DNA from: an uncultured Solirubrobacterales bacterium
GTDB lineage: Bacteria > Actinomycetota > Thermoleophilia > Solirubrobacterales > Solirubrobacteraceae
DNA length: 64,000 bases
Direction of reading: 5' to 3'
Assembly (NCBI GenBank): GCA_963794715.1
Contig: CAWCEY010000009.1
Span: 94,385-158,384, forward strand
Shown here piece by piece: positions 1 to 64,000 of the stretch; within the stretch, counting starts at the first letter, position 1, and every line of letters starts with the position of its first letter. A program made the translations under genes and the position numbers. The notes below the pieces were generated by a model that had not been told where the DNA came from, searched no databases, and saw nothing but the letters and a program-made list of their open reading frames with translations.

Positions 1-228
1 ACCCTCCCGGAAGCACCCAACGCCGCCGTCGTGCAGCTGCGCTCGACGATCGGCCCCCTGCATCTCACCTACTACGAACACATCCGCGGCAAGTACCGCC
101 CCTACCACCCCCGCGGCATCGTGCTGCCCCGCACCTGCCCCCACGGCGGCTTCCCCTTCGCCGCCTCGTTTTCCTTCGAAGACGGCACCCACACCCGCGC
201 ACACACCATCGTGCCCTGTCCGCGGTAG
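1..228 (+). CDS. C-terminal part of a hypothetical, probably secreted protein (runs off the window start)
   Basis: Frame is open from base 1 (TLPEAPNAAVVQLRSTIG...CPHGGFPFAASFSFEDG...VPCPR*). It loosely resembles the end of the repeat unit of 12506..15442. Confidence 0.55.
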   Translation, partial: TLPEAPNAAVVQLRSTIGPLHLTYYEHIRGKYRPYHPRGIVLPRTCPHGGFPFAASFSFEDGTHTRAHTIVPCPR

Positions 229-300
229 GGGCCGCCGCGCCGCGCCCAAAGCGTGTTGAATGTGCCTGCGCTCGCGCCGGCGGCAGACGAGGAGAACGCA

Positions 301-1302
301 ATGAATGCAGTCCAGATCGTAGATCTCACGGGCCCCACCAGCGCCCTGCGCCTGGTCGATCTCCCCATGCCCCAGTCACCCCCGTCGCATATGTTCACGC
401 CCGGGGAGGGCGTGGTAATCGACGTGCACGCGGCCGGCGTCTCCTTCCCCGAGGTGCTGCAGACGCGCGGCGAGTACCAGTACAAACCGCCGCTGCCGTT
501 CGTCCCGGGCGGCGAGGTCTCCGGGGTCGTGCGCGAGGCCAGCGGGCAGGCGCTGCAGTTCGGCGTGCGCCCCGGCCAGCGCGTGGCCGGCTTCTGCATG
601 ACCGGCGGCTTCGCCGAGGCCGCCGTGGCGCCCCCGTTCCTCACCTTCGCGTTGCCGGAGGCGCTGGACTTCGCGGAGGGCGCCAGCTTGATCCTCAACT
701 ACCACACCGCGTACTTCGCGTTGGCTTTGCGCGGGCGGCTGAAAGCGGGCGAGAGCGTGCTCGTGCACGGCGCCGCCGGCGGCGTCGGCACGGCCGCGTT
801 GCAGGTCGCGGCCGGCCTCGGGGCACGCACGATCGCCGTCGTTTCAAGCGAGCAGAAGGCGCTGGTGGCGCGCGAGGCGGGGGCGAACGAGGTGCTGCGC
901 CTCGATGGCTCGTGGCGGGAGGAGGCCAAGGAGCTCACCGGCGGCGGCGTCGATGTGGTGCTCGACCCGGTCGGCGGCGATCGCTTCACCGACAGCCTGC
1001 GCTCGCTGCGCGCCGACGGCCGGCTGGTGGTCGTCGGGTTCACCGGCGGCTCGATCCCCGAGGTGCGGGTCAACCGGCTGCTGCTCGGCAACGTCGAGGT
1101 GGTCGGCGCCGGCTGGGGCGCCTACGCGCTCACCCGCCCCGAGCTCTGCCGCGAGATCGGCACGCGTCTGGAGCAGATGATCGAAAGCGGCGTCGTGCGC
1201 CCGCTCGTCGGCGCCCGCTTCCCGCTGGAGCGGGCCGCCGACGCGCTCCGGGAGATCGACGAGCGGCGCGCCACCGGCAAGGTCGTGCTCGAGGTGCGGT
1301 GA
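301..1302 (+). CDS. NADPH:quinone oxidoreductase family (MDR, zeta-crystallin-like)
   Basis: VHAAGVSFPE, VPGGEVSGVV, and GAAGGVG NADPH motif. Start at ATG 301 preferred over 253. Confidence 0.9.
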   Translation: MNAVQIVDLTGPTSALRLVDLPMPQSPPSHMFTPGEGVVIDVHAAGVSFPEVLQTRGEYQYKPPLPFVPGGEVSGVVREASGQALQFGVRPGQRVAGFCMTGGFAEAAVAPPFLTFALPEALDFAEGASLILNYHTAYFALALRGRLKAGESVLVHGAAGGVGTAALQVAAGLGARTIAVVSSEQKALVAREAGANEVLRLDGSWREEAKELTGGGVDVVLDPVGGDRFTDSLRSLRADGRLVVVGFTGGSIPEVRVNRLLLGNVEVVGAGWGAYALTRPELCREIGTRLEQMIESGVVRPLVGARFPLERAADALREIDERRATGKVVLEVR

Positions 1303-2621
1303 TGGATTTCGAGCACTCTCCCCGCGCGCGCGAGCTGCTGGAGCGCCTCGACGCGTTCATCGAGCGCGAGATCCTCCCCCGCGAGGAGCCCTATCACCGC
1401 GAGATCCTCGCGCGTTCTGACCCGTGGATCGTGCACCCGGCGATCGAGGAGCTGAAGGGCAAGGCCCGGGAGGAGGGCCTGTGGAACCTGTTTCTGCCGG
1501 GCAGCCCCGTGGTCGGCGGGCAGGTCCAGGGCGCGGGGCTCTCCAACGTCGAGTACGCTCCGCTGGCCGAGCGCATGGGCCGCTCGCTGATCGCAAGCGA
1601 AGTATGCAACTGCAACGCGCCCGACACCGGCAACATGGAGGTGCTGCTGCACTTCGGCTCCCCCGAGCAGCACGAGTGCTGGCTTGTGCCACTGCTCGCC
1701 GGTGAGATCCGCTCGGCCTTCTGCATGACCGAGCCCGACGTCGCCTCCGCCGATGCCACCAACATGCAGGCCACGGCCGCGCTCGATGGCGATGAGGTCG
1801 TGCTCAACGGGCGCAAGTGGTGGAGCACCGGCGTCGGGCACCCCAACTGCAAGGTGGCGATCTTCATGGGGCTCACAGACCCCACGGCCGACCGTTACCA
1901 CCAGCACTCGATGGTGCTCGTCCCGCTCGACACCCCCGGGGTGAAGGTCGAACGGATGCTCTCCACGATGGGCTTCGACGACGCCCCCGGCGGGCACGGC
2001 GATGTCTCCTTCACCGACGTGCGCCTGCCCGTCAGCGCGATCGTCGGTGGGCCCGGGCAGGCGTTCGCGATCGCCCAGGCGCGCCTCGGCCCCGGGCGCG
2101 TACACCACTGCATGCGCCTGATCGGGCTCGCCGAGCTGGCGCTGGAGCTCGCCTGCCGTCGTGCCACCGAGCGGGTCGCGTTTGGCAAGCCGCTCGCCAA
2201 CCTCGGCGGCAACCGCGAGCGGATCGCCGACGCGCGGATCGCGATCGACCAGGCGCGCCTGCACGTGCTGCACGCCGCGTGGTTGATCGACCAAGCCGCC
2301 AAGCCCTCCCTCCCCTCGGGGGCCACCGGCTCGCCCGGAGGGGGCGCCAGCTCGGGAGGGAGCGCCGGAGGGGGTGAGTGGCTGGGGGCCATCTCGCAGA
2401 TCAAGGTAGCGGTGCCCAATATGGCCCAGCGCGTGGTGGACATGGCGATGCAGCTGCACGGCGGCGCCGGCCTCAGCGACGACTTCCCGCTCGGCGCCGC
2501 GTGGACCGTGGCCCGCGCACTGCGCATCGCCGACGGCCCCGATGAGGTCCACCGCGGGGTGATCGCGCGGCTGGAGCTCGCCCGCTACGGGCAGGGAAAG
2601 TGGGGCGGCGCGAGCTCCTGA
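1302..2621 (+). CDS. Acyl-CoA dehydrogenase (ACAD10/11-like)
   Basis: TGATG coupling at 1300-1304; motifs CNAPDTGNME, FCMTEPDVASADA, LGPGRVHHCMR, RIADGPDEVH. Confidence 0.93.
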   Translation: MDFEHSPRARELLERLDAFIEREILPREEPYHREILARSDPWIVHPAIEELKGKAREEGLWNLFLPGSPVVGGQVQGAGLSNVEYAPLAERMGRSLIASEVCNCNAPDTGNMEVLLHFGSPEQHECWLVPLLAGEIRSAFCMTEPDVASADATNMQATAALDGDEVVLNGRKWWSTGVGHPNCKVAIFMGLTDPTADRYHQHSMVLVPLDTPGVKVERMLSTMGFDDAPGGHGDVSFTDVRLPVSAIVGGPGQAFAIAQARLGPGRVHHCMRLIGLAELALELACRRATERVAFGKPLANLGGNRERIADARIAIDQARLHVLHAAWLIDQAAKPSLPSGATGSPGGGASSGGSAGGGEWLGAISQIKVAVPNMAQRVVDMAMQLHGGAGLSDDFPLGAAWTVARALRIADGPDEVHRGVIARLELARYGQGKWGGASS

Positions 2622-2696
2622 GGCCAACATCAAGCGGACGGAGCGACCGGTGGAGTCGTCAAATCCTCCGCCGCCGCTCGCGCCATCCTTTCTGCG

Positions 2697-3407
2697 GTGT
2701 CGCCCGACGGCGCAGATGACAGCTCCGGCCCCGGGGGCGCGCGCGCGGCGGGCGCCCGCTCCTCGGAGCACCGCTACGGCATCGTGCTCGCGCTCACGAT
2801 CCTCGCCGTGCTCTTTTCGATCCTCGCGCCCGACACCCCCTTCGGCCGCGCCGTCGCGGTGGTGCTCCAGGGCGCGATGCTGTTTGCGGTGATCGTCACC
2901 GCGCGCGAGGGCGGGCAGGATCTGGCCGCGCGCCGGCTGGCCGCGGCGCTGACGGTGGCGGTGATCCTCGGCCTGGCCGTGCTGGTCGGGTTGAACGTCG
3001 TTCCGCGGTGGGTCGGCGCAATCGCCACCGCCGGCGCGGTGATGGCGGTGCTGGTCGTGCTCACGCGCGGGATCGTGCGACTGATCCGTGAGCGTGGTGT
3101 GACCGTGCAGGCAGTCGCGGGCGCGCTCACCACCTACCTGCTGATCGGCCTGGAGTTCGCGCTCGTGGCGCGCGTGATAGTGAGTATCGGCCCCCACCAG
3201 TACTTCGAGCAGGTCACCAACGCCGCGGTCACGCAGAGCCAGGAGATCTACTTCAGCTTCACCACGCTCACCACCACCGGTTATGGAGATCTCACGCCTC
3301 TCCTCAGCATCGGGCGCGCGCTTTCGGTGCTGGAGATGCTCGTCGGCCAGATCTACCTCGTGACCGTGATCGGGTTGCTCGTCGGCAACCTCCGCCGCAG
3401 CCCCTGA
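2697..3407 (+). CDS. Potassium channel family protein (several TM helices plus pore loop)
   Basis: YFSFTTLTTTGYGDLTP selectivity-filter signature; hydrophobic helices. Confidence 0.85.
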   Translation: MSPDGADDSSGPGGARAAGARSSEHRYGIVLALTILAVLFSILAPDTPFGRAVAVVLQGAMLFAVIVTAREGGQDLAARRLAAALTVAVILGLAVLVGLNVVPRWVGAIATAGAVMAVLVVLTRGIVRLIRERGVTVQAVAGALTTYLLIGLEFALVARVIVSIGPHQYFEQVTNAAVTQSQEIYFSFTTLTTTGYGDLTPLLSIGRALSVLEMLVGQIYLVTVIGLLVGNLRRSP

Positions 3408-3423
3408 TCGTCGGTCGGGGTCC

Positions 3424-3596
3424 GGGTTGTGTATGAAACTTTTCAGGCCCAACCCTTCATTTTGTAAAGCGAGGGCATGGGCTTGATGTCTTCTTTTTCG
3501 ACCCCCAACCCTTCATTTTGTGAAGCAAGGGCATGGGCTTGATGTCTTCGTTTTGGACCCCAACCCTTCATTTTGTAAAGGGTTGGGGTCCAAAAA
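3424..3596. repeat. AT-rich composite repeat: three units at 55-56 bp spacing, ending in a hairpin
   Basis: CCCAACCCTTCATTTTGT(A/G)AAG recurs at 3448, 3504 and 3559. Terminal inverted repeat TTTTGGACCCCAACCCTT...AAGGGTTGGGGTCCAAAA. Confidence 0.85.
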
Positions 3597-3686
3597 GAGA
3601 GATATGTCACCGCTCGCACTCCGTCGGCCACTCGTTGGCGCCGGCGTCGTTGCTCGGCCGTTCGTTGGCGACAGGGTCGTTGCTGT

Positions 3687-4517
3687 ATGGTCGCGCCCGT
3701 GAGCCCACCACTCATCGCGTTGATCACCGGCGCCTCCAGCGGGATCGGCGAGGCGACCGCGCGGCGACTGGCACGGGAGCCCGGCGCGCGGCTGGTGCTG
3801 GTGGCGCGCCGCGAGGAGCGCCTGCGCGCGCTCGCCGCCACGCTGCCCGCCGAGTGCAGCACGCTCGCGCTCGACCTCACCGACGAGGACGCGCCCGCGC
3901 GCGTGCTGGCGCATGTGCGCGAGCAGTACGGAGGGCGCCTGACCATGCTCGTGAACAACGCCGGCGCGGCCTGGCGCGCGCCCTTCGGGGAGGGAGGCTA
4001 CGACAACGTGCGCCAGACGATGACGCTCAACTTCGATGCGCCCGTGCGCCTCACCGAGGCGCTGCTGCCGCTGCTGCGCGAGAGCGCGCCGAGCGCGATC
4101 GTCAACGTCTCTAGTACCGCCGCGCGGGTGACGCGTCCCGGCACCGGCGCCTACTCGGCGAGCAAGTTCGCGCTCACCGGCTGGAGCGACGCGCTGTATG
4201 CCGAGGAGCACGCCCACGGCGTCCACGTCGGCACGGTGTTCCCCGGGTTCGTCGCCACCGAGGGCTTCCCCGCCCGCGAGCTGCTCGCGCGCCCGCAAAC
4301 GGCCTGGATCGTCTCCACGCCCGACCGGGTCGCCGAGGCGATCGTGGAGGTCGGCCTCGGGCGCCGCGCGGAGCGCTACGTGCCGCGCCCCTACTTCCTG
4401 GCGGCGGTCGCGCGGCTGCTGCTCCCCGGGCTCGTGCGCCGCACGCTCACGCGCGGCAGCGCCGCGGTCCTCACCACTACAACCGGGGCTGAAGCGGAGG
4501 CTCGGAGCAGCCCATAG
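3687..4517 (+). CDS. Short-chain dehydrogenase/reductase
   Basis: ITGASSGIG, NNAG, and YSASK catalytic motif. Confidence 0.93.
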   Translation: MVAPVSPPLIALITGASSGIGEATARRLAREPGARLVLVARREERLRALAATLPAECSTLALDLTDEDAPARVLAHVREQYGGRLTMLVNNAGAAWRAPFGEGGYDNVRQTMTLNFDAPVRLTEALLPLLRESAPSAIVNVSSTAARVTRPGTGAYSASKFALTGWSDALYAEEHAHGVHVGTVFPGFVATEGFPARELLARPQTAWIVSTPDRVAEAIVEVGLGRRAERYVPRPYFLAAVARLLLPGLVRRTLTRGSAAVLTTTTGAEAEARSSP

Positions 4518-4708
4518 CCGGAGGCTCGGAACAGCCCATAGCCGGAGGCTCGGAACAGCCCATAGCCGGAGGCTCGGAACAGCCCATAGCCGGAGGCTCG
4601 GAACAGCCCATAGCCGGAGGCTCGGAACAGCCCATAGCCGGAGGCTCGGAACAGCCCATAGCCGGAGGCTCGGAACAGCCCATAGCCGGAGGCTCGGAAC
4701 AGCCCATA
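4493..4708. repeat. 24-bp tandem repeat GCCGGAGGCTCGGAACAGCCCATA: 8 perfect copies plus 1 degenerate
   Basis: Units start at 4517, 4541 ... 4685 with no spacers. The degenerate copy at 4493-4516 supplies the SDR stop codon. Confidence 0.97.
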
Positions 4709-5025
4709 GGCGTACGCTCAGGCAATGAGACGGCGTGCGGCCCAGGCAGCCCGGGGACGAACGCTCGGCCAGCGAGCTGCCGGGCAGCTCGTGCCAACCT
4801 CTCGACCGTCCGATGAGCCGAACACAGGCCGCGCAGGTTTCTCGGCTTGGCGCACGAATAAAGAAGCGGATCGCGAGAGATAACTGTCGAATAACGATCT
4901 GCCCGCCCGGGTAGAGGAAGTTCTCGGGTAGAGCAACTTATGGGCCTCCGATGGGCTCCAACAGGGGCGCACCGCCGTGTACAGGGTGGACGAACGTGCC
5001 CGTCGAGCCACTCCGCCAGGAATAA

Positions 5026-5054
5026 TTGACAACGCAACTATTGTGCCCTATAAT
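5026..5054 (+). promoter_or_regulatory. Perfect sigma-70 consensus promoter TTGACA-N17-TATAAT
   Basis: TTGACA 5026-5031, TATAAT 5049-5054. An ACAA-N8-TTGT inverted repeat overlaps the -35 and spacer. Confidence 0.85.
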
Positions 5055-5127
5055 TCCGACTCCAGACATAGGAGTTCAGGAAGGTGGCTCGATAGGGCCG
5101 CCCCTTTCAAGCCGAAAGATCAGTCCC

Positions 5128-6123
5128 ATGACAGACGATAAGCGCCAGATCACCACACTAGACACTTTGGAGGCCGCGGACGCCCCCAACGGCACGCCGC
5201 GGACGCCGGTTGCCCTCGATTCGCCCTTCGCCGAGACCTCCCCCGAGCGCGCCGCGAGCGCCCGTCGCCGCCGTCCGGTGGCGGCCGCCGAGCCGGAAAG
5301 CTTCATCCCCGAGTCGGTCGACCAGCTGCTCGCGCATTCGCGCCGCTACCCCCTGCTCACGCCCGACCAGGAGATCGAACTGGCGCAGCGGATCGAGCGC
5401 GGGGACCTGCGCGCGAAGGAACTGATGATCAACTCCAACCTGCGCCTGGTCGCCTCCAACGCCCGTCGCTACCAGAACCAGGGTTTGCCGCTCGCCGACC
5501 TCGTGCAGGAGGGGATGCTCGGCCTGATCCGCGCCAGCGAGAAGTTCGACTGGCGCAAGGGCTTCCGCTTCTCCACCTACGCCACGCTGTGGATCCGCCA
5601 GGCGATCCAGCGGGGCCTGGAGAACTCCGGGCGCACGATCCGCCTGCCGGTGCACGTCGCCCAGCGCACCCGCAAGGTGGGCCGCGTCGAGCGCGAGCTC
5701 TCGGTGCGCCTGGGGCGCGAGCCGACCTCCGAGGAGATCGCCCTGGAGACCGGGTTGGAGCTCGAGCAGGTCGAGGAAGTGCGCCACCAGCGCGCCGCGC
5801 TCGTCAGCCTCGACCAGCAGGTGGGCGAGGACGGCGACACCGCGCTCGGGGACCTGCTGCCCTCCGACCAAGAGCCGCCCGAGGAGACCGCCTACGAGAA
5901 CGAGCGCGAGCGCCTCGTGCAGCTCGCGATCTCGCAGCTGCCCGAAACCGAGCGTACCGTGCTGACGCTGCGCTTCGGCACCGGTCACGAGGCGCCGCAG
6001 ACGCTCACCGCGATCGGCAAGCGCCTCGGCTTCTCCGCGGAGCGGGCCTCGCAGCTGGAGCAGCGCGCGCTGAAGAAGCTCGCGGAGTCGCCGGAGTTGG
6101 CGGCTTTGCGCGAGGCAGCCTGA
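5128..6123 (+). CDS. Sigma-70 family RNA polymerase sigma factor, group-2-like (no region 1.1)
   Basis: Region 2 NLRLV...DLVQEGMLGLIRASEKFDWRKGFRFSTYATLWIRQAI; region 4 HTH. Start at ATG 5128 preferred. Confidence 0.93.
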   Translation: MTDDKRQITTLDTLEAADAPNGTPRTPVALDSPFAETSPERAASARRRRPVAAAEPESFIPESVDQLLAHSRRYPLLTPDQEIELAQRIERGDLRAKELMINSNLRLVASNARRYQNQGLPLADLVQEGMLGLIRASEKFDWRKGFRFSTYATLWIRQAIQRGLENSGRTIRLPVHVAQRTRKVGRVERELSVRLGREPTSEEIALETGLELEQVEEVRHQRAALVSLDQQVGEDGDTALGDLLPSDQEPPEETAYENERERLVQLAISQLPETERTVLTLRFGTGHEAPQTLTAIGKRLGFSAERASQLEQRALKKLAESPELAALREAA

Positions 6124-6169
6124 GCCGCGCGCAGCGGTCTGCCGACGGGCCGCGTAAGATCTGAGCCGT

Positions 6170-6943
6170 ATGTGGGATCGTGTCGTCCAATGGACGATCG
6201 CCGTAGGTGAATGGATTCTGGCCCCGGTCGAGCGCTTCATCGGCAAACGCTCGCTGGTGGGCGACGCGACGTTCTTCCCGCTGGAGCGCTTTCCCTGGGT
6301 GGAGCACATCGAGCGCAACTGGGAGGTGATCCGCGACGAGGCCGCCGCGCTGCTCGACGACCACGAGGCGCTGGCCAACTTCCAGGACATCTCCAAGGAC
6401 CAGATCGAGATCACCGACGACGACCGCTGGAAGACGTTCTTCCTGTACGGGTACGGCTTCGAGGCGAAGCTGGGGGTGGAGATGTGCCCGCGCACGGCCG
6501 CGCTGATGCGCGAGATACCCGGGATGAAGACGGCGATGATCTCGATCCTCTCGCCGCGCAAGCACATCCTCGACCACCGCGGCCCCTACAAGGGCGTGCT
6601 GCGCTACCACCTTGGGCTGATCGTGCCCCAGGATGCCGAGTCCTGCAGGATCCGCGTCGGCGATGACATTCGCCACTGGGAGGAGGGCAGGAGCATGGTC
6701 TTCGACGACACCTTCAACCACGAGGTGTGGAACGACACCGACGAGACGCGCGTGGTGCTGTTCGTGGACGTGATGCGGCCCCTCCCCTTCCCCGAGTCGG
6801 CGATCAACGAGGGGATCGTCAAAGCGATCGGCTACTCCCCGTTCGTGCTGGACGCCAAGCGCAACCAGGAAGCCTGGGAACGGCGGTATCGGGAGCGCAA
6901 GCCTCAGGCTCAGACGTTGGACACTTCCAGGCCCGTGCCCTGA
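6170..6943 (+). CDS. Aspartyl/asparaginyl beta-hydroxylase domain protein (2OG-Fe oxygenase, LpxO/AspH-like)
   Basis: HRGPYKGVLRYHLGL and FDDTFNHEVWN motifs. Confidence 0.85.
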   Translation: MWDRVVQWTIAVGEWILAPVERFIGKRSLVGDATFFPLERFPWVEHIERNWEVIRDEAAALLDDHEALANFQDISKDQIEITDDDRWKTFFLYGYGFEAKLGVEMCPRTAALMREIPGMKTAMISILSPRKHILDHRGPYKGVLRYHLGLIVPQDAESCRIRVGDDIRHWEEGRSMVFDDTFNHEVWNDTDETRVVLFVDVMRPLPFPESAINEGIVKAIGYSPFVLDAKRNQEAWERRYRERKPQAQTLDTSRPVP

Positions 6944-7686
6944 AGCCAGCTGTTGGCCTGGGCATTGAGCGCCGTGAACTCGCCGGTGACAATCAGCAGC
7001 CCCAGCGCGATCATCACCAACCCGCCGACGCCGACGATCACCGAGAAATGGCGCTTGACGATCGCCAGTGCGCCGGTGGCGCGCTCGAACGCGAGCGCGA
7101 TCGCGAGGAATGGGATCGCGAGACCCAGCGAGTAAAAGGCGAGCAGCAGCGCCCCATGGGCGGCGGAGTTCGACACCGCCGCCTGTGTGAGGATCGCCCC
7201 CAGTGTGATGCTCGTGCACGGCGTCCACGCGATCGCGAACGCCGCCCCCGCCACCAGCGGCCCGCCGCGGCCTGCCAGGCGCTGTAGCGACTCCGAGTGC
7301 CACTGGAAGTTGAGCGCGTCCACGAACGGCGTGGCGAGGAACACCACCCCCATCGCGATGATCAGCACGCCTCCGACCGTGCGCAGCGTGACGATGTGAT
7401 CGGTCAGCACCGAGCCGATCTGCGTGGCTGTCAGGCCCAGCAGGATGAAGATCAACGAGAAGCTTGCGATGAACAGCAGGCTCGGGCCGAGTACCCGGCG
7501 CGCCCCGGTGTGCTTGATATCCGCCGGCGCCACCCCGATCACGGTCGAGAGGTAACCCGGCACCAGCGGCAGCACGCAGGGCGAGAGGAACGACACCAGC
7601 CCGGCCGCGAGCGCCAGGGGGATGCCCACCCCGGTGGCCGTGTCGCCGGTTGCGCTGGTCGTCGCGGCGAGGATCGCGGCCGTCAT
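6910..7686 (-). CDS. ccdA: Cytochrome c biogenesis protein CcdA
   Basis: AGLVSFLSPCVLPLVPGY and AWTPC motifs; six TM segments. Confidence 0.9.
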   Translation of the reverse strand: MTAAILAATTSATGDTATGVGIPLALAAGLVSFLSPCVLPLVPGYLSTVIGVAPADIKHTGARRVLGPSLLFIASFSLIFILLGLTATQIGSVLTDHIVTLRTVGGVLIIAMGVVFLATPFVDALNFQWHSESLQRLAGRGGPLVAGAAFAIAWTPCTSITLGAILTQAAVSNSAAHGALLLAFYSLGLAIPFLAIALAFERATGALAIVKRHFSVIVGVGGLVMIALGLLIVTGEFTALNAQANSWLQGTGLEVSNV

Positions 7687-8291
7687 GTGGCCGCCCGCAG
7701 TTCAGCCACTTCTCGCTCCAGCCGCGCCACGCGCTCCTCCAGCCCGTCCACCGCGCGCGGGACCGGCGTCGGTGTCGACATCGGCGATGGCGCAGCCGCA
7801 TCGGAAACCTCGGCCTCCTCCCCCAGCAGCTGGACGTAGCGCTCCTCCTTCTGGCCGGGCCGGCGCTCCAACACGGCGACCAGCCCGCGGCCGATCAGCC
7901 GCTCGATCGTCTCGTGCACGCCGTCGAGGTCGGCGAAGGCGTGCATCCGCTCGGTGCGCTGCTTGAGCTCCCCCGGGGTCTGCGGGCCGCGCAGCATCAG
8001 CACGCACATCACCGCCTGCTCGTCCTCGCCCATCGGCAGCGCCTCCGCCAGCAGGTGGCGGAACTTCGGCGCGCGGGCGCCGCTGGCCAGGCGTGTGTAT
8101 CCGCGGCGCTGAAGGCGATGCAGGGCATCGCGCAGCACCTCGTCGTCGTACATCACCACCGGGTCGCGGTTGGTGGACTGGTTGCACGCCAGCCGCAGCG
8201 AGTTGAGGCTCAGCGGGTACACGTCCGGTGTTGTGCGCTGCTTTTCCAGCAAGCAGCCCAGCACGCGGATCTCCGACGGAGAGAGGTTCAT
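7683..8291 (-). CDS. DUF480 (YceH/UPF0502) protein
   Basis: EIRVLGCLLEKQRTTPDVYPLSLNSLRLACNQSTNRDPV; LMLRGPQTPGEL. Confidence 0.9.
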   Translation of the reverse strand: MNLSPSEIRVLGCLLEKQRTTPDVYPLSLNSLRLACNQSTNRDPVVMYDDEVLRDALHRLQRRGYTRLASGARAPKFRHLLAEALPMGEDEQAVMCVLMLRGPQTPGELKQRTERMHAFADLDGVHETIERLIGRGLVAVLERRPGQKEERYVQLLGEEAEVSDAAAPSPMSTPTPVPRAVDGLEERVARLEREVAELRAAT

Positions 8292-8411
8292 GGCCTCAAT
8301 CGTATGACGCAGCGCCTTTGGCCGCGCGACCCAGCTACTATACTGAGAAAATCCGTAAAACACTGACCATACGCGCACAAAACCTGGACTTCAAGTCAGA
8401 TCGACACCGCT

Positions 8412-9890
8412 ATGCCCACTTTTTCCCTCGACGCGCAGCCGGAGGTGTTCTTCAGCACCGCCGCTACCAATGACGCGGTTGCGTACGCGGTGCAGACGGG
8501 ACGTGCCCGCAAGCTCGGGCCACGCCTATACACGAAGTCGATGAGCGGGGCGCCGGAGGATGTCTGCCGTCGCAATTGGGCGGCGGTCACCGCCGGCTAC
8601 TTCCCGGGGGCCGTTCTCACCGGCCGCTCGGCGTTCGCCTTCAGGCCGGCGGACGACGGGTCGGTATTTGTGAGCTCCCGGCAGGCCCGCGACGTGCGCG
8701 TCCCCGGCTTGCGCCTGCGCTCCCAGCGCGGGCCGGGCCGCCAGGAGGGCGATATGCCGTTCATGGGCCAGAACCTGTTCATCAGCTCCCGACCGCGGGC
8801 CTTTTTGGAGAACCTCAGCCTCTCCCGCTCACGTGCTGGCGCCGTGACGCGCACGCTGAGCCGGGAGGAGCTGGAGGAGGCGCTGGAGGAGTTCGGTCGC
8901 TATGACCCGGGCAGCCTGAATCGGCTGCGCGATGAGGCTCGCGCCCTAGCGGGACCCCTCCACGCCGAGCGCCAGTTCGGGCGGCTCGATGAGCTCATTG
9001 GCGGCCTGCTGCGCACGCGCAAGGTCGAGCTCTCCAGCCGCCGCGCCCGGGCGAGCGCCCGGGGCGAGCCCTTCGACCCCGCGCGGATCGAGGCGTTCGA
9101 GCAACTCGCCAACCACCTGCTGGGGGTGGGCTTGCCCTCCGTTCCCGAAGGCGCGTCGGCCGACATGAGCGTGCTGGCGTTTTACGAGGCCTACTTCTCC
9201 AACTACATCGAGGGGACAGAGTTCACTGTCGCCGAGGCCCGCGAAATCGTCTTCGCGGGACTGCTGCCACAGCAGCGCCCGCAGGACGCGCACGACATCT
9301 TGGAGACCTACCGGCTGGTCGCCGACCGTCACCAGCGTGGGCGCGCGCCGGGCAGGGCCGACGAGCTGGTGGCTATCATCCGCGACCAGCATCGAATGAT
9401 GCTCAGGGAACGTCCGGAGATCGGGCCCGGGCGCTACAAGCAGCGCAACAACCACGTCGGCGGGCACGAGTTCGTCGATCACCGACTCCTCGACGGCACG
9501 CTCCGCGAGGCCTTTCGCTTCTACGCATCGCTACCGGCCGGGTTTGCCCGGGCGGCCTTCGCGATGTTCGTGATCGCCGAGGTGCACCCGTTCGCCGACG
9601 GCAACGGCCGCACCGCGAGGCTGCTGATGAACTCCGAGCTGACCGCCGCCGGTCAGCAGCGCATCATCGTCACCACCCACGACCGTGGCGACTATCTCGC
9701 CGCGTTGCGGGGGATCAGCAACCATATGAACATACCGGCTTACATCTCGATGCTCGCCGAGCTGCAGCGCCGTACCGCGAGCATCGACTTCTCGACCCTC
9801 CCCGCGGCCGAACGCGACCTCCTGCGGGCAGCAGCGTTCACCGACCCCGACGTCGAGGAGCTGGCCGACCGGATCGACTGGCCGCGCTGA
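8412..9890 (+). CDS. Fic family protein, long form with N-terminal extension
   Basis: Canonical HPFADGNGRTAR motif; EAYFSNYIEGTEF. Confidence 0.88.
   Translation: MPTFSLDAQPEVFFSTAATNDAVAYAVQTGRARKLGPRLYTKSMSGAPEDVCRRNWAAVTAGYFPGAVLTGRSAFAFRPADDGSVFVSSRQARDVRVPGLRLRSQRGPGRQEGDMPFMGQNLFISSRPRAFLENLSLSRSRAGAVTRTLSREELEEALEEFGRYDPGSLNRLRDEARALAGPLHAERQFGRLDELIGGLLRTRKVELSSRRARASARGEPFDPARIEAFEQLANHLLGVGLPSVPEGASADMSVLAFYEAYFSNYIEGTEFTVAEAREIVFAGLLPQQRPQDAHDILETYRLVADRHQRGRAPGRADELVAIIRDQHRMMLRERPEIGPGRYKQRNNHVGGHEFVDHRLLDGTLREAFRFYASLPAGFARAAFAMFVIAEVHPFADGNGRTARLLMNSELTAAGQQRIIVTTHDRGDYLAALRGISNHMNIPAYISMLAELQRRTASIDFSTLPAAERDLLRAAAFTDPDVEELADRIDWPR
9855..9890 (+). repeat. 36-bp repeat shared by the 3' ends of the Fic and Uma2 genes (partner 10424-10459)
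   Basis: 33/36 identical; proteins end EELADRIDWPR* and EQLAERIDLPR*. Confidence 0.85.
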
Positions 9891-9937
9891 GCTCAACCCG
9901 GATCGGGAGGCGAGAGAGCAGCGTCTATCCTTGTGCA

Positions 9938-10459
9938 ATGCCCACGCTGGTGATGGACCCTGCTCCGGCCGAGATTGTCGCGCTGATCGAGCGTCGGCGT
10001 CGCCTCGGGCTCGACCACCGCGACGAGATTTGCGAAGGTGTCTACCGGATGAATCCACCGCCCTCGCACGAGCACCAGGTCATTCTGCAACAGCTGGCCG
10101 AGCTGCTCGGGCCGCTGGCGCGAGACGCCGGCCTGGAGGCCGTCATCCAAGAGTTCGGCCTGGGCACGTCCGACGAGTACCGCGTGCCCGACGGAGGCCT
10201 GCACCGCCCCGGTGCCGGCGGCGTCTGGCACCCCACCGCGGCGCTCGTCATCGAGATCGTCTCTCCCGGCGACGAGACGTGGAAGAAGCTCCCCTTCTAC
10301 GCCGCCCACCACGTCGACGAGCTGCTGATCATCGACCCGGCCAAGCGCACTGTCGATTGGCTCGGGCTCGACGGCGGCGAGTACCGCCCGATCGAGCGCA
10401 GCGGCCTGATCGACCTCGGCTCCGAGCAGCTGGCCGAGCGGATCGACTTGCCGCGCTGA
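9938..10459 (+). CDS. Uma2 (DUF820) PD-(D/E)XK endonuclease-fold protein
   Basis: YRVPDGG, LVIEIVSPGDETWKKLPFYAA. TATCCT lies 6 nt before the ATG (leaderless). Confidence 0.88.
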   Translation: MPTLVMDPAPAEIVALIERRRRLGLDHRDEICEGVYRMNPPPSHEHQVILQQLAELLGPLARDAGLEAVIQEFGLGTSDEYRVPDGGLHRPGAGGVWHPTAALVIEIVSPGDETWKKLPFYAAHHVDELLIIDPAKRTVDWLGLDGGEYRPIERSGLIDLGSEQLAERIDLPR

Positions 10460-10493
10460 ATCGACCAGTCCGCCGGCTCGCCACGCGCAACCT

Positions 10494-10706
10494 CCCGAGG
10501 ACATCCCCGACAAAGCGGTTTCGCTGCGGCGGATCGGGCGGCTGTTCGTGCCCTACCGCGTGCGGCTCGGGTTGCTGCTGGGGCTGATCGTGTTCGGCTC
10601 GATCCTCAGGGTCGCCTCGCCCTTCCTGCTGCGCGAAGCGGTCGACAAGGGGATCGTCGGGCACGACCTGGAACTGCTGACGTGGATGGTGGCGGGGATG
10701 ATCGCG
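10494..10706 (+). pseudogene. Start-less 213-bp fragment of the ABC transporter gene (direct repeat of 22060-22272)
   Basis: 10 mismatches over 213 bp by manual alignment; homology ends abruptly at 10706. Confidence 0.93.
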
Positions 10707-10738
10707 TTGACGCATGCGATTGGTAGCGTGCTCGACAT

Positions 10739-11392
10739 ATGAGTGGTTTCGAAGGTTTTCGCGATTCGCCGCAGGCACCGTTCTACCGAGCGGGCGCCCG
10801 CTCGCCCGATGACACCTGGAACGATGCCTCCAGGCGACTGGAGAAGACGATCGAATCCGCCACCGCGGCGGCCGGGCATCGGCCGATCGAGATGACCGTC
10901 GAGCGCGTGTGCGGCTGGCACCGGGGAATCTTCCTGAGCACATTCCCGCGCGAGGCCGGATACATCCGCTCCGACCATGAGCCCGCCGAATTCGCGATTC
11001 CGATCGACATCGACGGCGAGACCGTCACGACACCGATGCACGGCACGCTCCCACACAGCGAGATCCTCACGCGCCTGCGTGGCGCCTGCGAGACGTACAA
11101 CGCCAAGCAGGCCACGCTTCAGCGCCGGACGGGAGCGCTCACCGCCGTCGAGGGCGCCACACCCCCGGCGGAGCTGTACGCCGCGATCCTCGAGATCCAC
11201 CCCTTCATCGACGGCAACCTGCGCGCGGCCTACGTCGCGCTGCAGGTCGGGCTCGCTTCGCTGGGCCTGCCAACGGTCCGCTTCGGGCACGCAATCGACC
11301 GCCACGACGAGTGCCTGGGCTGGGCGATGCGGGGCGATGCCGAGCGCACGATCGCACCGCTGGCCGAGCTGATCGTGGAGCTGGCGCAATGA
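10739..11392 (+). CDS. Fic/Doc family protein with variant motif
   Basis: HPFIDGNLRAA (canonical HPFxDGNGRxxR). Confidence 0.75.
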   Translation: MSGFEGFRDSPQAPFYRAGARSPDDTWNDASRRLEKTIESATAAAGHRPIEMTVERVCGWHRGIFLSTFPREAGYIRSDHEPAEFAIPIDIDGETVTTPMHGTLPHSEILTRLRGACETYNAKQATLQRRTGALTAVEGATPPAELYAAILEIHPFIDGNLRAAYVALQVGLASLGLPTVRFGHAIDRHDECLGWAMRGDAERTIAPLAELIVELAQ

Positions 11393-11432
11393 CCACGCAA
11401 CGACGGGTCCATCACGCGCTATCCTCAAGGAC

Positions 11433-11636
11433 ATGACGAGGATCCGATACCGAGACCTGGATCTACCCCCCGGGCTCTGCATTGCTGACGGCAACGGCGT
11501 CAGACCGTGGGACGAGAACTCCGCCAAAGAGCTCGCCCTCGACGCCATGATCCTCTCCCAAGGCGCCGAGCGCGGCCAGGCAATGCTCGACGCCCTAGAG
11601 CAGACCGAGCACTCACCGGCCGTCTCCAGCCGCTGA
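11433..11636 (+). CDS. Small hypothetical protein downstream of Fic (possible partner)
   Basis: 67-aa ORF with AAGGA just upstream; no recognised family. Confidence 0.45.
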   Translation: MTRIRYRDLDLPPGLCIADGNGVRPWDENSAKELALDAMILSQGAERGQAMLDALEQTEHSPAVSSR

Positions 11637-11698
11637 ACATTGCAACGACCTCCCCGGGCGGGGATTGGAGTCGCGGCGCGGGCGTTAGAATCCTGTCT

Positions 11699-11908
11699 AT
11701 GACAGCTAAAGATCTGCTGCTGGAGCAGGCACCAAGTTGGAGTGATGCGCAGGCCACCGCGGCCCTGCGCGTGGTGGCGGCCCAAACCGCACTGGCGGCA
11801 TACCTCACCGACGAGGCGAACGGCTCGACTGAGGAGCTGGATGCGCGCGAGGACTGCTGGGCAGAGGCGAGTGCCCGCGAGGCGATCCTCGCGTCCGTCG
11901 ACTGCTGA
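11699..11908 (+). CDS. Small acidic helical protein, antitoxin-like
   Basis: TAGAAT-N7-ATG leaderless start; MTAKDLLLEQAPSWSDAQATAALRVV; acidic C-terminus. Confidence 0.55.
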   Translation: MTAKDLLLEQAPSWSDAQATAALRVVAAQTALAAYLTDEANGSTEELDAREDCWAEASAREAILASVDC

Positions 11909-11981
11909 ACCACCACGGCGCCCGCGGCAATCCGCCGTGGTACGCGGGTGCGGTATTTGTTCGGCTGGCTAAGATCTGGGC

Positions 11982-12191
11982 ATGGCATTGGCCCTGAAAC
12001 GAATCCACACCGACTTCTCCGGCTACGAAGGCCAGTGGGTCGCGATCGACATGCGTACGGGCAAGATCGTGATTGCCGACAAGGACCCGCATGTGGTCCT
12101 GCGCAAGGCCAAGGGCCGCAACCACGTAGTCGTGCATGGCCGCGTCCCGTACGCGGATGAGCCGCTCCGCGACCACTTCGGCTTTGCCTGA
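11982..12191 (+). CDS. DUF5678-like small protein
   Basis: YEGQWVAID...IVIADKD pattern; TAAGAT-N6-ATG leaderless start; overlaps the next gene. Confidence 0.65.
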   Translation: MALALKRIHTDFSGYEGQWVAIDMRTGKIVIADKDPHVVLRKAKGRNHVVVHGRVPYADEPLRDHFGFA

Positions 12192-12579
12192 GACACCCCC
12201 GCTGCCCTGGCTGTACGCGTACCAGGAGGACGCCCATTCGACCCGGCTCAGCCAGCCGATCCTGCGGCCGTTCGTGCTGGTCTCGCTCGTGCACGGCAGC
12301 CAGAGCACCTCGCTGCTGCAAGGCCTGGTCGACACCGGCGCCGACGCGATCCTCGCGAGCGACCTGCTCACCGTCGAGCTCGAGATCGACCTCGACGACA
12401 ACGAGGGCGAAGCCACCCACGCGGTCGGTGGCAAGGTGCTTGAGACCCGCTACAAGACGCTCGATCTGCGTCTGTATCCCAGCGACGGCGCCGAGGACTC
12501 CTCCGTCAGCTCTTCTTGCCCCCTTTGGTCTTGTGCTTGGTGCTCTTCGCGTGCACGGCCTTCTTCGCGCAGCCGGTGA
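12184..12579 (+). pseudogene. Retropepsin-like (clan AA) aspartic protease, probably 3'-truncated near 12500
   Basis: RP.V.V...GLVDTGAD motif; TTG start overlaps the DUF5678 stop; the last ~25 codons are antisense of the next gene. Confidence 0.65.
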
Positions 12580-15442
12580 CCGTGACCGGCGTGATCTGGT
12601 GGATTTCGGCGCCGTTCTGGGCGACGAATTCAGTCGGCATCTGCAGTGTCGCCGGCTTGGTCTGTTTGGCCTTGCGGGTGATCGTCTTCGTTTGGCCGTG
12701 GATCTTGACCGTGACCTTCTTCTTGACCGTGACGGTCTTTGTGGTCGCGCAGAGGTTCCCGAGCGCGGTGAGTGCGCTGTAGGGGCCCTCTGGGAGCGTC
12801 AGTTCGAAGCTCGTGACGGGCTGGTCGGGGACGGTCTTGAACGTGCTTGACGTGACGCCGGCTTTGCTGATGAACGTGGTGCCGACCAGGTCGATCGTGA
12901 ACCCGTAGCCCTGCAGCACGACGATGAGACTTGGCCACCCTTCGCCGCCGTGGGAGACGAAATACGCGGGGCCTTCCAGCGGGACCGGGAGGATCGGAGT
13001 GATCGCCCTGGCGTGCCCGATGATCGACGCCGGCGGGCACCCCGCGGGGTTGGCTTCAAACTGTGCGGCGGTGCACGCTTTCTGCAGCGTCGGCAGACGG
13101 GAGGGCAACTGCTCGGGGAGTTCGACTTTGACGCGGCTGATGTTGGCCTGGGTGCCGAGCGCGCCGGGAACCGTGAGCTTCGCGGTCAGGCTCGCGCCGT
13201 CCGCGCGGCTGGTCTTCGCAGAGGTGGAGACGGAGAACGAGGGCTTGAACGCGAGGCTTGAGCAGTCCGCGGCCTCAAACGGCGTGTTCACACTCACCGG
13301 GACCTGGTCTGAGGGGTCGGCAAAGTTCGCGCCGGCGCCGTCGATCGTGTTCGTGATCTGTAGGGGGCTGCAGTTGGTGGGGTTGATGATGAACTTACTG
13401 CGGTCCATGTACACCCGGATGTCGCGGACGTGTACGACGATGCCTTTGATGATGTGGGGGATTGGGTCTGAGCCGTTGGCTGAGACTTCGACCTGTGCGG
13501 TCGAAGGGTTGATGTCGAGCGCGAAGCGGATCACGACAGTCCCCAAATCGAATGGGCCCACCTTGGCCGAAGTGATCGAGACGATCGATAGCGGCGCGCC
13601 ATGATATGGGCCCGCCAGATAGATCTTGCCGGGTGTTTGCGCGAGTACGGTGCCGACGCCCGCTTCGACGATTGTGTGCCCGATTTCGCTTGAGGCGGGG
13701 CAGGAAGGGTTTGCTTCCTCTTGTGCGCCGGTCATGTTCTTTGACGCTTCGATCGCGGCTTCGGGGCAGAACGGGATCCCTGTGAGGTTGCCGGTCAGTC
13801 CCGGTGGCAGCGTGGTCGAGAACCTGGTGAGCTCTTGTTCGCCGTCTTCGCGGATGATCCGCAGGTAGAACGGGCTGTAGGTGCCGCCGGCGTTGTTCTG
13901 GGTGCCGGAGATTACCTGGGGATGGAATGGTGGCACGCCACCGGAGGGGCAGGGGCCTTCGCGGACGCCCTGGGTGATCTGGAACGGCTGGCTCAAGGAA
14001 AAGCTCGGTTCTGCGGGTGCTGACCACGGCGTCAGCTGCGCCTGGGTGCTGTATGACCCGCACGCTGGTGGGCTCACCAGCGGCGCGGTCGCGCCAGGAC
14101 GGAACTTCAGCGTGAACTTGCTGAACGGCTGCTGGGGATTATCATCAAACGTCGTCACCAGCTGCCCCGTCACCGGGTTCGGCTCGATCTTGCCCGCGAC
14201 CTTCACCACGATCCCACGCGCGGGATCCTTCGCCACGACATACAGCGCGAGCAGCGACCCACCCGGGTGCTGCGGATCGCCGAACGCGGGAACATTGTCA
14301 TACGGTGTGGCGATGTAGATCGCGCCCGGGATCTTTTCCGCGAGCACCGGTGTTTCGATTTCGATCGAGCCGATCTTCGATTCAGGCGGACAACCAACCC
14401 CCGGCAAGGATTCCGCCGTCTCGGCTTCATACTCGCCCCGGGTGCACGCCCCAAGCCCCGCCGCCAGCGACGGGTTGGCCGTCACCCCTTCCGGAAGCGT
14501 CACCACCGCATCCTTCAGATTCGACGCGGACCTCGCCGTCGGATCTTCCCACGTCTGCGGGTTCACCACCGAGAAATCCAAGCCAGTGGGCGATTCCGCA
14601 GCGACCGTCGAGGGCGTCACCTCGATCGAGGGATGAAACGGCAAGCGTTCGCATTCGACCATCGGAGCGATCTGCGTGGTTTCTTCGAGCACTTCTTCAG
14701 GATCCTGCCAATCATTGCTCTTGAATGTCGCGGTGAACGGTTCCGAAGAGCAGCTCGTCGGGTTGGCGAGATACGGACGAGGACTGACGTCCGCCGACAG
14801 CCCACCACCGTGGCACACACCGTTCGTGCATTCCTGGCCACGCTGTTCGTCATGAGCCGGGTCAGCCGGAACCCCCCACACCGTGACAGACACTTCGGAA
14901 AGTTCGGTCAAACCCTGAAGATCTTCGCTGGTGATCGTCAGCCCCAGATCGCTAGGACGCACCTTGACCACCAAATTCTGAGTGATAATGCCACCAAGAT
15001 TGAACGCGAACATCGCCGCGATACCAGGATCGATGACTTCCATGTTATACAAAGGAAGAGTGACCAGCTCCGCGGTGGGACGATCGGGAGCACCCGAGAT
15101 CGCGAAGCTGATCGTCCCCACCTGAGAATCCGGCGAGCACTGCGGATGTTTGCTGTTGAGGAGCTCCGAAGCCGTGCAGGTCGCAACAGCGGTGTTGTTG
15201 CCGACGAAACCGGCGGGCAGTTCGACCGAGGTGGTCCTCGCGTTGCCCTGCGTCTGACCCGCGCCGTTATGAACGAATTTGAAAGCGGTCGTGAGATCCT
15301 CATGAACACCGGCCTGCTGAGTAGACGGAGTGACATGAAACGAGCCGGGCTGGATCGCAAACGCGCCGGCACCCGCCGGCAACACACCCCCCGCAAGAAC
15401 GCATACGGCAACGACCAGCCTCAAACGAGCAGCAGCGCTCAT
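12506..15442 (-). CDS. Large secreted protein (978 aa) with four ~230-aa Cys-containing repeats and a Lys-rich tail
   Basis: Signal peptide (RLRLVVAVCVLAGGVLPAGAGA); LP.G...C...CP..S.IG occurs four times; C-terminus KKAVHAKSTKHKTKGGKKS. Confidence 0.88.
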   Translation of the reverse strand: MSAAARLRLVVAVCVLAGGVLPAGAGAFAIQPGSFHVTPSTQQAGVHEDLTTAFKFVHNGAGQTQGNARTTSVELPAGFVGNNTAVATCTASELLNSKHPQCSPDSQVGTISFAISGAPDRPTAELVTLPLYNMEVIDPGIAAMFAFNLGGIITQNLVVKVRPSDLGLTITSEDLQGLTELSEVSVTVWGVPADPAHDEQRGQECTNGVCHGGGLSADVSPRPYLANPTSCSSEPFTATFKSNDWQDPEEVLEETTQIAPMVECERLPFHPSIEVTPSTVAAESPTGLDFSVVNPQTWEDPTARSASNLKDAVVTLPEGVTANPSLAAGLGACTRGEYEAETAESLPGVGCPPESKIGSIEIETPVLAEKIPGAIYIATPYDNVPAFGDPQHPGGSLLALYVVAKDPARGIVVKVAGKIEPNPVTGQLVTTFDDNPQQPFSKFTLKFRPGATAPLVSPPACGSYSTQAQLTPWSAPAEPSFSLSQPFQITQGVREGPCPSGGVPPFHPQVISGTQNNAGGTYSPFYLRIIREDGEQELTRFSTTLPPGLTGNLTGIPFCPEAAIEASKNMTGAQEEANPSCPASSEIGHTIVEAGVGTVLAQTPGKIYLAGPYHGAPLSIVSITSAKVGPFDLGTVVIRFALDINPSTAQVEVSANGSDPIPHIIKGIVVHVRDIRVYMDRSKFIINPTNCSPLQITNTIDGAGANFADPSDQVPVSVNTPFEAADCSSLAFKPSFSVSTSAKTSRADGASLTAKLTVPGALGTQANISRVKVELPEQLPSRLPTLQKACTAAQFEANPAGCPPASIIGHARAITPILPVPLEGPAYFVSHGGEGWPSLIVVLQGYGFTIDLVGTTFISKAGVTSSTFKTVPDQPVTSFELTLPEGPYSALTALGNLCATTKTVTVKKKVTVKIHGQTKTITRKAKQTKPATLQMPTEFVAQNGAEIHQITPVTVTGCAKKAVHAKSTKHKTKGGKKS

Positions 15443-18400
15443 CGCTTCACCCTCCCGTTCTTGCCGGCCTTCCCGGCTTTTTTCTTGGGTCTCGTCCTAT
15501 GCTTGCGCTTCTTGGTTTTCTTCGTGGTGGCATGCTTCGGTTTCCCGCCTTTCACCGCCGGTTTGCCGGACGGCACCGGCGTCACGTTCCCCGACCCGGC
15601 GAACGTCGAGCTCGACGGCGTCGCGTCGACCGGAGCGCTCGGCGGCGTTGAGCACGCATCCGCTTCGCATTCCACCGTCGAGGCCGCCGGCGGCGCGAAA
15701 CCACCATCGATCCGCACATCATAAAGATCCCCAGCGGTGTCCTGATCGGCCGGAGCCAGCTGCGAGTGAGTGGCTATCAGAACGTCCCGGCCCGAGGGAT
15801 CCGTACCGAGCAACACATTACGGAACCCATCAATCCCGTTCGTCAACAGAGCGACACAACCCGCGACCCGAGAACAACCATCGACACCATTCGCACGCCA
15901 CTCATACACATCCCAACTATGGCTGGGCGGTACAAACGTTTCTGGTTCTTCACCATCGATATCCTGGGGAACGAGCTCAGAGACCGACCTGAAGAACGCG
16001 AAGCGACCGTCGTCGGACCCCCACGTAGGACGCGGCGTAGCACCATTTATATACTTTTCTTTGCCCGCGCCGAGCTGCCCATAAGGCGCAAACTCGCCCC
16101 CTCCGGCCGGATGGAAGGCAGTGCACGCGATGCAGGTCGCAGTACCCGAATCGCGGTCATAGCGATACGGCCCCGCACCCGGCGCACCGAAGAAGCCCTG
16201 CTGAAAATAGAAGAAGCGGCCGTCCGCGGTGACGAAGAAGTGCGCGGACGCCTGGCCTTCTTCGCGGTCCTGGAAGATGAACTGGAGCTTTTCGCTGGCT
16301 ACGTCGAAAACGTACCAATTTTGGATCCCCTTGTTGTAACTGGTGATATCAGGGGTCGGCGGCGCTTCGGGCGTGAGTTGACGGGGCGAACTAAAATAGA
16401 CAGTGCTGGCGTCATTGGAGACCGTCGCGGCGATTCTTTCACCTGCCCTCTGCCCAAGGATCGCCTTGCTGCCGTCGAGCACGAGCGGCTTGAGTGTCCG
16501 AGTTTTGGTGTCGTAGCTGAACGTGATCTGTTCGCCGTCGTGGCCGAGCAAGAGCATCGCGCCGTTGGGGCTCGCGGCGTCGAAGGTATATTCGCCGATG
16601 TCAACGGTTTCAGACCCGTTCACCCGCATGTACAGGTGGCTGTGATATACGGCCGGGTCATAGCGGAGCCCACCCGCTGGACACGGGCCGTCAGGGATCG
16701 CTTCGAAGAAGATCTTGGAGCCGTCTTCGGAGATCGCGTGGGCAGCGAAGACGTCCACGTAACCTTCGAAGTTTTCGCTGCCGAGGGGAACCCTGGCGCC
16801 GCAGACGCCGATCGTGTGGCCCTGCGAATCGACGTTCACCTGCGCCAGGCCGGCCCGGGCGGTGTATTCATACAGGTCGGGAAGGCCCGCGGCGGTCGTG
16901 CTCTGAGGCAGTCCGGGCAACGCGTGGTCACGGGTCATCACCACAAGCTTGCTGAGCGTCGGCGTGGCAGCCGCCCACATATCCTTGCCTTCACCATTTT
17001 CGAGCAACTGATTGAAAGGTGTCGAAGCGACAGGCGTGTAAGGGCCACCGTCGGGACCAAGCAGCAGATCCTGGTCAGCTGAATGACTCTGATAAGTCGG
17101 TTCGGAATAGCGAGCGAGGGCGACCTGCGAAAGATCCGCGCTGAAGATTTCCGGCAGATACGTGTCCTCCCCAGAGCCAGGCGGCGTGAGCGAGGTCATC
17201 CGCCAGCCGGCAGTGGGATCGCGGTCAAAGACATAATCGGACACGAACGGGTTGGGATCCGAGCCGTACTTCGCGAGCGTCCGCAGCAAGACGTGTTCGC
17301 CGCCTTCGCCGAGACGCGCCAGCGAGGAGGCCGAGCCGTAGTTGAAATTGTCCTGCGCGCCGTTCTTACTCGCCGGCGTGATCAACTCATAGGCACGACA
17401 GTCCGGCAGGCGAGCCGCGAGCCCGGAACGGAAACTTTCGTTCGGACAGGACACCGACGGCTGCGCAGGCGCGGGAACAGGGACAGTGAACGTCTGTTCA
17501 GCACCAGCGATAACCCCCGCTTCGCTATGCGCAAGCAGACGATAATGATAAGTGACGCCAGACTGCAATCCAGGCAGCGTGACACCCACGATCTGCGACT
17601 GGTAGAGCAGGAGATTGGCCTTACCTTCCTGTGAGCGTTCTTCAGTGCGGTGAGCCCCGACGCCAAGGTCAACGTCGGGGCTCGTCTCAGGGTTGGCAAA
17701 ACCTTCCGCTTCGAAGTGTTGCTGAGTGACGTACTCGACGTGATAGTGAGCGTCAGTCGTCACGCTGCGAGGATCGACCGAGCCGAGGACGCGGAACGAT
17801 TCGCCGTCGAGGACCCGGGTGGCAAACGTGACCGCGGCGGGCGGACCTGCGGTTTCGAAGCCGATCGGCGAGGTGGTCTGGGAGCCAGCCGCGTTTTCGG
17901 CAAAGAGGCGCACATAGTAGATGGTGGCCGGGTTCAGGCCGGTGAGGTCGGTGGAGAAGCTGTGAGGCTCCTGGTCGGCTTCGCCGGCGGGGATGGTTCC
18001 TTCAACGCCCGGGGTCCACGGACCGGTTTCCGAGCTGGCCGTTTCAAAGCGCCAATGCGTTTCGGAGCTGTCGGGGATGACGGTGCCTGGGACGTGGGCG
18101 GCGGTAGCGGAGACGTTGTCGGGCAAGCCGACGTTCGGGCGCGGCTGGGCCGGTGAGGTGGCGAATGTGGCCGTCTCAGTCGCGGAGCCTAGGGAGTTGG
18201 AGGCGAACGCGCGAACGTAGTAGACGGTCTGGGGGGTGAGGCCGGTGAGGTGCGCGACCTTCGTCGGAGCAAAATCTTCAGCGACGCTGACGCTGCCTTC
18301 GGTGCCCGCGACCGGGATGTAAAAACCATTTTCTTCGGTCGAGTAAGCAAGGTGATATTCAGTCGGGATGCCATCCGTGTCCAGTTCGGCGAAGACACTG

Positions 18401-19029
18401 GCCGCAGTAGGGGTAGGCAACGAAGCAGAACACATATGGGGTGTAGTGTTTTCGAAGGACTGTGGCACCCTTTCGATTCCCTCGCCGCTGCCACATTTAG
18501 CAACAAGAAATTCGGGAGCAGCGGGCGCCTTCGTGGTGAATTCGGCCTGGTTCGGTGGCGCTTCGCCGAAAGAGTTCTTCGCGGTGACGCGGACAGTGTA
18601 GGTGGTGCTGGGATGAAGCCGCTTGATCGATTGGCCGCCGACAGTTTCAAACGAGCACTGTTCGGTGCAGGTGAGACTTGTGAACAGCTGCCAGGCGGCG
18701 GGGTTGGAAGGTTCGGTGGTGTATTCGAGGCGTGCTTCGGTCGTTGCGCCTTCGGCCGAAATGATCTGATCGACTTCGGCGCGAGTGGAGTATACGTGTT
18801 CGATTTCGAGCGTAGCGAGGCGAGGGGGGCCGGCGGCAACTGCGGGCGCCGTGGCGACGGCGAGGAAGAGGAGGAGAACAGCAGGGAGAACGGCCATGAC
18901 CGCCGACCGGCGAAGGGCAGGAGCGGATGAGGGCGCGCCACTGCCCCGGGCCAAGCGCAAGACACCGAGACGAGAAACGACACCCCTCGTGGCGTCAGGC
19001 GTCTTTTGGGATCGCTCCAGATAAGTCAC
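15439..19029 (-). CDS. Large secreted protein: about four FN3-like repeats, a beta-propeller-like region and a Lys-rich tail
   Basis: GTG 19029 follows GAGAAAGG; LTGL.P.T.YYVR repeats; ISEDGSKIFF and SDDGRFAFF blades; ATGA overlap with the downstream gene. Confidence 0.85.
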   Translation of the reverse strand: MTYLERSQKTPDATRGVVSRLGVLRLARGSGAPSSAPALRRSAVMAVLPAVLLLFLAVATAPAVAAGPPRLATLEIEHVYSTRAEVDQIISAEGATTEARLEYTTEPSNPAAWQLFTSLTCTEQCSFETVGGQSIKRLHPSTTYTVRVTAKNSFGEAPPNQAEFTTKAPAAPEFLVAKCGSGEGIERVPQSFENTTPHMCSASLPTPTAASVFAELDTDGIPTEYHLAYSTEENGFYIPVAGTEGSVSVAEDFAPTKVAHLTGLTPQTVYYVRAFASNSLGSATETATFATSPAQPRPNVGLPDNVSATAAHVPGTVIPDSSETHWRFETASSETGPWTPGVEGTIPAGEADQEPHSFSTDLTGLNPATIYYVRLFAENAAGSQTTSPIGFETAGPPAAVTFATRVLDGESFRVLGSVDPRSVTTDAHYHVEYVTQQHFEAEGFANPETSPDVDLGVGAHRTEERSQEGKANLLLYQSQIVGVTLPGLQSGVTYHYRLLAHSEAGVIAGAEQTFTVPVPAPAQPSVSCPNESFRSGLAARLPDCRAYELITPASKNGAQDNFNYGSASSLARLGEGGEHVLLRTLAKYGSDPNPFVSDYVFDRDPTAGWRMTSLTPPGSGEDTYLPEIFSADLSQVALARYSEPTYQSHSADQDLLLGPDGGPYTPVASTPFNQLLENGEGKDMWAAATPTLSKLVVMTRDHALPGLPQSTTAAGLPDLYEYTARAGLAQVNVDSQGHTIGVCGARVPLGSENFEGYVDVFAAHAISEDGSKIFFEAIPDGPCPAGGLRYDPAVYHSHLYMRVNGSETVDIGEYTFDAASPNGAMLLLGHDGEQITFSYDTKTRTLKPLVLDGSKAILGQRAGERIAATVSNDASTVYFSSPRQLTPEAPPTPDITSYNKGIQNWYVFDVASEKLQFIFQDREEGQASAHFFVTADGRFFYFQQGFFGAPGAGPYRYDRDSGTATCIACTAFHPAGGGEFAPYGQLGAGKEKYINGATPRPTWGSDDGRFAFFRSVSELVPQDIDGEEPETFVPPSHSWDVYEWRANGVDGCSRVAGCVALLTNGIDGFRNVLLGTDPSGRDVLIATHSQLAPADQDTAGDLYDVRIDGGFAPPAASTVECEADACSTPPSAPVDATPSSSTFAGSGNVTPVPSGKPAVKGGKPKHATTKKTKKRKHRTRPKKKAGKAGKNGRVKR

Positions 19030-19170
19030 GGGCGTACCTTTCTCGTTGGTGTGGCGCATGTGGTCTAGTCCGGTGAATGAGATGTGTTGGCGATATGCAG
19101 AGATGGGCCACCGAGGCCTCCCCGTGGCCGACTGGCGACCGCGGGGAGACACCCAGCTTGGCAAGCGCCG

Positions 19171-20022
19171 CTAGGGAGCGGTCACCGCCCACGAACCGGA
19201 GAAGCCGGCACCATATCCCGGTTCTGGTTCTTCCGGAGCGACAAAGATCATGTGAGCGCCACTGGTAGGGGTGGTGGTCGCCTCGGGCTTTTCATCTTGG
19301 AATTCGAAGAATTCCATATTTCCGTTTGCCGCGGTTTCAGCGTACACACAGAGGTTGCCTTCGACGGCAGACGGCACCGCCGCGGATCCCGGACATTCGG
19401 CGGGCGCCGTGTGACCTTCCACTTCAGCAGCGGTGACAAAATGAGCCTTCCCCTTGGCGAGCGGCGCCGCCAGGGGTATCGCGTAGGAGAGCGGTTCGAC
19501 GTAGAGACCCGCGGTATGGACGCTGAAGCCCCAGGTGCCGGTCTCGGTCTTGCCTTCGGGGAGCGTTTCCGTGAAGCCGGTCTGGCCGTTTTCGCCGTTG
19601 CACGCATACGTCGTCCCGCTCGCGGAGACGAACTTCGAGCCGCCGGCTTTGCAGTTGACGCCCGCGGGCTCTTTGCTACTGGTGACGCTCACCCCAGCGG
19701 CGCCGTCTTGACCGTTGGTCCCATTGGTGGCGTCTTTGCCCGCCGCGCCTGCTGGTCCTGCCGGCCCGGCGGGGCCGGCAGCTCCGGTAGCGCCCTGGGG
19801 GCCGGCGGGGCCGCGAGGGCCGGCCTTCGTTTTGGGCTTGGCCTTGCTCTTGGCGATAGTCGCAACCGGGGCTCCGCGCCTGACGGAAGCAGTCGTCTTC
19901 GAGCCGGTACCGCCGCCCCTGCCACCGCTCGCGGCGAACGCGCCACCGGTGATCGCGAAGACCAGCGCCACAAAGGCCAGGATCGTCGCGGGGGTAATGT
20001 GCCTACGTAGTGTCTGGAACAT
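19171..20022 (-). CDS. Secreted collagen-like (Gly-X-Y) protein
   Basis: AGGAGG RBS; signal peptide; GPRGPAGPQGATGAAGPAGPAGPAGAAGKD run; Cys-containing C-terminal domain. Confidence 0.88.
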   Translation of the reverse strand: MFQTLRRHITPATILAFVALVFAITGGAFAASGGRGGGTGSKTTASVRRGAPVATIAKSKAKPKTKAGPRGPAGPQGATGAAGPAGPAGPAGAAGKDATNGTNGQDGAAGVSVTSSKEPAGVNCKAGGSKFVSASGTTYACNGENGQTGFTETLPEGKTETGTWGFSVHTAGLYVEPLSYAIPLAAPLAKGKAHFVTAAEVEGHTAPAECPGSAAVPSAVEGNLCVYAETAANGNMEFFEFQDEKPEATTTPTSGAHMIFVAPEEPEPGYGAGFSGSWAVTAP

Positions 20023-20132
20023 CGTTCATCTCCTCCTAAGGAGTACGGAGGGAACAGACGACGCCCCTCGGTTGTTGTTGTGCTGCGCGCCCGAGGGGCG
20101 CGGGAAGATTGGAGTAGTGCAACCAAGCGGTG

Positions 20133-21221
20133 TCACGCTGCCTCGCCCTCGTCGCGGGTGAGGACGCTGAGGCGCCGCGCGACCTGGCCGCCCAATGGTG
20201 TGAGCCGCCACGCGTTCGGCTCGCCGGAGAGACGACCCCCGCCCGTATTCACCGTGAGACCCAGACCCTCCAAGCGCCGCAAAAGCTTTGAGATCTGCCC
20301 CGGGTCGATGATCCCCGCACGCTCCGCGACCGCCCGGTTGCTGGCACCCGAGAGCTCGCCGACGCACCCGAGCACCCGCGCGGTGCGATAGGTGAGACGC
20401 ATATTCACCTCATCCAGCGGATCGCGCTCCTCACCCACGGAGGACCGCTCGCCCTCCGGCGCCGGAGCCGGCACGGGGGCAGGACGCCGTTGTTCGCGAC
20501 GAGCGGCCCTTGGCCCGAGGTACTGCAGCGCGATCATCCCCATCAGCTCGTCCAAGAGGTCGGTCAACGGCCTGCTGTCGCCGCTGCGCAACCGCGCGTA
20601 GATGACGCCGAGCGCGCCGCCCACGAGACCTTCCGCAGTCACCAACGTGCACTCCGCCCCACGCGGCCCCTCCCCGCGGCCCTCATCCAGGACCGCCGCC
20701 AGCCACGCGAGGACCTGCTCACGACGTTCCAAAGTCTGCGGCCCACCGTGCAACGCATGCACAACCCAGATCCGCGCCAGCAACGGCTCGCGCTCCAGAA
20801 ACGACAGGATCACCCACAGCCCGCCGCGGACCCGCTCACGCCACTCCAGGCCCTCAAGACCCGCCGCGGCGAGATCCCGCTCGACGCGCTCCACGACCGC
20901 GTCGATCAACGCGACCAGGCACGTTTCGCGGTTCTCGAACAACTCGTAGAAGGTCCGCCGCGAGACCTTCGCCCGTGCGGCGATCCGCGTCACCGTGCTC
21001 TGCTCAAAACCAAACTCGTCGATCGTCGCCGCGACCGCGACCAACAAACGCGAATGCTGAATCTCCTCAACCTGCACCCGCGGCGCACCCCGCAAGGAAA
21101 CCCGCTGCTCACGCCGCCGCGCCAAACGCCCCTCCACCGGCAAAGCGCGCTTAGCCACACGCGGCCGCACCGCCGTCGCCCGACCACTGCTGGCCGATCT
21201 CCGATCGGTCGACGCGGCCAT
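20133..21221 (-). CDS. TetR/AcrR-type regulator with an extra C-terminal winged-helix domain
   Basis: N-terminal TVTRIAARAKVSRRTFYELF; C-terminal SNRAVAERAGIIDPGQISKLLRRLEGLGL. Confidence 0.82.
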   Translation of the reverse strand: MAASTDRRSASSGRATAVRPRVAKRALPVEGRLARRREQRVSLRGAPRVQVEEIQHSRLLVAVAATIDEFGFEQSTVTRIAARAKVSRRTFYELFENRETCLVALIDAVVERVERDLAAAGLEGLEWRERVRGGLWVILSFLEREPLLARIWVVHALHGGPQTLERREQVLAWLAAVLDEGRGEGPRGAECTLVTAEGLVGGALGVIYARLRSGDSRPLTDLLDELMGMIALQYLGPRAARREQRRPAPVPAPAPEGERSSVGEERDPLDEVNMRLTYRTARVLGCVGELSGASNRAVAERAGIIDPGQISKLLRRLEGLGLTVNTGGGRLSGEPNAWRLTPLGGQVARRLSVLTRDEGEAA

Positions 21222-21418
21222 CAGCAGCCACCCCCCACGAGCGCCCGTGAACCAGTGACCCCAGTGGCCCAGTTCAGAGGCGCCGAGAACCTACCCCCCG
21301 CGGGGACGAAGCAAAGACGGCGCGAATGCCCCAGCCCTTCCCTTCCCCCCTCCGGGGGGTTCCGGGCGGCCCGCGAAAGCGGGACGCAGGGGGGCTCCGA
21401 GGCTAGACCGCTAGCCGA

Positions 21419-21441
21419 AGAGAGAGAGAGAGAGAGAGAGA
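21419..21441. repeat. (AG)11 dinucleotide microsatellite
   Basis: Read directly from the sequence. Confidence 0.97.
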
Positions 21442-21683
21442 TGCGACAGCGCCAAGCTGGCGCATCTAGCATCAGCCCTACGGGCCGACGCGCACATCCC
21501 CATCACGAATCTCCCTCTAGAAACCACGCTCAAACAACTCCCTCATCGATCCGATCCAGTCCCTCTCCCACACCTACAAGACCCTGCTAGCGCCTGAAGT
21601 CAACCACAAGGCGGTATGACCCCAACCAGACCCTATGTACACCGGCCGCCCCCACAACGGTGGGACGACCAGCCATGCGGCAC

Positions 21684-21712
21684 ACCGTAGCCGAGCTACG
21701 TATAAATGTCAA
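21684..21712 (-). promoter_or_regulatory. Putative sigma-70 promoter TTGACA-N17-TACGGT facing the TetR-like gene
   Basis: Reverse complement of TGTCAA 21707-21712 and ACCGTA 21684-21689; 17-bp spacer. Confidence 0.65.
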
Positions 21713-21987
21713 GCCCTACCCGCCCGGCGGAGGCTTTAGGGGTCCACGACAAAGTATCTGACGGTCCGGTGCGGCCGCTTCGCGGCGGTCTGCGCCACCC
21801 GCGATGCTCGCCGTGCCACCAGCACGGCTGCGCTCGCGTGCGTCGCATCCCATCCCCGAATCGACCACCCCGATCCCGCCATCTACTTTGTCGCGAACCC
21901 TTAGAGCCGGAGCCCCCTCCCAATCTTCCCTGTCCGGTGGCTGGATACAGTCATCTGGATGAACGTGCGGCGATTTGAGACGGTGCG

Positions 21988-23892
21988 ATGAGCAGCTTCC
22001 ACGGCGAGGGCCGCGGTGGACAGGGGGGCGGCCCGCCGCGTGCGCCCAAAGCGCTCCGCCCCGAGGACATCCCCGACAAACCGGTTTCCCTGCGGCGGAT
22101 CGGGCGGCTGTTCGTGCCCTATCGCGTGCGGCTGGGGCTGCTGCTGGGGCTGATCGTGTTCGGCTCGATCCTCAGCGTCGCCTCGCCGTTCCTGCTGCGC
22201 GAAGCGGTCGACAAGGGGATCGTCGGGCACGACCTGGAACTGCTCACGTGGCTGGTGGCGGGCATGATCGCGCTGGCGATCATCAACGGCGTGATCGGCG
22301 TGGCGCAGACGTGGATCTCCAACCAGGTCGGCCAGCGCGTGATGCACGACCTGCGCGCCGCCGTGTACGCGCACCTGCAGCGGATGTCGCTGGCGTTCTT
22401 CACGCGCACCCGCTCGGGCGAGGTGCAGGCGCGGATCGCCTACGACATCGGGGGCATCGACGACGTCGTCACGAGCACCGCGACCTCCACCGTCTCCACG
22501 ATCGCCACCGTCACCGCGACGATCGTCGCGATGTTCGCGCTGAGTTGGCAGCTGACCCTGTTCTCGCTGATCCTGCTGCCGTTCTTCGTGTGGCTGACGC
22601 GCCGCGTGGGCAACGAGCGCCGGCGCATCCAGTCGGTGCGCCAGGGCCGGCTCGCCGACATGTCCACGCTGGTCGAGGAGTCGCTGTCGGTGTCGGGCAT
22701 CCTGCTCGGCAAAACGATGGGCCGCTCCGGCGAGCTGGTCGAGCGCTTCTCCTCGGAGTCCTCCGAGCTCGCCGACCTGGAGGTGCGCGCGCGGATGGCG
22801 GGCCGCTGGCGGATGGCCTCGGTGCAGATGAGCTTCGCGATCATGCCCGCCGCCGTGTACTGGTTTTCCGGCTACACCTCCGTGCACGGTCACGCTGTGA
22901 TCTCGATCGGGACCGTGGTCGCCTTCACCACGCTGCAGACCCGCCTGCTGTTCCCGATGCAGCAGCTGCTGTCGGTGGGCCTAGAAGTGCAGACCTCGCT
23001 GGCGCTGTTCGGGCGGATCTTCGAGTACCTCGACCTGCCGATCGACATCGTCGAACGCCCCGGCGCCCGGCCGCTCGGCGCGGGCGCGGCGAGCCGCGAT
23101 GGCGCGGTGGGCCGGGAGAACGGAACGGGCCCCCGCGATGGCGTCGCCTGCGAGGTGCGCCTGGAGGACGTGTGGTTTCGCTACCGACCCGACGGCCCGT
23201 GGACGCTGCGGGAGATCGCCGCCGAGATCCCCGCGGGGACGCGCACCGCGCTGGTGGGCGAGACTGGCTCGGGCAAGACCACGCTCGCCTACCTCGTCGC
23301 GCGTCTGTACGAGCCCGAGCGCGGGCGCATCACGATCGACGGCACCGACATCCGCGACGTGACGCTCGCCTCGCTCGCCGCCACCGTGGGGCTGGTCTCG
23401 CAGGAGACCTATCTGTTCCACTCCTCGATCGGCGAGAACCTCCGCTTCGCCTGTCCGGAGGCAAGCGACGAGCAGATCGAAGACGCCGCGCGCGCCGCGC
23501 AGATCCACGAGCTGATCGTCTCGCTGCCCGACGGCTACGACACCCCCGTGGGCGAGCGCGGCTACCGCTTCAGCGGCGGGGAGAAGCAGCGCATCGCGAT
23601 CGCGCGCACGATTCTGCGCAACCCGCCGGTGCTGATCCTCGACGAGGCCACCTCCGCCCTGGACACCGAGACCGAGCGCGCGGTGCAGCTCGCGCTCGAC
23701 GAGCTCTCCCGCGGGCGCACCACAATCGCGATCGCCCACCGCCTCTCCACCGTGCGCGACGCCGACCAGATCCTCGTGCTCGACGCGGGGCGCATAGTGG
23801 AGCGCGGCACGCACGATGAGCTGCAGGAGCTGGGGGGACGCTACGCGGCGCTGACGGGGCGGGCGGAGACGGACTCCGCCGCGCTGGCGTGA
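21988..23892 (+). CDS. ABC exporter, fused permease/ATPase
   Basis: TM domain; Walker [10 protein letters not shown]; FSGGEKQR; [10 protein letters not shown]. Confidence 0.95.
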
Positions 23893-23997
23893 GCCTGACG
23901 CATATTTTGGGAGCGTCCGCGCGCGTCTGCTGATCAACGACCGCGCGGGGGCTGGGCCTCCGTGCCCAGCCGCCAGCCGCACCGCTTCGGCCGGCGG

Positions 23998-24765
23998 TTA
24001 CGCGACGGCGTCGATGTTGAGGCGGATGTAGTCGACGACCACGGGCTCCCCCAATTCGGCGAGCACGGTGTCCATGAACCGCTCGCGCAACTCCTCGGGC
24101 AGCTGCTGATAATGAGGGCCCAGCACGATCTCCGAGAGAAACGCACGCGGGTGCTCGGGCTGCTGCGGGGCAGGCTGCAACCAGCACTCGGCGCTCGCGA
24201 AGCCAGCGCCCAGCAGGCGCTCCTCGGTCTCCTCGGGGCCGGCGTAATTCCACGGCGCCCGCCAGTCGCGGAAGTGCGCGGCGTACGGTTGGCGCGCCAG
24301 GACTTCGTTGGCGACTCCCCGCAGCACGTCGATGTTGCCCTGCCCCCCGCACTGCGCCACCAGCCGCCCGCCGGGGCGCAGCACGCCGTGCAGACGGGAG
24401 AACAGTCGCCGGTGGTCGAGGATCCAGTGGAAGGTGGCGGTCGAGAGGATCGCATCCACCGGCTCGTCCACCGCCAGCTCCAGCAGGTCCCCCGCCCGCA
24501 CCTCCACTCGCTCCGGGCCGATCCCCAACCGCCCCAGCCGCTCGCGCGCGGCGGACACCATCGAGGGCGAGGCATCCACCGCGATCACCCGCCCCCGCGG
24601 CAGCCGCTCAACGAGCGCCTCGGTCACACGTCCCGACCCGCAGCCGGCGTCGATCACGGTCTCCTCGCCGGCGAGCGCCAGCCGATCGAGCACAGCCCGC
24701 CCCAGCGCCTCCATCGGCGCGGAGATGCGGTCGTAGACGCCGCCGTCCCACTCGCGTACGGTCAT
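23998..24765 (-). CDS. Class I SAM-dependent methyltransferase (Tam-like)
   Basis: VIDAGCGSGRVT; DAILSTATFHW. Confidence 0.88.
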   Translation of the reverse strand: MTVREWDGGVYDRISAPMEALGRAVLDRLALAGEETVIDAGCGSGRVTEALVERLPRGRVIAVDASPSMVSAARERLGRLGIGPERVEVRAGDLLELAVDEPVDAILSTATFHWILDHRRLFSRLHGVLRPGGRLVAQCGGQGNIDVLRGVANEVLARQPYAAHFRDWRAPWNYAGPEETEERLLGAGFASAECWLQPAPQQPEHPRAFLSEIVLGPHYQQLPEELRERFMDTVLAELGEPVVVDYIRLNIDAVA

Positions 24766-24768
24766 GCT

Positions 24769-25704
24769 TTATGTATAACGCACGCGTCCGAGGAGCTCCA
24801 CGAGCACCTTCGACAACTGCCCCCCCTGCCACGCGATCGGGGAGCGGATTCGATGCCCGCCCACCCCACCGTCCTCGACGATGAGCGTGGCGCCCGGGAT
24901 CGCATCCGCGTAACGCTCGGCCAGCACGAGGGGGTGCCCCGGATCGACCTCGTCGCGGGAGGCGACGACGACCGTGGGCACCGCGATCGCGGCGAGCTCG
25001 GCGAAGCCCTCGAACGGCCGCGAGCGGGACACGACTTCCATCGCGTCGGCGACCGCCTCGGGGTGCTCATGGGCGGAGAGCCGCTGGCGCACGACCCTCT
25101 CGACGGTCTCACGCCAGGCGGGGAGCACGGTGGAGAAGTCGTAGGCGCGCACGAACCCCTCCACCCCATCCTCGCGCAGCGCGCGCGCCAGCACGTCGCG
25201 GTCACCTTCGGGCCTAACCACCACCCCGGCGGGTCCGCCTGCCCCGCCGAGGGCGGCGCCTGCGTCGGGGTCACCGGCGTTCGTCGCCGGGTCGAAGGCC
25301 GGCGTCACGAGCCCCAGCGCAGCAACCCGCTCGGGGTGGTCGAGCGCGAAACGGAGGATGGTGTGCGCGCCCATCGAGGCCCCCGCAAGCGCGGCGCGAG
25401 CAAGCCCCAGCGCGTCGAGCACCACCTCCAGGTCGCGCGCCAACCGGGCGTAGCCGTACGCGGCCTCGCCGGCTGCCTCTCCGCCGGCCACGACAGGTGG
25501 CGTCGAGCGCCCATGCCCGCGGGCGTCGTAGGCGATCACCCGATACCCCGAACGCTCCAGCAGGCGGGAGCCCATCACCACGTAGCGCCGGGTGGCGGTG
25601 AGCCCGTGCAGCAGCACGATCGCGGGCGCGGACTGCTCGCCGGAGTCCTCGCCCGCGAGCAGGACGCCGTCGTCGGTGGGAATACTCAACGCGCGCGGGG
25701 CCAC
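24769..25704 (-). CDS. Alpha/beta hydrolase
   Basis: VLLHG, YDARGHG, GASMG nucleophile elbow. Confidence 0.88.
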   Translation of the reverse strand: MAPRALSIPTDDGVLLAGEDSGEQSAPAIVLLHGLTATRRYVVMGSRLLERSGYRVIAYDARGHGRSTPPVVAGGEAAGEAAYGYARLARDLEVVLDALGLARAALAGASMGAHTILRFALDHPERVAALGLVTPAFDPATNAGDPDAGAALGGAGGPAGVVVRPEGDRDVLARALREDGVEGFVRAYDFSTVLPAWRETVERVVRQRLSAHEHPEAVADAMEVVSRSRPFEGFAELAAIAVPTVVVASRDEVDPGHPLVLAERYADAIPGATLIVEDGGVGGHRIRSPIAWQGGQLSKVLVELLGRVRYT

Positions 25705-25744
25705 CCGGGCATTATCCGTCTGAAGCGCACCCTACGATCCATCA

Positions 25745-27205
25745 ATGACAACCCTCCCGCGCACCGCGGCCCTTACGCTCGCCCTGTCGATTCTCGCGGC
25801 TCTCTCGCCCACCGCCGGCGCGGCCCCGAGCGAAGCTCCCAAGCCGCCGGCGAACGACGAAGTCGCGAACGCACAGGCGATCCACTCGCTGCCGGCCAGC
25901 ATCGAAGGGACGACCGTCGGCGCCACAACCGTACCGGGGGAAGCGCAGTCCGGTTGCGTCCCGGGCACGGTGGCCTCGGTGTGGTACAGCCTGCACACCG
26001 GCGCGGCGGCGCAGCGGGTCGCGGTCGAACTGGCCGCCGGAGGCAAGCTGGACGGCACGATCGACGTGTACAAGGCGGTGCGCTCGCAGCTGCAGCCGGT
26101 CGCGTGCCAGGCGACCGAAGAAGAAGGCAAGGCTTCGCTGACGTTCAGGGCGCAGAAGAACACCGAATACGAGATCCGCGTGGCGGCGCTCCCCACCTCC
26201 CAGCTGGCTGCCTTCACGCTCAACGTCTTCCAGCCGACGCCGTCCGTCCTGCCGCCCGGCCCGCGGCTGCCCAGCGCTGGCGCCAGCGGGCAAGTCGATC
26301 GCATCCAGAACATCAACGCGGCCTACTCCGTCGTCATGCACGCCGGGGTCAGCTACCTGGTCAACCTCGTAAACGAGACGAAAGGCGGCTGCGTGAACGG
26401 GGCCCTGTTCGGGCCGGGGACGCACTCCTTCGAAGGAGCCTCCGCCCGCTTTCGCGTCAACTGCGGCGGCTACCGGCTGTTCACCCCCGGACAGGGCAAG
26501 GGCGGGATCTACAGCTTCGAGGTGACCCCCGACACCGAACGCAAGGGCGAGCAGCGCTTCCACCTGCAGGTGAGCGCGGCCAGCGGCGCGCAGACCACTC
26601 CGGGGCAGGAGCTCGGCAACTACGGACGCTCCAGCGGGCGCCTGGAAGGGCGCGGCACCGAGGTGCTGCGCCTCTACCGGATCGACGTCACCAGCCACTC
26701 CAACCTGACGCTGCGGCTGAACGCGCCGACAAGCGCCGAATTCAACCTGCAGCTGCGCGACCAGAACGGCGGCCTGATCGCCTGCGCGTGCGGCGGCAGC
26801 GGCTCGCAGAAGCTCCAGCAGCAGCTGCGCAAGGGCCACTACTACGCGGTCGTCTCCGAGCGCAACCACACCTCAGCCAACTTCACGCTCACGCGCGAGT
26901 CACGCACGATTACCCGTACGAAGGTGGCATTCGGCGCCGCGCACGGCCGCGCGGGCCAGGCGGTGGAAATCAAGGTGCGCGTCACACCGGGCGCGGTCGG
27001 CCCGGTGAAGGTCGAAGTGCAGCGCTTCGACCCCGTGTTCGGCTGGCAGTTCTACCGCACGCTGGAAGCGACGGTAAGCCAAGGCACGGCCTCGATCCCA
27101 TTCACGCCACCGTCCCCCGGCAACTGGCGGGCGAACGCCACCTACGCCGGCTCAAGGGTCTTCAGCCCGAGCGCGGTGGGATTCACGTACCTGTTCGTGG
27201 AGTGA
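25745..27205 (+). CDS. Secreted protein with repeated PPC-like beta domains
   Basis: Signal peptide; PANDEVANA; repeated ~100-aa beta-rich units ending in Y.v.V motifs; no catalytic motif seen. Confidence 0.7.
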   Translation: MTTLPRTAALTLALSILAALSPTAGAAPSEAPKPPANDEVANAQAIHSLPASIEGTTVGATTVPGEAQSGCVPGTVASVWYSLHTGAAAQRVAVELAAGGKLDGTIDVYKAVRSQLQPVACQATEEEGKASLTFRAQKNTEYEIRVAALPTSQLAAFTLNVFQPTPSVLPPGPRLPSAGASGQVDRIQNINAAYSVVMHAGVSYLVNLVNETKGGCVNGALFGPGTHSFEGASARFRVNCGGYRLFTPGQGKGGIYSFEVTPDTERKGEQRFHLQVSAASGAQTTPGQELGNYGRSSGRLEGRGTEVLRLYRIDVTSHSNLTLRLNAPTSAEFNLQLRDQNGGLIACACGGSGSQKLQQQLRKGHYYAVVSERNHTSANFTLTRESRTITRTKVAFGAAHGRAGQAVEIKVRVTPGAVGPVKVEVQRFDPVFGWQFYRTLEATVSQGTASIPFTPPSPGNWRANATYAGSRVFSPSAVGFTYLFVE

Positions 27206-27291
27206 GCCGTTGGCCGGGGATCGTCCGCGCGGGCGGCTTGCCTGCCGCGCGCCTGGGCGCGGGCATCCGTGCCCGCGACGACCGCTGCCAC

Positions 27292-28401
27292 TCAAACGGG
27301 CAATGCAAGCTGATCCTCCGCGGGCATGCCCGCCGCCTCCGTCTGGCGCCCGGCGGGGGTGACCCCGCCGAGGCCGGCGACGCGCACGCCCAGCAGCCTC
27401 ACGGGCCGCGGCGGGGCGTACTCGCGCAGCAGTCGTTGGGCAACCGAGTTGACCAGCTGTGAATCGCACGTCGGCTCGGCGAGCGTGTGCGCGCGAGTCA
27501 CCGTGGTGAAGTCGTCGAGGCGCACCTTGATCCCGATCGTGCGCCCGCTGCGCCCGTGCGCGGCGAGGCTGGCACACAACTCGGTTGACATCCGCTCCAG
27601 CAGCGCTCTCAGCTGCGCGGGGTCGTGGAGGTCTTGGTCGAAGGTGCGCTCGCGCGACTCCGAGACCACCTTGCGCGCGGCGCCCACCACACCGTCGTGT
27701 TCGAAGCGCGCGCGGCGGCCCAACTCGCGGCCGAGGTTGGGGCCGAAGCGCTCCACCAACACACTCTCGGGCGCGGCGGCGAGGGCGGCGAGCGTGGTCA
27801 GCCCCAGCTCCGCCAGCCGCGCGGCGGTCTTGGGGCCGATCCCGGGCACGAGTCCCGGGGGGGAGCCGCCGAAGCGCGCGCACGCCTGCTCGCGGCTCAG
27901 CACCACGAAGCCCGCGGGCTTCTCCGCGTCGGAGGCGACCTTCGCCACGAGCTTGTTGGGGCCGATCCCCACCGAGCACACGATCCCCGTCGCCTCGCGG
28001 ATCTCCCGCACCAGCCGGCGCATCGCCGCGCGAGGGGAGTAGAGGCCGCTGACGTCGAGGTAGGCCTCGTCGAGCCCCACCACCTCGACCCGCTCGACCT
28101 GCGCACGCACGATCCCCATCACCCTCCCCGACACCTCGCGGTAGGTGGGGAAGTCGGGCGGGAGGAACACCGCCTGCGGGCACAGCCGTCGGGCGCGCGC
28201 GGCGGGGATGGCAGAGCCTACGCCGAAGCGCCGCGCCTCATAGCTCGCGGTCGTGACGACCGCGCGTGGGCCGGTGCCGGCGACGACCACCGGCAACCCG
28301 CGCAGCTCGGGCCGGCGTTGCAGCTCGATCGAGACGTAGAAGGCGTCGGCGTCGAGGTGGGCGGTGCTCAGCTCAGAGGGCTCGGGGGGCTCGGCAGACA
28401 C
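27292..28401 (-). CDS. dinB: DNA polymerase IV (Y-family)
   Basis: HLDADAFYVSIE, TASYEARRFGV, GLDEAYLD, NKLVAKVASD. Confidence 0.95.
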   Translation of the reverse strand: MSAEPPEPSELSTAHLDADAFYVSIELQRRPELRGLPVVVAGTGPRAVVTTASYEARRFGVGSAIPAARARRLCPQAVFLPPDFPTYREVSGRVMGIVRAQVERVEVVGLDEAYLDVSGLYSPRAAMRRLVREIREATGIVCSVGIGPNKLVAKVASDAEKPAGFVVLSREQACARFGGSPPGLVPGIGPKTAARLAELGLTTLAALAAAPESVLVERFGPNLGRELGRRARFEHDGVVGAARKVVSESRERTFDQDLHDPAQLRALLERMSTELCASLAAHGRSGRTIGIKVRLDDFTTVTRAHTLAEPTCDSQLVNSVAQRLLREYAPPRPVRLLGVRVAGLGGVTPAGRQTEAAGMPAEDQLALPV

Positions 28402-28501
28402 TCTCGGGCGAATCTAGCGCCCCTTCCGGCGGGGTGTGATGGGCTCTTGTGCCGACAGGTTCGCACCCCTCCGCCGAACGCGCGGCTCTGGCGAGCCCAG
28501 C

Positions 28502-28900
28502 CTACCCCGTGAGCGCCGAGGCGATGTCCGTGTGCCGGAAGTCCTCGCCCTTGAACAGCAGCGGCTCTCCCGTCGTCCTTGCCAGCGCGTAGGAGAAGCA
28601 GTCGCCGAAATTCAGGCCGGCAGGGTGGCCGCTGCCCTTCCCGAAATCGCGGTAGGCCTCGCGCGCGATCCGCGCATGGCTCGCCGTCACCGGTTCGATC
28701 CCGATGCCCGCGGTGATTAATAGCTCGTCCACGCGCCGGCTGGCGATCGCATCCCCCGCGCGGTCGATGACCGCCCCCACCTCCACATAGCTGGCCGCGG
28801 ACAGCCGACGTACGCTCGCCGACTCGATCGCATCCGCGCATGCCGCTGCCTCCGGCTCGGCGCGAAGGATCGCGATGATGGCCGAGGTGTCGAGGATCAC
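28502..28900 (-). CDS. vapC: VapC PIN-domain toxin
   Basis: [11 protein letters not shown]; [12 protein letters not shown]. Confidence 0.95.
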
Positions 28901-29151
28901 GCCGGCAGGCCGTTCTCGTCGTAAAGCAACTCGCCGTGGTCGATCCTCCGCACACGCTCGGGCAGCCGCCCAGCGCAGTCCCTGCCGATCTCGAGCATCC
29001 GCTCCGCCAGGCCGCCTGACCGCTCGGCGAGGACCCTGTCGCGCCGCTCACGCACGGCGATCGTGACGGCTGAGCTCATGCTTTCCCCAGTCAGCTCGGC
29101 AAGTTCGCGCGCGAGCTCGTGCGCCTCTGGATTCTTCACATTCAGCGACAT
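28897..29151 (-). CDS. vapB: VapB antitoxin (Rv0623-like)
   Basis: [24 protein letters not shown]; LLYDENGLP; overlaps the vapC start. Confidence 0.93.
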
Positions 29152-29158
29152 TGGTTGC

Positions 29159-29198
29159 AGTCTACCATATGATGGTAGCTTTCTACCGCCCTGGTAGA
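29159..29198 (-). promoter_or_regulatory. vapBC leaderless promoter with two palindromic operators
   Basis: -10 TAGACT 7 nt before the ATG; CTACCAT-N3-ATGGTAG (29162-29178) and TCTACC-N5-GGTAGA (29182-29198). Confidence 0.7.
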
Positions 29199-29225
29199 CG
29201 AGCCCCCGATAGCAGACATCGAGAC

Positions 29226-30026
29226 CTACCTCTGTTGCTCGACCAACGCCCCGGGCCCGACTTCGTCGATCGCGGCGTACCCGCTGAGCGCCATCGCCAG
29301 ATCGAGGTCGGCGAGGAACGAGCGCAGCACCTCGGCCACGCCCTGCGCGCCGCCCAGCGCGAGGCCCCAGATGTAGGGGCGGCCGAGCAGCACCGCGCGG
29401 GCGCCGAGCGCGAGCGCCTTCAGCGCGTCCGAGCCGGAGCGGATGCCGCTATCGAAGAGCACCTCGCAGCGGCCCTCAACGGCGGCCACCACGTCGGGCA
29501 GCGCGTCGAGCGCACCGACGGCGCCGTCCACCTGGCGCCCACCGTGGTTTGAGACCAGCACCCCCTGCACCCCGTGCTCGACCGCGAGACGTGCGTCGTC
29601 GGGGCGCAGAATGCCCTTCAGCACGATCGGCAGCTCGGTGCACTCGCGCAGGAACGCGAGGTCCTTCCAGGTGACGGCTGGGTTGGCGAACTGCCATGCC
29701 CAGTGGCCGATCGCGGCCTGCATGTTCTCCTCCGGCGGGGCCGGCAACGCCGCGCGGAAAACGGGGTCCTCCAAGTAGTTGCGGTTGCCCTCCCCCCACA
29801 GGAACGGCAGGAAGCCGTTCGTCAAATCAGCGGGGCGCCACCCGAGCAGCCACGTGTCGAGCGTCAGCACGATCGCGCTGTAACCGGCGCGCTCGGCGCG
29901 CTCCACGAAACTGCGCGCCAGCTATGTGGAGGTGGGGGCGGTCATCGACCGCGCGGGACGTTGTCCGCCCAGCCCGCGCAGGTAGATCTCGTACTGGTAG
30001 TTGGCGTAGGGGACCTGCTCGCTCAC
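29226..30026 (-). pseudogene. FMN-dependent alpha-hydroxy acid oxidase (lactate 2-monooxygenase-like) with internal deletion and in-frame stop
   Basis: N-terminus VSEQVPYANYQYEIYLRGL; C-half [32 protein letters not shown] at 29922-29924 lies inside a vapC-derived insert. Confidence 0.88.
29918..29957. repeat. 40-bp perfect inverted copy of vapC bases 28755-28794
   Basis: CCCGCGCGGTCGATGACCGCCCCCACCTCCACATAGCTGG at 28755 (+); its reverse complement at 29918. Confidence 0.95.
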
Positions 30027-30096
30027 GCGCACCGCCTCTCAGGTAGTCGCCGACCGTGGACTCTACCGGCGTGCGGTGGGACGTCCGCGTGCGGCC

Positions 30097-30522
30097 CTAT
30101 GGGGCCCCGCCCTCGGGCAGCAGCGTGAAGCCGGCCACGTGCCGCGGGCGCACAACCGCGAAGTGGCGGCGATCGAGCGTGGCGATCTCGCGGGCGGCGT
30201 GGCGTTCGGCGAGAACGACCACCGATGCGTCCACGATGCCGAGCGGCAGATCCCCGTACTGCTCCACCAACTCCGCGATGCGCTCCCACTCCGACTCGCG
30301 CACCGACTCGACGACGACCTCGCCGTCGGCGATCGCACGCGCGAACGCGATCTCGGCGTGGGGGCCGATGCGATCGCCGAGCAGATACGAGACCTCAGTT
30401 ACAACCAGCTCGGGGACAAGCAGCGGCCGTGAAGCGCCGGTGAGCAGTTCGACGCACCGGCGATGGTTGCGATCACGCGTGGCCGAAGCCGCGTAGATCG
30501 GCCCGGCGTCGAGGATCAGCAC
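30097..30522 (-). CDS. vapC: VapC PIN-domain toxin (second locus)
   Basis: VLILDAGPIYA; VVTEVSYLL; LGIVDASVV; TLDRRHFAVV. Confidence 0.92.
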   Translation of the reverse strand: MLILDAGPIYAASATRDRNHRRCVELLTGASRPLLVPELVVTEVSYLLGDRIGPHAEIAFARAIADGEVVVESVRESEWERIAELVEQYGDLPLGIVDASVVVLAERHAAREIATLDRRHFAVVRPRHVAGFTLLPEGGAP

Positions 30523-30770
30523 TACCGCGGACGGATCGTCTCGCGGCTGCCGAGAGCGTGCCCCACGTAATCCTCGACGTGCTCGGATACGTCGTCCGGA
30601 CCGCCCTCCCCGACGGCGAAGAAGGACAATCGACCATCCTTGGGCGGGCTGGGCAGGTCTCGCTCGATCGCCCGGCGGGCAACATCGGCGATCGAAACGC
30701 CCTGCCGCCTGGCCTCCTGACGCATCCGGGCATCGAGATCGTCGGGAACCATAATGGTTGTGCGCTTCAT
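30522..30770 (-). CDS. vapB: CopG/ribbon-helix-helix antitoxin
   Basis: MKRTTIMVPDDLDARMRQEARRQGVSIADVARRAI; TATGCT-N6-ATG; TAGTG overlap with vapC. Confidence 0.88.
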   Translation of the reverse strand: MKRTTIMVPDDLDARMRQEARRQGVSIADVARRAIERDLPSPPKDGRLSFFAVGEGGPDDVSEHVEDYVGHALGSRETIRPR

Positions 30771-30864
30771 GCATACAGCATAACGCATCACAGGATAGCC
30801 GGCGAGCTCGGCACCCAGACGAGGACGGCGCCACGATCTCGCCTCGCGAAGGGCGGCAGGACGC

Positions 30865-31299
30865 TCACGCGCTCGCCCACATCTCCCCCACGCCTTCGAA
30901 CCGGAGCGCGCGCGCCGTCGCTTCGGTGAGGTCGTATTCGCGGCCTCCCACGTAGGGGCCGCGGTCGACGACGGGCACACGCACGGTGCGCCCGTGGTAG
31001 CGCAGCGTCACGCGTGTGCCGCACGGCAGGGTCTTGTTGGCGACGCCCATCGTGGAGCTCGTCAGTAAGCCTCCGCAGGCGAGGCTGCCGCCGCCTCCGT
31101 ACCACGAGACCTCGACGAGGCGGTAGGGCTGCCGGTGGCGGTGCCCGTGGCCCGTCCGAGGGTGTGTGGCGCGATGCGCGCTCGACGACGTCGTGGCGCG
31201 AGTGGCGGACGGGGTGGGCGCGCGGGTTTCCTTCACCTCCGCCACTATTCCCACGGGCGTAAGGGGCAACGCGGTCAACGCGGACGCGGGTACGTACAT
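30865..31299 (-). CDS. rlpA: RlpA-like double-psi beta-barrel (lytic transglycosylase-like) protein
   Basis: SWYG...GVANKTLPCGTRV...VPVVDRGPYVGGREYDLT; GAGGAGG RBS before ATG 31299. Confidence 0.8.
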   Translation of the reverse strand: MYVPASALTALPLTPVGIVAEVKETRAPTPSATRATTSSSAHRATHPRTGHGHRHRQPYRLVEVSWYGGGGSLACGGLLTSSTMGVANKTLPCGTRVTLRYHGRTVRVPVVDRGPYVGGREYDLTEATARALRFEGVGEMWASA

Positions 31300-31317
31300 A
31301 CGGTCCTCCTCGGTCAC

Positions 31318-31486
31318 CGCCTACGGGGTTAGCTGTCGGGCTCACGCGCCGCCGGCGCACGATGGCGTGCGTCGGCGCGGGCGTTACGGCCGCATCAGCG
31401 GCCGATTCGCCCCATCCGGACCGCTCTCTGGCGGTCCGGCAGTGGGTCCCCCGCTCGCCTCCAACGACGGAGGCGACTCGGCTGAA
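31318..31486 (-). ncRNA. c-di-AMP (ydaO/yuaA) riboswitch
   Basis: Minus strand reads GCCGAGUC...GCGGGGGACCCA...UGGGGCGAAUC...GAGCCCGACAGCUAACCCCGUAGGC; lies directly upstream of a cell-wall enzyme gene. Confidence 0.85.
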
Positions 31487-31692
31487 TCGAACTCGGCACG
31501 ATAGAGCGGCAGCCGCCCGTTTCAATGTGCGTTTGATCACAGATGGCCGCTGCACGCGCCCGATCAAGGGGGCGGCCGGTCAAAGACACGGGTTTTCTAC
31601 GCCTTCGCCACACGCACTTGAGAGCCCATTTGGAGTCGATTTCTCATCCGCGCGTTGACGGACGGCCTTCCAGCAGCGACAATCCACGCCCG

Positions 31693-33294
31693 ATGGCAAA
31701 CCCCGACCGCCTCACCGGCCTCGACACAGCCTTCCTGCACCTGGAGGATCACTCCACCGCGCACATGCACGTGGCGTCGGTGATGATCTTCGAAGGCCGC
31801 GCGCCGAGCCCTCGGGAGCTGGTCGAGCACGTGCAGGGCCGCCTGCACCTCGTGCCGCGCTACCGCCAGCGCCTGGCGTACGTGCCGCTCGATCAGGGGC
31901 GTCCGATATGGACCGACGACCCCCACTTCAACCCGCACTACCACATCCGCCACACCGCGCTGCCGCGGCCGGGGGACGAGGCGGCGCTCAAGCGGCTCGC
32001 CGGGCGGCTGTTCTCCCAGCGCCTGGATCGCTCCAAGCCGCTGTGGGAGATCTGGCTGGTCGAGCGCATGGCGGGGCGGCGCTTCGCGCTGATCGCCAAG
32101 ACCCATCACGCGCTGGTGGACGGGATCTCCGGGGTGGACATCACCACCGTGCTGTTCGACACCGCACCCGAGCCCGTTCCAAGCTCACAGGGTGGGCGGG
32201 CCTCCGATCAGGGTGGACGGGCATCCAATCCTCCACCCTGGAGCCCGCGGCCACTGCCCGGTTCGGCCAAGCTGCTCGGGGAGGCGCTGCTGGAGCGCAC
32301 AACCGTGCCGGGGGAGATGGCGCGCGGGGCGCGGCGGGTCGTGCGCCGCCCGCTGCGCGCGCTGGGGCAGCTGCGCGACGGGCTCGCCAACGTCAGCGCC
32401 ACCACGCTTGCCGGGATCAACGCGCCGGCGCCCCCCTCCCCCTTGAACGTCGACATCGGCCCTCACCGCCGCTACACCTGGGTCGACGCCGACCTCGCCC
32501 GCTTCAAGGCGATCAAGGACTCGCTCGGGGGCACGCTCAACGACGTGGTGCTCGCCGCCGTCAGCCTCGCGCTGGGGCGCTGGCTGCGCGCGCACGACCA
32601 CCCCACCGAGGGCCTGGTGCTGAAGGCGATGGTGCCCGTCTCGGTGCGCGCCGACGTCGAGCGCGGCGCGCTCGGCAACCGCGTAGCGGCGATGTGGGCG
32701 CCGCTGCCGGTCGGCATCGAGGACCCCGCGGCCTGCTACGAGCAGATCCGCGTGGCGATGGAGGATCTCAAGCACTCCGGCCAGGCGGTCGGCGCCCAGG
32801 TGCTCACCAACCTCGCCGGCTTCGCCCCGCCGACGATCCTCAGCCAGGCCGCGCGCCTGCAGGCCCGCCAGCGCTACTTCAACCTGGTTGTCACCAACGT
32901 GCCCGGACCCCAGTTCCCGCTCTACCTGCTCGGCCGCCGCCTGCGCTCGCTCTACCCGGTGGTGCCGCTGGCCCGCCGTCAAGCGCTGGGGATCGCGGTG
33001 ATGAGCTACAACGGCCACCTCGGCTTCGGCCTGCTGGGCGACTACGACGCGCTCCCCGACCTCGACACGATCGCGCAGGAGCTCGAGCGCGCGATCCGCC
33101 GCCTCACCCGCGCCGCCAACCCTCCGAAAGCCGGCCCGCGCGGCTCCCGCGCCGGCACCGCGAAACGAGCCGCCCCGCGCGGCGGCCGTAGTGGCAAAGC
33201 CAAAGCATCGGCGTCCGCTGAGGGCGCCGGCGCCAACGGCCGTGCCGGCAAGAGCGGCGGTCGCCCCGCCGGCAGAGCCGCCGCCAAGCCATAG
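31693..33294 (+). CDS. Wax ester synthase/diacylglycerol acyltransferase (WS/DGAT)
   Basis: HHALVDG catalytic motif; TLNDVVLA; NLVVTNVPGP; basic low-complexity tail. Confidence 0.93.
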   Translation: MANPDRLTGLDTAFLHLEDHSTAHMHVASVMIFEGRAPSPRELVEHVQGRLHLVPRYRQRLAYVPLDQGRPIWTDDPHFNPHYHIRHTALPRPGDEAALKRLAGRLFSQRLDRSKPLWEIWLVERMAGRRFALIAKTHHALVDGISGVDITTVLFDTAPEPVPSSQGGRASDQGGRASNPPPWSPRPLPGSAKLLGEALLERTTVPGEMARGARRVVRRPLRALGQLRDGLANVSATTLAGINAPAPPSPLNVDIGPHRRYTWVDADLARFKAIKDSLGGTLNDVVLAAVSLALGRWLRAHDHPTEGLVLKAMVPVSVRADVERGALGNRVAAMWAPLPVGIEDPAACYEQIRVAMEDLKHSGQAVGAQVLTNLAGFAPPTILSQAARLQARQRYFNLVVTNVPGPQFPLYLLGRRLRSLYPVVPLARRQALGIAVMSYNGHLGFGLLGDYDALPDLDTIAQELERAIRRLTRAANPPKAGPRGSRAGTAKRAAPRGGRSGKAKASASAEGAGANGRAGKSGGRPAGRAAAKP

Positions 33295-35096
33295 TGCGCC
33301 TGGCGCTCTGCCAGATGAATGCCACCGTCGGCGACATCGCCGGCAATGCGCGGCGCATCCGTGCGGGCATCGCGGCCGCGCGTGCGCAGGGGGCGCAGCT
33401 GGTGCTGTTTCCCGAGCTCGCGCTCACCGGCTACCCGCCCGAGGATCTGCTGTTGCGCGAGCATTTCCTGCAGGACACCGCCACCGCGCTGCGGGAGCTG
33501 GCGGAGGGCGTCGAGGGGATCGTCGCCGTGGTCGGGTTCCCGGAGTGGGCAGCTGACGCGGAGGGGGCCAAAGGCGGCGAGCAGGCGGGGATGGCGGCGG
33601 TGGAGCGGGAAAGCGAGGAGTTCGTGGGCACGCCGCAGACTCCCCGCGTTCACAACGCGGCGGCCGTGCTCGCCGACGGCGGCGTGCGCTCCATCTACCG
33701 CAAGGTGCACCTCCCCAACTACGGCGTTTTCGACGAGCAGCGCTACTTCAGGGCGGGGTCGGGGGGCGCCGTGACAAATGTCGGTGGCGATCCCGTCGGG
33801 CTGACGGTGTGCGAGGACCTGTGGCGGCCCGGGGTGGGCGGGGACCCCGTTCCCGAAGAGGCCGATGCCGGGGCGCGGTTGATTGTCAACATCTCCGCCT
33901 CCCCCTACCACGCCGGCAAGGGCATGGAGCGCGAGCGCCTGTTCGCTCAGCGCGCCCGCGAGCACGGCGTCCACATCGCCTTCTGCGGGCTGGTGGGCGG
34001 CCAGGATGAGCTTGTCTTCGACGGGCACTCCTTTGTGCTCGACCCCACCGGCGCGACGATCGCGCGCGGCGCGCAGTTCGAGGAGGACCTGCTGGTGTGC
34101 GAGCTCGATCTCGACCACGCCCGCGCTCAAACGGCGCCGCGCGCGCCGAGTGTTCCGATTGCCACCCATGCGCCGACTGCCCCCCGCGTGATCAAGCCGC
34201 TCGCGCCGGTGGAGGCCGAGGTCTACGCCGCGCTGTGCCTCGGCCTGCGCGACTACGTGCAGAAGAATGGTTTCGCGCACGTGGTGCTTGGCCTGTCCGG
34301 TGGGATCGACTCCGCGCTGGTGGGCTGTCTCGCGGTGGACGCGCTGGGCGCCGAACGGGTGAGCGTGGCGATCATGCCCTCCCCCTACTCCTCCTCGGCG
34401 ACCCAGAACGACGCGCGAGCGCTGGCCGGTGCGCTGGGGGTCCGCATCCACGAGCTGCCGATCGCCGCCGCGATGGACGCGTATGCGGCGACGCTCCACC
34501 CCGAGTTTGCCGGCAGACAGGCCGACCTGACCGAGGAGAACCTGCAGGCGCGCATCCGCGGCAACCTGCTGATGGCGCTCTCCAACAAGTTTGGCTGGCT
34601 GGTGCTGACGACGGGCAACAAGTCGGAGATGTCGGTCGGCTACACCACGCTCTACGGCGACCTCGCCGGCGGCTTTGCGGTGATCAAGGACGTACCCAAG
34701 ACACTCGTCTACCGGCTGTGCGAGTGGCGCAACTCGGACGCCGGCGCGCGGCCGGCACCACCCGGCGGCGACCACGGCGAGCGTGTGGCGGCGCCGATCC
34801 CCCGGTCGATCATCGCCCGCGCGCCCTCCGCGGAGCTGCGCGAGAACCAGCGCGATGAGGATTCGCTGCCTCCCTACGAGCTGCTCGACCGCATTCTGCA
34901 CGGCTACATCGAGCAGGACCACGGCCGCGAGCGGCTGATCGCCGATGGGCTCCCCACCGAGGCGGTGGACCGGGCGATCCGTCTCGTGGACCTCGCCGAG
35001 TACAAGCGCCGCCAGGCGCCGCCCGGCATCAAGATCACGACCCGCGCCTTCGGGCGCGACCGGCGCATGCCGATCACCAACAGCTATCGCGGATAG
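33294..35096 (+). CDS. nadE: Glutamine-dependent NAD+ synthetase
   Basis: Nitrilase domain (FPEL, YRK, VCEDLW) plus GLSGGIDS, ENLQARIRG, TGNKSE. Confidence 0.95.
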   Translation: MRLALCQMNATVGDIAGNARRIRAGIAAARAQGAQLVLFPELALTGYPPEDLLLREHFLQDTATALRELAEGVEGIVAVVGFPEWAADAEGAKGGEQAGMAAVERESEEFVGTPQTPRVHNAAAVLADGGVRSIYRKVHLPNYGVFDEQRYFRAGSGGAVTNVGGDPVGLTVCEDLWRPGVGGDPVPEEADAGARLIVNISASPYHAGKGMERERLFAQRAREHGVHIAFCGLVGGQDELVFDGHSFVLDPTGATIARGAQFEEDLLVCELDLDHARAQTAPRAPSVPIATHAPTAPRVIKPLAPVEAEVYAALCLGLRDYVQKNGFAHVVLGLSGGIDSALVGCLAVDALGAERVSVAIMPSPYSSSATQNDARALAGALGVRIHELPIAAAMDAYAATLHPEFAGRQADLTEENLQARIRGNLLMALSNKFGWLVLTTGNKSEMSVGYTTLYGDLAGGFAVIKDVPKTLVYRLCEWRNSDAGARPAPPGGDHGERVAAPIPRSIIARAPSAELRENQRDEDSLPPYELLDRILHGYIEQDHGRERLIADGLPTEAVDRAIRLVDLAEYKRRQAPPGIKITTRAFGRDRRMPITNSYRG

Positions 35097-35164
35097 ACAC
35101 GTGCAGGCCGGCAGGTGACCGCCGCCTGCCTTCGGATTGGCGGCGTGCCGCTACGCTGCGCCCG

Positions 35165-35842
35165 GTGCAATCCCGACCGCCCCTCCGCGCCCGGCCCCTC
35201 GCCGTGCTTGCGCTGCTCGCGCTCGGCGCCATCGGTCTCAGCGCCTGCGCCGACACGCTCCAAGACCAGCCCACCGCGCCGAACATCCTGGAGGGGCTGG
35301 TGATGCAGGAAGCGTTCCCGGTGTACTGGCTCGGTGGCGATTTTCACGGGCTGGCGATCACCCACGTGGGGCGCGACCCCAGCGGCGCGTATGAAATCCA
35401 GTACGGCAACTGCGTCGTGGGGGGACAGAGCGTGTGCGTGACACCGCTTGAGATCGTCACCTCGCCCGACAGCGGCTTCATGCCCGGCGGCGGCGCCACC
35501 CACAGCGCGGTGCTCGTGCGAGGTGTGCGCGGCGGCTCGGCCGTGGGCGGCAGGGCGCTGACGCTGCGCACCGGTGGCGTGGTGGTCGACCTCTACGCCC
35601 ACTCCCCGGCGCTCGCGCGGGCGGCCGCCGAGGGGATGGTGGCGATCAACGCCGCCGGCCTCCCGGGGGCGCCGCTCCCCTCGCCGCTGCCCAACACCGG
35701 CTACGGCGAACAGCCGCTGCCCTCCCAGCAGCCGGCAATCGCGCCGGCGGGGGCAGCCCTTACGACGGCGACGCGTCTGCCAGCGCCCGCACGGCGATCG
35801 TCATGCGCGTCACCGCGCACAGCCTGCCGGCGTCGTCGCTGA
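35165..35842 (+). CDS. Hypothetical lipoprotein
   Basis: Lipobox LSA-C; FPVYWLG. 3' end overlaps the convergent thioesterase gene, so the true end is uncertain. Confidence 0.65.
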   Translation: MQSRPPLRARPLAVLALLALGAIGLSACADTLQDQPTAPNILEGLVMQEAFPVYWLGGDFHGLAITHVGRDPSGAYEIQYGNCVVGGQSVCVTPLEIVTSPDSGFMPGGGATHSAVLVRGVRGGSAVGGRALTLRTGGVVVDLYAHSPALARAAAEGMVAINAAGLPGAPLPSPLPNTGYGEQPLPSQQPAIAPAGAALTTATRLPAPARRSSCASPRTACRRRR

Positions 35843-36185
35843 AATGCACATCCCACACCCACGTGGTGCGGCCTCTATGCAGGCGCGTGGCCCGCGCGTT
35901 CACCGCGCCCGCGGTGATCGGGCGCAGGAAGCTCGTGCTGTTTGAAAGACCCATCGCCACCGAGCCCTCAGGGAGCACCGACATCCCGGTGGCCAGCGAG
36001 GCGATCGACTCCGCGATCGAGGCATACACGCCGCCGTGCACGAGACCGGCTGGCTGCTTGAGCTGATCGTGCACCTCCACGCGGGCGCTCACCTGCTCGG
36101 CGGACACCTCCAGCAGCTCCAGGCCGTACAGGCGGTCGAAGCCTTGCAATACCTGGTTGATCTGCCGGGCATCGGGGAGACTCAT
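35760..36185 (-). CDS. PaaI family thioesterase
   Basis: KQPAGLVHGGVYASIAE; FLRP; HRGRTTWVW. Confidence 0.92.
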   Translation of the reverse strand: MSLPDARQINQVLQGFDRLYGLELLEVSAEQVSARVEVHDQLKQPAGLVHGGVYASIAESIASLATGMSVLPEGSVAMGLSNSTSFLRPITAGAVNARATRLHRGRTTWVWDVHFSDDAGRLCAVTRMTIAVRALADASPS

Positions 36186-36214
36186 CGCGGCGCCACGATA
36201 GCCTACGAATCCCC

Positions 36215-37288
36215 ATGAGTCGCGTCGACCACCTACCCCCCGACCTGCGCGCGGCGCTCTCTCTGCTGGTCAGCCGGCGCCAGCGCTACAGCGAGATCGC
36301 CACGATGCTCAGCATCGAGGAGCGCGCCGTGCACGATCGCGCCCACGCCGCGCTCGCGCTGCTGGCTCCCCGCCAGGCGCGCGAGCTGAACGCCGCGCAG
36401 CGCGCGCAGGTGGGCGAGTACCTGCTCGGGCAGGCCCCCGCGGCGGAGCAGTCGGCCGCGGTCACGTACCTGGAGAGCTCCGCCGCGGCGCGTGCCTGGG
36501 CGCGGGCGATCGCCGCCGAGCTCGCATCCCTCTCAAGCGGCGCGCTGCCCACGATTCCCGCTGGCGCACCCCCGGAGCCTCCGCTTGCGAGTGGAGTCGC
36601 GCCGGATCGTAACGGTGGACGTGCGTCGGGCGCTCCGCCGCTGACGACTCCCGCCGGTGCGCCAGCGCGCGGGGTACAGGCGCCCAGCTCGCGGCGGGGT
36701 GGCGCGATCCTGCTGGGCGGGCTGGCCGTCGTGGTGGTCGTCGCCGTCGCTTTGATTGTGGGCCTCGGCGGCGGCTCCTCACCCAGCTCCGCCACCACCT
36801 CCACGGCGCCGGGCGCGTCCAACGGCGGGGGCGGGTCGAACGGGACATCCTCAACCGCCGCATCCACCAGCCCAAGCACCACGCCGGGCGCGGCGGCCAA
36901 ACCGGGTCAAACCACGAAATCCGGCAAATCCTCCAGCACGCCCCGCCTCACCGCGACGCTCCCGCTGACGCCCCCCGACACCACCAGCAAAGCGCTGGGG
37001 CTGGTCGAGGTGATCGCCGAGGGCAGCGAACACGCCTTCATTCTCGCCGCCGAACACCTGCCGCCCACACACGGCTTCAGCTACGCGGCGTGGCTGTACA
37101 ACACGCCCACCGACGCCTACTTCCTCGGCGGCGGCACCACCGTCGGCGCCAACGGCACCCTCAAAGCGGCCCAGACGCTGCCCGCCAACGCGACCCACTA
37201 CGCGACGATCATCCTCACCGAACAGCACGAAACACGGCCCAAACAGCCCGGCCCGATCGTGCTGAGCGGGCCGTTCAAGCTGCGGTAG
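36215..37288 (+). CDS. Membrane protein: sigma-4-like HTH N-terminus, one TM helix, RskA-like extracellular domain
   Basis: LPPDLRAAL...YSEIATMLSIEERAVHDRAH; hydrophobic ILLGGLAVVVVVAVALIVGL; YAAWLYN. Confidence 0.6.
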   Translation: MSRVDHLPPDLRAALSLLVSRRQRYSEIATMLSIEERAVHDRAHAALALLAPRQARELNAAQRAQVGEYLLGQAPAAEQSAAVTYLESSAAARAWARAIAAELASLSSGALPTIPAGAPPEPPLASGVAPDRNGGRASGAPPLTTPAGAPARGVQAPSSRRGGAILLGGLAVVVVVAVALIVGLGGGSSPSSATTSTAPGASNGGGGSNGTSSTAASTSPSTTPGAAAKPGQTTKSGKSSSTPRLTATLPLTPPDTTSKALGLVEVIAEGSEHAFILAAEHLPPTHGFSYAAWLYNTPTDAYFLGGGTTVGANGTLKAAQTLPANATHYATIILTEQHETRPKQPGPIVLSGPFKLR

Positions 37289-37344
37289 CGCCTCGAAACT
37301 GGGGGAGGCATGGGGCGCGAGAGGCATACGCGCGAGAGGCGTTG

Positions 37345-37500
37345 GGTGTATGTAACTTTTTCAAGGCCGTGCGCAATTGCTATCGGCTTTGATTTTTTTC
37401 ATTACACCACCCACCCCTCCCACGTATATACCTTTGCAATAGAAGTGGCAAGCTCGTGCCACCATTCCACGTATATACGTTTGCTATAGGGGTGGCAGGA
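37345..37500. repeat. AT-rich palindromic element plus two 47-bp-period direct repeats between convergent genes
   Basis: GGTGTA...TCAAGGCCG...CGGCTTTGA...TACACC hairpin (37345-37408); CCACGTATATAC at 37420 and 37467. Confidence 0.75.
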
Positions 37501-39181
37501 GCTTGCCGGGATTCATGATCCCCGCGGGGTCCAGCTGGTGCTTGAGCGCGCGCAGCGCCTCCACCCCATGCGCGCCCAGCTCGCGCTCCATCCACGGCAG
37601 GTGGTCGCGCCCGACGCCGTGGTGGTGGGTGATGGTGCCGCCGCCGCGGACGATCGCGTCGCTGGCCGCGCGCTTCAGCGCCCGCCACTGCTCGATCTCC
37701 GCGCCCTCGCGCTGCCTGGCCAGCAGCGTGAAGTACAGCGAGGCGCCCGTCTCGTAGAGGTGCGAGACGTGGCACATCACCACGCCCTCGCTTCCCTGTG
37801 CGCGCAGCTCCCGCTCGATCGCGGAGCGTGTCTGCAGGTGCAGTTGGCGCAGGTTCGACCATGTTGTGGCGCTCTCCAGCGTCTCGACCATCACTCCGTG
37901 AGTGAGCAGCTCGTCGCGCAGGTAGGGCGCCGCGAAGCGATGCCGCCGCCACGCCTCCCCCGGCGAGCTGCCAAGCGGCAGTCCGCCGTGACCGCGCACC
38001 ACCTCGTGCGCTCGCGCTTTGGCGTGCCGCACCTCCTCCGCGGCGCCCTCGAACCCGAGGATCGCCAGGCACCCCTCGCCGTAGCCGCGCACGCGCAGGT
38101 AGGCCCTGCCGGCGCGGCTCTTGGCGCGGGCCTGCAGCGCGCGACGCATGCTTTCCCCCACCCCCTCCGCTCTCCCCGACCCCGCCGCCGCCTGCGCCTG
38201 CGCGAGCGACATGCGCGTCTCCGCCTCGTCGGACAGCCGCGTCACCGCCGGCGCCGCGTGCTCCTGGGCGAGCTCACGCAGGGCGTTCACGCCGGAGGGG
38301 AAGTCGGCGAAGAACGCGCCCTCAAAGCAGCGCTCGCGGGGCGCCGCGCGCACGCGCAGATCGAGCTCGCCGATCACTCCCAGCGCGCCCTCGGAGCCGA
38401 CCAGCAGCCCGCGCAGATCCGGCCCAGCCGCGCTCGCCGGCCGCGCCGGGAGCGCGATTTGACCAGCGGGCGCGGTGAGGCGGATCCCGACCACCAGCTC
38501 CTCGAAGCGCCCATACCCGGTCGAGGACTGCCCGGCCCCGCCGCTTGCCGCGCAGCCCCCCAGCGAGACATACTCAAACGACTGCGGGAAGTGCCCCAGC
38601 GTCAGGCCCACCTCCGCCAGACGCCGCTCCAGCGCGGGCGCGCGCATCCCCGCCTGAACGGTGGCCAGGCGCGACTCGCCGTCGATGTTCACGAGTGCCG
38701 CCAACTCGCGCATGTCGAGCGCGATCACCGCCGCGTGCTGGCCTCTGAGCGGCGCCACGCCCCCCACCACGCTGGTGCCGCCACCGAACGGCACCACCGC
38801 GATCGAGTTGCCAGCGCAAATCTGCAGCAACGGCCCCACCTGCTGGGGGTCGCTCGGATACAGCACCGCGTCGGGCGCCTCCCCCGGCTCGCCCGCCCGC
38901 ACACGTAGGAGGTCGGGATAACTCTTGCCGGCGGCGTGCGCCACGCGCTCGGCGCGATCGTCGCGCACGGCGTGCGCCCCCAATAGCGCGCGCAACCGCG
39001 CGCCGGCGCCCTCGGGGAGTTCCACGGGGGGCAGCTGTACGCGCGCGAGCGCCACCGGCGGACGCGGTTGGGGCGAGGTCCCGATCGTCTCCTCCAGCAG
39101 CCGCAACATTCTCGGCCCCACAGCCGGCGCGCGGTCCGGATCGCCCCACCCCCACCAGCGCATCGCGGGCGCGTCAGCCAT
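37484..39181 (-). CDS. FAD-binding oxidoreductase, alkylglycerone-phosphate synthase-like
   Basis: VVPFGGGTSVVGG; GHFPQSFE; THHHGVG; DPAGIMNPGKL. Confidence 0.88.
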   Translation of the reverse strand: MADAPAMRWWGWGDPDRAPAVGPRMLRLLEETIGTSPQPRPPVALARVQLPPVELPEGAGARLRALLGAHAVRDDRAERVAHAAGKSYPDLLRVRAGEPGEAPDAVLYPSDPQQVGPLLQICAGNSIAVVPFGGGTSVVGGVAPLRGQHAAVIALDMRELAALVNIDGESRLATVQAGMRAPALERRLAEVGLTLGHFPQSFEYVSLGGCAASGGAGQSSTGYGRFEELVVGIRLTAPAGQIALPARPASAAGPDLRGLLVGSEGALGVIGELDLRVRAAPRERCFEGAFFADFPSGVNALRELAQEHAAPAVTRLSDEAETRMSLAQAQAAAGSGRAEGVGESMRRALQARAKSRAGRAYLRVRGYGEGCLAILGFEGAAEEVRHAKARAHEVVRGHGGLPLGSSPGEAWRRHRFAAPYLRDELLTHGVMVETLESATTWSNLRQLHLQTRSAIERELRAQGSEGVVMCHVSHLYETGASLYFTLLARQREGAEIEQWRALKRAASDAIVRGGGTITHHHGVGRDHLPWMERELGAHGVEALRALKHQLDPAGIMNPGKLLPPL

Positions 39182-39261
39182 CGAGACTCCGCCTCCGCAG
39201 TCGCCCCCGCGGTCGCGGTTTCCGGGCGCGCGGCGATGACTCGCGGGCCGACTGGGGGGCC

Positions 39262-39699
39262 TCAGCCAACGACCCGCTCCAGCCCGTCGAGCGCCTCGTC
39301 GAGCAGGTTGCCGGCCGCGCTGCGCACGCGGCTGGCCCCGAGGTTGGCGAACACGCCTCGCAGCTTCTGGCGCAGCTCGATCGTCACCTTGGTGCCGGCA
39401 CCGGCCGCTTCCAGGCGCAGCTCGGTGTGCGCGGCCGACAGCACGCGCGCGAAGGGGGTGTCCTGCACCCGCTGCTCCCACTTCAACGTCAGCGCCCGCT
39501 CGTCCGCTTCGGTGTGGAAATCAGCCCGCACCAACCTGCCGTTGCGACTGGCGAACACCATCGTGAAAGCGTTCCGCTCGACGTCCTCGACGCGTGTGAC
39601 GCGCGGCCACCATCGCGGCAGGTGGGCGGGGTCGGCGATCAGCTCCCACACCTCGCCGGCGGGCGCGTCCACCGTGCGGGTTCGTTCGGTGGTGGGCAC
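39262..39699 (-). CDS. SRPBCC (polyketide cyclase/dehydrase-like) protein
   Basis: VDAPAGEVWELIADPAHLPRWWP. Confidence 0.85.
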   Translation of the reverse strand: MPTTERTRTVDAPAGEVWELIADPAHLPRWWPRVTRVEDVERNAFTMVFASRNGRLVRADFHTEADERALTLKWEQRVQDTPFARVLSAAHTELRLEAAGAGTKVTIELRQKLRGVFANLGASRVRSAAGNLLDEALDGLERVVG

Positions 39700-39737
39700 G
39701 ACTCGAAGCCTACGACGCGGCGCCCCGCGGGCGTCCC

Positions 39738-40580
39738 TCAGCCCGCGATCTTGCGCAGGTCGCGCACCAGCAGCAGATGGCGCAGATGCGAGGTCACCGC
39801 GGCGAGGTTCTCCAGCGCCTCCAGCGCCTCCTTGCGCCGCTGCGGGTTGCGCGAGCGCAGCGCCGGGGCGAGGATCTGCTGCAGCAGGCCCGCCTCGCGG
39901 TCAGCGGAGGTGCGGAACACACGCAGGTTGCGCCCGCCCACGCCGTAGCGCGCCAGCTCGGAGACGGCGCCGACGATCTCGCGCTCGGTTTCGTCGTAGT
40001 AGCGCTGCCCCCCGCGCTGCTCGCCTTTGACCACCCCGTATTCCTCCAGCTCGCGCACCAGCTTCGCGTCGGCCTGGGTCTCCTCCAGCACTTCCTCCAG
40101 GGAGTACAGCGCGCCGCTCTCCTCGCGCACGCTGACGCTCGCGCGGCGCATCCGCGCCGAAAACGGATATCCGCCCGCGCGCTGGGCGCCCGGCTGTGCG
40201 GGAGCGGCGGGGTTGGTGGGGTCCCCGTCGAAACCGGGGGCGGGCGTCTCGCCGCTGCGCCCCGCCGCCAGCTCCTGGCGGATCACCCGCAGCGGCAGAA
40301 ACTCGTCGCGCTGCATCCGCAGGATCGTGCGCAGGCGCGCCACGTCGCCGTGGCTGTAGAGGCGATACCCGCCCGGGGTGCGCCGCGGGTTGAGCAGCTT
40401 CTGATCCTCCAGATAGCGAATCTTGGAGATCGAGATGTCGGGGAACTCCTGCGCCAGCGCCTTGCACACGGCGCCGATCGTGTAGGGCTTCTGGTTGGGC
40501 GTCGGCCCGCCGCCGGCCGCCGGCGCGGCCGGCGCGGGAGCGGTCGAGGTGGAGAGGGTGGGTGTGGGAGTGGCCATCAA
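39738..40580 (-). CDS. MerR-family regulator (Rv1828/FtsR-like)
   Basis: TIGAVCKALAQEFPDISISKIRYLE; RRTPGGYRLY; lies downstream of an FHA gene. Confidence 0.88.
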   Translation of the reverse strand: MMATPTPTLSTSTAPAPAAPAAGGGPTPNQKPYTIGAVCKALAQEFPDISISKIRYLEDQKLLNPRRTPGGYRLYSHGDVARLRTILRMQRDEFLPLRVIRQELAAGRSGETPAPGFDGDPTNPAAPAQPGAQRAGGYPFSARMRRASVSVREESGALYSLEEVLEETQADAKLVRELEEYGVVKGEQRGGQRYYDETEREIVGAVSELARYGVGGRNLRVFRTSADREAGLLQQILAPALRSRNPQRRKEALEALENLAAVTSHLRHLLLVRDLRKIAG

Positions 40581-41071
40581 CGTGCGTGGTAGCTGAGCTT
40601 GTACTTGCCGATCTGCAGCTCGTCGCCCTCTTCGAGGCGGTGGGACTCGATCCGCTCGCGGTTGACGTAGGTGCCGTTCAGCGAGCCGCAGTCATCGAGA
40701 TGCCAGTCGTCGCCACGGCGGATCAGCAGCGCGTGGTCGCGCGAGACGGTGATGTCGTCGAGGAACACCGCGCTGTCGGGGCGCCGGCCAATGCTCATCC
40801 GCTCGCCCTCGATCGAGAAGCTCTCGCCCACGCGACCCCCTCCGGCTCTCACCACCAGCGCCGGCCCATGCGCGGTGACATCGCCGAGCTCGACCGGCAC
40901 CAGCTCCCCGCTCTCGTCGATGCGGTAGGTGGCGGTGACCGAATCGCCCAGCCCGCCGGCTCCCTCCGGGTGGGCGGGACCCTGATCCGCGCGCAGCGAG
41001 GCGCCGCAGCGCTGGCAGAAGTTGGCGCCCTCGCCGTTGGCGGAGCCGCACTCGGGGCAGAGCGTCGCCAT
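40577..41071 (-). CDS. Zinc-ribbon plus FHA domain protein (GarA/OdhI-like)
   Basis: CPECG...CQRCG; IGR, VSRDHA, GSLNGTYVN. Confidence 0.92.
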   Translation of the reverse strand: MATLCPECGSANGEGANFCQRCGASLRADQGPAHPEGAGGLGDSVTATYRIDESGELVPVELGDVTAHGPALVVRAGGGRVGESFSIEGERMSIGRRPDSAVFLDDITVSRDHALLIRRGDDWHLDDCGSLNGTYVNRERIESHRLEEGDELQIGKYKLSYHAR

Positions 41072-41082
41072 CCGGCTGTTCC

Positions 41083-41400
41083 TCAGGCGTCGTTCTGGGG
41101 TGCGGTCTGGCCGCTGATCGAAGATCGGTCGAGCTCGGGGGACACTCGCCGTTGGCTCGCATCCACGCTTCGGCCGGCGAGGATCTGGCTGAGCTGCTCG
41201 ACATCCGCGCCGGTGATCAATTGCTCGCCGTTGTCGTGCTTACGCTGCAGGCGGTTCACCAGCTCCGCGCGCAGGATGTCGATCTTGCCGTGCAGGATGC
41301 GCCGCCGGTAGGAGATGTCGGTCTCCTCATCGGTCAGCTCGGCGATCAGACTCTTCAGCTCTGCGTCCGTGAGGGCGCCCAGATCGGGAAACGTGTCCAT
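41083..41400 (-). CDS. rsiG: Single-motif RsiG-like c-di-GMP-binding anti-sigma factor
   Basis: E-X3-S-X2-R-X3-H-X3-D (EETDISYRRRILHGKID) versus the RsiG motif E-X3-S-X2-R-X3-Q-X3-D. Confidence 0.7.
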   Translation of the reverse strand: MDTFPDLGALTDAELKSLIAELTDEETDISYRRRILHGKIDILRAELVNRLQRKHDNGEQLITGADVEQLSQILAGRSVDASQRRVSPELDRSSISGQTAPQNDA

Positions 41401-41439
41401 TGCGGTGTGCTCCTCTCGCGGCTCGTCAGTTCATCGTCA

Positions 41440-41473
41440 ACTATAGCCAAAGCGTCAAGTTGAGGTTGAGGGC
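41440..41473 (-). promoter_or_regulatory. Promoter -10 (TATAGT) with a TCAA-N7-TTGA inverted repeat (putative MerR/FtsR operator)
   Basis: GCGTCAAGTTGAGGTTGAGGGC 41452-41473; ACTATA 41440-41445. Confidence 0.55.
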
Positions 41474-42084
41474 TTGCATCTAAGCTGCCTCACGCCATCT
41501 CGCACGTACAACGCCGAGGCGGCGAGCGCGAGCAGAAGGCCGGCATACAACAGGATCGCGCCGAGGCCTTCCAGCCCGACCATCGCAAAGAAGAAGGCGC
41601 CCATGAGCGGCGCCACCGACAGGCGCCCGGGCCAGTTGATGCGCAGTTCGAGGCCGCGCGAAAGCCCGTAGCGGCCGAGCGCGAGCATCGCGAGCTCGCG
41701 CGCCACCAGCACCGCCAACGCCCAGCGGGGCAGCAGCGCGAAATGCCAGCACACCACCACCCCGGCGATCGCCAGCAGACGGTCGGTGAGGGGATCCATC
41801 AATGCCCCCAGACGGCTGTACTGACCGGTGACGCGCGCCGCGATGCCGTCGGCGTAGTCCCCCCAGCCGATCGCGGCGAACAGCGCGGCCGGCAGCGCGC
41901 CGGTGCCATCCGTGGTGGAGAGCGCCACCACGAGGAACACTGGGATCAGCGCCAGGCGCACGAAGCCGATCGCGTTGGGCACGGTCCACGGCCGCAGCGG
42001 CTGCCCGGCGGCGGTCTCGGGCGGCGGCGGGCCGGAGCGGTCGAGGCCGACGAAGCGACGAACGGTCAGGGCAGGCTGTGGCAC
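41455..42084 (-). CDS. pgsA: CDP-alcohol phosphatidyltransferase (PgsA2-like)
   Basis: TVPNAI; DYADGIAAR...LGALMDPLTDR. Confidence 0.88.
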   Translation of the reverse strand: MPQPALTVRRFVGLDRSGPPPPETAAGQPLRPWTVPNAIGFVRLALIPVFLVVALSTTDGTGALPAALFAAIGWGDYADGIAARVTGQYSRLGALMDPLTDRLLAIAGVVVCWHFALLPRWALAVLVARELAMLALGRYGLSRGLELRINWPGRLSVAPLMGAFFFAMVGLEGLGAILLYAGLLLALAASALYVRDGVRQLRCKPSTST

Positions 42085-43355
42085 AGCTCGTCCACCGCCC
42101 GCAGCAGCGCCTGCGGCTCGGCGCCCAGGGGCAGGCCGGGGGCGCTCTGGCGGCCGCGGCGCAGCTGCACCTCGATCTCGCCCGACTCAAGCGTTCGGCG
42201 CCCGATGGTGAGCCGCAGCGGGCAGCCGAGCAGCTCGGCGTCGGCGAACTTCTCGCCATTGCCCCGTTCGCGGTCGTCGTAGAGCACCTCCACGCCGCCG
42301 GCCCGCAGCGCCTCGTACACCCCGTCGGCCGCGTCGCGCTCGGGCGTGCCGGGCTTGCCGAGCGCCACCAGGTGCACTGCGAAGGGGGCCAGCGCGCGCG
42401 GCCAGGAGATGCCGTGCTCGTCGGCGAACTGCTCCACCGCCGCGGCCACGATGCGCGCCGGGCCCAGCCCGTAGGAGGCCATCCAGATCGGCTGCTCGGC
42501 GCCCTGCTCGTCGAGGTAGCGGGCGCCCAGCGGCTCGGAGTAGCGGGTGCCGAGCTTGAAGATGTTGCCGATCTCAATCGCCGTCTGGAGATGGATCGGC
42601 TCCCCGTTCAGCTCCTCTCCCTCGTTCAACTGCTCTTTGCCGAGTTGCGCGCGGACGACCTCGGCGTTGGCGGCGTACCCCGAGTCGGTGAGCACCACCT
42701 CGTCCTCGCCGGCGGCGCACGGCGCCATGTACTCGTGGGCGCCGCTGCCGCCCATCATCCCCACATCCCCCTCCACCCGGTACCAGCGCAGGCCGGTGCG
42801 ATTCATCATCCGCTCGTAGGCGCCCACGTGCAGCGCGTAGCTCTCCTCCAGCGCGGCCTGATCGCGGTCGAAGCTGTAGGAGTCCTTCATGATGAACTCC
42901 CGTGTGCGCAGCACGCCCGCGCGCGGGCGGGGCTCGTCGCGCTCCTTCACCTGAAAGTGGTAGACGATCAACGGCAGGTCGCGGTAGGAGCGCACCAGCT
43001 GGGCGATGTGGAACGTGACGGCCTCCTCGTGGGTCATCGCCAGCACGAGCTCGGAGCCCTTGCGATCGGTGAGCTTGAACAGCTCGTCGATCCCCAGACG
43101 GCCGGTCTTGCGCCACAGCTCGGCCGGCTGAAGCACCGGCATCAGCATCTCCTGCGCGCCGATCGCGTCCATCTCCTCGCGGATGATCTGAACGACTCGC
43201 TGGTGCACTCGCCAGCCGGCCGGCAGCCACGTCCACATGCCGGCGCCCATCTGGCGTACCAAACCGGCGCGCACCATCAGCTTGTGCGAGAGCGCCTCGG
43301 CGTCGGAGGGGGCCTGCTTCTCGGTGGGGAGCAGGTATTCGGAGAGGCGAGCCAT
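42066..43355 (-). CDS. proS: Proline--tRNA ligase, short form without INS editing domain
   Basis: MARLSEYLLPT; LAMTHEE; RDERPR-like RDEPRPR; EFIMKDSYSF; IGNIFKLGTRYS; anticodon-binding domain. Confidence 0.93.
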   Translation of the reverse strand: MARLSEYLLPTEKQAPSDAEALSHKLMVRAGLVRQMGAGMWTWLPAGWRVHQRVVQIIREEMDAIGAQEMLMPVLQPAELWRKTGRLGIDELFKLTDRKGSELVLAMTHEEAVTFHIAQLVRSYRDLPLIVYHFQVKERDEPRPRAGVLRTREFIMKDSYSFDRDQAALEESYALHVGAYERMMNRTGLRWYRVEGDVGMMGGSGAHEYMAPCAAGEDEVVLTDSGYAANAEVVRAQLGKEQLNEGEELNGEPIHLQTAIEIGNIFKLGTRYSEPLGARYLDEQGAEQPIWMASYGLGPARIVAAAVEQFADEHGISWPRALAPFAVHLVALGKPGTPERDAADGVYEALRAGGVEVLYDDRERGNGEKFADAELLGCPLRLTIGRRTLESGEIEVQLRRGRQSAPGLPLGAEPQALLRAVDELCHSLP

Positions 43356-43489
43356 CGCCGGAGAGCCTAGAGGGTGGCGCAGCTGGCCGCCAGGCCGCCT
43401 GCGCCGGGCCCCTCGTTGTTCGATCAGCCTTTGATAGAACAGCGTCCAACTGCCGAGCGCAAACTGAGACTGAGAAGGAGCTTCCCCCA

Positions 43490-44101
<612 letters not shown>

Positions 44102-44121
44102 GCCATAGGTATACAGGGTGT

Positions 44122-44200
44122 GGGTATGTGTATCGATTTTAAAAGGCGTGCGCAATAGCAAACACCTTTTGAAAAGACAACATATACCCGCCCCCTCCTA
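44122..44200. repeat. AT-rich palindromic element related to 37345-37408
   Basis: GGGTATGTG...TTTTAAAAGGCGT GCGCAAT...ACACCTTTTGAAAA...CATATACCC, followed by a C-rich tail. Confidence 0.75.
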
Positions 44201-44244
44201 CCTATCTCTCCTCACTCCGGCCAACCTTCCCCTCAACCAGCGGT

Positions 44245-45573
44245 TCAACCGCGGCTGAAGCGTCGACCAGCGACAGGCGACTCCGACTCGTCGAGCCGAG
44301 CCGACGGCGCATCGGTGTGGCCGTTCCCGGCGGCCGGCGTGAACCCCACAGCCGGCGTGAGCATCGACTCAAGTACGGCGTCAGCCACCTCGTCGTTCTC
44401 GGCTGCGGCGGCCTCCAACGCGGCGAGGCGCTCGGGTGTCATCTGCGTGGCGTCCTCGTTGGCGGCCAGCCACTCGCGCGCCTCGGCGGCCGCGCGCTCG
44501 TCGCGCTGCACCGTCTTCCCGGCGGCGTAGTAGCGGTCGATCTCCTTGAACAGCTCGTCCACGAGTTGCTCGGTGGCGACCTTCTTCAGCGGCTCGCCCT
44601 TGGAGTAGATCATGCCCATGTCTTTGGCGCCGGTGATCCCGAAGTCGGCGTGGCGGGCCTCACCGATGCCGTTGACGGCGCAGCCCAGCACCGACACCTC
44701 GATCGGATCCTCGTAGGCTTCCAGGCGCCGCTCCACCTCGGCGACGACGGAGTCCATGTCGAACTGCAGGCGCCCGCAGGTGGGGCAGGCGATCAGCACC
44801 GGCCCGCGCTCGCGCAGCTTCAGCGCCTTGAGGATCTCCCAGGCCACCTTCACCTCCTCCTCGGCGTGGAAGGTGGAGAGCGAGATGCGGATCGTGTCGC
44901 CCACCCCGTCGGCCAGCAGCGTGCCCAGCCCGACGGCCGACTTCAGCGAGCCCGACCACTTGGTGCCGGCCTCGGTGACGCCGAGGTGCAGCGGGTAGGG
45001 GATTTTCTCGGCCAGCAGCCGGTTGGAGGCGATCGTGTTGGGCACCGAGGTGGACTTCATCGACACCTTGAAGTTTTCGAAGTCGAGGCTCTCCATCAGC
45101 GCCACGGTCTCCAGCGCCGCCGTGACCAGCGCCTCGACGGGGTTGTCGTACTCCAGCTGGCGCAGGTGGCGGGGCAGCGAGCCAGAGTTGACGCCCACGC
45201 GCAGCGGCACGCCCCGCTCGCGGGCCAGCGCCACCACCTCCCCCACCTTCTCCGGCCCGCCGATGTTGCCGGGGTTGATCCGCACGCAGTGCGCGCCCAC
45301 CTCGATCGCCTTCAGGGCGAGCGTGTGGTTGAAGTGGATGTCGGCGATCACCGGGATCGGCGAGCGCTCGACGATCGTGCGCAGCGCCTCCACGTCCTGC
45401 TCGCGGGGCACGGCCACACGCACGATGTCGGCGCCGGCGTCCGCCACCTTCACGATCTGATCCATCGTCGCCGCCAGGTTGGCGGTCTCGGTCTTAGTCA
45501 TCGTCTGCACCACCACCGGCGCGCCGCCGCCGATCGGGATGCCGCCTACAGTGATCTGTCGCTCCGAAGCCAT
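44245..45573 (-). CDS. ispG: HMB-PP synthase IspG
   Basis: VQTMTKT; ADIHF; RINPGNIG; ACPTCGR; GCAVNGIGEA. Confidence 0.96.
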   Translation of the reverse strand: MASERQITVGGIPIGGGAPVVVQTMTKTETANLAATMDQIVKVADAGADIVRVAVPREQDVEALRTIVERSPIPVIADIHFNHTLALKAIEVGAHCVRINPGNIGGPEKVGEVVALARERGVPLRVGVNSGSLPRHLRQLEYDNPVEALVTAALETVALMESLDFENFKVSMKSTSVPNTIASNRLLAEKIPYPLHLGVTEAGTKWSGSLKSAVGLGTLLADGVGDTIRISLSTFHAEEEVKVAWEILKALKLRERGPVLIACPTCGRLQFDMDSVVAEVERRLEAYEDPIEVSVLGCAVNGIGEARHADFGITGAKDMGMIYSKGEPLKKVATEQLVDELFKEIDRYYAAGKTVQRDERAAAEAREWLAANEDATQMTPERLAALEAAAAENDEVADAVLESMLTPAVGFTPAAGNGHTDAPSARLDESESPVAGRRFSRG

Positions 45574-45617
45574 GTCTACGGTGATTCTACGATGACACGC
45601 GGCAACCCCCGACGCTC

Positions 45618-46280
45618 ATGACACGATCTCCCTCCGAGGTGTACCCCACGGCACGCGGCCCGCTGGCACGGATCGCCTCCCCCTTGGCCGCCCGCGCGCG
45701 CCGCCGCCGGCACGAGCGCTTCTTCAAGCTGACCGGCCTACCGCCCGGCGCTCGTGTGCTCGACGTGGGCTGTGGGCGGGCCGGCCTGCGGGCGCTGGAG
45801 CCCGAGCTCGACATCACGGGGGTGGACATCGCGCCCGACCAGGGCTACCCCGGCCCGTTCGTGCGGGCCGACGCCGCCGCGGGGCTGCCGTTCGCCGCCA
45901 ACGAGTTCGATCTCGTGTACTGCAGCAGCGTGATCGAGCACGTTGCGCCGGCTCGCCGCGCGGCGTTCGCCGCCGAGCTGCGACGGGTGGGACGCGGCTG
46001 GTATGTGCAGACCCCGGCGTGGTCGTTCCCGATCGAGCCGCACGCGCTGCTGCCGCTCGCGCACTGGCTGCCCCCGCGTCTGCGCCGCCCCTACTGGAGA
46101 CTTGGAGCGGCCGGTAAATGGGAAGAGATCGAGCTGCTGCGCCGGGAGGAGATCGAGTCGCTGTTCGGGCCGGCGCTGCCCGAGCGCGCGGGTCCGCTGG
46201 TCAAGAGCTGGGTGTGTGTGGGGCCGCGAGCACGTCCCCGGCCCCACACTGCTGCTTCTACTACAACACTAAAGAACTAG
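45618..46280 (+). CDS. Class I SAM-dependent methyltransferase
   Basis: VLDVGCG; FDLVYCSSVIEHV. Confidence 0.85.
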   Translation: MTRSPSEVYPTARGPLARIASPLAARARRRRHERFFKLTGLPPGARVLDVGCGRAGLRALEPELDITGVDIAPDQGYPGPFVRADAAAGLPFAANEFDLVYCSSVIEHVAPARRAAFAAELRRVGRGWYVQTPAWSFPIEPHALLPLAHWLPPRLRRPYWRLGAAGKWEEIELLRREEIESLFGPALPERAGPLVKSWVCVGPRARPRPHTAASTTTLKN

Positions 46281-47014
46281 CTTTGCCAGGCGCCGAATAA
46301 TAAGCCGCTCGTCAATTTGCTTAACATATCCGCTTTGAACGTCACCGTGGCGCCGGCCATTTCCAGCCCGACTTTCACGGCTTTGCCTTCTTGTTCCACT
46401 TCGGTGATCGCCGGTTCGGTGCACATGATTAAGGCGGTCGATTCTTCGACTTCCTGATGGGTATCCGCGCACGCCACGCCATATTTGGCTTCTTTGGCGA
46501 CCTTGATTTCAGTGCCCGCTAAGGCGTATATACAGGTTTCGCCGGATTTGCTTGTGATGGTGAGCTTGGAAAACGCAGACCCCGTCGCCGGACGGTAATC
46601 GACCAATATCGGTTTTGGTTCACTGCCGCCGAGTAAGTGATCGAGTTCGGCCAGCACTTTGCTCTTTTCCAACGTAACCACACAGGCCGCACTTAATTTG
46701 CCTTCGACTTCGAGTCCGCATTCTTTATATTCGATGCTCCCTTCGCCTTTGCCGGGGTTACCGCCGAGGATTAAGCCTTCGGTGGTGAAGGCTTTGCATA
46801 GGATGATGAGTTTTTTACCGAGGATCGTTGTGCTCATCGTTGCTGTGGATCCGGCAAAATTTTCTCCCGTGAACGCGGCTTTTTCGCCGGCAAGGAAGGT
46901 TTTTGAATTGACATGCCAGACCGGCCCTTCCTGCGCCGATGCGACGGCCGACGCCGACGCGCTGGCGATGAGTACCGCCGCCAGCGCCAACAGGGCTGCA
47001 CGTAGTTTGAACAT
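46277..47014 (-). CDS. Low-GC secreted beta-rich hypothetical protein
   Basis: AAGGAG RBS; signal peptide; several Cys; markedly AT-richer than its flanks. Confidence 0.8.
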   Translation of the reverse strand: MFKLRAALLALAAVLIASASASAVASAQEGPVWHVNSKTFLAGEKAAFTGENFAGSTATMSTTILGKKLIILCKAFTTEGLILGGNPGKGEGSIEYKECGLEVEGKLSAACVVTLEKSKVLAELDHLLGGSEPKPILVDYRPATGSAFSKLTITSKSGETCIYALAGTEIKVAKEAKYGVACADTHQEVEESTALIMCTEPAITEVEQEGKAVKVGLEMAGATVTFKADMLSKLTSGLLFGAWQS

Positions 47015-47167
47015 AATGTTTTTATCTCCTTCTAACTCGGCGGAACGCCGAGATTATGGGTAGGAAGAGGGAGCCACCCCAACCACTTGGGGCAGCGCCC
47101 CCGATTGCTTTATCGATCTCCCCCGCCGTCCACCTCACGTCCGGGTCCAGCGGGCGAGGTGATGAGC

Positions 47168-47196
47168 AGTATGGTCTCCCCACTGGGGGAAGTCAA
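47168..47196 (-). promoter_or_regulatory. Promoter TTGACT-N17-CATACT with a TCCCC-N4-GGGGA palindrome in the spacer
   Basis: Reverse complement of AGTCAA 47191-47196 and AGTATG 47168-47173. Confidence 0.65.
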
Positions 47197-47222
47197 CGGC
47201 CCGGCCGACCCGGGCGGGCGCC

Positions 47223-49070
47223 CTACGCGTACATCGCCTCGATCTCCGCCCCGTACTTGGCGGCGATCGGCTTGCGCTTGAGCTTCATCGTGGGCGTGAG
47301 CTCATCCTCTCCGGGGAGCCAGTCGCCGGGGACGATCGTGAACTTCTTGATCTGCTCGACGCGTGCCAGGCGTGTGTTGGCGGCGTCGATCGCCTCCTGC
47401 ACGGCCTCGCGCACGGGAGGCTCGCCCGCGAGCTGCTCCAGCGTGCGGCCCTCCAGGCCGTGCTGTGAAGCCCACATCGGGGCGAAGTCGGCGTCGAGGA
47501 CGATCAGCGCGGTGTTGTAGGGGCGACTGTCGCCGATCGCGCAGGCCTGGCCGATCAGCGGCGAGGCGCTCTTGACGGCCGCCTCGATGTTGGCGGGCGA
47601 CATGTTCTTGCCGGCGGCGTTGATGATCAGCTCCTTCTTGCGGTCGACGATCCGCAGGTAGCCGTCCGCGTCGAGTTCGCCCACGTCGCCGGTGTGCAGC
47701 CAGCCATCGGGGTCGATCGTCTCGGCGGTCTTCTCGGGGTCGCCGCGATAGCCAAGCATCACCGTCTCGCCGCGCACCAGCACCTCGCCATCCTCGGCGA
47801 GCGAGATCTCCACGCCCGGGGCCGGCGGGCCGACCGTGCCGAGCTTGATTCGCTCCGGCGGGTTGACGCAGCCGGCGCCGCAGGTCTCCGACATCCCCCA
47901 CAGCTCGGCGAGCGGAATGCCGATCGCGTGGAAGAACTCCAGCACCTCCAGCGGTGTGGGAGCGGCGCCGACGTTGACCGCGCGCACCTCGTCAAAGCCC
48001 AGCATCGCGCGCAGTCCGGCGAAGATCTGCTCGTCGGCGGCGGCCACCTCGGCGGCGAGCTCCGCCGGGACCGGCTGGCCGCGCTGCTCCAGGCGCACCT
48101 TCTCGATCGCGGCGGCCAGCGCGCGCTCGGTGCGCTCGCGCTGCTCCCGCGGCTGGCCGGCGATCATCGTCTCCAGGCCCGCCTTCAGCTTCTCCCAGAT
48201 GCGCGGCACCGCGAAAAACCACTGGGGGCGGACGTCGGGCAGGTAGGAGAGCACCTGGCGGGGGTCGGGGCAGCAGGTGATCTGCATGCCGTACACGATC
48301 GGCACGTAGTGGTGGGCGTTGCGCTCGGCCACGTGCGCGGCGGGCAGCCACGAGATCACGCGCGACTGCGGCGGAAACTGCACCAGCTGCTCGATGCCGG
48401 CGACGGTGTGCATCAGGTTGCTGTGGGAGAGCTGCACGCCCTTCGGCGGCCCGGTGGTGCCGGAGGTGTAGATCAGCGTCAGCACATCCTGTGGCCCAAC
48501 CCGCGCGGCTGCCTCCTGCACGGCGGCCTGCGTCTGCGGGTCGCGTCCGAAGGCCTCCACCTCAGCCAGCGTGAGCACGCCGTCGGTGAGCGACTCTTCC
48601 TCGGGCAGGTCCACGACGATCACGCGCTCCAGCCGCGGCAGCCTGGCGCGGACCTCCAGCATCCGCTCCAGGTACTGGCGCTCGATCACCGCGATGCGCG
48701 TGTCGGCGTCGCAGAGCAGGAACTCGATCTGGTTGGGGGCGTAGGTCTGGTAGATCGAGTACGGCGTCGCGCCCAGCGTGACCGCCGCCAGGTCCACGAC
48801 GTGGAACTCGGGCCGGTTGGTGAGCATGATCGCGAGCGTCTCCCCGCGCGCCAGCCCCAGCTTGTGCAGCCCTCCGGCGAGGTCGCGCACGCGCCGGTGC
48901 CACTGCGCCCAGGTGAGGGTCTGCTCGTCGCCTTTGGTGCGGATCGCCACGCGATCGGCGAGCGCGGCGCTGGTGATCTCGAACGCCTCCACGATCGTGG
49001 CGGCGTGCGCCGCCGAGTGACCCTCCCGCTCGGTCGCAGGCTCGGTCGTGCCAGTGGCCGGGTCGCTCAT
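47223..49070 (-). CDS. Long-chain fatty acid--CoA ligase
   Basis: YTSGTTGPPKG; WGMSET; WLHTGD; RKKELIINAAGKN. Confidence 0.93.
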   Translation of the reverse strand: MSDPATGTTEPATEREGHSAAHAATIVEAFEITSAALADRVAIRTKGDEQTLTWAQWHRRVRDLAGGLHKLGLARGETLAIMLTNRPEFHVVDLAAVTLGATPYSIYQTYAPNQIEFLLCDADTRIAVIERQYLERMLEVRARLPRLERVIVVDLPEEESLTDGVLTLAEVEAFGRDPQTQAAVQEAAARVGPQDVLTLIYTSGTTGPPKGVQLSHSNLMHTVAGIEQLVQFPPQSRVISWLPAAHVAERNAHHYVPIVYGMQITCCPDPRQVLSYLPDVRPQWFFAVPRIWEKLKAGLETMIAGQPREQRERTERALAAAIEKVRLEQRGQPVPAELAAEVAAADEQIFAGLRAMLGFDEVRAVNVGAAPTPLEVLEFFHAIGIPLAELWGMSETCGAGCVNPPERIKLGTVGPPAPGVEISLAEDGEVLVRGETVMLGYRGDPEKTAETIDPDGWLHTGDVGELDADGYLRIVDRKKELIINAAGKNMSPANIEAAVKSASPLIGQACAIGDSRPYNTALIVLDADFAPMWASQHGLEGRTLEQLAGEPPVREAVQEAIDAANTRLARVEQIKKFTIVPGDWLPGEDELTPTMKLKRKPIAAKYGAEIEAMYA

Positions 49071-50176
49071 CCGCCGAGCCGTCCAATGTCGTTGCTGACG
49101 CCGTTGATGACAAGAAAAGCTAGCAACACGATCCCGATCGAGCTGAAGCGCCACATCGCGGCGAGCGACACGCGCCGGCCGCGCACCTTCTCGGCGAGCG
49201 ACCACAGCACGTGGCCGCCGTCGAGCGGCAGGAACGGGAAGAGGTTGACGATCGCCAGCGCCAGCGAGACGAAGCCGATGATCACGAGCGCATAGCCGGC
49301 GCCGGCGGTGACCGCTTCCTGGGTCACCACCGTGATCCCGACGATGCTGCTGAATTCGTGGCGCACCTTCGGGTTGGTGAAGGCATGGCTGATGTTGGTG
49401 AGCGTGTGGGCGGTGATCCCCCACATCTCCCCAAGCGCCGCGCCGGCGGCGGCGAACGGGCCGTAGTGCTTGGCGGTGGCGCCGAAGCCGAGACCGAGCA
49501 GCATACGGTGCAGCTGGGCGCTGTAGCGGGGGTACACCGTGAGCGAGACCGTTCCTCCCGCACGCCTGACGGTCAGGTGCGCGGGCGTCGCCGCGCGGCA
49601 CCCATCGCGCGGCGTCCCCGCGCAGCGATGGGCGCCGATCGCCCTAACCGCGGAGGCCTCATTCACGCGCCGCCCATCGATCGCGACGATCCGGTCGCCC
49701 AGCCTCAGCGTCCCGTAGGCGGGCTGGCCCTTCTCCAGCGACACCACGCTGGTACCGGGGATGCGCGTGTGGATCGAGGGGTTGAGGCGTTCAAGCGTGC
49801 TGACGCCGGCGAAGCTGCCCGAGAAGAGGATCGCCCAGAACAGGACGAAGGCGATCAGCAGGTTGACGCCCGGGCCGGCGAGGATCACGGCGATGCGCTT
49901 CCACGGCGGCTGGTTGTAGTAGGCGTGCCTTGCCACCTCCGGGTCGAGCCCCTCCAGTTCCTGGGGGCTCATCCCGGTGATCTTCACGAACCCCCCGGCG
50001 GGGATGGCGCCGATCATGTACTCCGTTTCCCCCCTGCGGAAGCCCACGATCTTCGGCGGGAAGAACAGCGAGAAGCGCTCCACGCGCATCCCGGTCGCCT
50101 TGGCGACGGCGAAGTGCCCCGCCTCGTGCAGGATCACGAGCGCGGAGATGCCAAGAATCGTGAGCAGCCAGCTCAT
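49067..50176 (-). CDS. rseP: Site-2 intramembrane metalloprotease RseP
   Basis: HEAGH; AGPGVN; PDZ-like segment; NLFPFLPLDGG. Confidence 0.93.
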   Translation of the reverse strand: MSWLLTILGISALVILHEAGHFAVAKATGMRVERFSLFFPPKIVGFRRGETEYMIGAIPAGGFVKITGMSPQELEGLDPEVARHAYYNQPPWKRIAVILAGPGVNLLIAFVLFWAILFSGSFAGVSTLERLNPSIHTRIPGTSVVSLEKGQPAYGTLRLGDRIVAIDGRRVNEASAVRAIGAHRCAGTPRDGCRAATPAHLTVRRAGGTVSLTVYPRYSAQLHRMLLGLGFGATAKHYGPFAAAGAALGEMWGITAHTLTNISHAFTNPKVRHEFSSIVGITVVTQEAVTAGAGYALVIIGFVSLALAIVNLFPFLPLDGGHVLWSLAEKVRGRRVSLAAMWRFSSIGIVLLAFLVINGVSNDIGRLGG

Positions 50177-50274
50177 CTGCTCAGTGTGGCAGGCCGTGGC
50201 GAGACTTCACGAGAGTTGGATGCGCGGGGCGCCCAGAGGCAGATCGGGCAACCACCGATCCACGGTCCCACTGC

Positions 50275-51426
50275 TCACGCCAGCGCTGCGACCGCCTCGC
50301 TCGCAAGGGCGCGCGCCTCGCGGTCGGCCTCGTACAGCGACTCGAAGGCGCGCACTGGCGCGGCGGGGAGCCGCTGCAGCGTCGCTTCGATCACGGCGGG
50401 GATGCCGCTGAAGGGCAGACCGTCGTTGACGAAGGCGTGCACGGCGACCTCGTTGGCGGCGTTCAGCACGCACGGCGCGGTGCCGCCCGCGATCGCCGCC
50501 TCGCGCGCGATGCGCAGGCAGGGGAAGGCGTGGAGATCGGCCGCCTCGAAGGTCAACTCCCCGACCTGCACGAGATCGAGGGGCGCGATCGGGAGCTCCA
50601 CGCTCTCGCCCCCGTGCAGCGCGTAGGAGATCGCCACGCGCATGTCGCGCGGGCCGATGTGGGCGAGCATCGCGCCGTCGGCCAGCTGGACCAGGCCGTG
50701 GACGAGCGACTGCGGGTGGACCACCACGTCGATGCGCTCGTAGGGGGTGCCAAACAGATGGTGGGCCTCCATCAGCTCCAGGCCCTTGTTCATCAGCGTG
50801 GCCGACCCGATCGTGTTCATGCTCCCCATCTCCCAGGTCGGGTGGGCGAGTGCCTGCGTGACCGTCACCTCTCGCAGCCGCGCGGGCGTGTAGCCGCGAA
50901 AGGGGCCGCCGGAGGCGGTGATCGTGATGCGCTCCACCGCTCCCGGTGGCTGTCCAGCGAGCAGCTGGTGCAGCGCCGTGTGCTCGGAGTCGACGGGGAT
51001 GATCTGCGCGCCGGTGGCTTGCGCCAGCGCGGTGACCAGCTCGCCGCCGACCACGAGGGACTCCTTGTTGGCGAGCGCGAGGTCGATTCCCTCGCCGAGC
51101 GTCGCCACGGTGGGCCCGAGGCCGGCGGAGCCGACGAGCGCGTTGAGCACCAGATCGGCGCCCGACTCCACCACCAGCCGCACGAGGCCCTCCGCACCGT
51201 GGAGCACCTCCCCCCCGGTCCACGCCTCGGCGGCGCGGGCGGCGGCATGAGGCTCGACCAGCGCGATCCGACTCACGCCGTGCTTGGAGGCCTGCGCCAG
51301 CAGCGCGTCCCAGGAGCGCTCGGCGGAGAGCCCCACCAGCTCGAACTGGTCGCTGCGGCCCACGATGTCGAGCGCCTGCTTGCCGATCGAGCCGGTGGAG
51401 CCGAGGATCAGCAGGCGCTTGGGCAT
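50275..51426 (-). CDS. dxr: 1-deoxy-D-xylulose-5-phosphate reductoisomerase
   Basis: LGSTGSIG; LANKES; PVDSEH; NKGLE. Confidence 0.96.
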   Translation of the reverse strand: MPKRLLILGSTGSIGKQALDIVGRSDQFELVGLSAERSWDALLAQASKHGVSRIALVEPHAAARAAEAWTGGEVLHGAEGLVRLVVESGADLVLNALVGSAGLGPTVATLGEGIDLALANKESLVVGGELVTALAQATGAQIIPVDSEHTALHQLLAGQPPGAVERITITASGGPFRGYTPARLREVTVTQALAHPTWEMGSMNTIGSATLMNKGLELMEAHHLFGTPYERIDVVVHPQSLVHGLVQLADGAMLAHIGPRDMRVAISYALHGGESVELPIAPLDLVQVGELTFEAADLHAFPCLRIAREAAIAGGTAPCVLNAANEVAVHAFVNDGLPFSGIPAVIEATLQRLPAAPVRAFESLYEADREARALASEAVAALA

Positions 51427-51470
51427 ATGGGTGCTCGAACTCACGAACGCGCCCCGCACACGTTGGCGCA

Positions 51471-51496
51471 CTTCATTTTGTAAATGGTTGGAGTCC
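51471..51496. repeat. Solo copy of the 3566-3591 AT-rich unit
   Basis: CTTCATTTTGTAAATGGTTGGAGTCC, 24/26 identical to CTTCATTTTGTAAAGGGTTGGGGTCC. Confidence 0.75.
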
Positions 51497-51530
51497 GTTT
51501 CGATGACATCACTGCCCGCCCTGCCTGCCC

Positions 51531-52325
51531 TCACACATACGCCAGCCAGATGTAATAGCCGACCACGGCCGTAAACAGCACCGCGTCGAGGCGGTCCAGG
51601 GCACCGCCGTGCGCGCCGAACAGGCCGCCGGCGTCCTTGACGCCCGCATGGCGCTTGAGGAAGGACTCGAACAGGTCGCCCAGCGGGCCGGCGAGCGCGA
51701 TGCCGGCGCCGAGCACCAGCGCGTGCGTGCCGGGCAGCCATTCCTGGTAGCGCCCCGCCAGCCACACGGCGGCGACGGCGCAGATCATGCCGGCCACCAG
51801 CCCCTCCACGGTCTTGCCGGGTGAGACAGCCGGCGCGAGCGGGCGGCGGCCGAACAGGCGCCCCCCCAGGTAGGCGCCGGTGTCGCCGAGGAAGGTGCCG
51901 ATCAGCACGTCGATCACGATCCCCTCGCCGTGCGGCAGCTGGCGCAGCATCACCGCGTGGGCGAGCGCGAGGCCGATCCAGAAGATCCCCAGCAGCGTGA
52001 TCGCGAGACCGGCGACGGAGGGGCGGGGCTGGCGCAGGGTCAGCAGGAACAGCAACGGCAGCGAGGCGACCGCGGCGAGCAGCACCTGCGAGGGCCCGCC
52101 GTACAGCGCGGCGGCGATCAAACCGGCGAGCGCGACGAAGCCGGCGAGGCGCACCGGGTGGGTGCGCGCGTACATGGCGCACAGCTCGTGCATGCATACC
52201 CAGGCGAGCACCAGCACGCCGAGCGCGAAGATCAAGCCGCCCTCGATCACGATGAACAGCGCGAACGCGATTGCCGGCAGCGCGGCGAGGACGCGCGCGG
52301 CGAGGTCGGAGCGCCCGGCGCTCAC
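51531..52325 (-). CDS. cdsA: Phosphatidate cytidylyltransferase
   Basis: DTGAY; SPGKTVEG; GDLFESFLKR; HGGALDRLD. Confidence 0.95.
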   Translation of the reverse strand: MSAGRSDLAARVLAALPAIAFALFIVIEGGLIFALGVLVLAWVCMHELCAMYARTHPVRLAGFVALAGLIAAALYGGPSQVLLAAVASLPLLFLLTLRQPRPSVAGLAITLLGIFWIGLALAHAVMLRQLPHGEGIVIDVLIGTFLGDTGAYLGGRLFGRRPLAPAVSPGKTVEGLVAGMICAVAAVWLAGRYQEWLPGTHALVLGAGIALAGPLGDLFESFLKRHAGVKDAGGLFGAHGGALDRLDAVLFTAVVGYYIWLAYV

Positions 52326-52341
52326 CCTCGACCCCCGGAGT

Positions 52342-53127
52342 TCATCGCCCGCCGAAGCGCCGCCGCCGGGCGCTGAACTCGGCGAGCGACTGCTGCAGCG
52401 CCGCGCGCGTGAAGTCCGGCCACAGCTCCTCGCGGAAGACGAGCTCGGAGTAGGCCGACTGCCACAAAAGGTAGTTGGAGAGCCGCCGCTCGCCGCTGGT
52501 GCGGATGATCAGGTCGGGGTCGTGCATCTCCGGCGCGTACAGGCAGCGGCGGAAGCGCTCCTCGATCGACCCGGCCTCCCCGCCTGCCTCCGCCGCCCCG
52601 ATCGGCCCAGCGCCCTCGCCCGCGGAGTCCAGCGCGCGTAGCTCTGCCGCGAAGCGCCGTGCCGCGTCGAGGATCTCCGCGCGCCCGCCGTAGTTGAAGG
52701 CGACGAACATCGTGATCGTGGAGTTGGCGTCGGTGAGTTCCTCCGCCCAGCGCATCTGCTCGACGAGCTCCGCGGGGAGCTGCTCGCGACGGCCGATGAA
52801 GCGCATCCGCACGCCCTCGGCGTGCAGCTCGGGGGTCTCGCCGGCGATCCGCCGCGAGAACATCTCGAACAACCCCTGCACCTCCTCCGGCGAGCGCGAC
52901 CAGTTCTCGGTGGAGAAGGAGTACACCGTCAGCTCCTCGATCCCGAACTCCACGGCGTCGCGCAGGCGCGCCTTGACCGTGTCGGCTCCGGCCTCGTGCC
53001 CCGCGTTGACGGGCAGTCCGCGCCCGCGCGCCCAGCGGCCGTTGCCGTCGGTGATGATCGCCACGTAGCGAGCGTGCGCGGATTGCTCTGCGCGCGCGGA
53101 TGCCGCGGCCGGGTCGGCGCCCGCCAT
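52342..53127 (-). CDS. uppS: Polyprenyl diphosphate synthase
   Basis: DGNGRWA; FSTENWSR; DLIIRTSGERRLSNYLLWQ. Confidence 0.95.
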   Translation of the reverse strand: MAGADPAAASARAEQSAHARYVAIITDGNGRWARGRGLPVNAGHEAGADTVKARLRDAVEFGIEELTVYSFSTENWSRSPEEVQGLFEMFSRRIAGETPELHAEGVRMRFIGRREQLPAELVEQMRWAEELTDANSTITMFVAFNYGGRAEILDAARRFAAELRALDSAGEGAGPIGAAEAGGEAGSIEERFRRCLYAPEMHDPDLIIRTSGERRLSNYLLWQSAYSELVFREELWPDFTRAALQQSLAEFSARRRRFGGR

Positions 53128-53696
53128 CAGACTTCGAGGATCTCCTCTTCCTTGGCCTTCAACACCCCGTCGAGGTCAGCAACGCGGGCGTCGGTGAGCT
53201 TCTGCAGCTCCACCTCGGCGCGGTGCTCGTCATCGGAGCCGGCCTCGCCGGCCTCCTTGAGTTCGCGCAGGTCGTGCATGGTGTCGCGGCGCACGTTGCG
53301 GATCTTCACGCGGCCCTCCTCGATCAGGTGGCGCACGACCTTCACCAGCTCGCGGCGGCGTTCCTCGGTGAGCTCGGGCACCACCAGGCGCACGACGTTG
53401 CCGTCGTTGGAGGGGTTGAGCCCGACGTCGGACTCGTTGATGGCCTTCTCGATGAACTTGATGGAGGACTTGTCGTAGGGCTGCACGGTGAGCAGCCGCG
53501 CCTCGGGCGCGGAGATGGTGGCGAGCTGATTGAGCGGCGTGGGCGCGCCGTAGTAGTCGACCACCACGCGCTCCAGCAGCGCGGGGGACGCACGGCCGGT
53601 ACGCACGGTGGCGAGCTCGTGCTGGGTGGCCTCCACGGACTTGGCCATCCGCCCGCGCGCGTCCTCGATCAGCTCGTCGATTATCTCAGCGGCCAT
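53127..53696 (-). CDS. frr: Ribosome recycling factor
   Basis: VRTGRASP; YYGAPTPLNQLA; PELTEERR. Confidence 0.96.
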   Translation of the reverse strand: MAAEIIDELIEDARGRMAKSVEATQHELATVRTGRASPALLERVVVDYYGAPTPLNQLATISAPEARLLTVQPYDKSSIKFIEKAINESDVGLNPSNDGNVVRLVVPELTEERRRELVKVVRHLIEEGRVKIRNVRRDTMHDLRELKEAGEAGSDDEHRAEVELQKLTDARVADLDGVLKAKEEEILEV

Positions 53697-53749
53697 CGTG
53701 ACGAAGACCTCCCTCGCCGGCTGGGGTTGCGGCGGCAGTTCCGTAAAGC

Positions 53750-54502
53750 TCAACCATGACCGCTACTGCCCTCCTCCTCGCTCGGAGTTGTCGATACAAG
53801 CGTGCCCACCCGCTCACCGGAGATTATCCGCGAGATGGAACGCTCGTCGTCCATGTTGAAGACGTTGAGCGGCATCCCGTTCTCCATGCACAGCGCCAGC
53901 GCCGTGGAGTCCATCACGCGCAAACGGCGCTCCAGCGCCTCCATGTGGGTGATCTCGGGGATGAACCGCGCGGTGGGGTCGAGCGCGGGGTCGGCGGTGT
54001 AGACGCCCTCGACGCCGTTCTTGGCCATCAGGATGATCTCGGCGTGCACCTCGGCGGCGCGCAGCGCGGCGGCGGTGTCGGTGGTGAAGAACGGGTTGCC
54101 GGTGCCGGCGGCGAAGATCACGACGCGTCCCTTCTCCAGATGGCGCATGGCGCGGCGGCGGATGTAGGGCTCGGCGACCTCGGAGATGGCCAGCGCCGAC
54201 TGCACGCGCGTGTCGGTGCCGCTCTTCTCCAGCGCGTCCTGCAGCGGCAGCGCGTTGAGCACGGTGGCAAGCATCCCCATGTAGTCGGCGGTCGAGCGGT
54301 CCATCCCGGCGGCGGCGCCCTGCATGCCGCGGTAGATGTTGCCGGCCCCCACCACGATCCCCACCTCGACCCCGCGGTCGCGCACCTCGCTCACCTGGCG
54401 GGCCACGGCGGCCACGCGCGCGGGGTCGGTGCCGAACTCGAGCTCCCCCATCAGCGCCTCGCCGGAGAGCTTCAGGAGGATCCGTTTGAACGCGGGTGCC
54501 AT
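53750..54502 (-). CDS. pyrH: UMP kinase
   Basis: LLKLSGEAL; GTGNPFFTTDTAAALRA. Confidence 0.96.
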   Translation of the reverse strand: MAPAFKRILLKLSGEALMGELEFGTDPARVAAVARQVSEVRDRGVEVGIVVGAGNIYRGMQGAAAGMDRSTADYMGMLATVLNALPLQDALEKSGTDTRVQSALAISEVAEPYIRRRAMRHLEKGRVVIFAAGTGNPFFTTDTAAALRAAEVHAEIILMAKNGVEGVYTADPALDPTARFIPEITHMEALERRLRVMDSTALALCMENGMPLNVFNMDDERSISRIISGERVGTLVSTTPSEEEGSSGHG

Positions 54503-54610
54503 CGCGGGAGAGCCTATCGTGTGCATTTGGTGGGCATCCGCGCGGGGGACCGCTTCGGCGAACGCGGTTGGGGCGGGGCCTCCGTGCCCCGCTGCCACAG
54601 TGGCTGTGGT

Positions 54611-55216
54611 CTATTGGCCGACGGCAAACCGCACGAAGCGGCGGATCACGACGTTCTCGCCGGTCTTGGCGGTGAGCTCGTCGCGCAGCTGCTGCACGGT
54701 CTTGCCCTCGAACTTGGGGTGGTGGAGCTCCTGCTCGAGCAGGACGATCGTGCCGTACCAGGCGTCCAGCTTCCCGGTGACGATCCGCTCGCGCACGTTC
54801 TCGGGCTTGTCAGCGGCCTCCTGCTCGTAGATGCGGGCCTCCGCGTCGCGTGCCTGCGCGGGGACCTCCTCGCGGCTGACGTAGGCCACGGTGGGGCTGG
54901 CGGCGATCTGCATCGCCACGTCACGGGCGAAGCCGGTGAAGTCCTCGTTGTTGGCCACGAAGTCGGTGTTGCAGTCCACCTCGATCAGCACTCCCACCTT
55001 GGCGCCGGGGTGGATGTAGGCCTGCACCGTGCCCTCGGTCGCCACGCGCTCGCCGAGATCCTGGATCTTCTTGCCCTGGCGCAACCGCAGAATCTCGATC
55101 GCCTTCTCAAGGTCTCCCGCCGCCTCGGTGAGCGCCTTCTTGCAGTCCATCATCCCCGCGCCGGTGCGCTCGCGCAGAGCCTTCACGTCTTTGGCGCTGA
55201 TCTCCACAGCGTTCAT
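54611..55216 (-). CDS. tsf: Elongation factor Ts (short form)
   Basis: VKALRERTGAGMMDCKKAL; CNTDFVA. Confidence 0.96.
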   Translation of the reverse strand: MNAVEISAKDVKALRERTGAGMMDCKKALTEAAGDLEKAIEILRLRQGKKIQDLGERVATEGTVQAYIHPGAKVGVLIEVDCNTDFVANNEDFTGFARDVAMQIAASPTVAYVSREEVPAQARDAEARIYEQEAADKPENVRERIVTGKLDAWYGTIVLLEQELHHPKFEGKTVQQLRDELTAKTGENVVIRRFVRFAVGQ

Positions 55217-56424
55217 GCTTGGGCCTCCTCAGGGGTCTCGACGGCGGCAGCGGCGCCATCAGGCTGGGCTTCGACCAGAGGCGGGACCGCGACGCTCTCG
55301 GGCGTCTCCGGGGCGGCAGCCTGCTCGGGCGGCTTGACCTCGGCGACGGGCGGCTCCGGGACCACAGGGGCTGGGGACTCGGCAGCCGGCGACTCTGAAG
55401 CCTCAGGGACTGGGGACTCGGCAGCCGGCGACTCTGAAGCCGCCGGAGAAGCTGGCGCCTGCTTGGGTGCTGCTTGCACCGGCGACGGGGGCACCGCCTG
55501 GGGCTGTGCTGGCGCCTCCTTAGCCGGTGAGGCTGACTGCGCCGGAGGCGCAGCCTCGGCAGCAGCGGCGGCGGCTGCCGCCGCCTGCTGCGCCGCGAGG
55601 CGTTCCTGTGCCTGCTGGGCCGCCTGCTCCTCGGCCTCGCGGCGCGCTGCCTCTTCCTCCGCTTCGCGTTTGGCGCGGGCCTCCGCCTCGATCCGGGCGC
55701 GCTCTTCGGCTTCCTGACGGGCACGTTCCTCCTCGGCGCGGAAAACGTTGCGGCCCTCCGCAACCACATCACCGATCGCGCGGGTGATCAGCGAGCAGGA
55801 GCGGATCGCGTCGTCGTTGCCCGGAACCACAAAGTCGATCCCATCGGGGTCGCAGTTGGTGTCGACCAGGCCGATGATCGGGATCCGCAGCCGCTGCGCC
55901 TCGCGCACCGCGATCGCCTCGGTTTTGAGGTCGATCACGAACATCGCGTCGGGGACACGCTGCATGTCTTTGACCCCGCCAAGGTTGGCGCGCAGCTTCA
56001 GCAGGTCGGCCTGGCGGGCCATCCGCTCGCGGGTGGGCAGCAGCGCGAGCTGACCGTCGGCCTCGTAACGTTCCAGGTCGTGCAGGCGGCGGATGCGCAG
56101 GTTGATGGTCTGGAAGTTGGTCAGCAGCCCCCCCAGCCAGCGGTGGTTGACGTACGGCATGCCGGCGGCGGTGGCGACGTCGCGGACGATGTCGCGCGCC
56201 TGCTTCTTGGTGCCCACAAACAGCACGGTGCCGCCGCGGTGGGCGAGCGTGCCCGCAAACTCGCGCGCCTGCTCCAGCAGCACAGCGGTCTTCAACAGAT
56301 CGATGATGTAGATGCCGCCGCGCTCGCCATGGATGAAGCGGCGCATCTTGGGGTTCCAGCGGCGTGTCTGATGGCCGAAGTGAACCCCGGCCTCCAGCAG
56401 TTCCGCGATGCCTACCTGTGCCAC
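55213..56424 (-). CDS. rpsB: 30S ribosomal protein S2 with a long low-complexity C-terminal tail
   Basis: LLEAGVHFGHQTRRWNPKM; GTG start after AAGGGAG RBS. Confidence 0.96.
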   Translation of the reverse strand: MAQVGIAELLEAGVHFGHQTRRWNPKMRRFIHGERGGIYIIDLLKTAVLLEQAREFAGTLAHRGGTVLFVGTKKQARDIVRDVATAAGMPYVNHRWLGGLLTNFQTINLRIRRLHDLERYEADGQLALLPTRERMARQADLLKLRANLGGVKDMQRVPDAMFVIDLKTEAIAVREAQRLRIPIIGLVDTNCDPDGIDFVVPGNDDAIRSCSLITRAIGDVVAEGRNVFRAEEERARQEAEERARIEAEARAKREAEEEAARREAEEQAAQQAQERLAAQQAAAAAAAAAEAAPPAQSASPAKEAPAQPQAVPPSPVQAAPKQAPASPAASESPAAESPVPEASESPAAESPAPVVPEPPVAEVKPPEQAAAPETPESVAVPPLVEAQPDGAAAAVETPEEAQA

Positions 56425-56590
56425 GGTGTTCTCCCTTGTGTGTATGCCTTGGTGGTTGCTGTGTGCGGTCCGTACGGCGGGTCGTGGACTCGCGGGAAGC
56501 TGCCGGCGCAGGCCGGCCACCACGAGCAGGGTCACGATCCGGACCCCATACGGGTCGAGGGTCAGATTTGAGGGGTCAGGATAGCCCAAA
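56425..56590 (-). promoter_or_regulatory. rpsB promoter and structured 5' leader (possible S2 autoregulatory element)
   Basis: TATCCT -10 near 56578-56583, then ~150 nt with GACCC...GGGGUC pairing. Support is position plus partial structure only. Confidence 0.35.
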
Positions 56591-56657
56591 CAGCCCCCTC
56601 CCGTCCGGTAAAGGCGGCCGGCCGGGATCACCGCGGGGAGGCAAACCGGGGCCTTTG

Positions 56658-57329
56658 CTATCCCTCGGCACGTTCGAGTGCGGCGGCGAGATCGGCGGGC
56701 AGCTCAGAATGCACCTCCAGCCGCGCCCCCGTCATCGGGTGCGCCAGCGCCAGGCGGGTGGCATGCAGGAATTGGCGCTCCAAGCCGAGCATCCCCGCGG
56801 TTCCGTACTCGGGGTCGCCGGCGACGGGGTTGCCGATCGCCCGCAGGTGCACGCGGATCTGGTGGGTGCGCCCGGTGTCCAGATGCAGACGCAGCAGCGA
56901 GTGCGCGGGGAGGGCACGATCGAGCGTGAAGTGGGTGCGGGCCTCGCGGGGGAAGTTGCCGCCGACCGCCATCCGCGTACGTACGCTCGGGTCGCGGCCG
57001 ATCGGCGCCTCGATCGTGCCGCTGCGCGCGCTCGGGCGACCCTCCACCAGGGCGATGTATTCGCGCTCGATCTGGCGCGCGGCGAGCGCCCGCTGCAGCA
57101 GGCGGTGGGCCTCCTCGGAGCGGGCCACCACCAGCAGCCCGGAGGTGTCGCGGTCGAGGCGGTGCACGATGCCGGCGCGGTCCGGTTCGCCACCGGCGGC
57201 GACGCCGGCCAGCAGCTGCGAGAGCGTGCCCTCGCGATGTCCGCGCGCGGGATGCACCACCAGGCCGGCGGGCTTGTCGACGACCAGCAGGTGCTCATCT
57301 TCGTAGGCGATCGCGAAGGTAGGGATCAG
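56658..57329 (-). CDS. RluA/RluD-family pseudouridine synthase lacking the S4 domain; start uncertain
   Basis: YEDEHLLVVDKPAGLVVHP; HRLDRDTSG; TGRTHQIRVH. Confidence 0.85.
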   Translation of the reverse strand: MIPTFAIAYEDEHLLVVDKPAGLVVHPARGHREGTLSQLLAGVAAGGEPDRAGIVHRLDRDTSGLLVVARSEEAHRLLQRALAARQIEREYIALVEGRPSARSGTIEAPIGRDPSVRTRMAVGGNFPREARTHFTLDRALPAHSLLRLHLDTGRTHQIRVHLRAIGNPVAGDPEYGTAGMLGLERQFLHATRLALAHPMTGARLEVHSELPADLAAALERAEG

Positions 57330-57778
57330 CCCTCCCGGGGGCGCTCGATGATCAGCAGCAGGATCAGAACCCCCAGTGTTATGGAGACGTCGGCGAGGTT
57401 GAAGGGGGGCCAGCCCAGCGGCAGCTTGACGAAGTCGGTGACATACCCGGCGCGCAGGCGGTCCAGCACGTTGCCGAGCGCCCCCCCGAGCAGCATCCCC
57501 GTCGGCAGCCAGATCAGCGGACGCGAGGTGTGCAGGGCGAAATACACCAGCAGCGCCAGCAGCGCCAGCGCAATCACGATCGTCACGGCGACGGGGTCGC
57601 CGGGAAGGAAGCCGAAAGCGACGCCGCGGTTGCGCGTGTTCACCAGCGCCACGCCCGGCAGCACCCCGCGTTCTTCGCCCTGCACGATCCCCGCCCGCAC
57701 GGCGTGCTTGGCGAGCTGGTCGACGGCGACCACGGCGAGGGCGACAAGCGCGGCGCGGATCCAGGGAGAGCGCGTCAA
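57326..57778 (-). CDS. lspA: Lipoprotein signal peptidase
   Basis: DQLAK; NRGVAFG; GGALGNVLDR; DFVK; FNLAD. Confidence 0.95.
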   Translation of the reverse strand: MTRSPWIRAALVALAVVAVDQLAKHAVRAGIVQGEERGVLPGVALVNTRNRGVAFGFLPGDPVAVTIVIALALLALLVYFALHTSRPLIWLPTGMLLGGALGNVLDRLRAGYVTDFVKLPLGWPPFNLADVSITLGVLILLLIIERPREG

Positions 57779-58080
57779 CCGCCGATGATGTGCTGCACGA
57801 CGACGCTGTTGATGAGCTCCAGCGCGATGATCGCGATGATCGGGCTGAGGTCCAGGCCGCCGAAGCTGGGGAGGATGCGGCGGAAGATCCGCAGGAATGG
57901 TTCGCACACGTCGCGCAGAAAGCCGATTGTGGCGCTCACCCCGCGCGAGTAGGGCAGGCGCACGCCGAACGCGAGCAGCCAGCCCACCACGATGTGGGCG
58001 AAGATCAGCAGGATGTAAACGTAGATCAGCGTCGAGAGGTAGTTGGCCACCTCGGTGCGGGCGCTGGCGAGCGGCATCAT
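57775..58080 (-). CDS. yggT: YggT family membrane protein
   Basis: CEPFLRIFRRILPSFGGLDLSPIIA. Confidence 0.93.
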   Translation of the reverse strand: MMPLASARTEVANYLSTLIYVYILLIFAHIVVGWLLAFGVRLPYSRGVSATIGFLRDVCEPFLRIFRRILPSFGGLDLSPIIAIIALELINSVVVQHIIGG

Positions 58081-58166
58081 CGCCGCGGCCCCTGCGGTGG
58101 GGGCTGGCGAGCAGCATCATCGCCGGTTCTGTAGCGACGCGCGCTGGCGAGCGGCATCATCGCCGC
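58061..58166. repeat. Three copies, 40 bp apart, of the yggT start region
   Basis: G(C/G)GCTGGCGAGC(G/A)GCATCATCGCCG at 58061, 58101 and 58141. Confidence 0.9.
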
Positions 58167-59005
58167 GACCCCCGGCGGGCGCCGCCGGGGCCTCCGCGTC
58201 TGCGCAGCACCGCGTCGAGCGCATCGCTGAACGCCGCGCGCACCCCGCCGCGCTCCAAGGCCGCCACCCCGCGCGCCGTGAGTCCTCCGGGCGATGACAC
58301 CTCGCGGCGCAGCGCCAGTGTGTCGTAGTCGCGGCGGCGCAGCAGCTCCGCGGTGCCGGCGAGCGTTTGCACGACCAGCCGGGCGCCCTCCGCCGCGGGG
58401 ATGCCGCGGCGCACGCCGGCGTCGATCTGCGCCTCCGCGACGAGCGCCACGTAGGCGGGGGCACACGACATGAGGCCGGTGGCGACATCCAGAAGGGAGT
58501 CGTCGAGCACCACAAGCGAACCGAGCTCGGCGAACAGCTCGCGCACCTGCGCGTCAAGGGCGCCGCCCCCACCGGGCGCCTCCTGGACCCCGTCGGCGGC
58601 GAGGTCGCCGAAGTCCGCCGCCGCCTCGCGCTCGGGGTCGGCCGCCTGCACCACGGCCCCCTGACGAACCTCGACGGGCAGGGAGGGCATGAAACGGTAG
58701 ACCGGTACCCCGGGGTACGCCTCCTTCACGTCCACCAGGGGCGTGGCGGCGAGGATCGAGGCGACCGCGTGCGCATGGGGAGCGACATCTTCGGCGACAC
58801 CGCGCAGCTGCGCCGGCTTGTGGCAGAGCACCACGAGCTCCGCGCGCGAGGCCACCTCGGCGTTGCTCGCCAGCGCCTCCCCCCCGGTCTCCCGCGCCAG
58901 CGCGCGAGCCCGCTCGGCGACGGGATCGAAGCACAGCACCGGCCGCCCCCACCCGCGGGCGAGCGCGCGTGCCATGTTGCCTGCACCGATCAGACCGATC
59001 TGCAT
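58157..59005 (-). CDS. proC: Pyrroline-5-carboxylate reductase
   Basis: IGAGNMA; LCHKP; RFMPSLP; SCAPAY; VSSPGG. Confidence 0.93.
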   Translation of the reverse strand: MQIGLIGAGNMARALARGWGRPVLCFDPVAERARALARETGGEALASNAEVASRAELVVLCHKPAQLRGVAEDVAPHAHAVASILAATPLVDVKEAYPGVPVYRFMPSLPVEVRQGAVVQAADPEREAAADFGDLAADGVQEAPGGGGALDAQVRELFAELGSLVVLDDSLLDVATGLMSCAPAYVALVAEAQIDAGVRRGIPAAEGARLVVQTLAGTAELLRRRDYDTLALRREVSSPGGLTARGVAALERGGVRAAFSDALDAVLRRRGGPGGARRGSRR

Positions 59006-59063
59006 TGCGGGCTTAGGCTATCGGGCATCCCGGCCCTGACGAAGCGAGAACTCGCGCCCGAGC

Positions 59064-59606
59064 TCAGGATTGATTGAAGAAGCCCTTCTCGATTAGCCGC
59101 GCTCGCTCCTCCGCGGAGATCTCGACGTTGCGGGGAGTCAGCATGAACACCTTGTCGGCGATCCTCTGCATGCCGCCGTCCAGCGCGTAAGTGAGACCCG
59201 AGGCGAAGTCGATCAGGCGCTTGGCCAGATCGGTTTCGGTGCCCTGCAGATTGAGGATCACGGGGATCGAATCCTTGAAGCGGTCGGCCACCTGCTGGGC
59301 GTCGTTGAAGGACTTGGGGATCACCAGGTGCACGCGCACGTCGCCGTTGGCGCGCGAGCCCACGGAGCGCAACACGGTGGTGGGACTCCCCGCCACCCGG
59401 CCCGGGCCCGCTCCCGCCGGTTCGTCGTCGGCGAAGATCTCGTCGAAGTCGTCGCGCCTGCGGCGCAAACGCCGGACGTTGGGGCGCTCGCGGTAGCGAT
59501 CCTCGATCGCCGCCTCGTGCGGTGCCTCGTCTTCGTACTCCTCGTGGTACTCCTCGGCGAGGCCGAAGTACACGAGCGCACGGTGCCATGAGTCTCGAAA
59601 CGCCAT
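59064..59606 (-). CDS. sepF: Cell division protein SepF
   Basis: PKSFNDAQQVADRF; VILNLQ; KRLIDFASGL. Confidence 0.95.
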   Translation of the reverse strand: MAFRDSWHRALVYFGLAEEYHEEYEDEAPHEAAIEDRYRERPNVRRLRRRRDDFDEIFADDEPAGAGPGRVAGSPTTVLRSVGSRANGDVRVHLVIPKSFNDAQQVADRFKDSIPVILNLQGTETDLAKRLIDFASGLTYALDGGMQRIADKVFMLTPRNVEISAEERARLIEKGFFNQS

Positions 59607-59651
59607 TGTCGGGGGCACTCTTCGCTGAAAACGCGAATTTCCCTGCTTATC

Positions 59652-60395
59652 CTAGCGTTTTGCCTCGGCTGGCCGGCTGGCGTTTGGCCGCGACGCCCTG
59701 TGGCGGGCGTGGCCGTTGATCGGTCGGCGATACAGCGCGCCGCCCAGCCTGACGATCGTGGCGCCCTCTTCCACCGCCGTCGTGTAGTCCTGGGAGGTGC
59801 CCATCGACAGCTCGCCCAGCCCGTGCTCCCACGCAAGCTCGCGCAGGGCCCCAAACCAGCGGCGGCTCTGCTCGGGGTCGGCAACCTGCGGCGGCATCGT
59901 CATCAAGCCGGCAACGCGAAACGGGGAGCGCGCCAAATAGCGCGGCAGCTCCTCCGGGAGCACGCCCGCCTTGCCGGCCTCGCGGGCGATGTTGACCTGC
60001 ACCAGCACTTCCATCCCCGGCCGCGCCTGCTCGCTGTGGCGCTCCAGCGCCCGCAACGCCGACTCGCTAGCCAGGGAGTGGATCACGCGCACGTGGGGCA
60101 CGATCAGCGGCACGCGGCGGCTCTGCAGCTGGCCGATGAAATGCCACGCGAAACGCTCGCCATGCGCGGCAACCTTCGCCTGCAGATCCTGCGCGCGGTT
60201 CTCGCCCACCAGCCAGATGCCCGCCTCGGCGAGCGCGGGCAGATCGTCGAGCGCGACGTACTTGGTGGCCGCCAGCACCTGCACCTCGGAGGGGTCGCGC
60301 CCGGCCTCGGCGGCCGCCAGCACGATCTCCTCGCGTACGCGCGCCAGGTTGGCGCGCACCCGCTCGGGCGTGATGCCGGCGATCAGCTCAGGCAT
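59652..60395 (-). CDS. yggS: PLP homeostasis protein YggS
   Basis: LAATKY; GENRAQD; WHFIGQLQ; GLMTMP; LSMGTS. Confidence 0.95.
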   Translation of the reverse strand: MPELIAGITPERVRANLARVREEIVLAAAEAGRDPSEVQVLAATKYVALDDLPALAEAGIWLVGENRAQDLQAKVAAHGERFAWHFIGQLQSRRVPLIVPHVRVIHSLASESALRALERHSEQARPGMEVLVQVNIAREAGKAGVLPEELPRYLARSPFRVAGLMTMPPQVADPEQSRRWFGALRELAWEHGLGELSMGTSQDYTTAVEEGATIVRLGGALYRRPINGHARHRASRPNASRPAEAKR

Positions 60396-61137
60396 GGGAT
60401 CGGCTCAACCATGCAATCCCGGCCTGGCGTCCCGCTTGGAGCCCTTCGCGGCGGTGCGAGAAGAAGCGCTCGTCGCAGATCGTGCACACCCCCACGTCCT
60501 CTACGCGCGCCACTCCGGCCGCCTCCAGGCGCTCGCCGGCGAGCGCCGCCAGGTCGAGCTTGCCAGACCCCTCGCTGTGGGCGCCGTCTGACTGAGAGCC
60601 AAGTTCGCCGGCCTCACGGCCGGCCGCGCCACCCTTCACGGCGTGGCGCACCTCCGCGCCGACCTCGTAGCAGCAGCCGCGCGCGCCGGGGCCGATCACG
60701 GCGACGATCTCGCCCTCTCCGCCGAGCTCGCGTACGGCGCGCACGCCCTCCTCCAGCACACCACCCGCCAGCCCACGCCAGCCGGCGTGCACAGCCGCCA
60801 CCGCGCTCCCCGACCCGAGGATCACCGGCAGGCAGTCCGCCACCAGCACCATCGTGCCGAGCTCGCGCAGTGCGGTGGCGTGGCCGTCGGCGTCGATCGC
60901 CGCGGGCTCCCCGCCGCGGTGGGCGCCATCAACCCCTCCAGCCACGCGCTGCACCGTGGCGCCGTGCACCTGGCGGCTGGCGCACAGCCAGTGCAGGCCG
61001 AGCTGCTGGCAGAGACGATCGCGTTCCCCACGGCCGCGCTCGTGGCCGTTACCGCGCATCGTCGAGAGGTTGCCCTCGGCGCGACTGGTGAACAGCGCGT
61101 GGCCGCCGCCGGGGAGCTCGAAGCGCATGCGGCTCAC
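60388..61137 (-). CDS. pgeF: PgeF/YfiH family protein
   Basis: QVHG; ADCLPV; HAGWRG; CCYEVG; FFSHRR. Confidence 0.93.
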   Translation of the reverse strand: MSRMRFELPGGGHALFTSRAEGNLSTMRGNGHERGRGERDRLCQQLGLHWLCASRQVHGATVQRVAGGVDGAHRGGEPAAIDADGHATALRELGTMVLVADCLPVILGSGSAVAAVHAGWRGLAGGVLEEGVRAVRELGGEGEIVAVIGPGARGCCYEVGAEVRHAVKGGAAGREAGELGSQSDGAHSEGSGKLDLAALAGERLEAAGVARVEDVGVCTICDERFFSHRREGLQAGRQAGIAWLSRSHA

Positions 61138-62504
61138 CGTAGCTGGAGCGCCGCCGCCAACTCGGCCTCGCGGCCGTCGGCCAGCTCGCCGTCCAGCTTC
61201 GCGCAGAGAGCGGCATCCAGGCGACGTCCGATCTCGGGGCCCTCCGGGAGCCCGGCGGCCAGCAGGTCCTCGCCGGTGATCTCCAACCGGATGTTGCGCA
61301 GATCCGCAAGCCAGCGGTGGGCCGCCATCCGCGCCTCGCTCCAGCTCGCCTCATACCAGGCGCCGGCAAGCGCAACACACTCCAGCGACTCAAACGAAGA
61401 GATCTCGTAGATTTCTGAGTTCTCTTCCGCGTTAACCAGTTCTTCGGCGACGGCGTCGGCACAAATCGCCGCGCGGGCCACCAGCGCGATCTCGGGCGCT
61501 CGGAACTCCATCCCTTCGAGCAGCTCATGCATGTTGCCTTCCACGTCCGCATCCTCCTCCAGCAGATCGACCGTCATCGGCTGAAACAGAATCGCCAGCA
61601 GCACCAGGTCTGGGCGGGGATCCGGCCCGGTGCCGCCCCCGGCGTTGGACAACAGATCGAGTGCGTCACGTGCAAGTCGTGCGTCGAAGCCCATCCGCGG
61701 GTGCAGCGCGGCGAGCAGCCCGAGCTCATCCAGCGCGCTTAGCGCGGCGACGGGGTCGGCTTCGCCCAGCGCCAAGCGCAGCTCGGCGCCGACACGCGCC
61801 AGGGAGACCGTCCGCGGGGCGCCCCGCGCCACCGCGGCGGCGGCCAGCTCCGCGGTGCGCTCCTCCACCGTGAAGCCGAGGCGGGCGCGATAGCGCGCCA
61901 GTCGCCACAGGCGCGTGGGGTCATCGAGGAAGCTCCGCTCGTGCAGCACGCGCAACCGCCCCTCACGCAGGTCCTCCCGCGCGCCGGGCACGGCATGCAG
62001 CTCCCCAGGGCGCGGCCCGTCAAGCGCGCAGGCCAGCGCGTTGACCGTGAAGTCACGCCGTCGCAGGTCCTCCTGCAGTGTGGCCGGCTGCACCTCGGGC
62101 AGGGCCCCAGGGGCGGGATAGCGCTCGCGGCGAGCGGTGGCGATGTCGATCCGCCACCCCTCCCCCTCCCCCTCCCATTCAACGCTCGCCGTGCCGAAGC
62201 GCTCGTGCTCGTTCACCGAGGCGTGTGCACCGATGCCGTCGCGGAGCGCGCCAGCCAGCCGTGCGGCGGCGCGGCCGAACTGGGCCTCGCCGCCCTCCAC
62301 CACCACGTCCAGCTCGCGGGGGTGACGACCAAGCAACAGGTCACGCACGGCGCCCCCCACCAGGTGAGCACCAGCCGGCGCGACCGTGCCGGCTGCCGCC
62401 AGCAGCTCCGCTCCCCCGGGCCGCGTGCGCAGCTGCTCCAACAGGTCCGCCGGGTCGGGCGGCGCGCCGCGCTCGGATGGCGTGCTCGGGAGCGCCTCAG
62501 CCAT
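61134..62504 (-). CDS. cca: Class II tRNA nucleotidyltransferase (CCA- or A-adding type)
   Basis: VGGAVRDLLLG; ATARRERYPAPGALP loop; RRDFTVNA; SFLDDPTR. Confidence 0.88.
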   Translation of the reverse strand: MAEALPSTPSERGAPPDPADLLEQLRTRPGGAELLAAAGTVAPAGAHLVGGAVRDLLLGRHPRELDVVVEGGEAQFGRAAARLAGALRDGIGAHASVNEHERFGTASVEWEGEGEGWRIDIATARRERYPAPGALPEVQPATLQEDLRRRDFTVNALACALDGPRPGELHAVPGAREDLREGRLRVLHERSFLDDPTRLWRLARYRARLGFTVEERTAELAAAAVARGAPRTVSLARVGAELRLALGEADPVAALSALDELGLLAALHPRMGFDARLARDALDLLSNAGGGTGPDPRPDLVLLAILFQPMTVDLLEEDADVEGNMHELLEGMEFRAPEIALVARAAICADAVAEELVNAEENSEIYEISSFESLECVALAGAWYEASWSEARMAAHRWLADLRNIRLEITGEDLLAAGLPEGPEIGRRLDAALCAKLDGELADGREAELAAALQLR

Positions 62505-62506
62505 GC

Positions 62507-63322
62507 TCACCGCCGCACGGGGATGCCCGCACGCTCCAGGTGCTCCTTGGCTTCGCCGATGGTGTGTTGCCCGTAGTGAAAGATCGACGCGCACAGCGCG
62601 GCGTCGGCGCCCGCGTTCAGCGCTTCGGCGAGGTGCTCCAGCTCGCCCGCGCCGCCCGAGGCGATCACCGGCACCCCCACGGCGTCGCTCACGGCCGCCG
62701 TCAGCTTCAGGTCGTAGCCGTCGCTGGTGCCGTCGCGGTCCATGCTCGTCAGCAGAATCTCCCCCGCGCCCCGCTCGGTCGCCTCGCGCGCCCACCCCAG
62801 CACGTCGCGGCCGGCGAGGGTGCGCCCGCCCGCGACGTACGCCTCCCACGTCCGTTCCAAGCCCAGATCCACGCCCTCCGTGCCGCTGGGCCGGGCGCCG
62901 TTGGTGGCGGCCGGGCGCGCCTGCGCCTTGGCGTCGATCGCCAGCACCACGCACTGCGCGCCAAACACCCCCGCCAGCTCGTCGATCAGCTGCGGGCGCT
63001 CAAGCGCGGCGGAGTTCACCGACACCTTGTCGGCGCCCGCATCCAGCACCGCCTGCGCGTCCGCCACCGAGCGGATGCCGCCGCCGATCGTGAACGGCAC
63101 AAACACCTCGTCGGCCGTGCGCCGTGCCAGCGCCACAATCGTCTCACGCCGCTCGTGGGTGGCGGTGATGTCAAGAAACACCAGCTCGTCCGCCCCTTCG
63201 CGGTCGTAGTGGGCCGCCAGCTCCACCGGGTCGCCGGCGTCGCGGATGTCGAGGAATTCGACGCCCTTCACCACGCGGCCGCCATCGACGTCCAGGCAGG
63301 GGATGACGCGCTTGAGGTGCAC
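62507..63322 (-). CDS. hisF: Imidazole glycerol phosphate synthase cyclase subunit
   Basis: RVIPCLDV; [10 protein letters not shown]; TSMDRDGT. Confidence 0.97.
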
Positions 63323-63346
63323 GCGTTCACGGTAGCGTTTAAGCGG

Positions 63347-64000
63347 TCAACCGGCGAGCGCGGCGCGCGCCTCGGCGACCGTGAAGCGGCCCTCGTACAG
63401 CGCCTTGCCGACGATCACGCCCGTGAGGCTCGGCTCGCCCAGTGTCGCCAGCATGCGCAAATCGTCCAGCTCGCCGATACCGCCCGAGTAGATCAGGTGG
63501 CCGCCTGTGGCCGCCTTCGCCACCCACGTCACGTCGTCGCGATTCACGCCCTCCAGCATCCCGTCGCGGTCGACGTTGGTATACGCCAACTCGCGCACCC
63601 CCCGCGCGATCAGATCCGCAAACACCTCGCTTGCGCTCACCTCCGCCGCCTTCGTCCAGCCCTCGGTGGTGACGCGGCCGTCGCGAACATCCACCGACAC
63701 CACCACGCGCTCCTGCCCGTGCGCCTGCAGCGCCCACTCCAGCAGGTCGGGGTCGGTGAAGGCCGCGGTGCCGAGAATCACGCGCTCCACGCCCGCCGCC
63801 AGCGCATCGGAGATCGCCTCCAGCGTGCGCAGCCCGCCGCCCAGTTGCACCGGCACACCCAGCTCGCTCGCGACGCGCCGGACGTGCTCGAGGTTCACCG
63901 GGCGCCCCGCACGGGCGCCGTCGAGGTCCACCATGTGCAGATGGTCGGCGCCTTCGTTCACCCAGCGACGCGCCGCCGACAGCGGGTCCTGGTCATAGAC
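63347..64000 (-). CDS. hisA: HisA isomerase (5' end beyond the window)
   Basis: HMVDLDGA; QLGGGLR; YTNVDRDGMLEG; SGGIG; GKALYEG. Confidence 0.95.
   Translation of the reverse strand, partial: VYDQDPLSAARRWVNEGADHLHMVDLDGARAGRPVNLEHVRRVASELGVPVQLGGGLRTLEAISDALAAGVERVILGTAAFTDPDLLEWALQAHGQERVVVSVDVRDGRVTTEGWTKAAEVSASEVFADLIARGVRELAYTNVDRDGMLEGVNRDDVTWVAKAATGGHLIYSGGIGELDDLRMLATLGEPSLTGVIVGKALYEGRFTVAEARAALAG

Follow-up and report, generated by a model that had tools for sequence, protein, structure and literature searches.

Two related families of small palindromic intergenic repeats with rapid turnover in an uncultured Solirubrobacterales genus

AT-rich loci in the window

The window is the whole 64,000-nucleotide stretch analysed here, corresponding to C9:94385-158384 of G000, a 4.2-Mb assembly in 12 contigs. 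Its GC content is 68-70%, and four loci form its sharpest extragenic AT-rich dips. Their features are listed below in window coordinates, which are used throughout unless a contig is named; G194 is the relative used for most comparisons.

3424-3612, plus strand: locus 1, an array of family-1 repeats flanked by a K+ channel gene (2697-3407) and a leaderless SDR gene (3687-4517)
3424-3447, plus strand: left arm of locus 1, part of the family-1 array
3453-3469, 3509-3525 and 3564-3580, plus strand: three core boxes of locus 1, CCCTTCATTTTGTRAAG, at spacings of 56 and 55 bp
3542-3605, no strand assigned: terminal full palindrome of the locus 1 array, GGACCCCAACCCTT-CATTTTGTA-AAGGGTTGGGGTCC with T-run and A-run arms
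37289-37483, no strand assigned: locus 2, the whole stretch missing from G194, between a gene for an unknown protein and the convergent gene for a FAD-linked oxidase
37334-37427, plus strand: family-2 element of locus 2, core CGTGCGCAATTGCTATC at 37368-37384 (nhmmer E 6e-18; fold z = -2.6)
37415-37508, plus strand: 47-bp tandem duplication covering the element's right end together with the target sequence next to it
44096-44244, no strand assigned: locus 3, between sodA and the convergent ispG
44096-44207, plus strand: element of a family-2 subfamily, GTATAGGCCATAGGTATAC..., core CGTGCGCAATAGCAAAC at 44147-44163, ...CCCCCTCCTACC (nhmmer E 2e-5; fold z = -3.5)
51469-51512, plus strand: locus 4, a decayed family-1 copy that has kept its core CACTTCATTTTGTAAAT and right arm and lost its left arm, between the minus-strand genes cdsA and dxr

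At locus 1, TRF reports a 56-bp tandem array of 2.4 copies with 92% matches (3448-3580), nhmmer matches lie at 3432-3475, 3489-3527 and 3543-3590, and the right tail of the array is C-rich/ACAT. The region 3530-3606 folds as DNA at -23.5 kcal/mol (z = -7.3), with 0 of 200 shuffles equally good, and the internal units (3424-3560) show no fold (z = -0.4). Locus 4 likewise has no hairpin (z = +2.1), as a decayed half element. At locus 2, the element carries a left arm of the family-1 type (TGTATGTAACTTTTTCAAGG) on a family-2 core, and we therefore regard this copy as chimeric. The two units of the 47-bp pair (37415-37461 and 37462-37508) are 77% identical, and the FAD oxidase has its stop codon in the second (37484-37486, minus strand; gene 37484-39481, Pfam PF02913/PF01565). 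The SodA stop codon TAG (44099-44101) falls within the first bases of the locus 3 element.

The original prediction had described the four islands as a single dispersed family, and its specific observations all stand. By blastn, the unit at 3566-3591 recurs at 51471-51496 with 24 of 26 positions identical, and the left arms at 3424 and 37344, said to be alike, align at 22 of 28 positions. The segments 37345-37408 and 44122-44189, proposed to be homologous, have a common core CGTGCGCAAT(T/A)GC centred on GTGCGCAAT and are both matched by one nhmmer profile. Also borne out were the position of these two loci between convergent genes, the tandem arrays at two of the loci and the stop codon supplied to the oxidase, to which that of SodA can be added. 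The islands do share sequence, yet they belong to two related families with differing cores rather than to one. The shared left arm is real, given that some family-2 copies carry the family-1 type; the cores themselves are unrelated.

Three other features of the window were recorded. A 24-bp unit, CGGAGGCTCGGAACAGCCCATAGC, is repeated nine times with 99% identity at 4495-4709, overlapping the 3' end of the SDR gene and continuing past it; G194 seemingly has about five fewer copies (the count comes from overlapping blast blocks), and this apparent difference makes the repeat a second VNTR unrelated to the palindromic families. A perfect 41-nt inverted repeat occupies 28755-28795 and 29917-29957, with its arms 1121 nt apart, and G194 differs by about 390 nt just beyond it. 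A c-di-AMP (ydaO-type) riboswitch lies on the minus strand at 31304-31493 with 45 bits, above the Rfam gathering score, and is the one Rfam match in the window at that threshold.

Copies and architecture of the two families

Family 1, represented in the window by loci 1 and 4, has about 105 copies at 58 loci of the 4.2-Mb genome. Its core is CCAACCCTTCATTTTGTRAAG(T)GGTTGG, and the 17-mer occurs 104 times at up to two mismatches, compared with no occurrences of a reversed 21-mer control, which excludes chance AT-rich islands. The nhmmer profile gives 108 matches for family 1 and the corresponding search 58 for family 2 (both strands counted), so the further genomic copies that had been anticipated do exist. 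A single family-1 element is a palindrome of about 80 nt and reads, from left to right, G-rich flank, TGTGYATGTACTTTTCGGaCCCC, core, GGGGcCG.TTGAAAAGACATCtCC and C-rich flank. Most loci hold a single unit, and 21 of the 58 are head-to-tail arrays of 2-6 units with a period of 54-56 bp. The repeated unit of these arrays consists of left arm and core, and the right arm is found on the last unit only; consequently, only the last unit folds. The terminal units have a mean z of -2.6 (59 units), reaching -7.7. Conservation is highest at the centre (0.8-0.99 in the core) and lower in the arms, there are no sharp ends, and two arms of the same element show no more complementarity than arms drawn from different elements, so that no selection on the hairpin was detected from compensatory covariation. 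A CRISPR array was considered as an alternative identity for the arrays and rejected because the stretches between the cores, which would be the spacers, are near-identical within each array.

Family 2 comprises loci 2 and 3 and has the core CGTGCGCAATTGCTATCGG, with 22 copies at up to two mismatches and about 28 recognizable ones (about 25-30). Complete copies measure 122-127 nt, run from GTATAGCCATTGCA to ACTATCGCTATAC and have inverted-repeat ends, which read GTATAGCC.../...GCTATAC in eight complete copies. The copies are about 82% identical to one another; some have a family-1-type left arm, as at 37334-37427, and others a core that is inverted relative to the arms. Both families follow a common plan of G-rich flank, AT-rich arm, GC core, AT-rich arm and C-rich flank. 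A further family-2 copy lies just beyond the end of the window, at 64119-64215 (G000 C9:158503-158599), and is missing from G194.

Elements of both families are almost confined to intergenic spacers, where they show no fixed orientation; the neighbouring genes are tandem or convergent and, in fewer cases, divergent. For family 1, intergenic loci number 51 of 58, where about 22% would be expected (P ~1e-26), and the spacers comprise 39 tandem, 13 convergent and 6 divergent ones, the divergent being under-represented, with orientation balanced in tandem contexts (20 versus 19); all of these counts are approximate because they depend on a crude GC3-based gene caller. The genes downstream (atpD, rpsF, fliG, ku, tmk, ribF, nadC and others) have no common function. 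Read on the reverse strand, the family-1 core gives AAAATGAAGGGTTGGGG, and its ATG misleads longest-start ORF callers, which extend neighbouring genes to it and produce false N-termini beginning MKGWG.

Distribution across genomes

An exact scan for family 1 across 185,579 species, one genome each, returned at least 100 matches, and among the matches listed all were in about a dozen MAGs of the Solirubrobacterales/Solirubrobacteraceae. No exact match was found in 150 other genomes sampled evenly across the order. Within the genus, family 1 is present in 14 of 101 species at 1-98 copies (98, 85, 32 and 12 in four genomes and 1-5 elsewhere), and family 2 in seven of the 101, G000, G212, G234, G181 and G200 among them. 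Both families were thus found only in a subset of species of one uncultured soil genus of the Solirubrobacterales.

Neither family was matched in plasmid, phage or viral-contig collections. Rfam contains neither, returning at E<=1 just generic microRNA-hairpin models far below threshold, and our literature search found no paper on palindromic repeats in Solirubrobacterales. As far as the literature and Rfam searches show, both families are undescribed.

Turnover between relatives

G194 (MFD04428.bin.2.6) is syntenic with G000 across the whole window, with a block identity of 79-99.5%, mostly 94-98%, and about 95% overall. It carries 85 family-1 copies, with array lengths and some loci that differ from those of G000. 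The array at locus 1 has three units in G000 and four in G194, and G152, G200 and G214 have no element there; locus 4 is identical in G194. Unit number differs between the two genomes at this locus and at least six others. Of 20 family-1 loci in G194, 15 are common to G000, many with another unit number, and five lack a family-1 element at the corresponding site in G000; one such G194-only site is a clean 134-nt difference bounded by GCT...GCT.

For family 2 the difference is complete: 22 copies in G000 and none in G194, where 12 of 12 orthologous sites, namely both window loci and ten more, are empty. Together with the family-1 loci present in G194 only, these are the empty orthologous sites by which the mobility of the elements was to be judged. 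One of the family-2 sites is an 8-nt stop-to-start operon junction in G194, at which G000 has a 185-nt element. With the elements of loci 2 and 3 missing, the convergent genes of G194 are 7 and 93 nt apart and their ends differ. Inserted elements extend into the ends of genes, whose stop codons they replace. At locus 2, G212, G200, G152 and G172 have other spacer sequence and no family-2 element. The locus 3 element is missing from G194, G214, G172, G161, G152 and G200, whereas G212, a more distant genome, has it at this locus, with flanks that are 83-84% identical to those of G000 (G194, 91-93%). Recombinational transfer or repeated loss fits this pattern as well as transposition does. A clean empty-site comparison was confined to close relatives, the spacers of more distant ones being too diverged to align.

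Three spacers hold other sequence of note. After serS, G000 has a 2.1-kb insert of lower GC content (C2:450666-452781; L144:1667-3782) exactly where G194 has a four-unit family-1 array; the 657-aa ORF in this insert has no Pfam match. The spacer at G000 C11:98604-98827 contains a family-2 element, and its counterpart in G194 (L132) a family-1 element. The sodA-ispG spacer of G200 (L215, C32:2530-2900) holds clustered palindromes of high GC content with GCATGC at their centre (CCGGCGCATGCGCCGG, GACGTGCATGCACGTC and others), which represent a different REP-like family.

The location of many elements just past stop codons, the placing of two window loci between convergent genes and the strong hairpins would suit transcription terminators or stabilizing hairpins at mRNA 3' ends, alike by convergence or descent. 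We consider such a role extremely improbable, as an intrinsic terminator is a GC-rich hairpin followed by a U-run, and here a T-run precedes the stem and an A-run follows it on both strands, leaving no U-tail. A terminator consensus scan, like one for sigma-70 promoters, found nothing in the main palindromes. The internal units of the arrays are unfolded, elements also occupy divergent spacers, one copy sits inside the 8-nt operon junction, and G194 does without the element at every family-2 site compared.

Mobilization and classification

Multi-copy intergenic palindromes that are short, clustered and lineage-specific, and that leave no target duplication, as would be the case for HUH enzymes, recall REPs or REPINs moved by a RAYT (an IS200-like Y1 transposase). 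The original prediction had noted no cognate RAYT in the window. We searched with PF01797 and detected none in G000 or in the other carriers G194, G234 and G181, compared with detection in six control genomes, although this absence is not absolute since the MAGs are 64-91% complete. In addition, it is the centre (loop and inner stem) that is most conserved instead of two inverted arms around a spacer, and the arrays run head to tail rather than as inverted doublets. We therefore regard strict REPs or REPINs as very unlikely.

Classical MITEs, that is, internally deleted IS copies moved in trans by a DDE transposase, seem to us similarly improbable. The family-2 termini form inverted repeats about 122 nt apart, giving that family a defined length, insertion polymorphism is present, and IS630-, IS701-, IS256- and IS66-like elements occur in the genome. 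Against this, no flanking direct repeats were found at the eight complete family-2 copies, nor any target-site duplication at the cleanest insertions, the nearest candidate being a 3-nt GCT at one family-1 site. A genome self-blast identified eight multi-copy IS in G000 (IS110-, IS630-, IS701-, IS1634-, IS66- and IS256-like, types named by eye from translated ORFs), all with ends unrelated to those of the elements and none inserted in an element. Family 1 has no sharp ends at all, and its centre is more conserved than its termini. Lacking a target-site duplication and a parent IS, the elements do not earn a strict REP or MITE label.

With further copies, empty orthologous sites and array lengths that vary between G000 and G194, the proposal of a small non-autonomous mobile or REP-like family holds, with three qualifications: there are two families, no RAYT accompanies them in the four carrier genomes, and the strict labels do not apply. 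With no RAYT, target duplication, matching IS or terminator or promoter consensus, the elements behave like REPs, MITEs or MIRUs without fitting any of these definitions fully. They have the dispersed intergenic tandem arrays and copy-number variation of MIRU-VNTRs as well, without the fixed operon orientation. The pair of families is real, and although REP/BIME-, MITE- and MIRU-VNTR-like, it failed a defining test of each class.

How the copies move can be outlined as a proposal. They would be gained in trans by a process that leaves no target duplication, either a hairpin- or single-strand-based recombinase or the transfer of whole spacers by homologous recombination in a recombining population, and lost through microhomology deletion. 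The 54-56-bp arrays, in which left arm and core are repeated before one final right arm, would lengthen and shorten by slippage or unequal recombination. A recent burst from a single master within G000 does not fit, since family-2 copies at about 82% identity are far more diverged than G000 is from G194. Most sites of gain or loss also differ in unique, non-repeated sequence beside the element. This, the missing target duplication, the divergence of the copies, the G212 pattern and the mosaic identity between genomes suggest that whole-spacer homologous exchange and deletion weigh as much as new insertion.

A redox-regulator box in the family-1 core

One family-1-like site, C2:642152, is directly upstream of a gene (C2:642168-642551) for a 127-aa HxlR-family regulator (PF01638) with an N-terminal Cys typical of thiol sensors. 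Short inverted repeats in their own promoters are known binding sites of HxlR/DUF24 regulators (PMC3351151). The upstream regions of hxlR orthologues in 30 genomes of the genus, almost all of them repeat-free, have a common block, [T/C]ACTTCAnTTGGTAAAGTAA, which is a 7-5-7 palindrome that includes the -10 hexamer. We derived a PWM from the regions preceding hxlR in 27 species, leaving out G000, G181 and G172, and scanned G000 with it. The best match was the hxlR promoter, and 20 of the 23 matches at 16 bits or more had a family-1-like core (two matches for the reversed-PWM control). Among matches lacking such a core, the best precede trxA, at a distance of 40 nt, and trxB.

In its trx form, TACTWYACWTTGTATAGTA, the box is found in 33 of 41 genomes of the genus at 1-3 sites each, with no control matches. 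Of 30 sites fetched, 29 precede trxB (17), trxA (10) or hxlR (2) by 1-126 nt. In G000, the conserved 19-bp box TACT(T/A)(C/T)A-N-TT(G/T)GTA(A/T)AGTA is found upstream of hxlR, trxA and trxB at C2:642140-642180, C8:84356-84374 and C11:167548-167567; our literature search found no description of it. From its location across the genus, the box defines a small conserved set of redox genes, a candidate thiol-redox regulon. In G172, the left half of the box (GCTCCCACGCTTCATTTGCGTAGAA) is repeated as three 25-nt tandem copies in the hxlR promoter (L147), upstream of the intact box.

The family-1 core differs from the box at about two of the 19 degenerate positions. In its commonest variant the A at -11 is replaced by G, which destroys the -10 hexamer and makes the palindrome perfect (CTTCA-N5-TGAAG), and some non-carrier species already have CCAAC...GGTTGG around their hxlR box (L154). 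Family 1 most likely took its core from the promoter/operator box of the hxlR-family regulator gene, a box that trxA and trxB also have. A core of this origin may still be bound by the regulator, which raises the possibility that family 1 is a repeat that spreads near-consensus sites of a redox regulator.

Were the elements selected as cis-regulatory sites, rather than being selfish or neutral, they would be extra operators through which the thiol-redox HxlR-type regulator controls about 50 additional transcription units, or else a deliberate decoy array. Genome-wide, the hxlR/trxA/trxB box finds its best match in the family-1 core, and a perfect 5-5-5 palindrome that has lost the -10 A is what would be expected of a pure binding site. 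The core also diverges less than the arms between orthologous copies in G000 and G194 (2.1%, 9/420, versus 5.1%, 38/750, in 15 units; ~p 0.01), a difference that is not significant against the outer flanks. We nevertheless find selection of this kind unlikely. Most cores score 12-17 bits, as opposed to 22-29 for real boxes, and lack the outer T-A of TACT...AGTA; 13 of the 58 loci are between convergent genes and just six are in divergent, that is promoter, spacers; the genes downstream form no coherent set of targets; and about a quarter of the loci differ between genomes that are 95% identical.

A related and somewhat bolder proposal, which we offer tentatively and would not expect to hold, is that family 1 arose from the thiol-redox HxlR-family promoter/operator and is still bound, so that about 100 extra sites, some of them phased in 55-bp arrays, titrate the regulator or recruit new genes. 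If this were true, the load of regulator sites would change quickly between strains while the native regulon is just hxlR, trxA and trxB, and a bacterial repeat element would be spreading a transcription-factor site, moved with neither a RAYT nor a DDE transposase.

Overall interpretation and comparison with known systems

The reading that we consider likely is that the islands represent two related repeat families, small, palindromic, non-coding and non-autonomous, restricted to a subset of one genus, which vary in presence and array length and replace stop codons where they insert, the family-1 core most likely deriving from the hxlR box. Most copies are probably neutral or selfish passengers, tolerated at gene ends. 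These are two undescribed repeat families in an uncultured, very GC-rich actinobacterial soil lineage. A turnover of 22 versus 0 copies at 95% identity, with the usual mobilizing genes lacking, makes this lineage useful for studying how repeats spread. The families reshape gene ends, as in the new stop codons of the FAD oxidase and SodA, and their arrays offer ready VNTR markers with which strains in metagenomes can be typed. The similarity of core and box connects a repeat family with a stress regulon in a way that can be tested directly, the small candidate trxA/trxB/hxlR regulon being first defined in this group here.

Most known small palindromic repeats come from Proteobacteria, Neisseria and mycobacteria. 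Bacterial MITEs such as Correia/NEMIS of Neisseria, RUP, ERIC and Nezha are intergenic, 100-150 nt long and have inverted ends, with insertion polymorphism among strains, and they can alter gene ends or carry promoters or protein-binding sites (IHF in Correia). The families described here differ from them in having no TA or other target duplication and no parent IS with the same ends, and in forming arrays. MIRUs lack palindromic structure, follow the orientation of the operon and contain small ORFs that overlap the flanking stop and start codons. The MIRU-VNTRs of Mycobacterium tuberculosis (PMC3635867) nonetheless share with our families an actinobacterial host, units of 40-100 bp, dispersed intergenic tandem arrays and a copy number that varies among close relatives, whereas here orientation is free, single units predominate among the loci and the arrays end in a long hairpin.

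The REP/BIME/REPIN elements of Enterobacteria and Pseudomonas (PMC3116915, PMC3337134) are similar in being short imperfect intergenic palindromes with tens to hundreds of copies, clustered, lineage-restricted and free of target duplication. In contrast to these, no RAYT accompanies our families in the four carriers, the arms are AT-rich in a 68% GC genome, the centre and not the arms is most conserved, and arrays of 54-56 bp run head to tail in place of inverted doublets; REPINs also persist for long periods by vertical descent, whereas these families turn over rapidly. Finally, the operators of MarR/DUF24 (HxlR-family) regulators such as HypR and YodB (PMC3351151) resemble the box discussed above in being a short inverted repeat over the regulator's own promoter with redox genes as targets. 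Our box (TACTTCA-N5-TAAAGTA) and its putative regulon (hxlR, trxA, trxB) differ in that they come from comparative genomics and in that about 100 near-copies of the box ride on a repeat.

Follow-up and report, generated by a model that had tools for sequence, protein, structure and literature searches.

A variable site between two conserved genes, one for a DUF480 protein and one for a core ABC exporter, carries in an uncultured Solirubrobacterales bacterium the decaying 5′ leftover (ABC′) of that same exporter gene, more than 11 kb ahead of the intact copy; this leftover probably stems from an insertion in which homologous recombination engaged one end of the incoming DNA only, either of the Campbell type or homology-facilitated, so that the accessory DNA between the two copies would not be a self-mobile island and the repeat not an attachment site. 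The locus is a core-flanked recombination hotspot: its flanks are conserved, its cargo differs between species, and it undergoes homologous exchange. The features of the window, that is, the entire stretch of 64,000 nt that was analysed, are listed in Table 1.

Table 1. Features at the DUF480–ABC site (positions are those of the window)
Feature	Position	Strand	Basis
DUF480 gene, conserved left flank of the variable site	7683..8378	-	Pfam PF04337, E 2e-54
Fic-domain protein, 492 aa (Fic492), SoFic-like	8412..9890	+	Pfam Fic E 4e-13; PADLOC SoFic E 1e-16
Uma2-family endonuclease gene	9938..10459	+	Pfam PF05685, E 2e-16
ABC′, relic of codons 25-97 (left repeat copy)	10494..10712	+	repeat alignment; orthologous to L001 fragment
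Second Fic-domain protein, 217 aa (Fic217)	10739..11392	+	Pfam Fic E 2.7e-5
Small ORF, 67 aa, no family match	11433..11636	+	coding-like GC3; called as gene in L087
DUF5678-like small protein, 69 aa	11982..12191	+	weak Pfam PF18929, E 0.002, below gathering score
Retropepsin-like small protein, 147 aa, DTGA motif	12136..12579	+	coding-like GC3; faint gag-asp_proteas match
Recombination tract, window versus near-clonal L001 (~14 kb)	12201..26400		identity profile
Secreted all-beta multi-Ig-like protein, 978 aa, signal peptide	12506..15442	-	no Pfam match; AF2 model
FN3/Big-repeat surface protein, ORF of 1241 aa	15439..19164	-	Pfam fn3, FN3_DSCAM, Pur_ac_phosph_N, Big_10
Collagen-triple-helix-repeat protein, 283 aa, N-terminal signal or anchor	19171..20022	-	Pfam Collagen; NCBIfam SclB-like
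TetR-family regulator, first gene of module	20133..21221	-	Pfam TetR_N
Conserved non-coding module head upstream of TetR (~320 nt)	21401..21716	-	conservation across module copies
165-nt insert, 25-nt imperfect terminal inverted repeats, TTAG on both sides	21736..21900		inverted-repeat search
Native ABC leader (with 21717-21735)	21901..21987	+	common to L005, L073, L011; partly L004
Intact core ABC exporter, fused TMD-NBD; right repeat copy 22060-22278	21988..23892	+	Pfam ABC_membrane, ABC_tran; GC3 0.95

Pairwise comparison within the window aligns 10494-10706 with 22060-22272 at 203 of 213 positions and without gaps, in frame over codons 25-95 of the ABC gene; read in that frame, the ten substitutions are seven synonymous and three non-synonymous ones (left to right, A32P, R63S and M89L). 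These counts, and the lack of a start codon in the left copy, had been given in a preliminary description of the stretch and are confirmed by the alignment. The left edge of the homology is sharp, and local alignment upstream of 10494 gave no convincing extension; on the right, homology is lost within 10707-10713, with four of the six bases at 10707-10712 still matching. ABC′ is without the leader and all of codons 1-24, not only the start codon, and is preceded by an in-frame stop. Since 29% of all possible single substitutions in the repeat stretch are synonymous, seven out of ten corresponds to a binomial p of ~0.009, and the synonymous excess noticed earlier is real; the conclusion drawn from it, namely that the fragment came from a functional allele of a sister lineage, is not borne out, because five of the ten differences arose in the left copy alone, as private derived changes. 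One further difference is derived in the right copy, and four fall at sites polymorphic among functional alleles. Two of the five private changes are non-synonymous and hit residues at which the orthologs carry P (45 of 68) and S (65 of 68); that two of the three non-synonymous differences are thus private to the left copy, at ortholog-favoured residues, is a signature of decay.

The species collection holds 516 candidate stretches encoding a relative of the ABC exporter, the best 80 of which were compared. In 53 of these 80 species DUF480 directly adjoins ABC; 22 have inserts of 0.5-5.9 kb with unrelated content in between, and five have larger blocks, which upholds the earlier view of the DNA between the copies as accessory. 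Across species the inserts comprise PIN toxins, DsbA/thioredoxin, TIG-PD40 proteins, PAS-EAL, metal transporters and TetR surface-protein modules. The notion that the repeat brackets the island had to be abandoned: homology to the empty site stops at ~8330 on the left and picks up again at ~21717/21901 on the right, so the inserted block (~8.38-21.72 kb) is larger than 10494-22272, and the left copy lies 2.1 kb inside it. As cargo the block carries Fic, Uma2 and TA-like genes and a single copy of a chromosomal module that exists in multiple copies. The absence of an integrase, claimed before, was corroborated by Pfam, NCBIfam and PADLOC scans, which found no integrase, recombinase or transposase among the coding-like ORFs of 8.4-22 kb; no integrase was found in L001, in L003 or in the hotspot inserts of other species either, the only related match being an IS110 transposase fragment in L060. 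Rfam gave no match in 8-24 kb. Strains with Uma2 directly beside the ABC gene had been thought worth looking for, and no relative compared has either Uma2 or Fic492 in that position; a metagenome scan with Fic492 returned only distant homologs (at most 72%, mostly 40-50% identity), with no strain-level contexts and no Fic492 beside an intact ABC gene. Exact-protein look-ups with the Uma2 and DUF480 proteins of the window gave no match, probably because called start codons differ.

The module consists of genes for a TetR regulator and for collagen-like, FN3 and ~1000-aa Ig-like surface proteins, and it occurs at unrelated chromosomal loci as well; in L009 such modules form tandem arrays at the ABC locus. 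The TetR regulator shares 85-91% amino-acid identity with its counterparts in L001, L003 and L009. The 978-aa protein belongs to a large unannotated family without a Pfam match, which has more than 2000 homologs, several per genome; its AF2 model (pLDDT 78.8) suggests similarity to S-layer, adhesin and integrin-leg folds, the best PDB matches, at low TM-score. The FN3/Big-repeat ORF probably has an internal true start. A dip in GC content at 12.5-19.5 kb was considered as a sign of foreign origin and rejected, as the genes of this surface-protein family show it in all genomes and at all loci examined. The module head precedes each copy of the module in the contigs of L001, L003 and L009, at 87-92% identity, and is 81% identical in L082; its copies are so alike that consensus folding revealed hardly any covariation. 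A promoter-like candidate in the head (TTGACA-N17-TACGGT, minus strand) is our own reading, for which a sigma-70 consensus scan of 21150-22050 gave no support, finding neither promoter nor terminator. The 165-nt insert next to the head splits the native hairpin of the ABC leader and is absent from L001, L003 and L009; no second copy is present in any sequence compared, which makes it a candidate MITE at most. In L005, L073 and L011 the ABC leader is present and no TetR module is found there.

In the left part of the block, Fic492 is a fusion whose last ~13 codons derive from the 3′ end of Uma2 (9842-9890 is 86% identical to 10411-10459); compared to L001, identity is 99.5% up to 9852 and lost beyond. 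Uma2 is intact in L003 and reduced to a 114-nt remnant in L001, in both on the strand opposite to that in the window; the remnant is 92% identical to Uma2 of L003 but only 80% to that of the window, whose Uma2 gene, judged by these sequence comparisons, appears to be a recent replacement in the window lineage. The DUF5678-like protein is identical in L001. The DTGA motif of the 147-aa protein was read directly off the sequence. A minus-strand ORF of 306 aa at 11500-12420 was dismissed as spurious, GC3 analysis and the L001 gene calls placing the real genes there on the plus strand.

The near-clonal relative L001 carries an orthologous ABC fragment with another truncation: it begins within the module head, as the tail of the module promoter region, and continues through the leader to codon 52. 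This fragment differs from the left copy of the window at one of 83 aligned positions, and the two have derived bases at 10515, 10568 and 10572 in common. Given its extent and the differing ends of the window's copy, the ancestral duplicate must have spanned head tail, leader and codons 1-97, that is, at least 430 bp including the ABC leader and ~40 nt of the module promoter region. The left copy of L001 is a mosaic, in which codons 1-24 differ from the right copies at one of 72 positions and codons 25-52 at six to seven of 83; the copies may have exchanged sequence by gene conversion, which would blur the record. Its head tail, only 40 nt long, has one mismatch to the L003 type and eight to the heads on the right-hand side in L001 and in the window. 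Together with the L001 remnant of Uma2, this head tail fits a left side that was resident and of the L003 type, with an incoming module of another kind. The difference in head type could also have been produced by recombination affecting the right side at a later time. A deletion in L001 corresponds to 10579-11948 of the window, so the second Fic gene is absent there.

The history we propose starts from an L003-like ancestor with the order DUF480, Uma2 (minus strand) and, further on, module A, TetR, head, leader and ABC. A second block of DNA would then have entered the 5′ part of ABC, bringing Fic217, small ORFs, DUF5678, the protease-like gene and module B, followed by TetR, head, leader and the beginning of ABC as far as codon ~97. 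One of its ends would have recombined homologously in the leader/ABC 5′ segment, the other would have been joined illegitimately at about codon 97; the point at which homology is lost, 10707-10713, lies 26 nt upstream of the start codon of Fic217 and marks this illegitimate joint. Most likely the insertion was of the Campbell type, in which a single crossover integrates a circularised fragment; the alternative is a homology-facilitated illegitimate event. Either would leave a truncated copy on the left, a complete functional copy on the right and the new DNA in between. The locus has the layout expected of such a scar: a segment of the target gene is duplicated around the insert, truncated on one side and complete on the other. 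The type of event is ordinary; the origin and the circular form of the incoming DNA we infer. Module A would have been deleted later, leaving ~40 nt of its promoter end in L001. Thereafter a Fic gene would have been inserted beside DUF480, the leader and codons 1-24 of the fragment replaced in the window lineage by a piece comprising Uma2′ and Uma2, and codons 53-97 through 11948 deleted in the L001 lineage. At present the locus would be swapped between lineages by ordinary homologous recombination, in a ~14-kb tract (12.2-26.4 kb) that takes the functional ABC gene along. For these last two steps the contrasts between the lineages are seen directly and the ancestral state is deduced.

The tract follows from the identity of the window to L001, which is 99.5% at 4615-9852, 100% at 11977-12200, 79-95% at 12201-26400 and 99-100% thereafter. 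Its boundary, which at first seemed to lie at ABC′, was placed at ~12201, after the stop codon of the DUF5678-like gene, when the sequences were compared base by base. Both versions of this left breakpoint are backed by independent contigs (L087 and L088), and L089 has a third allele of the locus. As the functional right copy falls within the tract, the swapped allele may be the right copy. Since every genome in the comparison was assembled from a metagenome, part of the identity mosaic could stem from contigs that are chimeric between strains; independent contigs back the key joints, including the left breakpoint of the tract. The same material bears on whether the left fragment itself is an artefact of mis-joined strain variants, a concern natural for a metagenome contig from a community with several related strains, of which 90-95% variants are present in runs X1 and X3. 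Short-read Logan contigs of independent runs match the window at 100% (run X1 over 10038-11135, L087 over 10649-12821) and so span the left junction, for which misassembly had been named as a danger, and the orthologous fragment is present in L001, which was sampled and assembled separately and whose own joint is confirmed by L088. We regard an artefact as extremely improbable.

Some elements integrate at the start of a gene and furnish it with a new 5′ end, SXT in prfC for example, and direct repeats around 11.35 kb of accessory DNA, one side of which restores a functional gene, invite the reading of the copies as attL and attR of a site-specific integrative island whose recombinase was lost or acts in trans. 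The preliminary description had considered such an att site within ABC next to import by homology; the latter, as homology-based import or duplication via ABC, fits best, and the former is already largely refuted. No integrase accompanies the block or its counterparts, and the left copy is not at the border of the inserted DNA. A homologous module lies between DUF480/Uma2 and ABC in L003 without any ABC fragment, and the module array of L009 has none in the ~54 kb of contig examined, of which ~42 kb lie upstream of ABC; the module thus occupies this site with no repeat beside it, and the duplication is a single chance event. The ancestral repeat, moreover, took in part of the module's own promoter region, and the cargo is a chromosomal paralog module known from unrelated loci. 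Excision is not in evidence either: contigs of metagenome runs X1-X3, with ~3-6x coverage and rare variants dropped, have no in-register deletion or excision joint, and a joint 10547>22180 in run X3 was rejected as it is 66 nt out of register, has a side of only 22 nt and belongs to a relative at 90-95%. The RecA-mediated deletion envisaged earlier is physically possible, the longest block identical in both copies being 56 nt; in this genome ABC would then be left with no promoter, no start codon and no codons 1-24. Altogether an integrative island is very improbable. Slightly less so, and still quite unlikely, is that modules and their conserved heads (~320 nt, 81-92%) form a cassette system, with the head acting as a site of recombination or regulation and each new module being added upstream of the resident genes; ABC′ would then be a by-product of module-driven insertion, and the ABC promoter and leader kept in L001 would be co-opted for the adjacent plus-strand genes.

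A more serious competitor, although we consider it unlikely, is tandem duplication in situ from the region upstream of Fic217 to ABC codon 97 (~11.6 kb), followed by deletion of most of the first copy, the copies diverging later, as the left one decayed and the right one was replaced by another allele through homologous recombination. It yields the topology observed, and the tandem arrays of L009 show that modules do stack at this locus; with private changes masked, the left copy groups with the alleles of the window, L001 and L073 (four to five differences), codons 1-24 of the L001 fragment are nearly those of the right copies, and recombination over the right copy is demonstrated. It requires an extra deletion of ~11 kb, however, and the L003-like head tail of the left copy, unlike the head before the right copies, speaks against it. 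One-ended insertion is thus the reading we retain.

Comparable outcomes are known from other systems. In experiments, single crossovers of circular molecules gave rise to duplications of 109-950 bp of the target gene (lacZ) around the insert (PMC3240628). Campbell-type integration of a suicide plasmid likewise results in a few hundred duplicated base pairs, one truncated copy and no site-specific recombinase; in contrast, the event described here is natural and old, and its truncated copy has lost both ends, differently in two lineages. With homology-facilitated illegitimate recombination (HFIR; de Vries & Wackernagel 2002; Prudhomme et al. 2002), as far as it is summarized in PMC5361080 and PMC3240628, the locus has in common a homologous anchor (leader and ABC 5′ end) combined with an illegitimate joint and the gain of foreign genes beside a conserved gene; yet true HFIR usually yields deletions, its classical products being deletion of recipient DNA and not duplication (PMC3240628). 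For T6SS and Rhs loci, an HFIR-like displacement that leaves parts of genes orphaned has been suggested (PMC5361080), and the orphan fragments of Rhs, CDI and T6SS effector arrays are alike in that an anchored incoming block displaces a resident piece, which remains as a non-functional relic beside the new functional copy; here, however, the relic is an upstream 5′ fragment of a housekeeping-type ABC exporter, with neither toxin-immunity logic nor an array of relics. Hotspots flanked by core genes show no essential difference, with conserved flanks (here DUF480 and ABC), cargo varying by species, no integrases and homologous exchange.

The site thus adds an example of such a hotspot in an uncultured Solirubrobacterales clade and indicates that a partial gene duplication resembling an att pair can arise without the machinery of a mobile element. 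The repeat would be the fossil of a one-ended recombination at the hotspot, and two near-clonal genomes display its erosion under way. For annotation, the lesson is to compare repeats flanking accessory DNA with empty and with other occupied sites before calling an integrative island. In uncultured soil Solirubrobacterales the locus is a record of frequent homologous exchange, with tracts of ~10-15 kb and ~7% divergence, and the large, unannotated multi-copy family of TetR-regulated surface-protein modules may matter more than the repeat.

The repeat is a piece of an ABC exporter gene; its right copy (22060–22272) covers codons 25–95 of the intact gene, while the left one, ABC′ (10494–10712), is a relic. 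Over 213 bases the two are identical at 203 positions with zero gaps, and the ten substitutions, read in the frame of the ABC gene, comprise seven synonymous and three non-synonymous ones (A32P, R63S and M89L, left to right), as the preliminary description had counted; the left copy also lacks a start codon, as described, along with codons 1–24 and the leader, and an in-frame stop stands upstream. Homology begins abruptly at 10494 and fades within 10707–10712, 26 nt ahead of the next gene's start codon. Independent Logan contigs from other runs match 10038–11135 and 10649–12821 at 100%; the left junctions, for which misassembly had been considered, are therefore not an assembly error.

The gene map (see table) was built from GC3 analysis and gene calls in relatives. 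Genes identified by identity with gene calls of L001, a near-clonal relative, displaced a spurious 598-aa ORF on the minus strand (6005–7801); L001 also has an Asp/Arg hydroxylase gene called between the sigma-70 factor and DsbD_TM. Domains of integrases, recombinases or transposases were found in none of the coding-like ORFs between 8.4 and 22 kb, which bears out the earlier reading of a block without integrase. The Fic-492 gene ends in a fused Uma2 tail: its final 49 nt (9842–9890) are 86% identical to the Uma2 3′ end (10411–10459). A joint 10424>9872, present in contigs of metagenome runs X1 and X2, suggests a tandem Uma2–Uma2 arrangement elsewhere as the source of this tail. Copy numbers appear to differ from L001 at two repeats, an intergenic array of about 13 tandem units of 24 nt (4447–4767) and a tandem duplication of 56 nt (3448–3559).

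Features of the locus and identity between the window and L001
Feature	Position	Strand	Remarks
Sigma-70 factor	5128–6123	+	identity with L001 gene calls
DsbD_TM	6910–7686	-	identity with L001 gene calls
DUF480		-	left end of map
Fic, 492 aa			SoFic-like (PADLOC)
Uma2			after Fic-492
ABC′ fragment	10494–10712		between Uma2 and Fic, 217 aa
Fic, 217 aa			after ABC′
67-aa ORF			after Fic, 217 aa
DUF5678-like, 69 aa			after 67-aa ORF
Retropepsin-like, 147 aa			after DUF5678-like
Module (TetR, collagen-repeat, FN3/Big-rich and 978-aa proteins)	12506–21716 (with head)	-
Conserved non-coding head	21401–21716	-
Native ABC leader	between head and ABC		interrupted by 165-nt insert with terminal inverted repeats
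ABC gene	21988–23892		634 aa; ABC_membrane + ABC_tran
Identity segment	4615–9852		99.5%
Identity segment	11977–12200		100%
Identity, protease-like gene	from about 12201, just past DUF5678 stop codon		about 85%
Identity, 978-aa gene and TetR			79%
Identity, ABC onward	through about 26400		about 93%
Identity segment	26401–26900		99.4%
Identity segment	28394–29893		99.9%

Occupancy of the site between DUF480 and ABC was assessed in the best 80 of 516 loci from a search with the ABC protein (species-representative genomes, all Solirubrobacterales/Solirubrobacteraceae MAGs). DUF480 stands directly against ABC in 53 of them (median 135 nt between matched residues); 22 carry other cargo of 0.5–5.9 kb, which where sampled consisted of PIN toxins, thioredoxin/DsbA proteins, TIG-PD40 proteins, PAS-EAL or an IS110 fragment; and in five DUF480 is out of reach, namely in the module-bearing L001, L003 and L009 and in L023 and L036, which have metal transporters at the site. 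Variable content is therefore a general feature of this site, and the region is accessory. Among these 80, a TetR module upstream of ABC is common to the window and L001, L003 and L009 only; trees of the flanking genes place the module-free L002, L073 and L007 no farther from the window than L003, and the module is patchily distributed. Measured against the empty site, the insertion extends from about 8.33 kb to 21.72 kb; it is larger than the island of the preliminary description and is not bracketed by the repeat, the left copy lying inside it. L003 has the order DUF480 (-), Uma2 (-), PIN-MazE, module, TetR, head, leader, ABC, and no ABC fragment was found when it was followed to its DUF480, nor in the ~54 kb examined of the L009 contig, where there are four heads. 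The module thus occupies the site without a duplication, and from these comparisons the repeat appears to be a lineage-specific accident and not a mark of the island's integration mechanism.

The module itself is a chromosomal paralog and not a mobile element. Its gene order recurs at an unrelated locus in another relative (L082, 4050–12979), and on the L009 contig its copies stand in tandem, together with group II introns and a PIN pair (seen in the pieces L083 and L084, ~54 kb, about 42 kb of them upstream of ABC); this array includes two genes for group II intron reverse transcriptases (RVT_1 + GIIM), at L083:13571–14845 and 19401–20651. The low GC of 12.5–19.5 kb is common to the module genes in every genome and locus examined, and was rejected as a sign of foreign origin. 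The 978-aa protein carries a signal peptide and belongs to a family of more than 2000 unannotated homologs, several per genome, with no Pfam domain; the predicted fold is a chain of all-beta Ig-like domains (pLDDT 78.8), and the model finds its best PDB matches, limited to the level of domains (TM about 0.13), in an archaeal S-layer protein, integrin legs and adhesins. Each module copy is preceded by a non-coding head of ~320 nt, 87–92% identical among copies (81% in L082) and more conserved than the TetR coding DNA (79–84%). It contains a (CT)11 run, and its outer end, in our own reading, gives TTGACA-N17-TACGGT on the minus strand; Rfam returned zero matches for the head, and consensus folding of its closely similar copies gave almost no covariation.

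In the window the native leader hairpin GGCTC-TTTA-GAGCC is split in its loop by a 165-nt insert (21736–21900) with imperfect terminal inverted repeats of 25 nt and TTAG at each side. L001, L003 and L009 lack this insert, and no further copy was found among the sequences compared. The leader hairpin of the left ABC′ in L001 (240–270) reads GCCCC-TTA-GGGGC: its stem is preserved through two double compensatory changes, and the hairpin resembles the ends of the insert when these are joined.

An orthologous fragment is present in L001, whose contig matches the window in overall architecture and has the order DUF480, Fic-496, a 114-nt Uma2 remnant (-), ABC′, DUF5678, protease-like, ~1000-aa, FN3, collagen-like, TetR and ABC. 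This ABC′ starts about 40 nt inside the module head, spans the native leader and codons 1–52 and joins directly to the equivalent of window 11949. It differs from the left copy of the window at one of 83 shared aligned positions and has the states of that copy at all five variable sites of the shared stretch, derived ones included, which makes the fragments orthologous. Taken together, they put head tail, leader and codons 1–97 (at least 430 bp) in the ancestral left copy, eroded since from opposite ends in the two lineages. The head tail of the left copy in L001 mismatches the L003 type at 1 of 40 positions and the heads that precede the functional copies in L001 and the window at 8 of 40; the Uma2 remnant is 92% identical to L003 Uma2 and on the same strand, whereas window Uma2 is only 80% identical and inverted relative to the remnant. 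This fits a resident L003-like left side into which a different module came, bringing along a head, leader and ABC 5′ end of its own. The left copy is itself a mosaic, differing from right copies at 1 of 72 positions in codons 1–24 and at 6–7 of 83 in codons 25–52, and gene conversion or the original crossover may lie in this region; several of these ancestry assignments rest on segments of 40–85 nt, and every genome compared is metagenome-assembled.

The synonymous bias had been taken to suggest a functional allele from a sister lineage. The bias is real: 29% of all possible single substitutions in the stretch are synonymous, and seven of ten is more than neutral decay of a single copy would be likely to give (p about 0.009). 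With polarity set by 67 orthologs, five differences are derived and private to the left copy (three are synonymous, and the two non-synonymous ones fall at sites with P in 45/68 and S in 65/68 orthologs), one is derived in the right copy, and four are at sites polymorphic among functional alleles, including the M/L site (M in 16/68 alleles). Half of the differences are thus private decay, and with these masked the left copy is 4–5 differences from the alleles of L001, L073 and the window, which places it in the local allele group and not in an identifiable sister lineage. At the left breakpoint of a ~14-kb divergent tract both versions are confirmed by independent contigs (L087 equals the window and L088 equals L001, 100% each), with L089 a third allele; the right end, about 26400, is placed by the window–L001 comparison. 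In its 3′ part, window ABC diverges by 6.9% from L001 and by 5.7–6.5% from other species; as L001 is no nearer to it there than they are, one functional copy or both were imported on this tract. Evolution and replacement of the functional copy under purifying selection, alongside decay of the fragment, account for the synonymous excess, and the fragment itself need not be foreign. Window 1030–33535 against the L001 contig is a mosaic of 99.5–100% and ~92–93% segments, further segments being 29943–33535 (92.4%) and 26901–27393 (81%). The mosaic indicates frequent recombination with lineages about 7% divergent, and homologous exchange at the locus appears to be ongoing.

The topology of the locus is that of a truncated copy, new DNA and a complete copy, exactly what would result from a single crossover between the chromosome and a DNA circle that includes part of the target gene. 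In E. coli conjugation such events gave duplications of 109–950 bp and outnumbered true homology-facilitated illegitimate recombination, which usually yields deletions (PMC3240628); for T6SS and Rhs loci a displacement similar to the latter, with pieces of genes left behind as orphans, has been proposed (PMC5361080). An in-situ tandem duplication with subsequent deletion yields the same structure and is disfavoured only by the different head types on the left and right copies. The suggestion that the repeat is the att site of a site-specific element within the ABC gene is not supported, as a recombinase is absent, the borders of the inserted DNA lie elsewhere than the repeat, the repeat includes part of the module's own promoter region, and other occupied sites (L003 and the examined L009 sequence) are without it.

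RecA-mediated excision, also proposed, is conceivable because the longest identical block shared by both copies is 56 nt; in the window it would fuse a promoterless fragment without start codon and codons 1–24 to the remainder of the gene, and would inactivate an ABC gene conserved in all relatives. No in-register deletion joint was found in contigs of three runs (X1–X3), and the single joint reported, 10547>22180, was rejected as evidence, being 66 nt out of register and from a relative of 90–95% identity; neither Uma2 nor Fic492 adjoins ABC in any relative among the best 80 loci. Homology-facilitated import remains the reading closest to the evidence, modified in that the event is old: ABC′ would be the relic of an event of a known kind, at a locus that is a hotspot of recombination.

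Follow-up and report, generated by a model that had tools for sequence, protein, structure and literature searches.

A multi-copy operon family of Solirubrobacterales with a conserved leader RNA and divergent predicted surface proteins

A stretch of 64,000 nt from an uncultured Solirubrobacterales bacterium (contig CAWCEY010000009.1; hereafter the window) holds four co-oriented genes that had been singled out as a candidate dedicated surface-assembly system that may move as a unit. What do these genes encode, how are they controlled, and do they travel together? The observation itself was confirmed, with four co-oriented open reading frames (ORFs) on the minus strand from 12506 to 21221. As to the extent of the unit, the four genes stand and the 5' limit does not, since the unit reaches 21712 with a promoter and a leader that had been missed. 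This region (12506-21712, minus strand) belongs to a previously undescribed operon family, conserved and restricted to one lineage, of which it is a single copy; the 5' to 3' order is promoter, ~235-nt leader ending in (CU)11, g4, g3, g2 and g1. Its most conserved and most unusual part is the promoter, leader RNA and (CU)11 element. The best overall explanation, to which we give a probability of about 0.5, is a multi-copy, leader-controlled operon for an exported, stalked and diversifying surface structure. The window copy has the following features:

12506-15442, minus strand: g1, 978 aa, with a signal peptide (by eye), four ~235-aa beta-sandwich modules, a VTGC motif and a polybasic tail
15439-19059 (longest ORF to 19164), minus strand: g2, with a signal peptide (by eye), four FN3-like regions, a propeller and a polybasic tail
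19171-20022, minus strand: g3, 283 aa, collagen-like, secreted or N-terminally anchored
20133-21221, minus strand: g4, 362 aa, with a TetR-type HTH and ligand-binding domain, a linker and a MarR-like winged helix
21411-21506, minus strand: candidate upstream ORF of 31 codons, with an in-frame start in 67/69 copies
21418-21677 (conserved core 21418-21638), minus strand: structured leader RNA, from profile search and covariation
21420-21441, minus strand: (CU)11 tract, (TC)11 in DNA, 22 nt, conserved across copies
21684-21712, minus strand: sigma-70-type promoter, from an alignment of 69 distinct copies
21686-21700, no strand: perfect 15-bp palindrome CGTAGCTCGGCTACG, read from the sequence

Domain searches and models bore out the expected composition of a dual-HTH regulator, a collagen-like protein, an FN3/beta-propeller protein and a protein with a fourfold repeat. 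The repeat of g1 is marked by the motif C-x(10-21)-C-[PS]-x(2-3)-S-x-[IV]-G at residues 89, 333, 559 and 790; each module carries four conserved cysteines, and across 60 homologues all 16 are invariant or nearly so. No match in Pfam, NCBIfam, PDB sequences, PHROGs, PADLOC or phage and plasmid collections gives g1 a name, and at least 6882 clusters (50% identity) contain g1-like sequences at E<=1e-3. The AF2 model is all-beta (pLDDT 90.4, pTM 0.80) and its best Foldseek matches were integrin legs, AgI/II C123, SdrD, Als3 and Saf, at TM-scores of <=0.17, so the common ground is a generic beta-sandwich array only. Like AgI/II C123, SdrD, Als3 and the integrin alpha legs, g1 is modelled as a string of beta-sandwich domains; unlike those adhesins, it lacks sequence similarity to them and a sortase signal, its modules would be stabilised by disulfides of the conserved cysteines, and its ~235-aa repeat has no Pfam or NCBIfam model. 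Elsewhere, g1-like modules are fused with FN3 domains and an NHL propeller in single proteins, a propeller-plus-leg chain of the kind found in integrin alpha.

The start of g2 is probably the ATG at 19059 rather than the TTG at 19164, followed by a signal peptide (by eye) with an RR-containing n-region, four separate FN3-type regions, a C-terminal TolB/PD40-type beta-propeller and a disordered polybasic tail. The propeller model (AF2, pLDDT 79.9, pTM 0.81) matched TolB, tricorn and prolyl-oligopeptidase propellers in Foldseek (E 1e-11 to 1e-8), and its best relatives reach at most 42% identity. As modelled, g1 and g2 have the folds of adhesins and stalk proteins that act outside the cell. In g3, whose ATG is preceded by AGGAGG, a signal peptide or anchor and a Lys-rich segment precede 10+4 GXY triplets (residues 68-112; Pfam Collagen, E 4e-7) and a ~170-aa C-terminal domain with four cysteines; 7-24 consecutive triplets occur in 50/50 detected homologues. 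The best PDB-sequence match, to BclA (1wck), is weak (E 0.0017). As in BclA and Scl/Lcl, a short GXY stalk is placed between a secretion or anchor signal and a C-terminal globular domain, but the stalk here has only 10-24 triplets, the NCBIfam score is 23 against a cut-off of 325 bits, and the gene is part of a fixed operon that also encodes a regulator and two large partner proteins. Scl differs further in having LPXTG, and the BclA exosporium nap in having a known exosporium-targeting context, both missing from g3.

The N-termini of g1, g2 and g3 all read as signal peptides by eye, as originally proposed, and the absence of sortase and LPXTG signals was upheld: none of the three proteins contains an LPXTG motif or a C-terminal hydrophobic anchor or transmembrane segment. 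Instead, 92% of g1 and 94% of g2 homologues end in a polybasic tail (K+R 44% of the last 25 residues vs 7% overall), which follows the VTGC motif in g1. We conjecture that these tails serve as wall anchors, the alternatives being binding of extracellular DNA or polysaccharide, or a processing signal.

Is this set of genes a unit beyond the window? Among 76 related loci from ~41 Solirubrobacterales MAGs, g2 lies directly 5' of g1 in 72, with an exact 4-nt overlap in 32; the complete order g4-g3-g2-g1 was seen 35 times and g4-g2-g1 13 times. The overlap in the window that had been read as translational coupling is likewise genuine, an ATGA at 15439-15442 joining the g2 stop to the g1 start with GGGAGGG 7 nt upstream. 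The neighbourhood survey proposed beforehand thus found the four families together again in relatives, in the same order and in dozens of genomes, and no match to a known pilus or S-layer family emerged, nor to sortase-substrate, phage or defence families. All 74 loci retained in a scan of species-representative genomes belonged to MAGs labelled Solirubrobacterales or Solirubrobacteraceae; that scan reached close relatives only and took the best 80 of 127. Genomes of soil Solirubrobacterales carry many divergent cassette copies (ten or more), often in tandem: two or more g1 genes occur in 19/76 loci, one locus (L001) holds three cassettes in tandem, and MAG MFD04434.bin.2.128 has at least 11 g1 copies. 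The expansion route is tandem paralogy. Some copies have IS elements or toxin-antitoxin, Fic and Uma2 genes nearby.

The original prediction of a dedicated unit is therefore supported, and that of a unit which moves is not. An origin as a phage-derived or otherwise mobile element, for instance a tail-fibre-like or tailocin receptor-binding set spreading horizontally as an island, would account for PHROGs tail-fibre matches of the collagen-like and FN3 segments, for the IS, toxin-antitoxin, Fic and Uma2 neighbours, and for a GC content that is indeed below that of the flanks (0.61-0.65 over 12-20 kb vs 0.68-0.74; GC3 of g1-g3 0.71-0.78 vs 0.85-0.95 in neighbouring genes). Yet low GC recurs in 91% of the family's loci, and is thus a property of the gene family and no mark of recent import into this genome. 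The PHROGs matches are limited to generic GXY and FN3 segments, g1 has no relatives in IMG/VR contigs, 50,697 phage records or 72,556 plasmids, neither the unit nor its immediate surroundings contain integrase, capsid, tail or replication genes, and g1, g2 and g3 carry secretion signals (by eye). We regard such an origin as highly improbable.

Comparison of copies points instead to exchange in place. Leader, g4 and g1 are conserved, and g2 and g3 are highly divergent: identity to paralogues is 62-74% for g1 and 59-70% for g4 (55-86% across cassettes), but only 31-42% for g2 and 33-34% for g3 (33-47% in a second comparison). At orthologous chromosomal sites the structural genes g3-g2-g1 are replaced. 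There the flanks are 84-93% and the promoter-leader-g4 block 79-82% identical in nucleotides, while g3-g2-g1 is largely unalignable at that level; in protein, the ABC-transporter flank is 92-94% and g4 82-86% identical, against 41-68% for g1 and 24-38% for g2. Stable flanks and g4 beside replaced g3-g2-g1 argue for diversifying selection on surface-exposed proteins and not for an island moving as a unit. The identities of g4 and g1 are almost uncorrelated (rho 0.15), which indicates recombination between them.

The same multiplicity could reflect substrate capture with a logic like that of polysaccharide-utilisation loci, each cassette displaying a binding module, the propeller or the collagen head, for a different polymer or particle and being induced by a small molecule that its own g4 senses with the TetR ligand domain. 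Every cassette does encode a TetR-type sensor in which the ligand-binding domain is complete, peptides or glycans are frequent ligands of TolB/PD40 and NHL propellers, and the copies in a genome are many and divergent. However, domain searches and neighbourhoods revealed no hydrolase, transporter or other enzyme within the conserved unit, g4 is among the most conserved components, leaving little visible diversification of the sensor, and allele replacement at orthologous loci suits antagonistic selection better than metabolic specialisation. We therefore consider substrate capture unlikely. Parallels to a diversifying surface structure are multi-locus variable surface systems with 5' locus-specific regulators, such as the capsular polysaccharide loci of Bacteroides (UpxY/UpxZ) and the sap S-layer families of Campylobacter fetus. 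In these, too, a genome holds numerous paralogous surface loci, each of which opens with a conserved 5' regulatory region or leader, has the regulator as its first gene and includes a divergent exposed part. Here, however, no invertible promoter or recombinase was seen, and in contrast to Bacteroides the products are proteins rather than polysaccharides and the regulator is a TetR-MarR fusion rather than NusG-like.

The regulatory block is the best conserved part of the family. An nhmmer profile of the leader gave 71 matches in 1.65 Mb, all linked to cassettes; the 70 that fall in loci all share the strand of the cassette, and 69 of them immediately precede one of its genes. Soil metagenomes supplied 121 further copies, with g4, g2 or g3 directly downstream in 89 of the 92 with sufficient sequence, for a total of ~190 copies almost always adjoining the 5' side of a cassette. 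No Rfam family matched the leader at E<=1. It consists of 5' hairpins, GA boxes 1 (21569-21561), 2 (21544-21538) and 3 (21518-21510), two further hairpins (the second at 21468-21439) and the (CU)11 tract. In a MAFFT alignment, 63 pairs are 89.8% paired (50-65% in slid controls) and the covariation score is 0.184 (vs 0.074-0.092; 0/500 shuffles reach it), the test having used the alignment from which the structure was derived; the single-sequence folding z-score is only -1.64. All three GA boxes are able to pair with the tract, and boxes 1 and 2 do so in 92-96% of alignment cells, on one-sided changes only because the tract side never varies. A GC-rich hairpin (helix 11) follows ~40 nt downstream of the tract, with 5/5 pairs covarying; a U-run terminator 3' of the tract is confined to one subfamily and absent in the window.

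The block might also act as DNA, whether as an array of operators for g4 with its two DNA-binding domains or as a recombination hotspot for cassette exchange with (TC)11 forming triplex or H-DNA. Homopurine-homopyrimidine mirror repeats can adopt H-DNA, the block lies at the border between the conserved and the replaced parts of the locus, and the near absence of correlation between g4 and g1 identities implies recombination between the two genes. Against this, compensatory changes that include G-U pairs keep the hairpins, which is meaningful for RNA only; the orientation to the genes is strict (70/70 copies); and the element follows a canonical promoter and turns up in assemblies of at least 18 soil or rhizosphere metatranscriptome runs. 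A DNA role thus seems distinctly improbable, more so than substrate capture.

Returning to the leader as RNA, a predicted ORF starts 4-7 nt past the Shine-Dalgarno-like GA box 3, spans both hairpins and the tract, and stops two codons beyond the tract; its product would be VMGMCASARRADARCASLALSHLSLSLSLFG followed by the stop, with codons rich in (Leu-Ser)n. An in-frame GTG or ATG is found in 67/69 copies, giving ~30-39 codons. In every case the tract lies on the strand of the genes, and its length is exactly 22 nt in most g4-upstream copies of genome loci and in 88/121 metagenome copies. The (TC)n repeat could be a contingency switch, 2-nt slippage toggling the upstream ORF between a short form that ends just past the tract and a long form that continues toward g4, turning cassettes on and off and giving variable expression across the array. 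Tract lengths in contigs (16-32 nt) do differ only by 2-nt steps; after the tract, two of three frames close within 45 nt and one stays open; a 22-nt tract puts the stop <=45 nt away in 74/81 copies and a 24-nt tract puts it later (median 83 nt; >150 nt in 4/16 copies); in the window the +2 frame is open until a TGA overlapping the g4 ATG (TGATG at 21221-21225); and multi-copy surface gene families are a classic setting for such switches. But 22 nt is strongly modal (about 73-85% of ~190 copies), which speaks less for free slippage than for selection on a fixed length, for example one that matches the GA boxes (~24 nt), and by our estimate a long open frame is expected by chance in about 1 in 4 cases in 70% GC DNA. 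Phase variation accordingly receives little credence from us, about as much as substrate capture.

Leader-based attenuation offers a precedent for a leader-controlled operon, known from the leader-peptide attenuators of trp, leu and his and from the Rho-dependent riboswitch leaders of mgtA and corA. With these systems the element shares a long structured 5' leader, a short predicted ORF rich in repeated codons, (Leu-Ser)n, a YC-rich pyrimidine tract that could load Rho, and a GC-rich hairpin ~40 nt past the tract. It differs from known attenuation leaders in having no Rfam family, in restricting the U-run terminator to a subfamily, in a repeat that is invariant at the nucleotide level and pairs with upstream GA boxes, and in preceding genes for predicted surface proteins rather than for amino-acid or ion metabolism.

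Upstream of the leader, TTGACA (21712-21707), a 17-nt spacer and TACGGT (21689-21684) form the promoter, with transcription expected to start near 21677; across 69 distinct copies TTGACA is >90% conserved and is followed 17-18 nt downstream by a TAnnnT box. The palindrome CGTAGCTCGGCTACG overlaps the spacer and the -10 box and is a candidate operator for g4. This regulator, whose start codon is uncertain, combines a TetR-type HTH (TetR_N at residues 61-105, Pfam E 3e-8) and ligand-binding domain (residues ~53-232; PDB TetR 3f1b aligns with 53-216), a Pro/Ala-rich linker, and a MarR-like winged helix (~270-350; second HTH 276-322), and the C-termini match MarR_2 in 7/7 homologues. Spacer sequence class correlates better with the identity of g4 (rho 0.28) than with that of g1 (rho 0.08), and copy pairs with spacers >=80% identical have g4 proteins 84% identical on average, an association from which a link can only be inferred because promoter and g4 are physically linked and linkage alone may explain it.

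We propose that g4 acts on the spacer palindrome to repress or tune its own promoter and that the leader RNA provides a second checkpoint. In one state the (CU)11 tract would be sequestered in a long helix with GA boxes 1 and 2; in the other, a ribosome translating the upstream ORF through the tract would release it. The state of the tract would decide whether transcription or translation proceeds into g4-g1; once released, the tract would offer Rho an ideal YC-rich loading site, or might alter the fate of a downstream hairpin. The g1, g2 and g3 proteins would be exported via their signal peptides, oxidised to form disulfides and retained on the Gram-positive envelope. A covalent LPXTG/sortase link is unlikely; the polybasic C-terminal tails of g1 and g2, and the N-terminal anchor and Lys-rich segment of g3, could bind anionic wall polymers. 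We infer a surface coat or adhesin function and an architecture of trimeric stalk, propeller adhesin and coat, in which the three proteins would build a stalked structure with g1 as conserved scaffold; the exposed, fast-evolving parts that contact ligands would be the propeller of g2 and the head that g3 carries on a short collagen triple helix. With multiple cassettes, each cell would then command a range of alternative surface specificities, with phages, predators or neighbours as the driving force.

The cassette in the window belongs to a self-contained operon family, made up of a promoter, a structured leader RNA, a regulator and three secreted proteins, of which there are many divergent copies; we put the probability that this is a conserved operon family with a cis-acting leader at about 0.9. 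The original prediction of four co-oriented genes holds, all four being minus-strand open reading frames (ORFs) exactly where it had placed them. What it missed lies upstream: the 767-bp non-coding stretch between g4 and an ABC transporter gene contains a promoter, a leader and a (CU)11 tract, and with them the most conserved sequence of the unit.

Features of the cassette in the window (coordinates, strand, description)
12506-15442, minus strand: g1, ORF of 978 aa, four-repeat all-beta protein
15439-19164, minus strand: g2, longest ORF (ATG 19059 the likelier start), FN3 and beta-propeller protein
19171-20022, minus strand: g3, ORF of 283 aa, collagen-like protein
20133-21221, minus strand: g4, ORF of 362 aa, TetR and winged-helix regulator
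21441-21420, minus strand: (CU)11 tract, the 3' end of a leader of about 235 nt
21712-21707 (TTGACA, >90% conserved) and 21689-21684 (TAnnnT box), minus strand: sigma-70-type promoter, spacer 17-18 nt
21700-21686: candidate g4 operator in the window, a perfect 15-bp palindrome (CGTAGCTCGGCTACG) in the promoter spacer

The downstream ATG is preferred for g2 because homologue alignments begin at about residue 27-40. Translational coupling of g2 and g1, also predicted, is consistent with a stop and a start that share ATGA, with GGGAGGG 7 nt upstream. GC content in the window is 0.61-0.65 over 12-20 kb versus 0.68-0.74 around, and GC3 is 0.71-0.78 in g1-g3 versus 0.85-0.95 in neighbouring genes. 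Low GC is a trait of the whole family, cassette DNA being lower in GC than the rest of its locus in 91% of loci (median 4.3 points), and we therefore reject it as a mark of recent transfer. No second cassette copy was found within the window.

A scan of one genome per species gave 127 relatives, of which the best 80 were taken and 74 loci kept, from about 41 MAGs; these were annotated with profiles made from the window's proteins, and all 74 (best 80 of 127 relatives) are labelled Solirubrobacterales or Solirubrobacteraceae. Among the best 80 of 127 relatives, g2 lies directly 5' of g1 in 72 of 76 cases, 32 of them overlapping by exactly 4 nt, and the full order g4-g3-g2-g1 recurs 35 times, so the proposed four-gene unit stands up to a survey of gene neighbourhoods. 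The order g4-g2-g1 occurs 13 times in the same best 80 of 127, where g3 may seem absent through divergence beyond detection. Two or more g1 copies lie within 10 kb in 19 of 76 loci (best 80 of 127 relatives), three cassettes stand in a row at locus L001, and at least 11 g1 copies are present in the MAG MFD04434.bin.2.128. On the 4.29-Mb Solirubrobacterales contig of L001, the g2 of the middle cassette (4734-9998) is split by an IS with a DDE_3 transposase (6455-7522).

Context varies among loci. At L002 (2009-3301) the cassette has DprA and SSB genes beside it and an IS (rve) close downstream, and at L072 (9290-16388) and L074 (19730-22609) four to five TetR-like tandem paralogues, 24-31% identical to g4, lie beside it. 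Recurrent extra genes for secretion, sortase or glycosylation were not found beside the cassettes; the sole recurrent neighbour cluster, a loose ABC-type group, owes its near-identical members to three close relatives that share the same syntenic neighbour. In PHROGs the cassette matched only tail-fibre families, through generic collagen and FN3 segments, and no copy was found in IMG/VR viral contigs, phage genomes or plasmids, which makes a phage or mobile origin barely credible. PADLOC defence models returned nothing for the cassette, and we found nothing on this operon system in the published literature.

The g1 module is a large family without a Pfam or NCBIfam model. More than 2067 relatives are indexed, the best 120 of which are 63-78% identical, are all called 'hypothetical' where they bear a name, and carry only Solirubrobacteraceae MAGs as organism labels, several of them sharing a contig. 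An exhaustive profile-free search yielded at least 6882 clusters (50% identity) at E<=1e-3, and 2598 at E<=1e-30. Among these clusters the g1-like module is also found behind an NHL propeller and FN3 domains, fused in one protein, and giant members contain 8-16 g1-like stretches in 3420-7161 aa (P0243, 7161 aa; P0265, 6729 aa; P0250, 4362 aa; P0241, 3420 aa). Therefore, very long surface proteins are also built from the module. One sequence clustering with P0243 carries the annotation 'Actinobacteria bacterium' MAG.

The leader is as much a part of the family as the genes. Its tract is 22 nt long in most copies upstream of g4 in the genome loci (best 80 of 127 relatives), and all 69 copies counted carry it on the strand of the genes; the microsatellite background is 0.13 per kb, nearly all (CG)n. 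A leader profile search recovered 71 copies in 1.65 Mb, and all 70 of those in loci run in the direction of the cassette. They are followed by g4 in 60 cases, by g2 in 6, by g1 in 2 and by g3 in 1, so the leader marks the 5' end of the operon whatever its first gene. An exact-pattern scan of JGI metagenomes produced at least 121 matches on at least 120 soil contigs; among the matches listed the tract is 22 nt in 88 and 24 nt in 21 (range 16-32 nt), and g4, g2 or g3 lies directly downstream in 89 of the 92 listed matches whose contigs continue for at least 900 nt downstream. No Rfam 15 covariance model matched window 11000-23000, on either strand, at E<=1.

There is evidence that the leader is transcribed, with the caveats that the contigs are strandless and that DNA carry-over is possible: leader words occur in at least 18 soil and rhizosphere metatranscriptome runs, one of which has a 238-nt contig that covers 21416-21640 and stops at the end of the tract. 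The window's own cassette is present in only three DNA runs (one with 80% of its words) and in no RNA run, and the leader is visible in RNA runs only because it is conserved.

The leaders were aligned with MAFFT without fitting to any structure. On the raw 480-column alignment RNAalifold gave a nearly empty consensus, and a structure emerged after gap-rich columns were removed; it was then tested on the full alignment, the same one from which it came. Tested in this way, its 63 pairs were 89.8% paired versus 50-65% with partners slid by 1-3 columns, its covariation score was 0.184 versus 0.074-0.092 and was reached by 0 of 500 shuffles, and 23 pairs had changed on both sides. The hairpin just before the tract (AGAUGCG.CAGC...GCUG.CGCAUCU) shows compensatory changes, with the variants GCGGCAG/CUGCCGC, GCGUCAG/CUGACGC, GCAUCAG/CUGAUGC and GCCUCGG/CGAGGC. 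Single-sequence folding of the leader is weak (z = -1.64), and a U-run terminator-like hairpin occurs in one leader subfamily only and is absent in the window. Position, strand and compensatory changes place the leader in the generic class of predicted cis-regulatory structured leader RNAs. Set beside these changes, a conserved upstream block that acts at the DNA level is quite unlikely.

Three purine boxes in the leader (GGGAGAGGG, GAGGGAG and AGAGGGAGA) each have their A residues at one parity, so that any of them can bind a strict CU repeat by G-C, A-U and G-U pairing. For boxes 1 and 2, 92-96% of cells show pairing to the tract; the partner of box 3 is local, a conserved GGUUUCU (helix 7), and some pairs of this helix have changed on both sides. 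The three boxes add up to about 24 nt, which offers a reason for the fixed 22-nt tract. Because the tract side is invariant, support for the long-range box:tract helices comes from one-sided changes alone.

Box 3 also resembles a Shine-Dalgarno sequence, with an in-frame GTG or ATG 4-8 nt after it (GTG ATG GGG ATG in the window). A start codon stands in the aligned frame in 67 of 69 leader copies, and the predicted ORF, of about 30-39 codons, would span both hairpins together with the tract. In every frame the tract encodes (Leu-Ser)n, and the candidate upstream ORF ends a few codons later; with a 22-nt tract its stop lies <=45 nt from the tract in 74 of 81 copies, and with a 24-nt tract the stop comes later. 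Copies differ in repeat length, with the mode at 22 nt, and in the window the +2 slip frame stays open up to a TGA that overlaps the ATG of g4. A slipped-strand phase switch working via the upstream ORF would draw on such length differences, and we regard it as unlikely. Synonymous Leu or Ser codons never occur in the tract, the repeat being invariant in nucleotides, and selection therefore falls on the RNA or on codon identity rather than on the peptide.

Upstream of the leader, the palindrome in the promoter spacer is a candidate g4 operator. Spacer sequence classes track g4 identity (rho 0.28) above g1 identity (rho 0.08), which is consistent with such a role, and physical linkage could also explain the pattern. 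Residues 61-105 of g4 form a TetR-type helix-turn-helix (PF00440, E 3.3e-8, 33.6 bits, cut-off 24), and PDB TetR proteins align over residues 53-216 and 52-232, so that the ligand-binding and dimerisation domain is present. Relative to the usual TetR protein of about 200 aa, g4 has about 130 extra residues, a MarR-like winged helix among them; this second domain follows a Pro/Ala-rich linker and carries the motif MRLTYRTARVL...SNR...GQISKLL.RLE.LGL...NAW.LT. The label 'dual-HTH regulator', given in the original prediction, is right, because the C-termini of 7 of 7 g4 homologues match MarR_2 and other winged-helix families in addition to the TetR_N domain. The predicted architecture, with two DNA-binding domains, is atypical for the TetR family.

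The three secreted proteins are of known domain kinds in unfamiliar company. The N-terminus of g3 has a segment like a signal peptide or anchor (ILAFVALVFAITGGAFA) and then a Lys-rich stretch, followed by 10+4 GXY triplets and a domain of about 170 aa with four Cys. It matches PF01391 at 30.2 bits (cut-off 27.2), and all 50 detected g3 homologues have uninterrupted GXY repeats of 7-24 consecutive triplets. BclA is its best PDB sequence match, a weak one (E 0.0017). Equivalog-level similarity failed for g3 (NCBIfam SclB, 23 bits against a cut-off of 325; Lcl, 16 against 500), and LPXTG, as in Scl-type anchoring, was not found; NCBIfam gave only sub-threshold generic matches for g2, g3 and g4.

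In g2, an RR-containing n-region and hydrophobic core lead into four FN3-type regions, and the C-terminal ~600 aa are modelled as a beta-propeller (AF2 on a 54-sequence alignment, pLDDT 79.9, pTM 0.81). A sequence search of this C-terminus against PDB chains gave noise only, and the closest database relative of the propeller is 42% identical; PF07676 or PF01436 is present in some homologues. Foldseek matched the model to tricorn, prolyl-oligopeptidase and TolB propellers (E 1e-11 to 1e-8, probability 1.00). We found no peptidase or alpha/beta-hydrolase domain in g2 and no Tol-Pal genes in its context, the propeller being accompanied by four FN3 regions and the g1 partner. PUL-like substrate capture is a reading of this apparatus that we consider improbable. 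The last ~60 residues of g2 are disordered and very basic.

By sequence, g1 has no match in Pfam, NCBIfam or PDB chains, the PDB search giving noise only. Behind an apparent N-terminal signal peptide it has four repeats of about 235 aa, each with C-x(10-21)-C-[PS]-x(2-3)-S-x-[IV]-G; these were recognised via the Cys motif and the structure model and went undetected in self-BLAST. Sixteen Cys are conserved across 60 homologues. The AF2 model is all-beta and confident (pLDDT 90.4, pTM 0.80), and Foldseek returned only generic beta-sandwich arrays of adhesins and stalks at TM-scores <=0.17 (integrin alpha legs, AgI/II C123, SafDAA, SdrD, Als3 and alpha2-macroglobulin MG domains), with only generic Ig-like arrays in the BFVD viral structure library. 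A gene for a DsbD-type transmembrane thiol-disulfide protein lies at window 6910-7686, in a flank conserved in the orthologous loci L004 and L037, and could be relevant to the g1 disulfides.

Both g1 and g2 end in polybasic tails (median K+R 44% of the last 25 residues versus 7% overall), which are kept in 92% of g1 and 94% of g2 homologues. No LPXTG-type motif or hydrophobic C-terminal segment was found in g1, g2 or g3, g1 and g2 carrying the basic tail alone, and the three secreted proteins matched no SLH, CWB2 or other S-layer anchoring module or family in Pfam or NCBIfam.

Identity to paralogues is 62-74% for g1 and 59-70% for g4, versus 31-42% for g2 and 33-34% for g3; judged by these values, the parts of the cassette are evolving at very different rates. 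Three loci (L004, L037 and L064) are orthologous to the window. Their divergent ABC transporter, which adjoins the cassette, shares 92-94% protein identity with that of the window, both flanks share 84-93% DNA identity, and the promoter-leader-g4 block 79-82%, whereas g3-g2-g1 is mostly unalignable in DNA and the g1 proteins are 41-68% identical. This pattern argues that the structural genes have been exchanged at a fixed chromosomal site, that is, that structural alleles are replaced at orthologous sites. Across cassettes, g4 identity hardly follows g1 identity (rho 0.15), a sign of recombination between the regulatory half and the structural half.

The surroundings have their own history. 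A 219-bp direct repeat (94.5% identical; 10494-10712 and 22060-22278) flanks the cassette together with about 1.8 kb of accessory genes; its second copy is the 5' part of the ABC transporter gene and its first an orphan fragment between Uma2 and Fic genes. The pair looks like what an earlier rearrangement or insertion has left behind. Downstream of g1, about 4.2 kb of accessory genes (8412-12579) are missing from the orthologous loci L004 and L037.

Accessory genes downstream of g1 in the window
8412-9890: Fic
9938-10459: Uma2 endonuclease
10739-11392: second Fic
11433-11636, 11701-11908 and 11982-12191, plus strand: small ORFs

A retropepsin-like ORF (12136-12579, motif LVDTGAD) lies on the strand opposite to g1 and overlaps its 3' end by 74 nt. 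Farther away, 25745-27205 encodes a protein that looks secreted and has PPC and Big_3_5 domains, and the sharpest GC dip of the window lies at 46001-47000 (0.586 versus about 0.70), between the called genes 45618-46280 and 47223-49601.

We propose that g1, g2 and g3 would form a wall-associated surface structure. Its conserved scaffold would be g1; its exposed, fast-evolving parts would be the propeller of g2, spaced by FN3 domains, and the head of g3, borne on a short collagen stalk. The polybasic tails, together with the Lys-rich segment in g3, would attach it without covalent bonds, and antagonists (phages, predators) or neighbour recognition may have shaped the cassette repertoire. At the spacer operator, g4 would act; the leader would be a second checkpoint, where the GA:CU helix and upstream-ORF translation through the tract would be mutually exclusive. 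Rho primary sites bind YC dinucleotides, and a freed CU tract might load Rho or change the folding of a downstream hairpin. To this surface-structure and regulation model as a whole we give even odds. More tentatively, the family may provide protein-based surface variation in an abundant group of soil Actinomycetota, each genome having at least 10 alternative cassettes for a coat or adhesin. A cis-regulatory RNA of a new class would gate every cassette: three GA boxes would clamp its fixed (CU)11 tract and a (Leu-Ser)n upstream ORF would read through it, with ribosome progress, Rho loading or repeat slippage selecting the cassette; in this extended form the proposal is doubtful.

In their domain kinds the cassette proteins resemble Gram-positive adhesins and the BclA-type collagen nap, but they have no LPXTG/sortase signal, SLH/CWB2 module or equivalog-level similarity to those families. 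No known pilus or S-layer family matched them. Bacteroides capsule loci and the Campylobacter sap family likewise consist of many variable surface loci headed by a conserved regulatory region and a regulator, yet their component parts differ from those of the cassette. Taken as a whole, this is probably a variable surface-protein operon with a regulatory RNA class new to described families.

Solirubrobacterales are among the commonest soil Actinomycetota, and we found little in the literature on their cell surface. The operon family occupies about 100 kb of some genomes. In its allele replacement at fixed loci it bears the population-genetic signature of molecules exposed to phages, predators or neighbours. 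The leader is a candidate new class of regulatory RNA, and its distinguishing feature is unusually simple: within a short ORF, a CU repeat of an invariant 22 nt pairs with GA boxes. If confirmed, it would open a way into the surface biology and gene regulation of a lineage that is mostly uncultured, and would add a case in which repeats, upstream ORFs and RNA structure work in combination.
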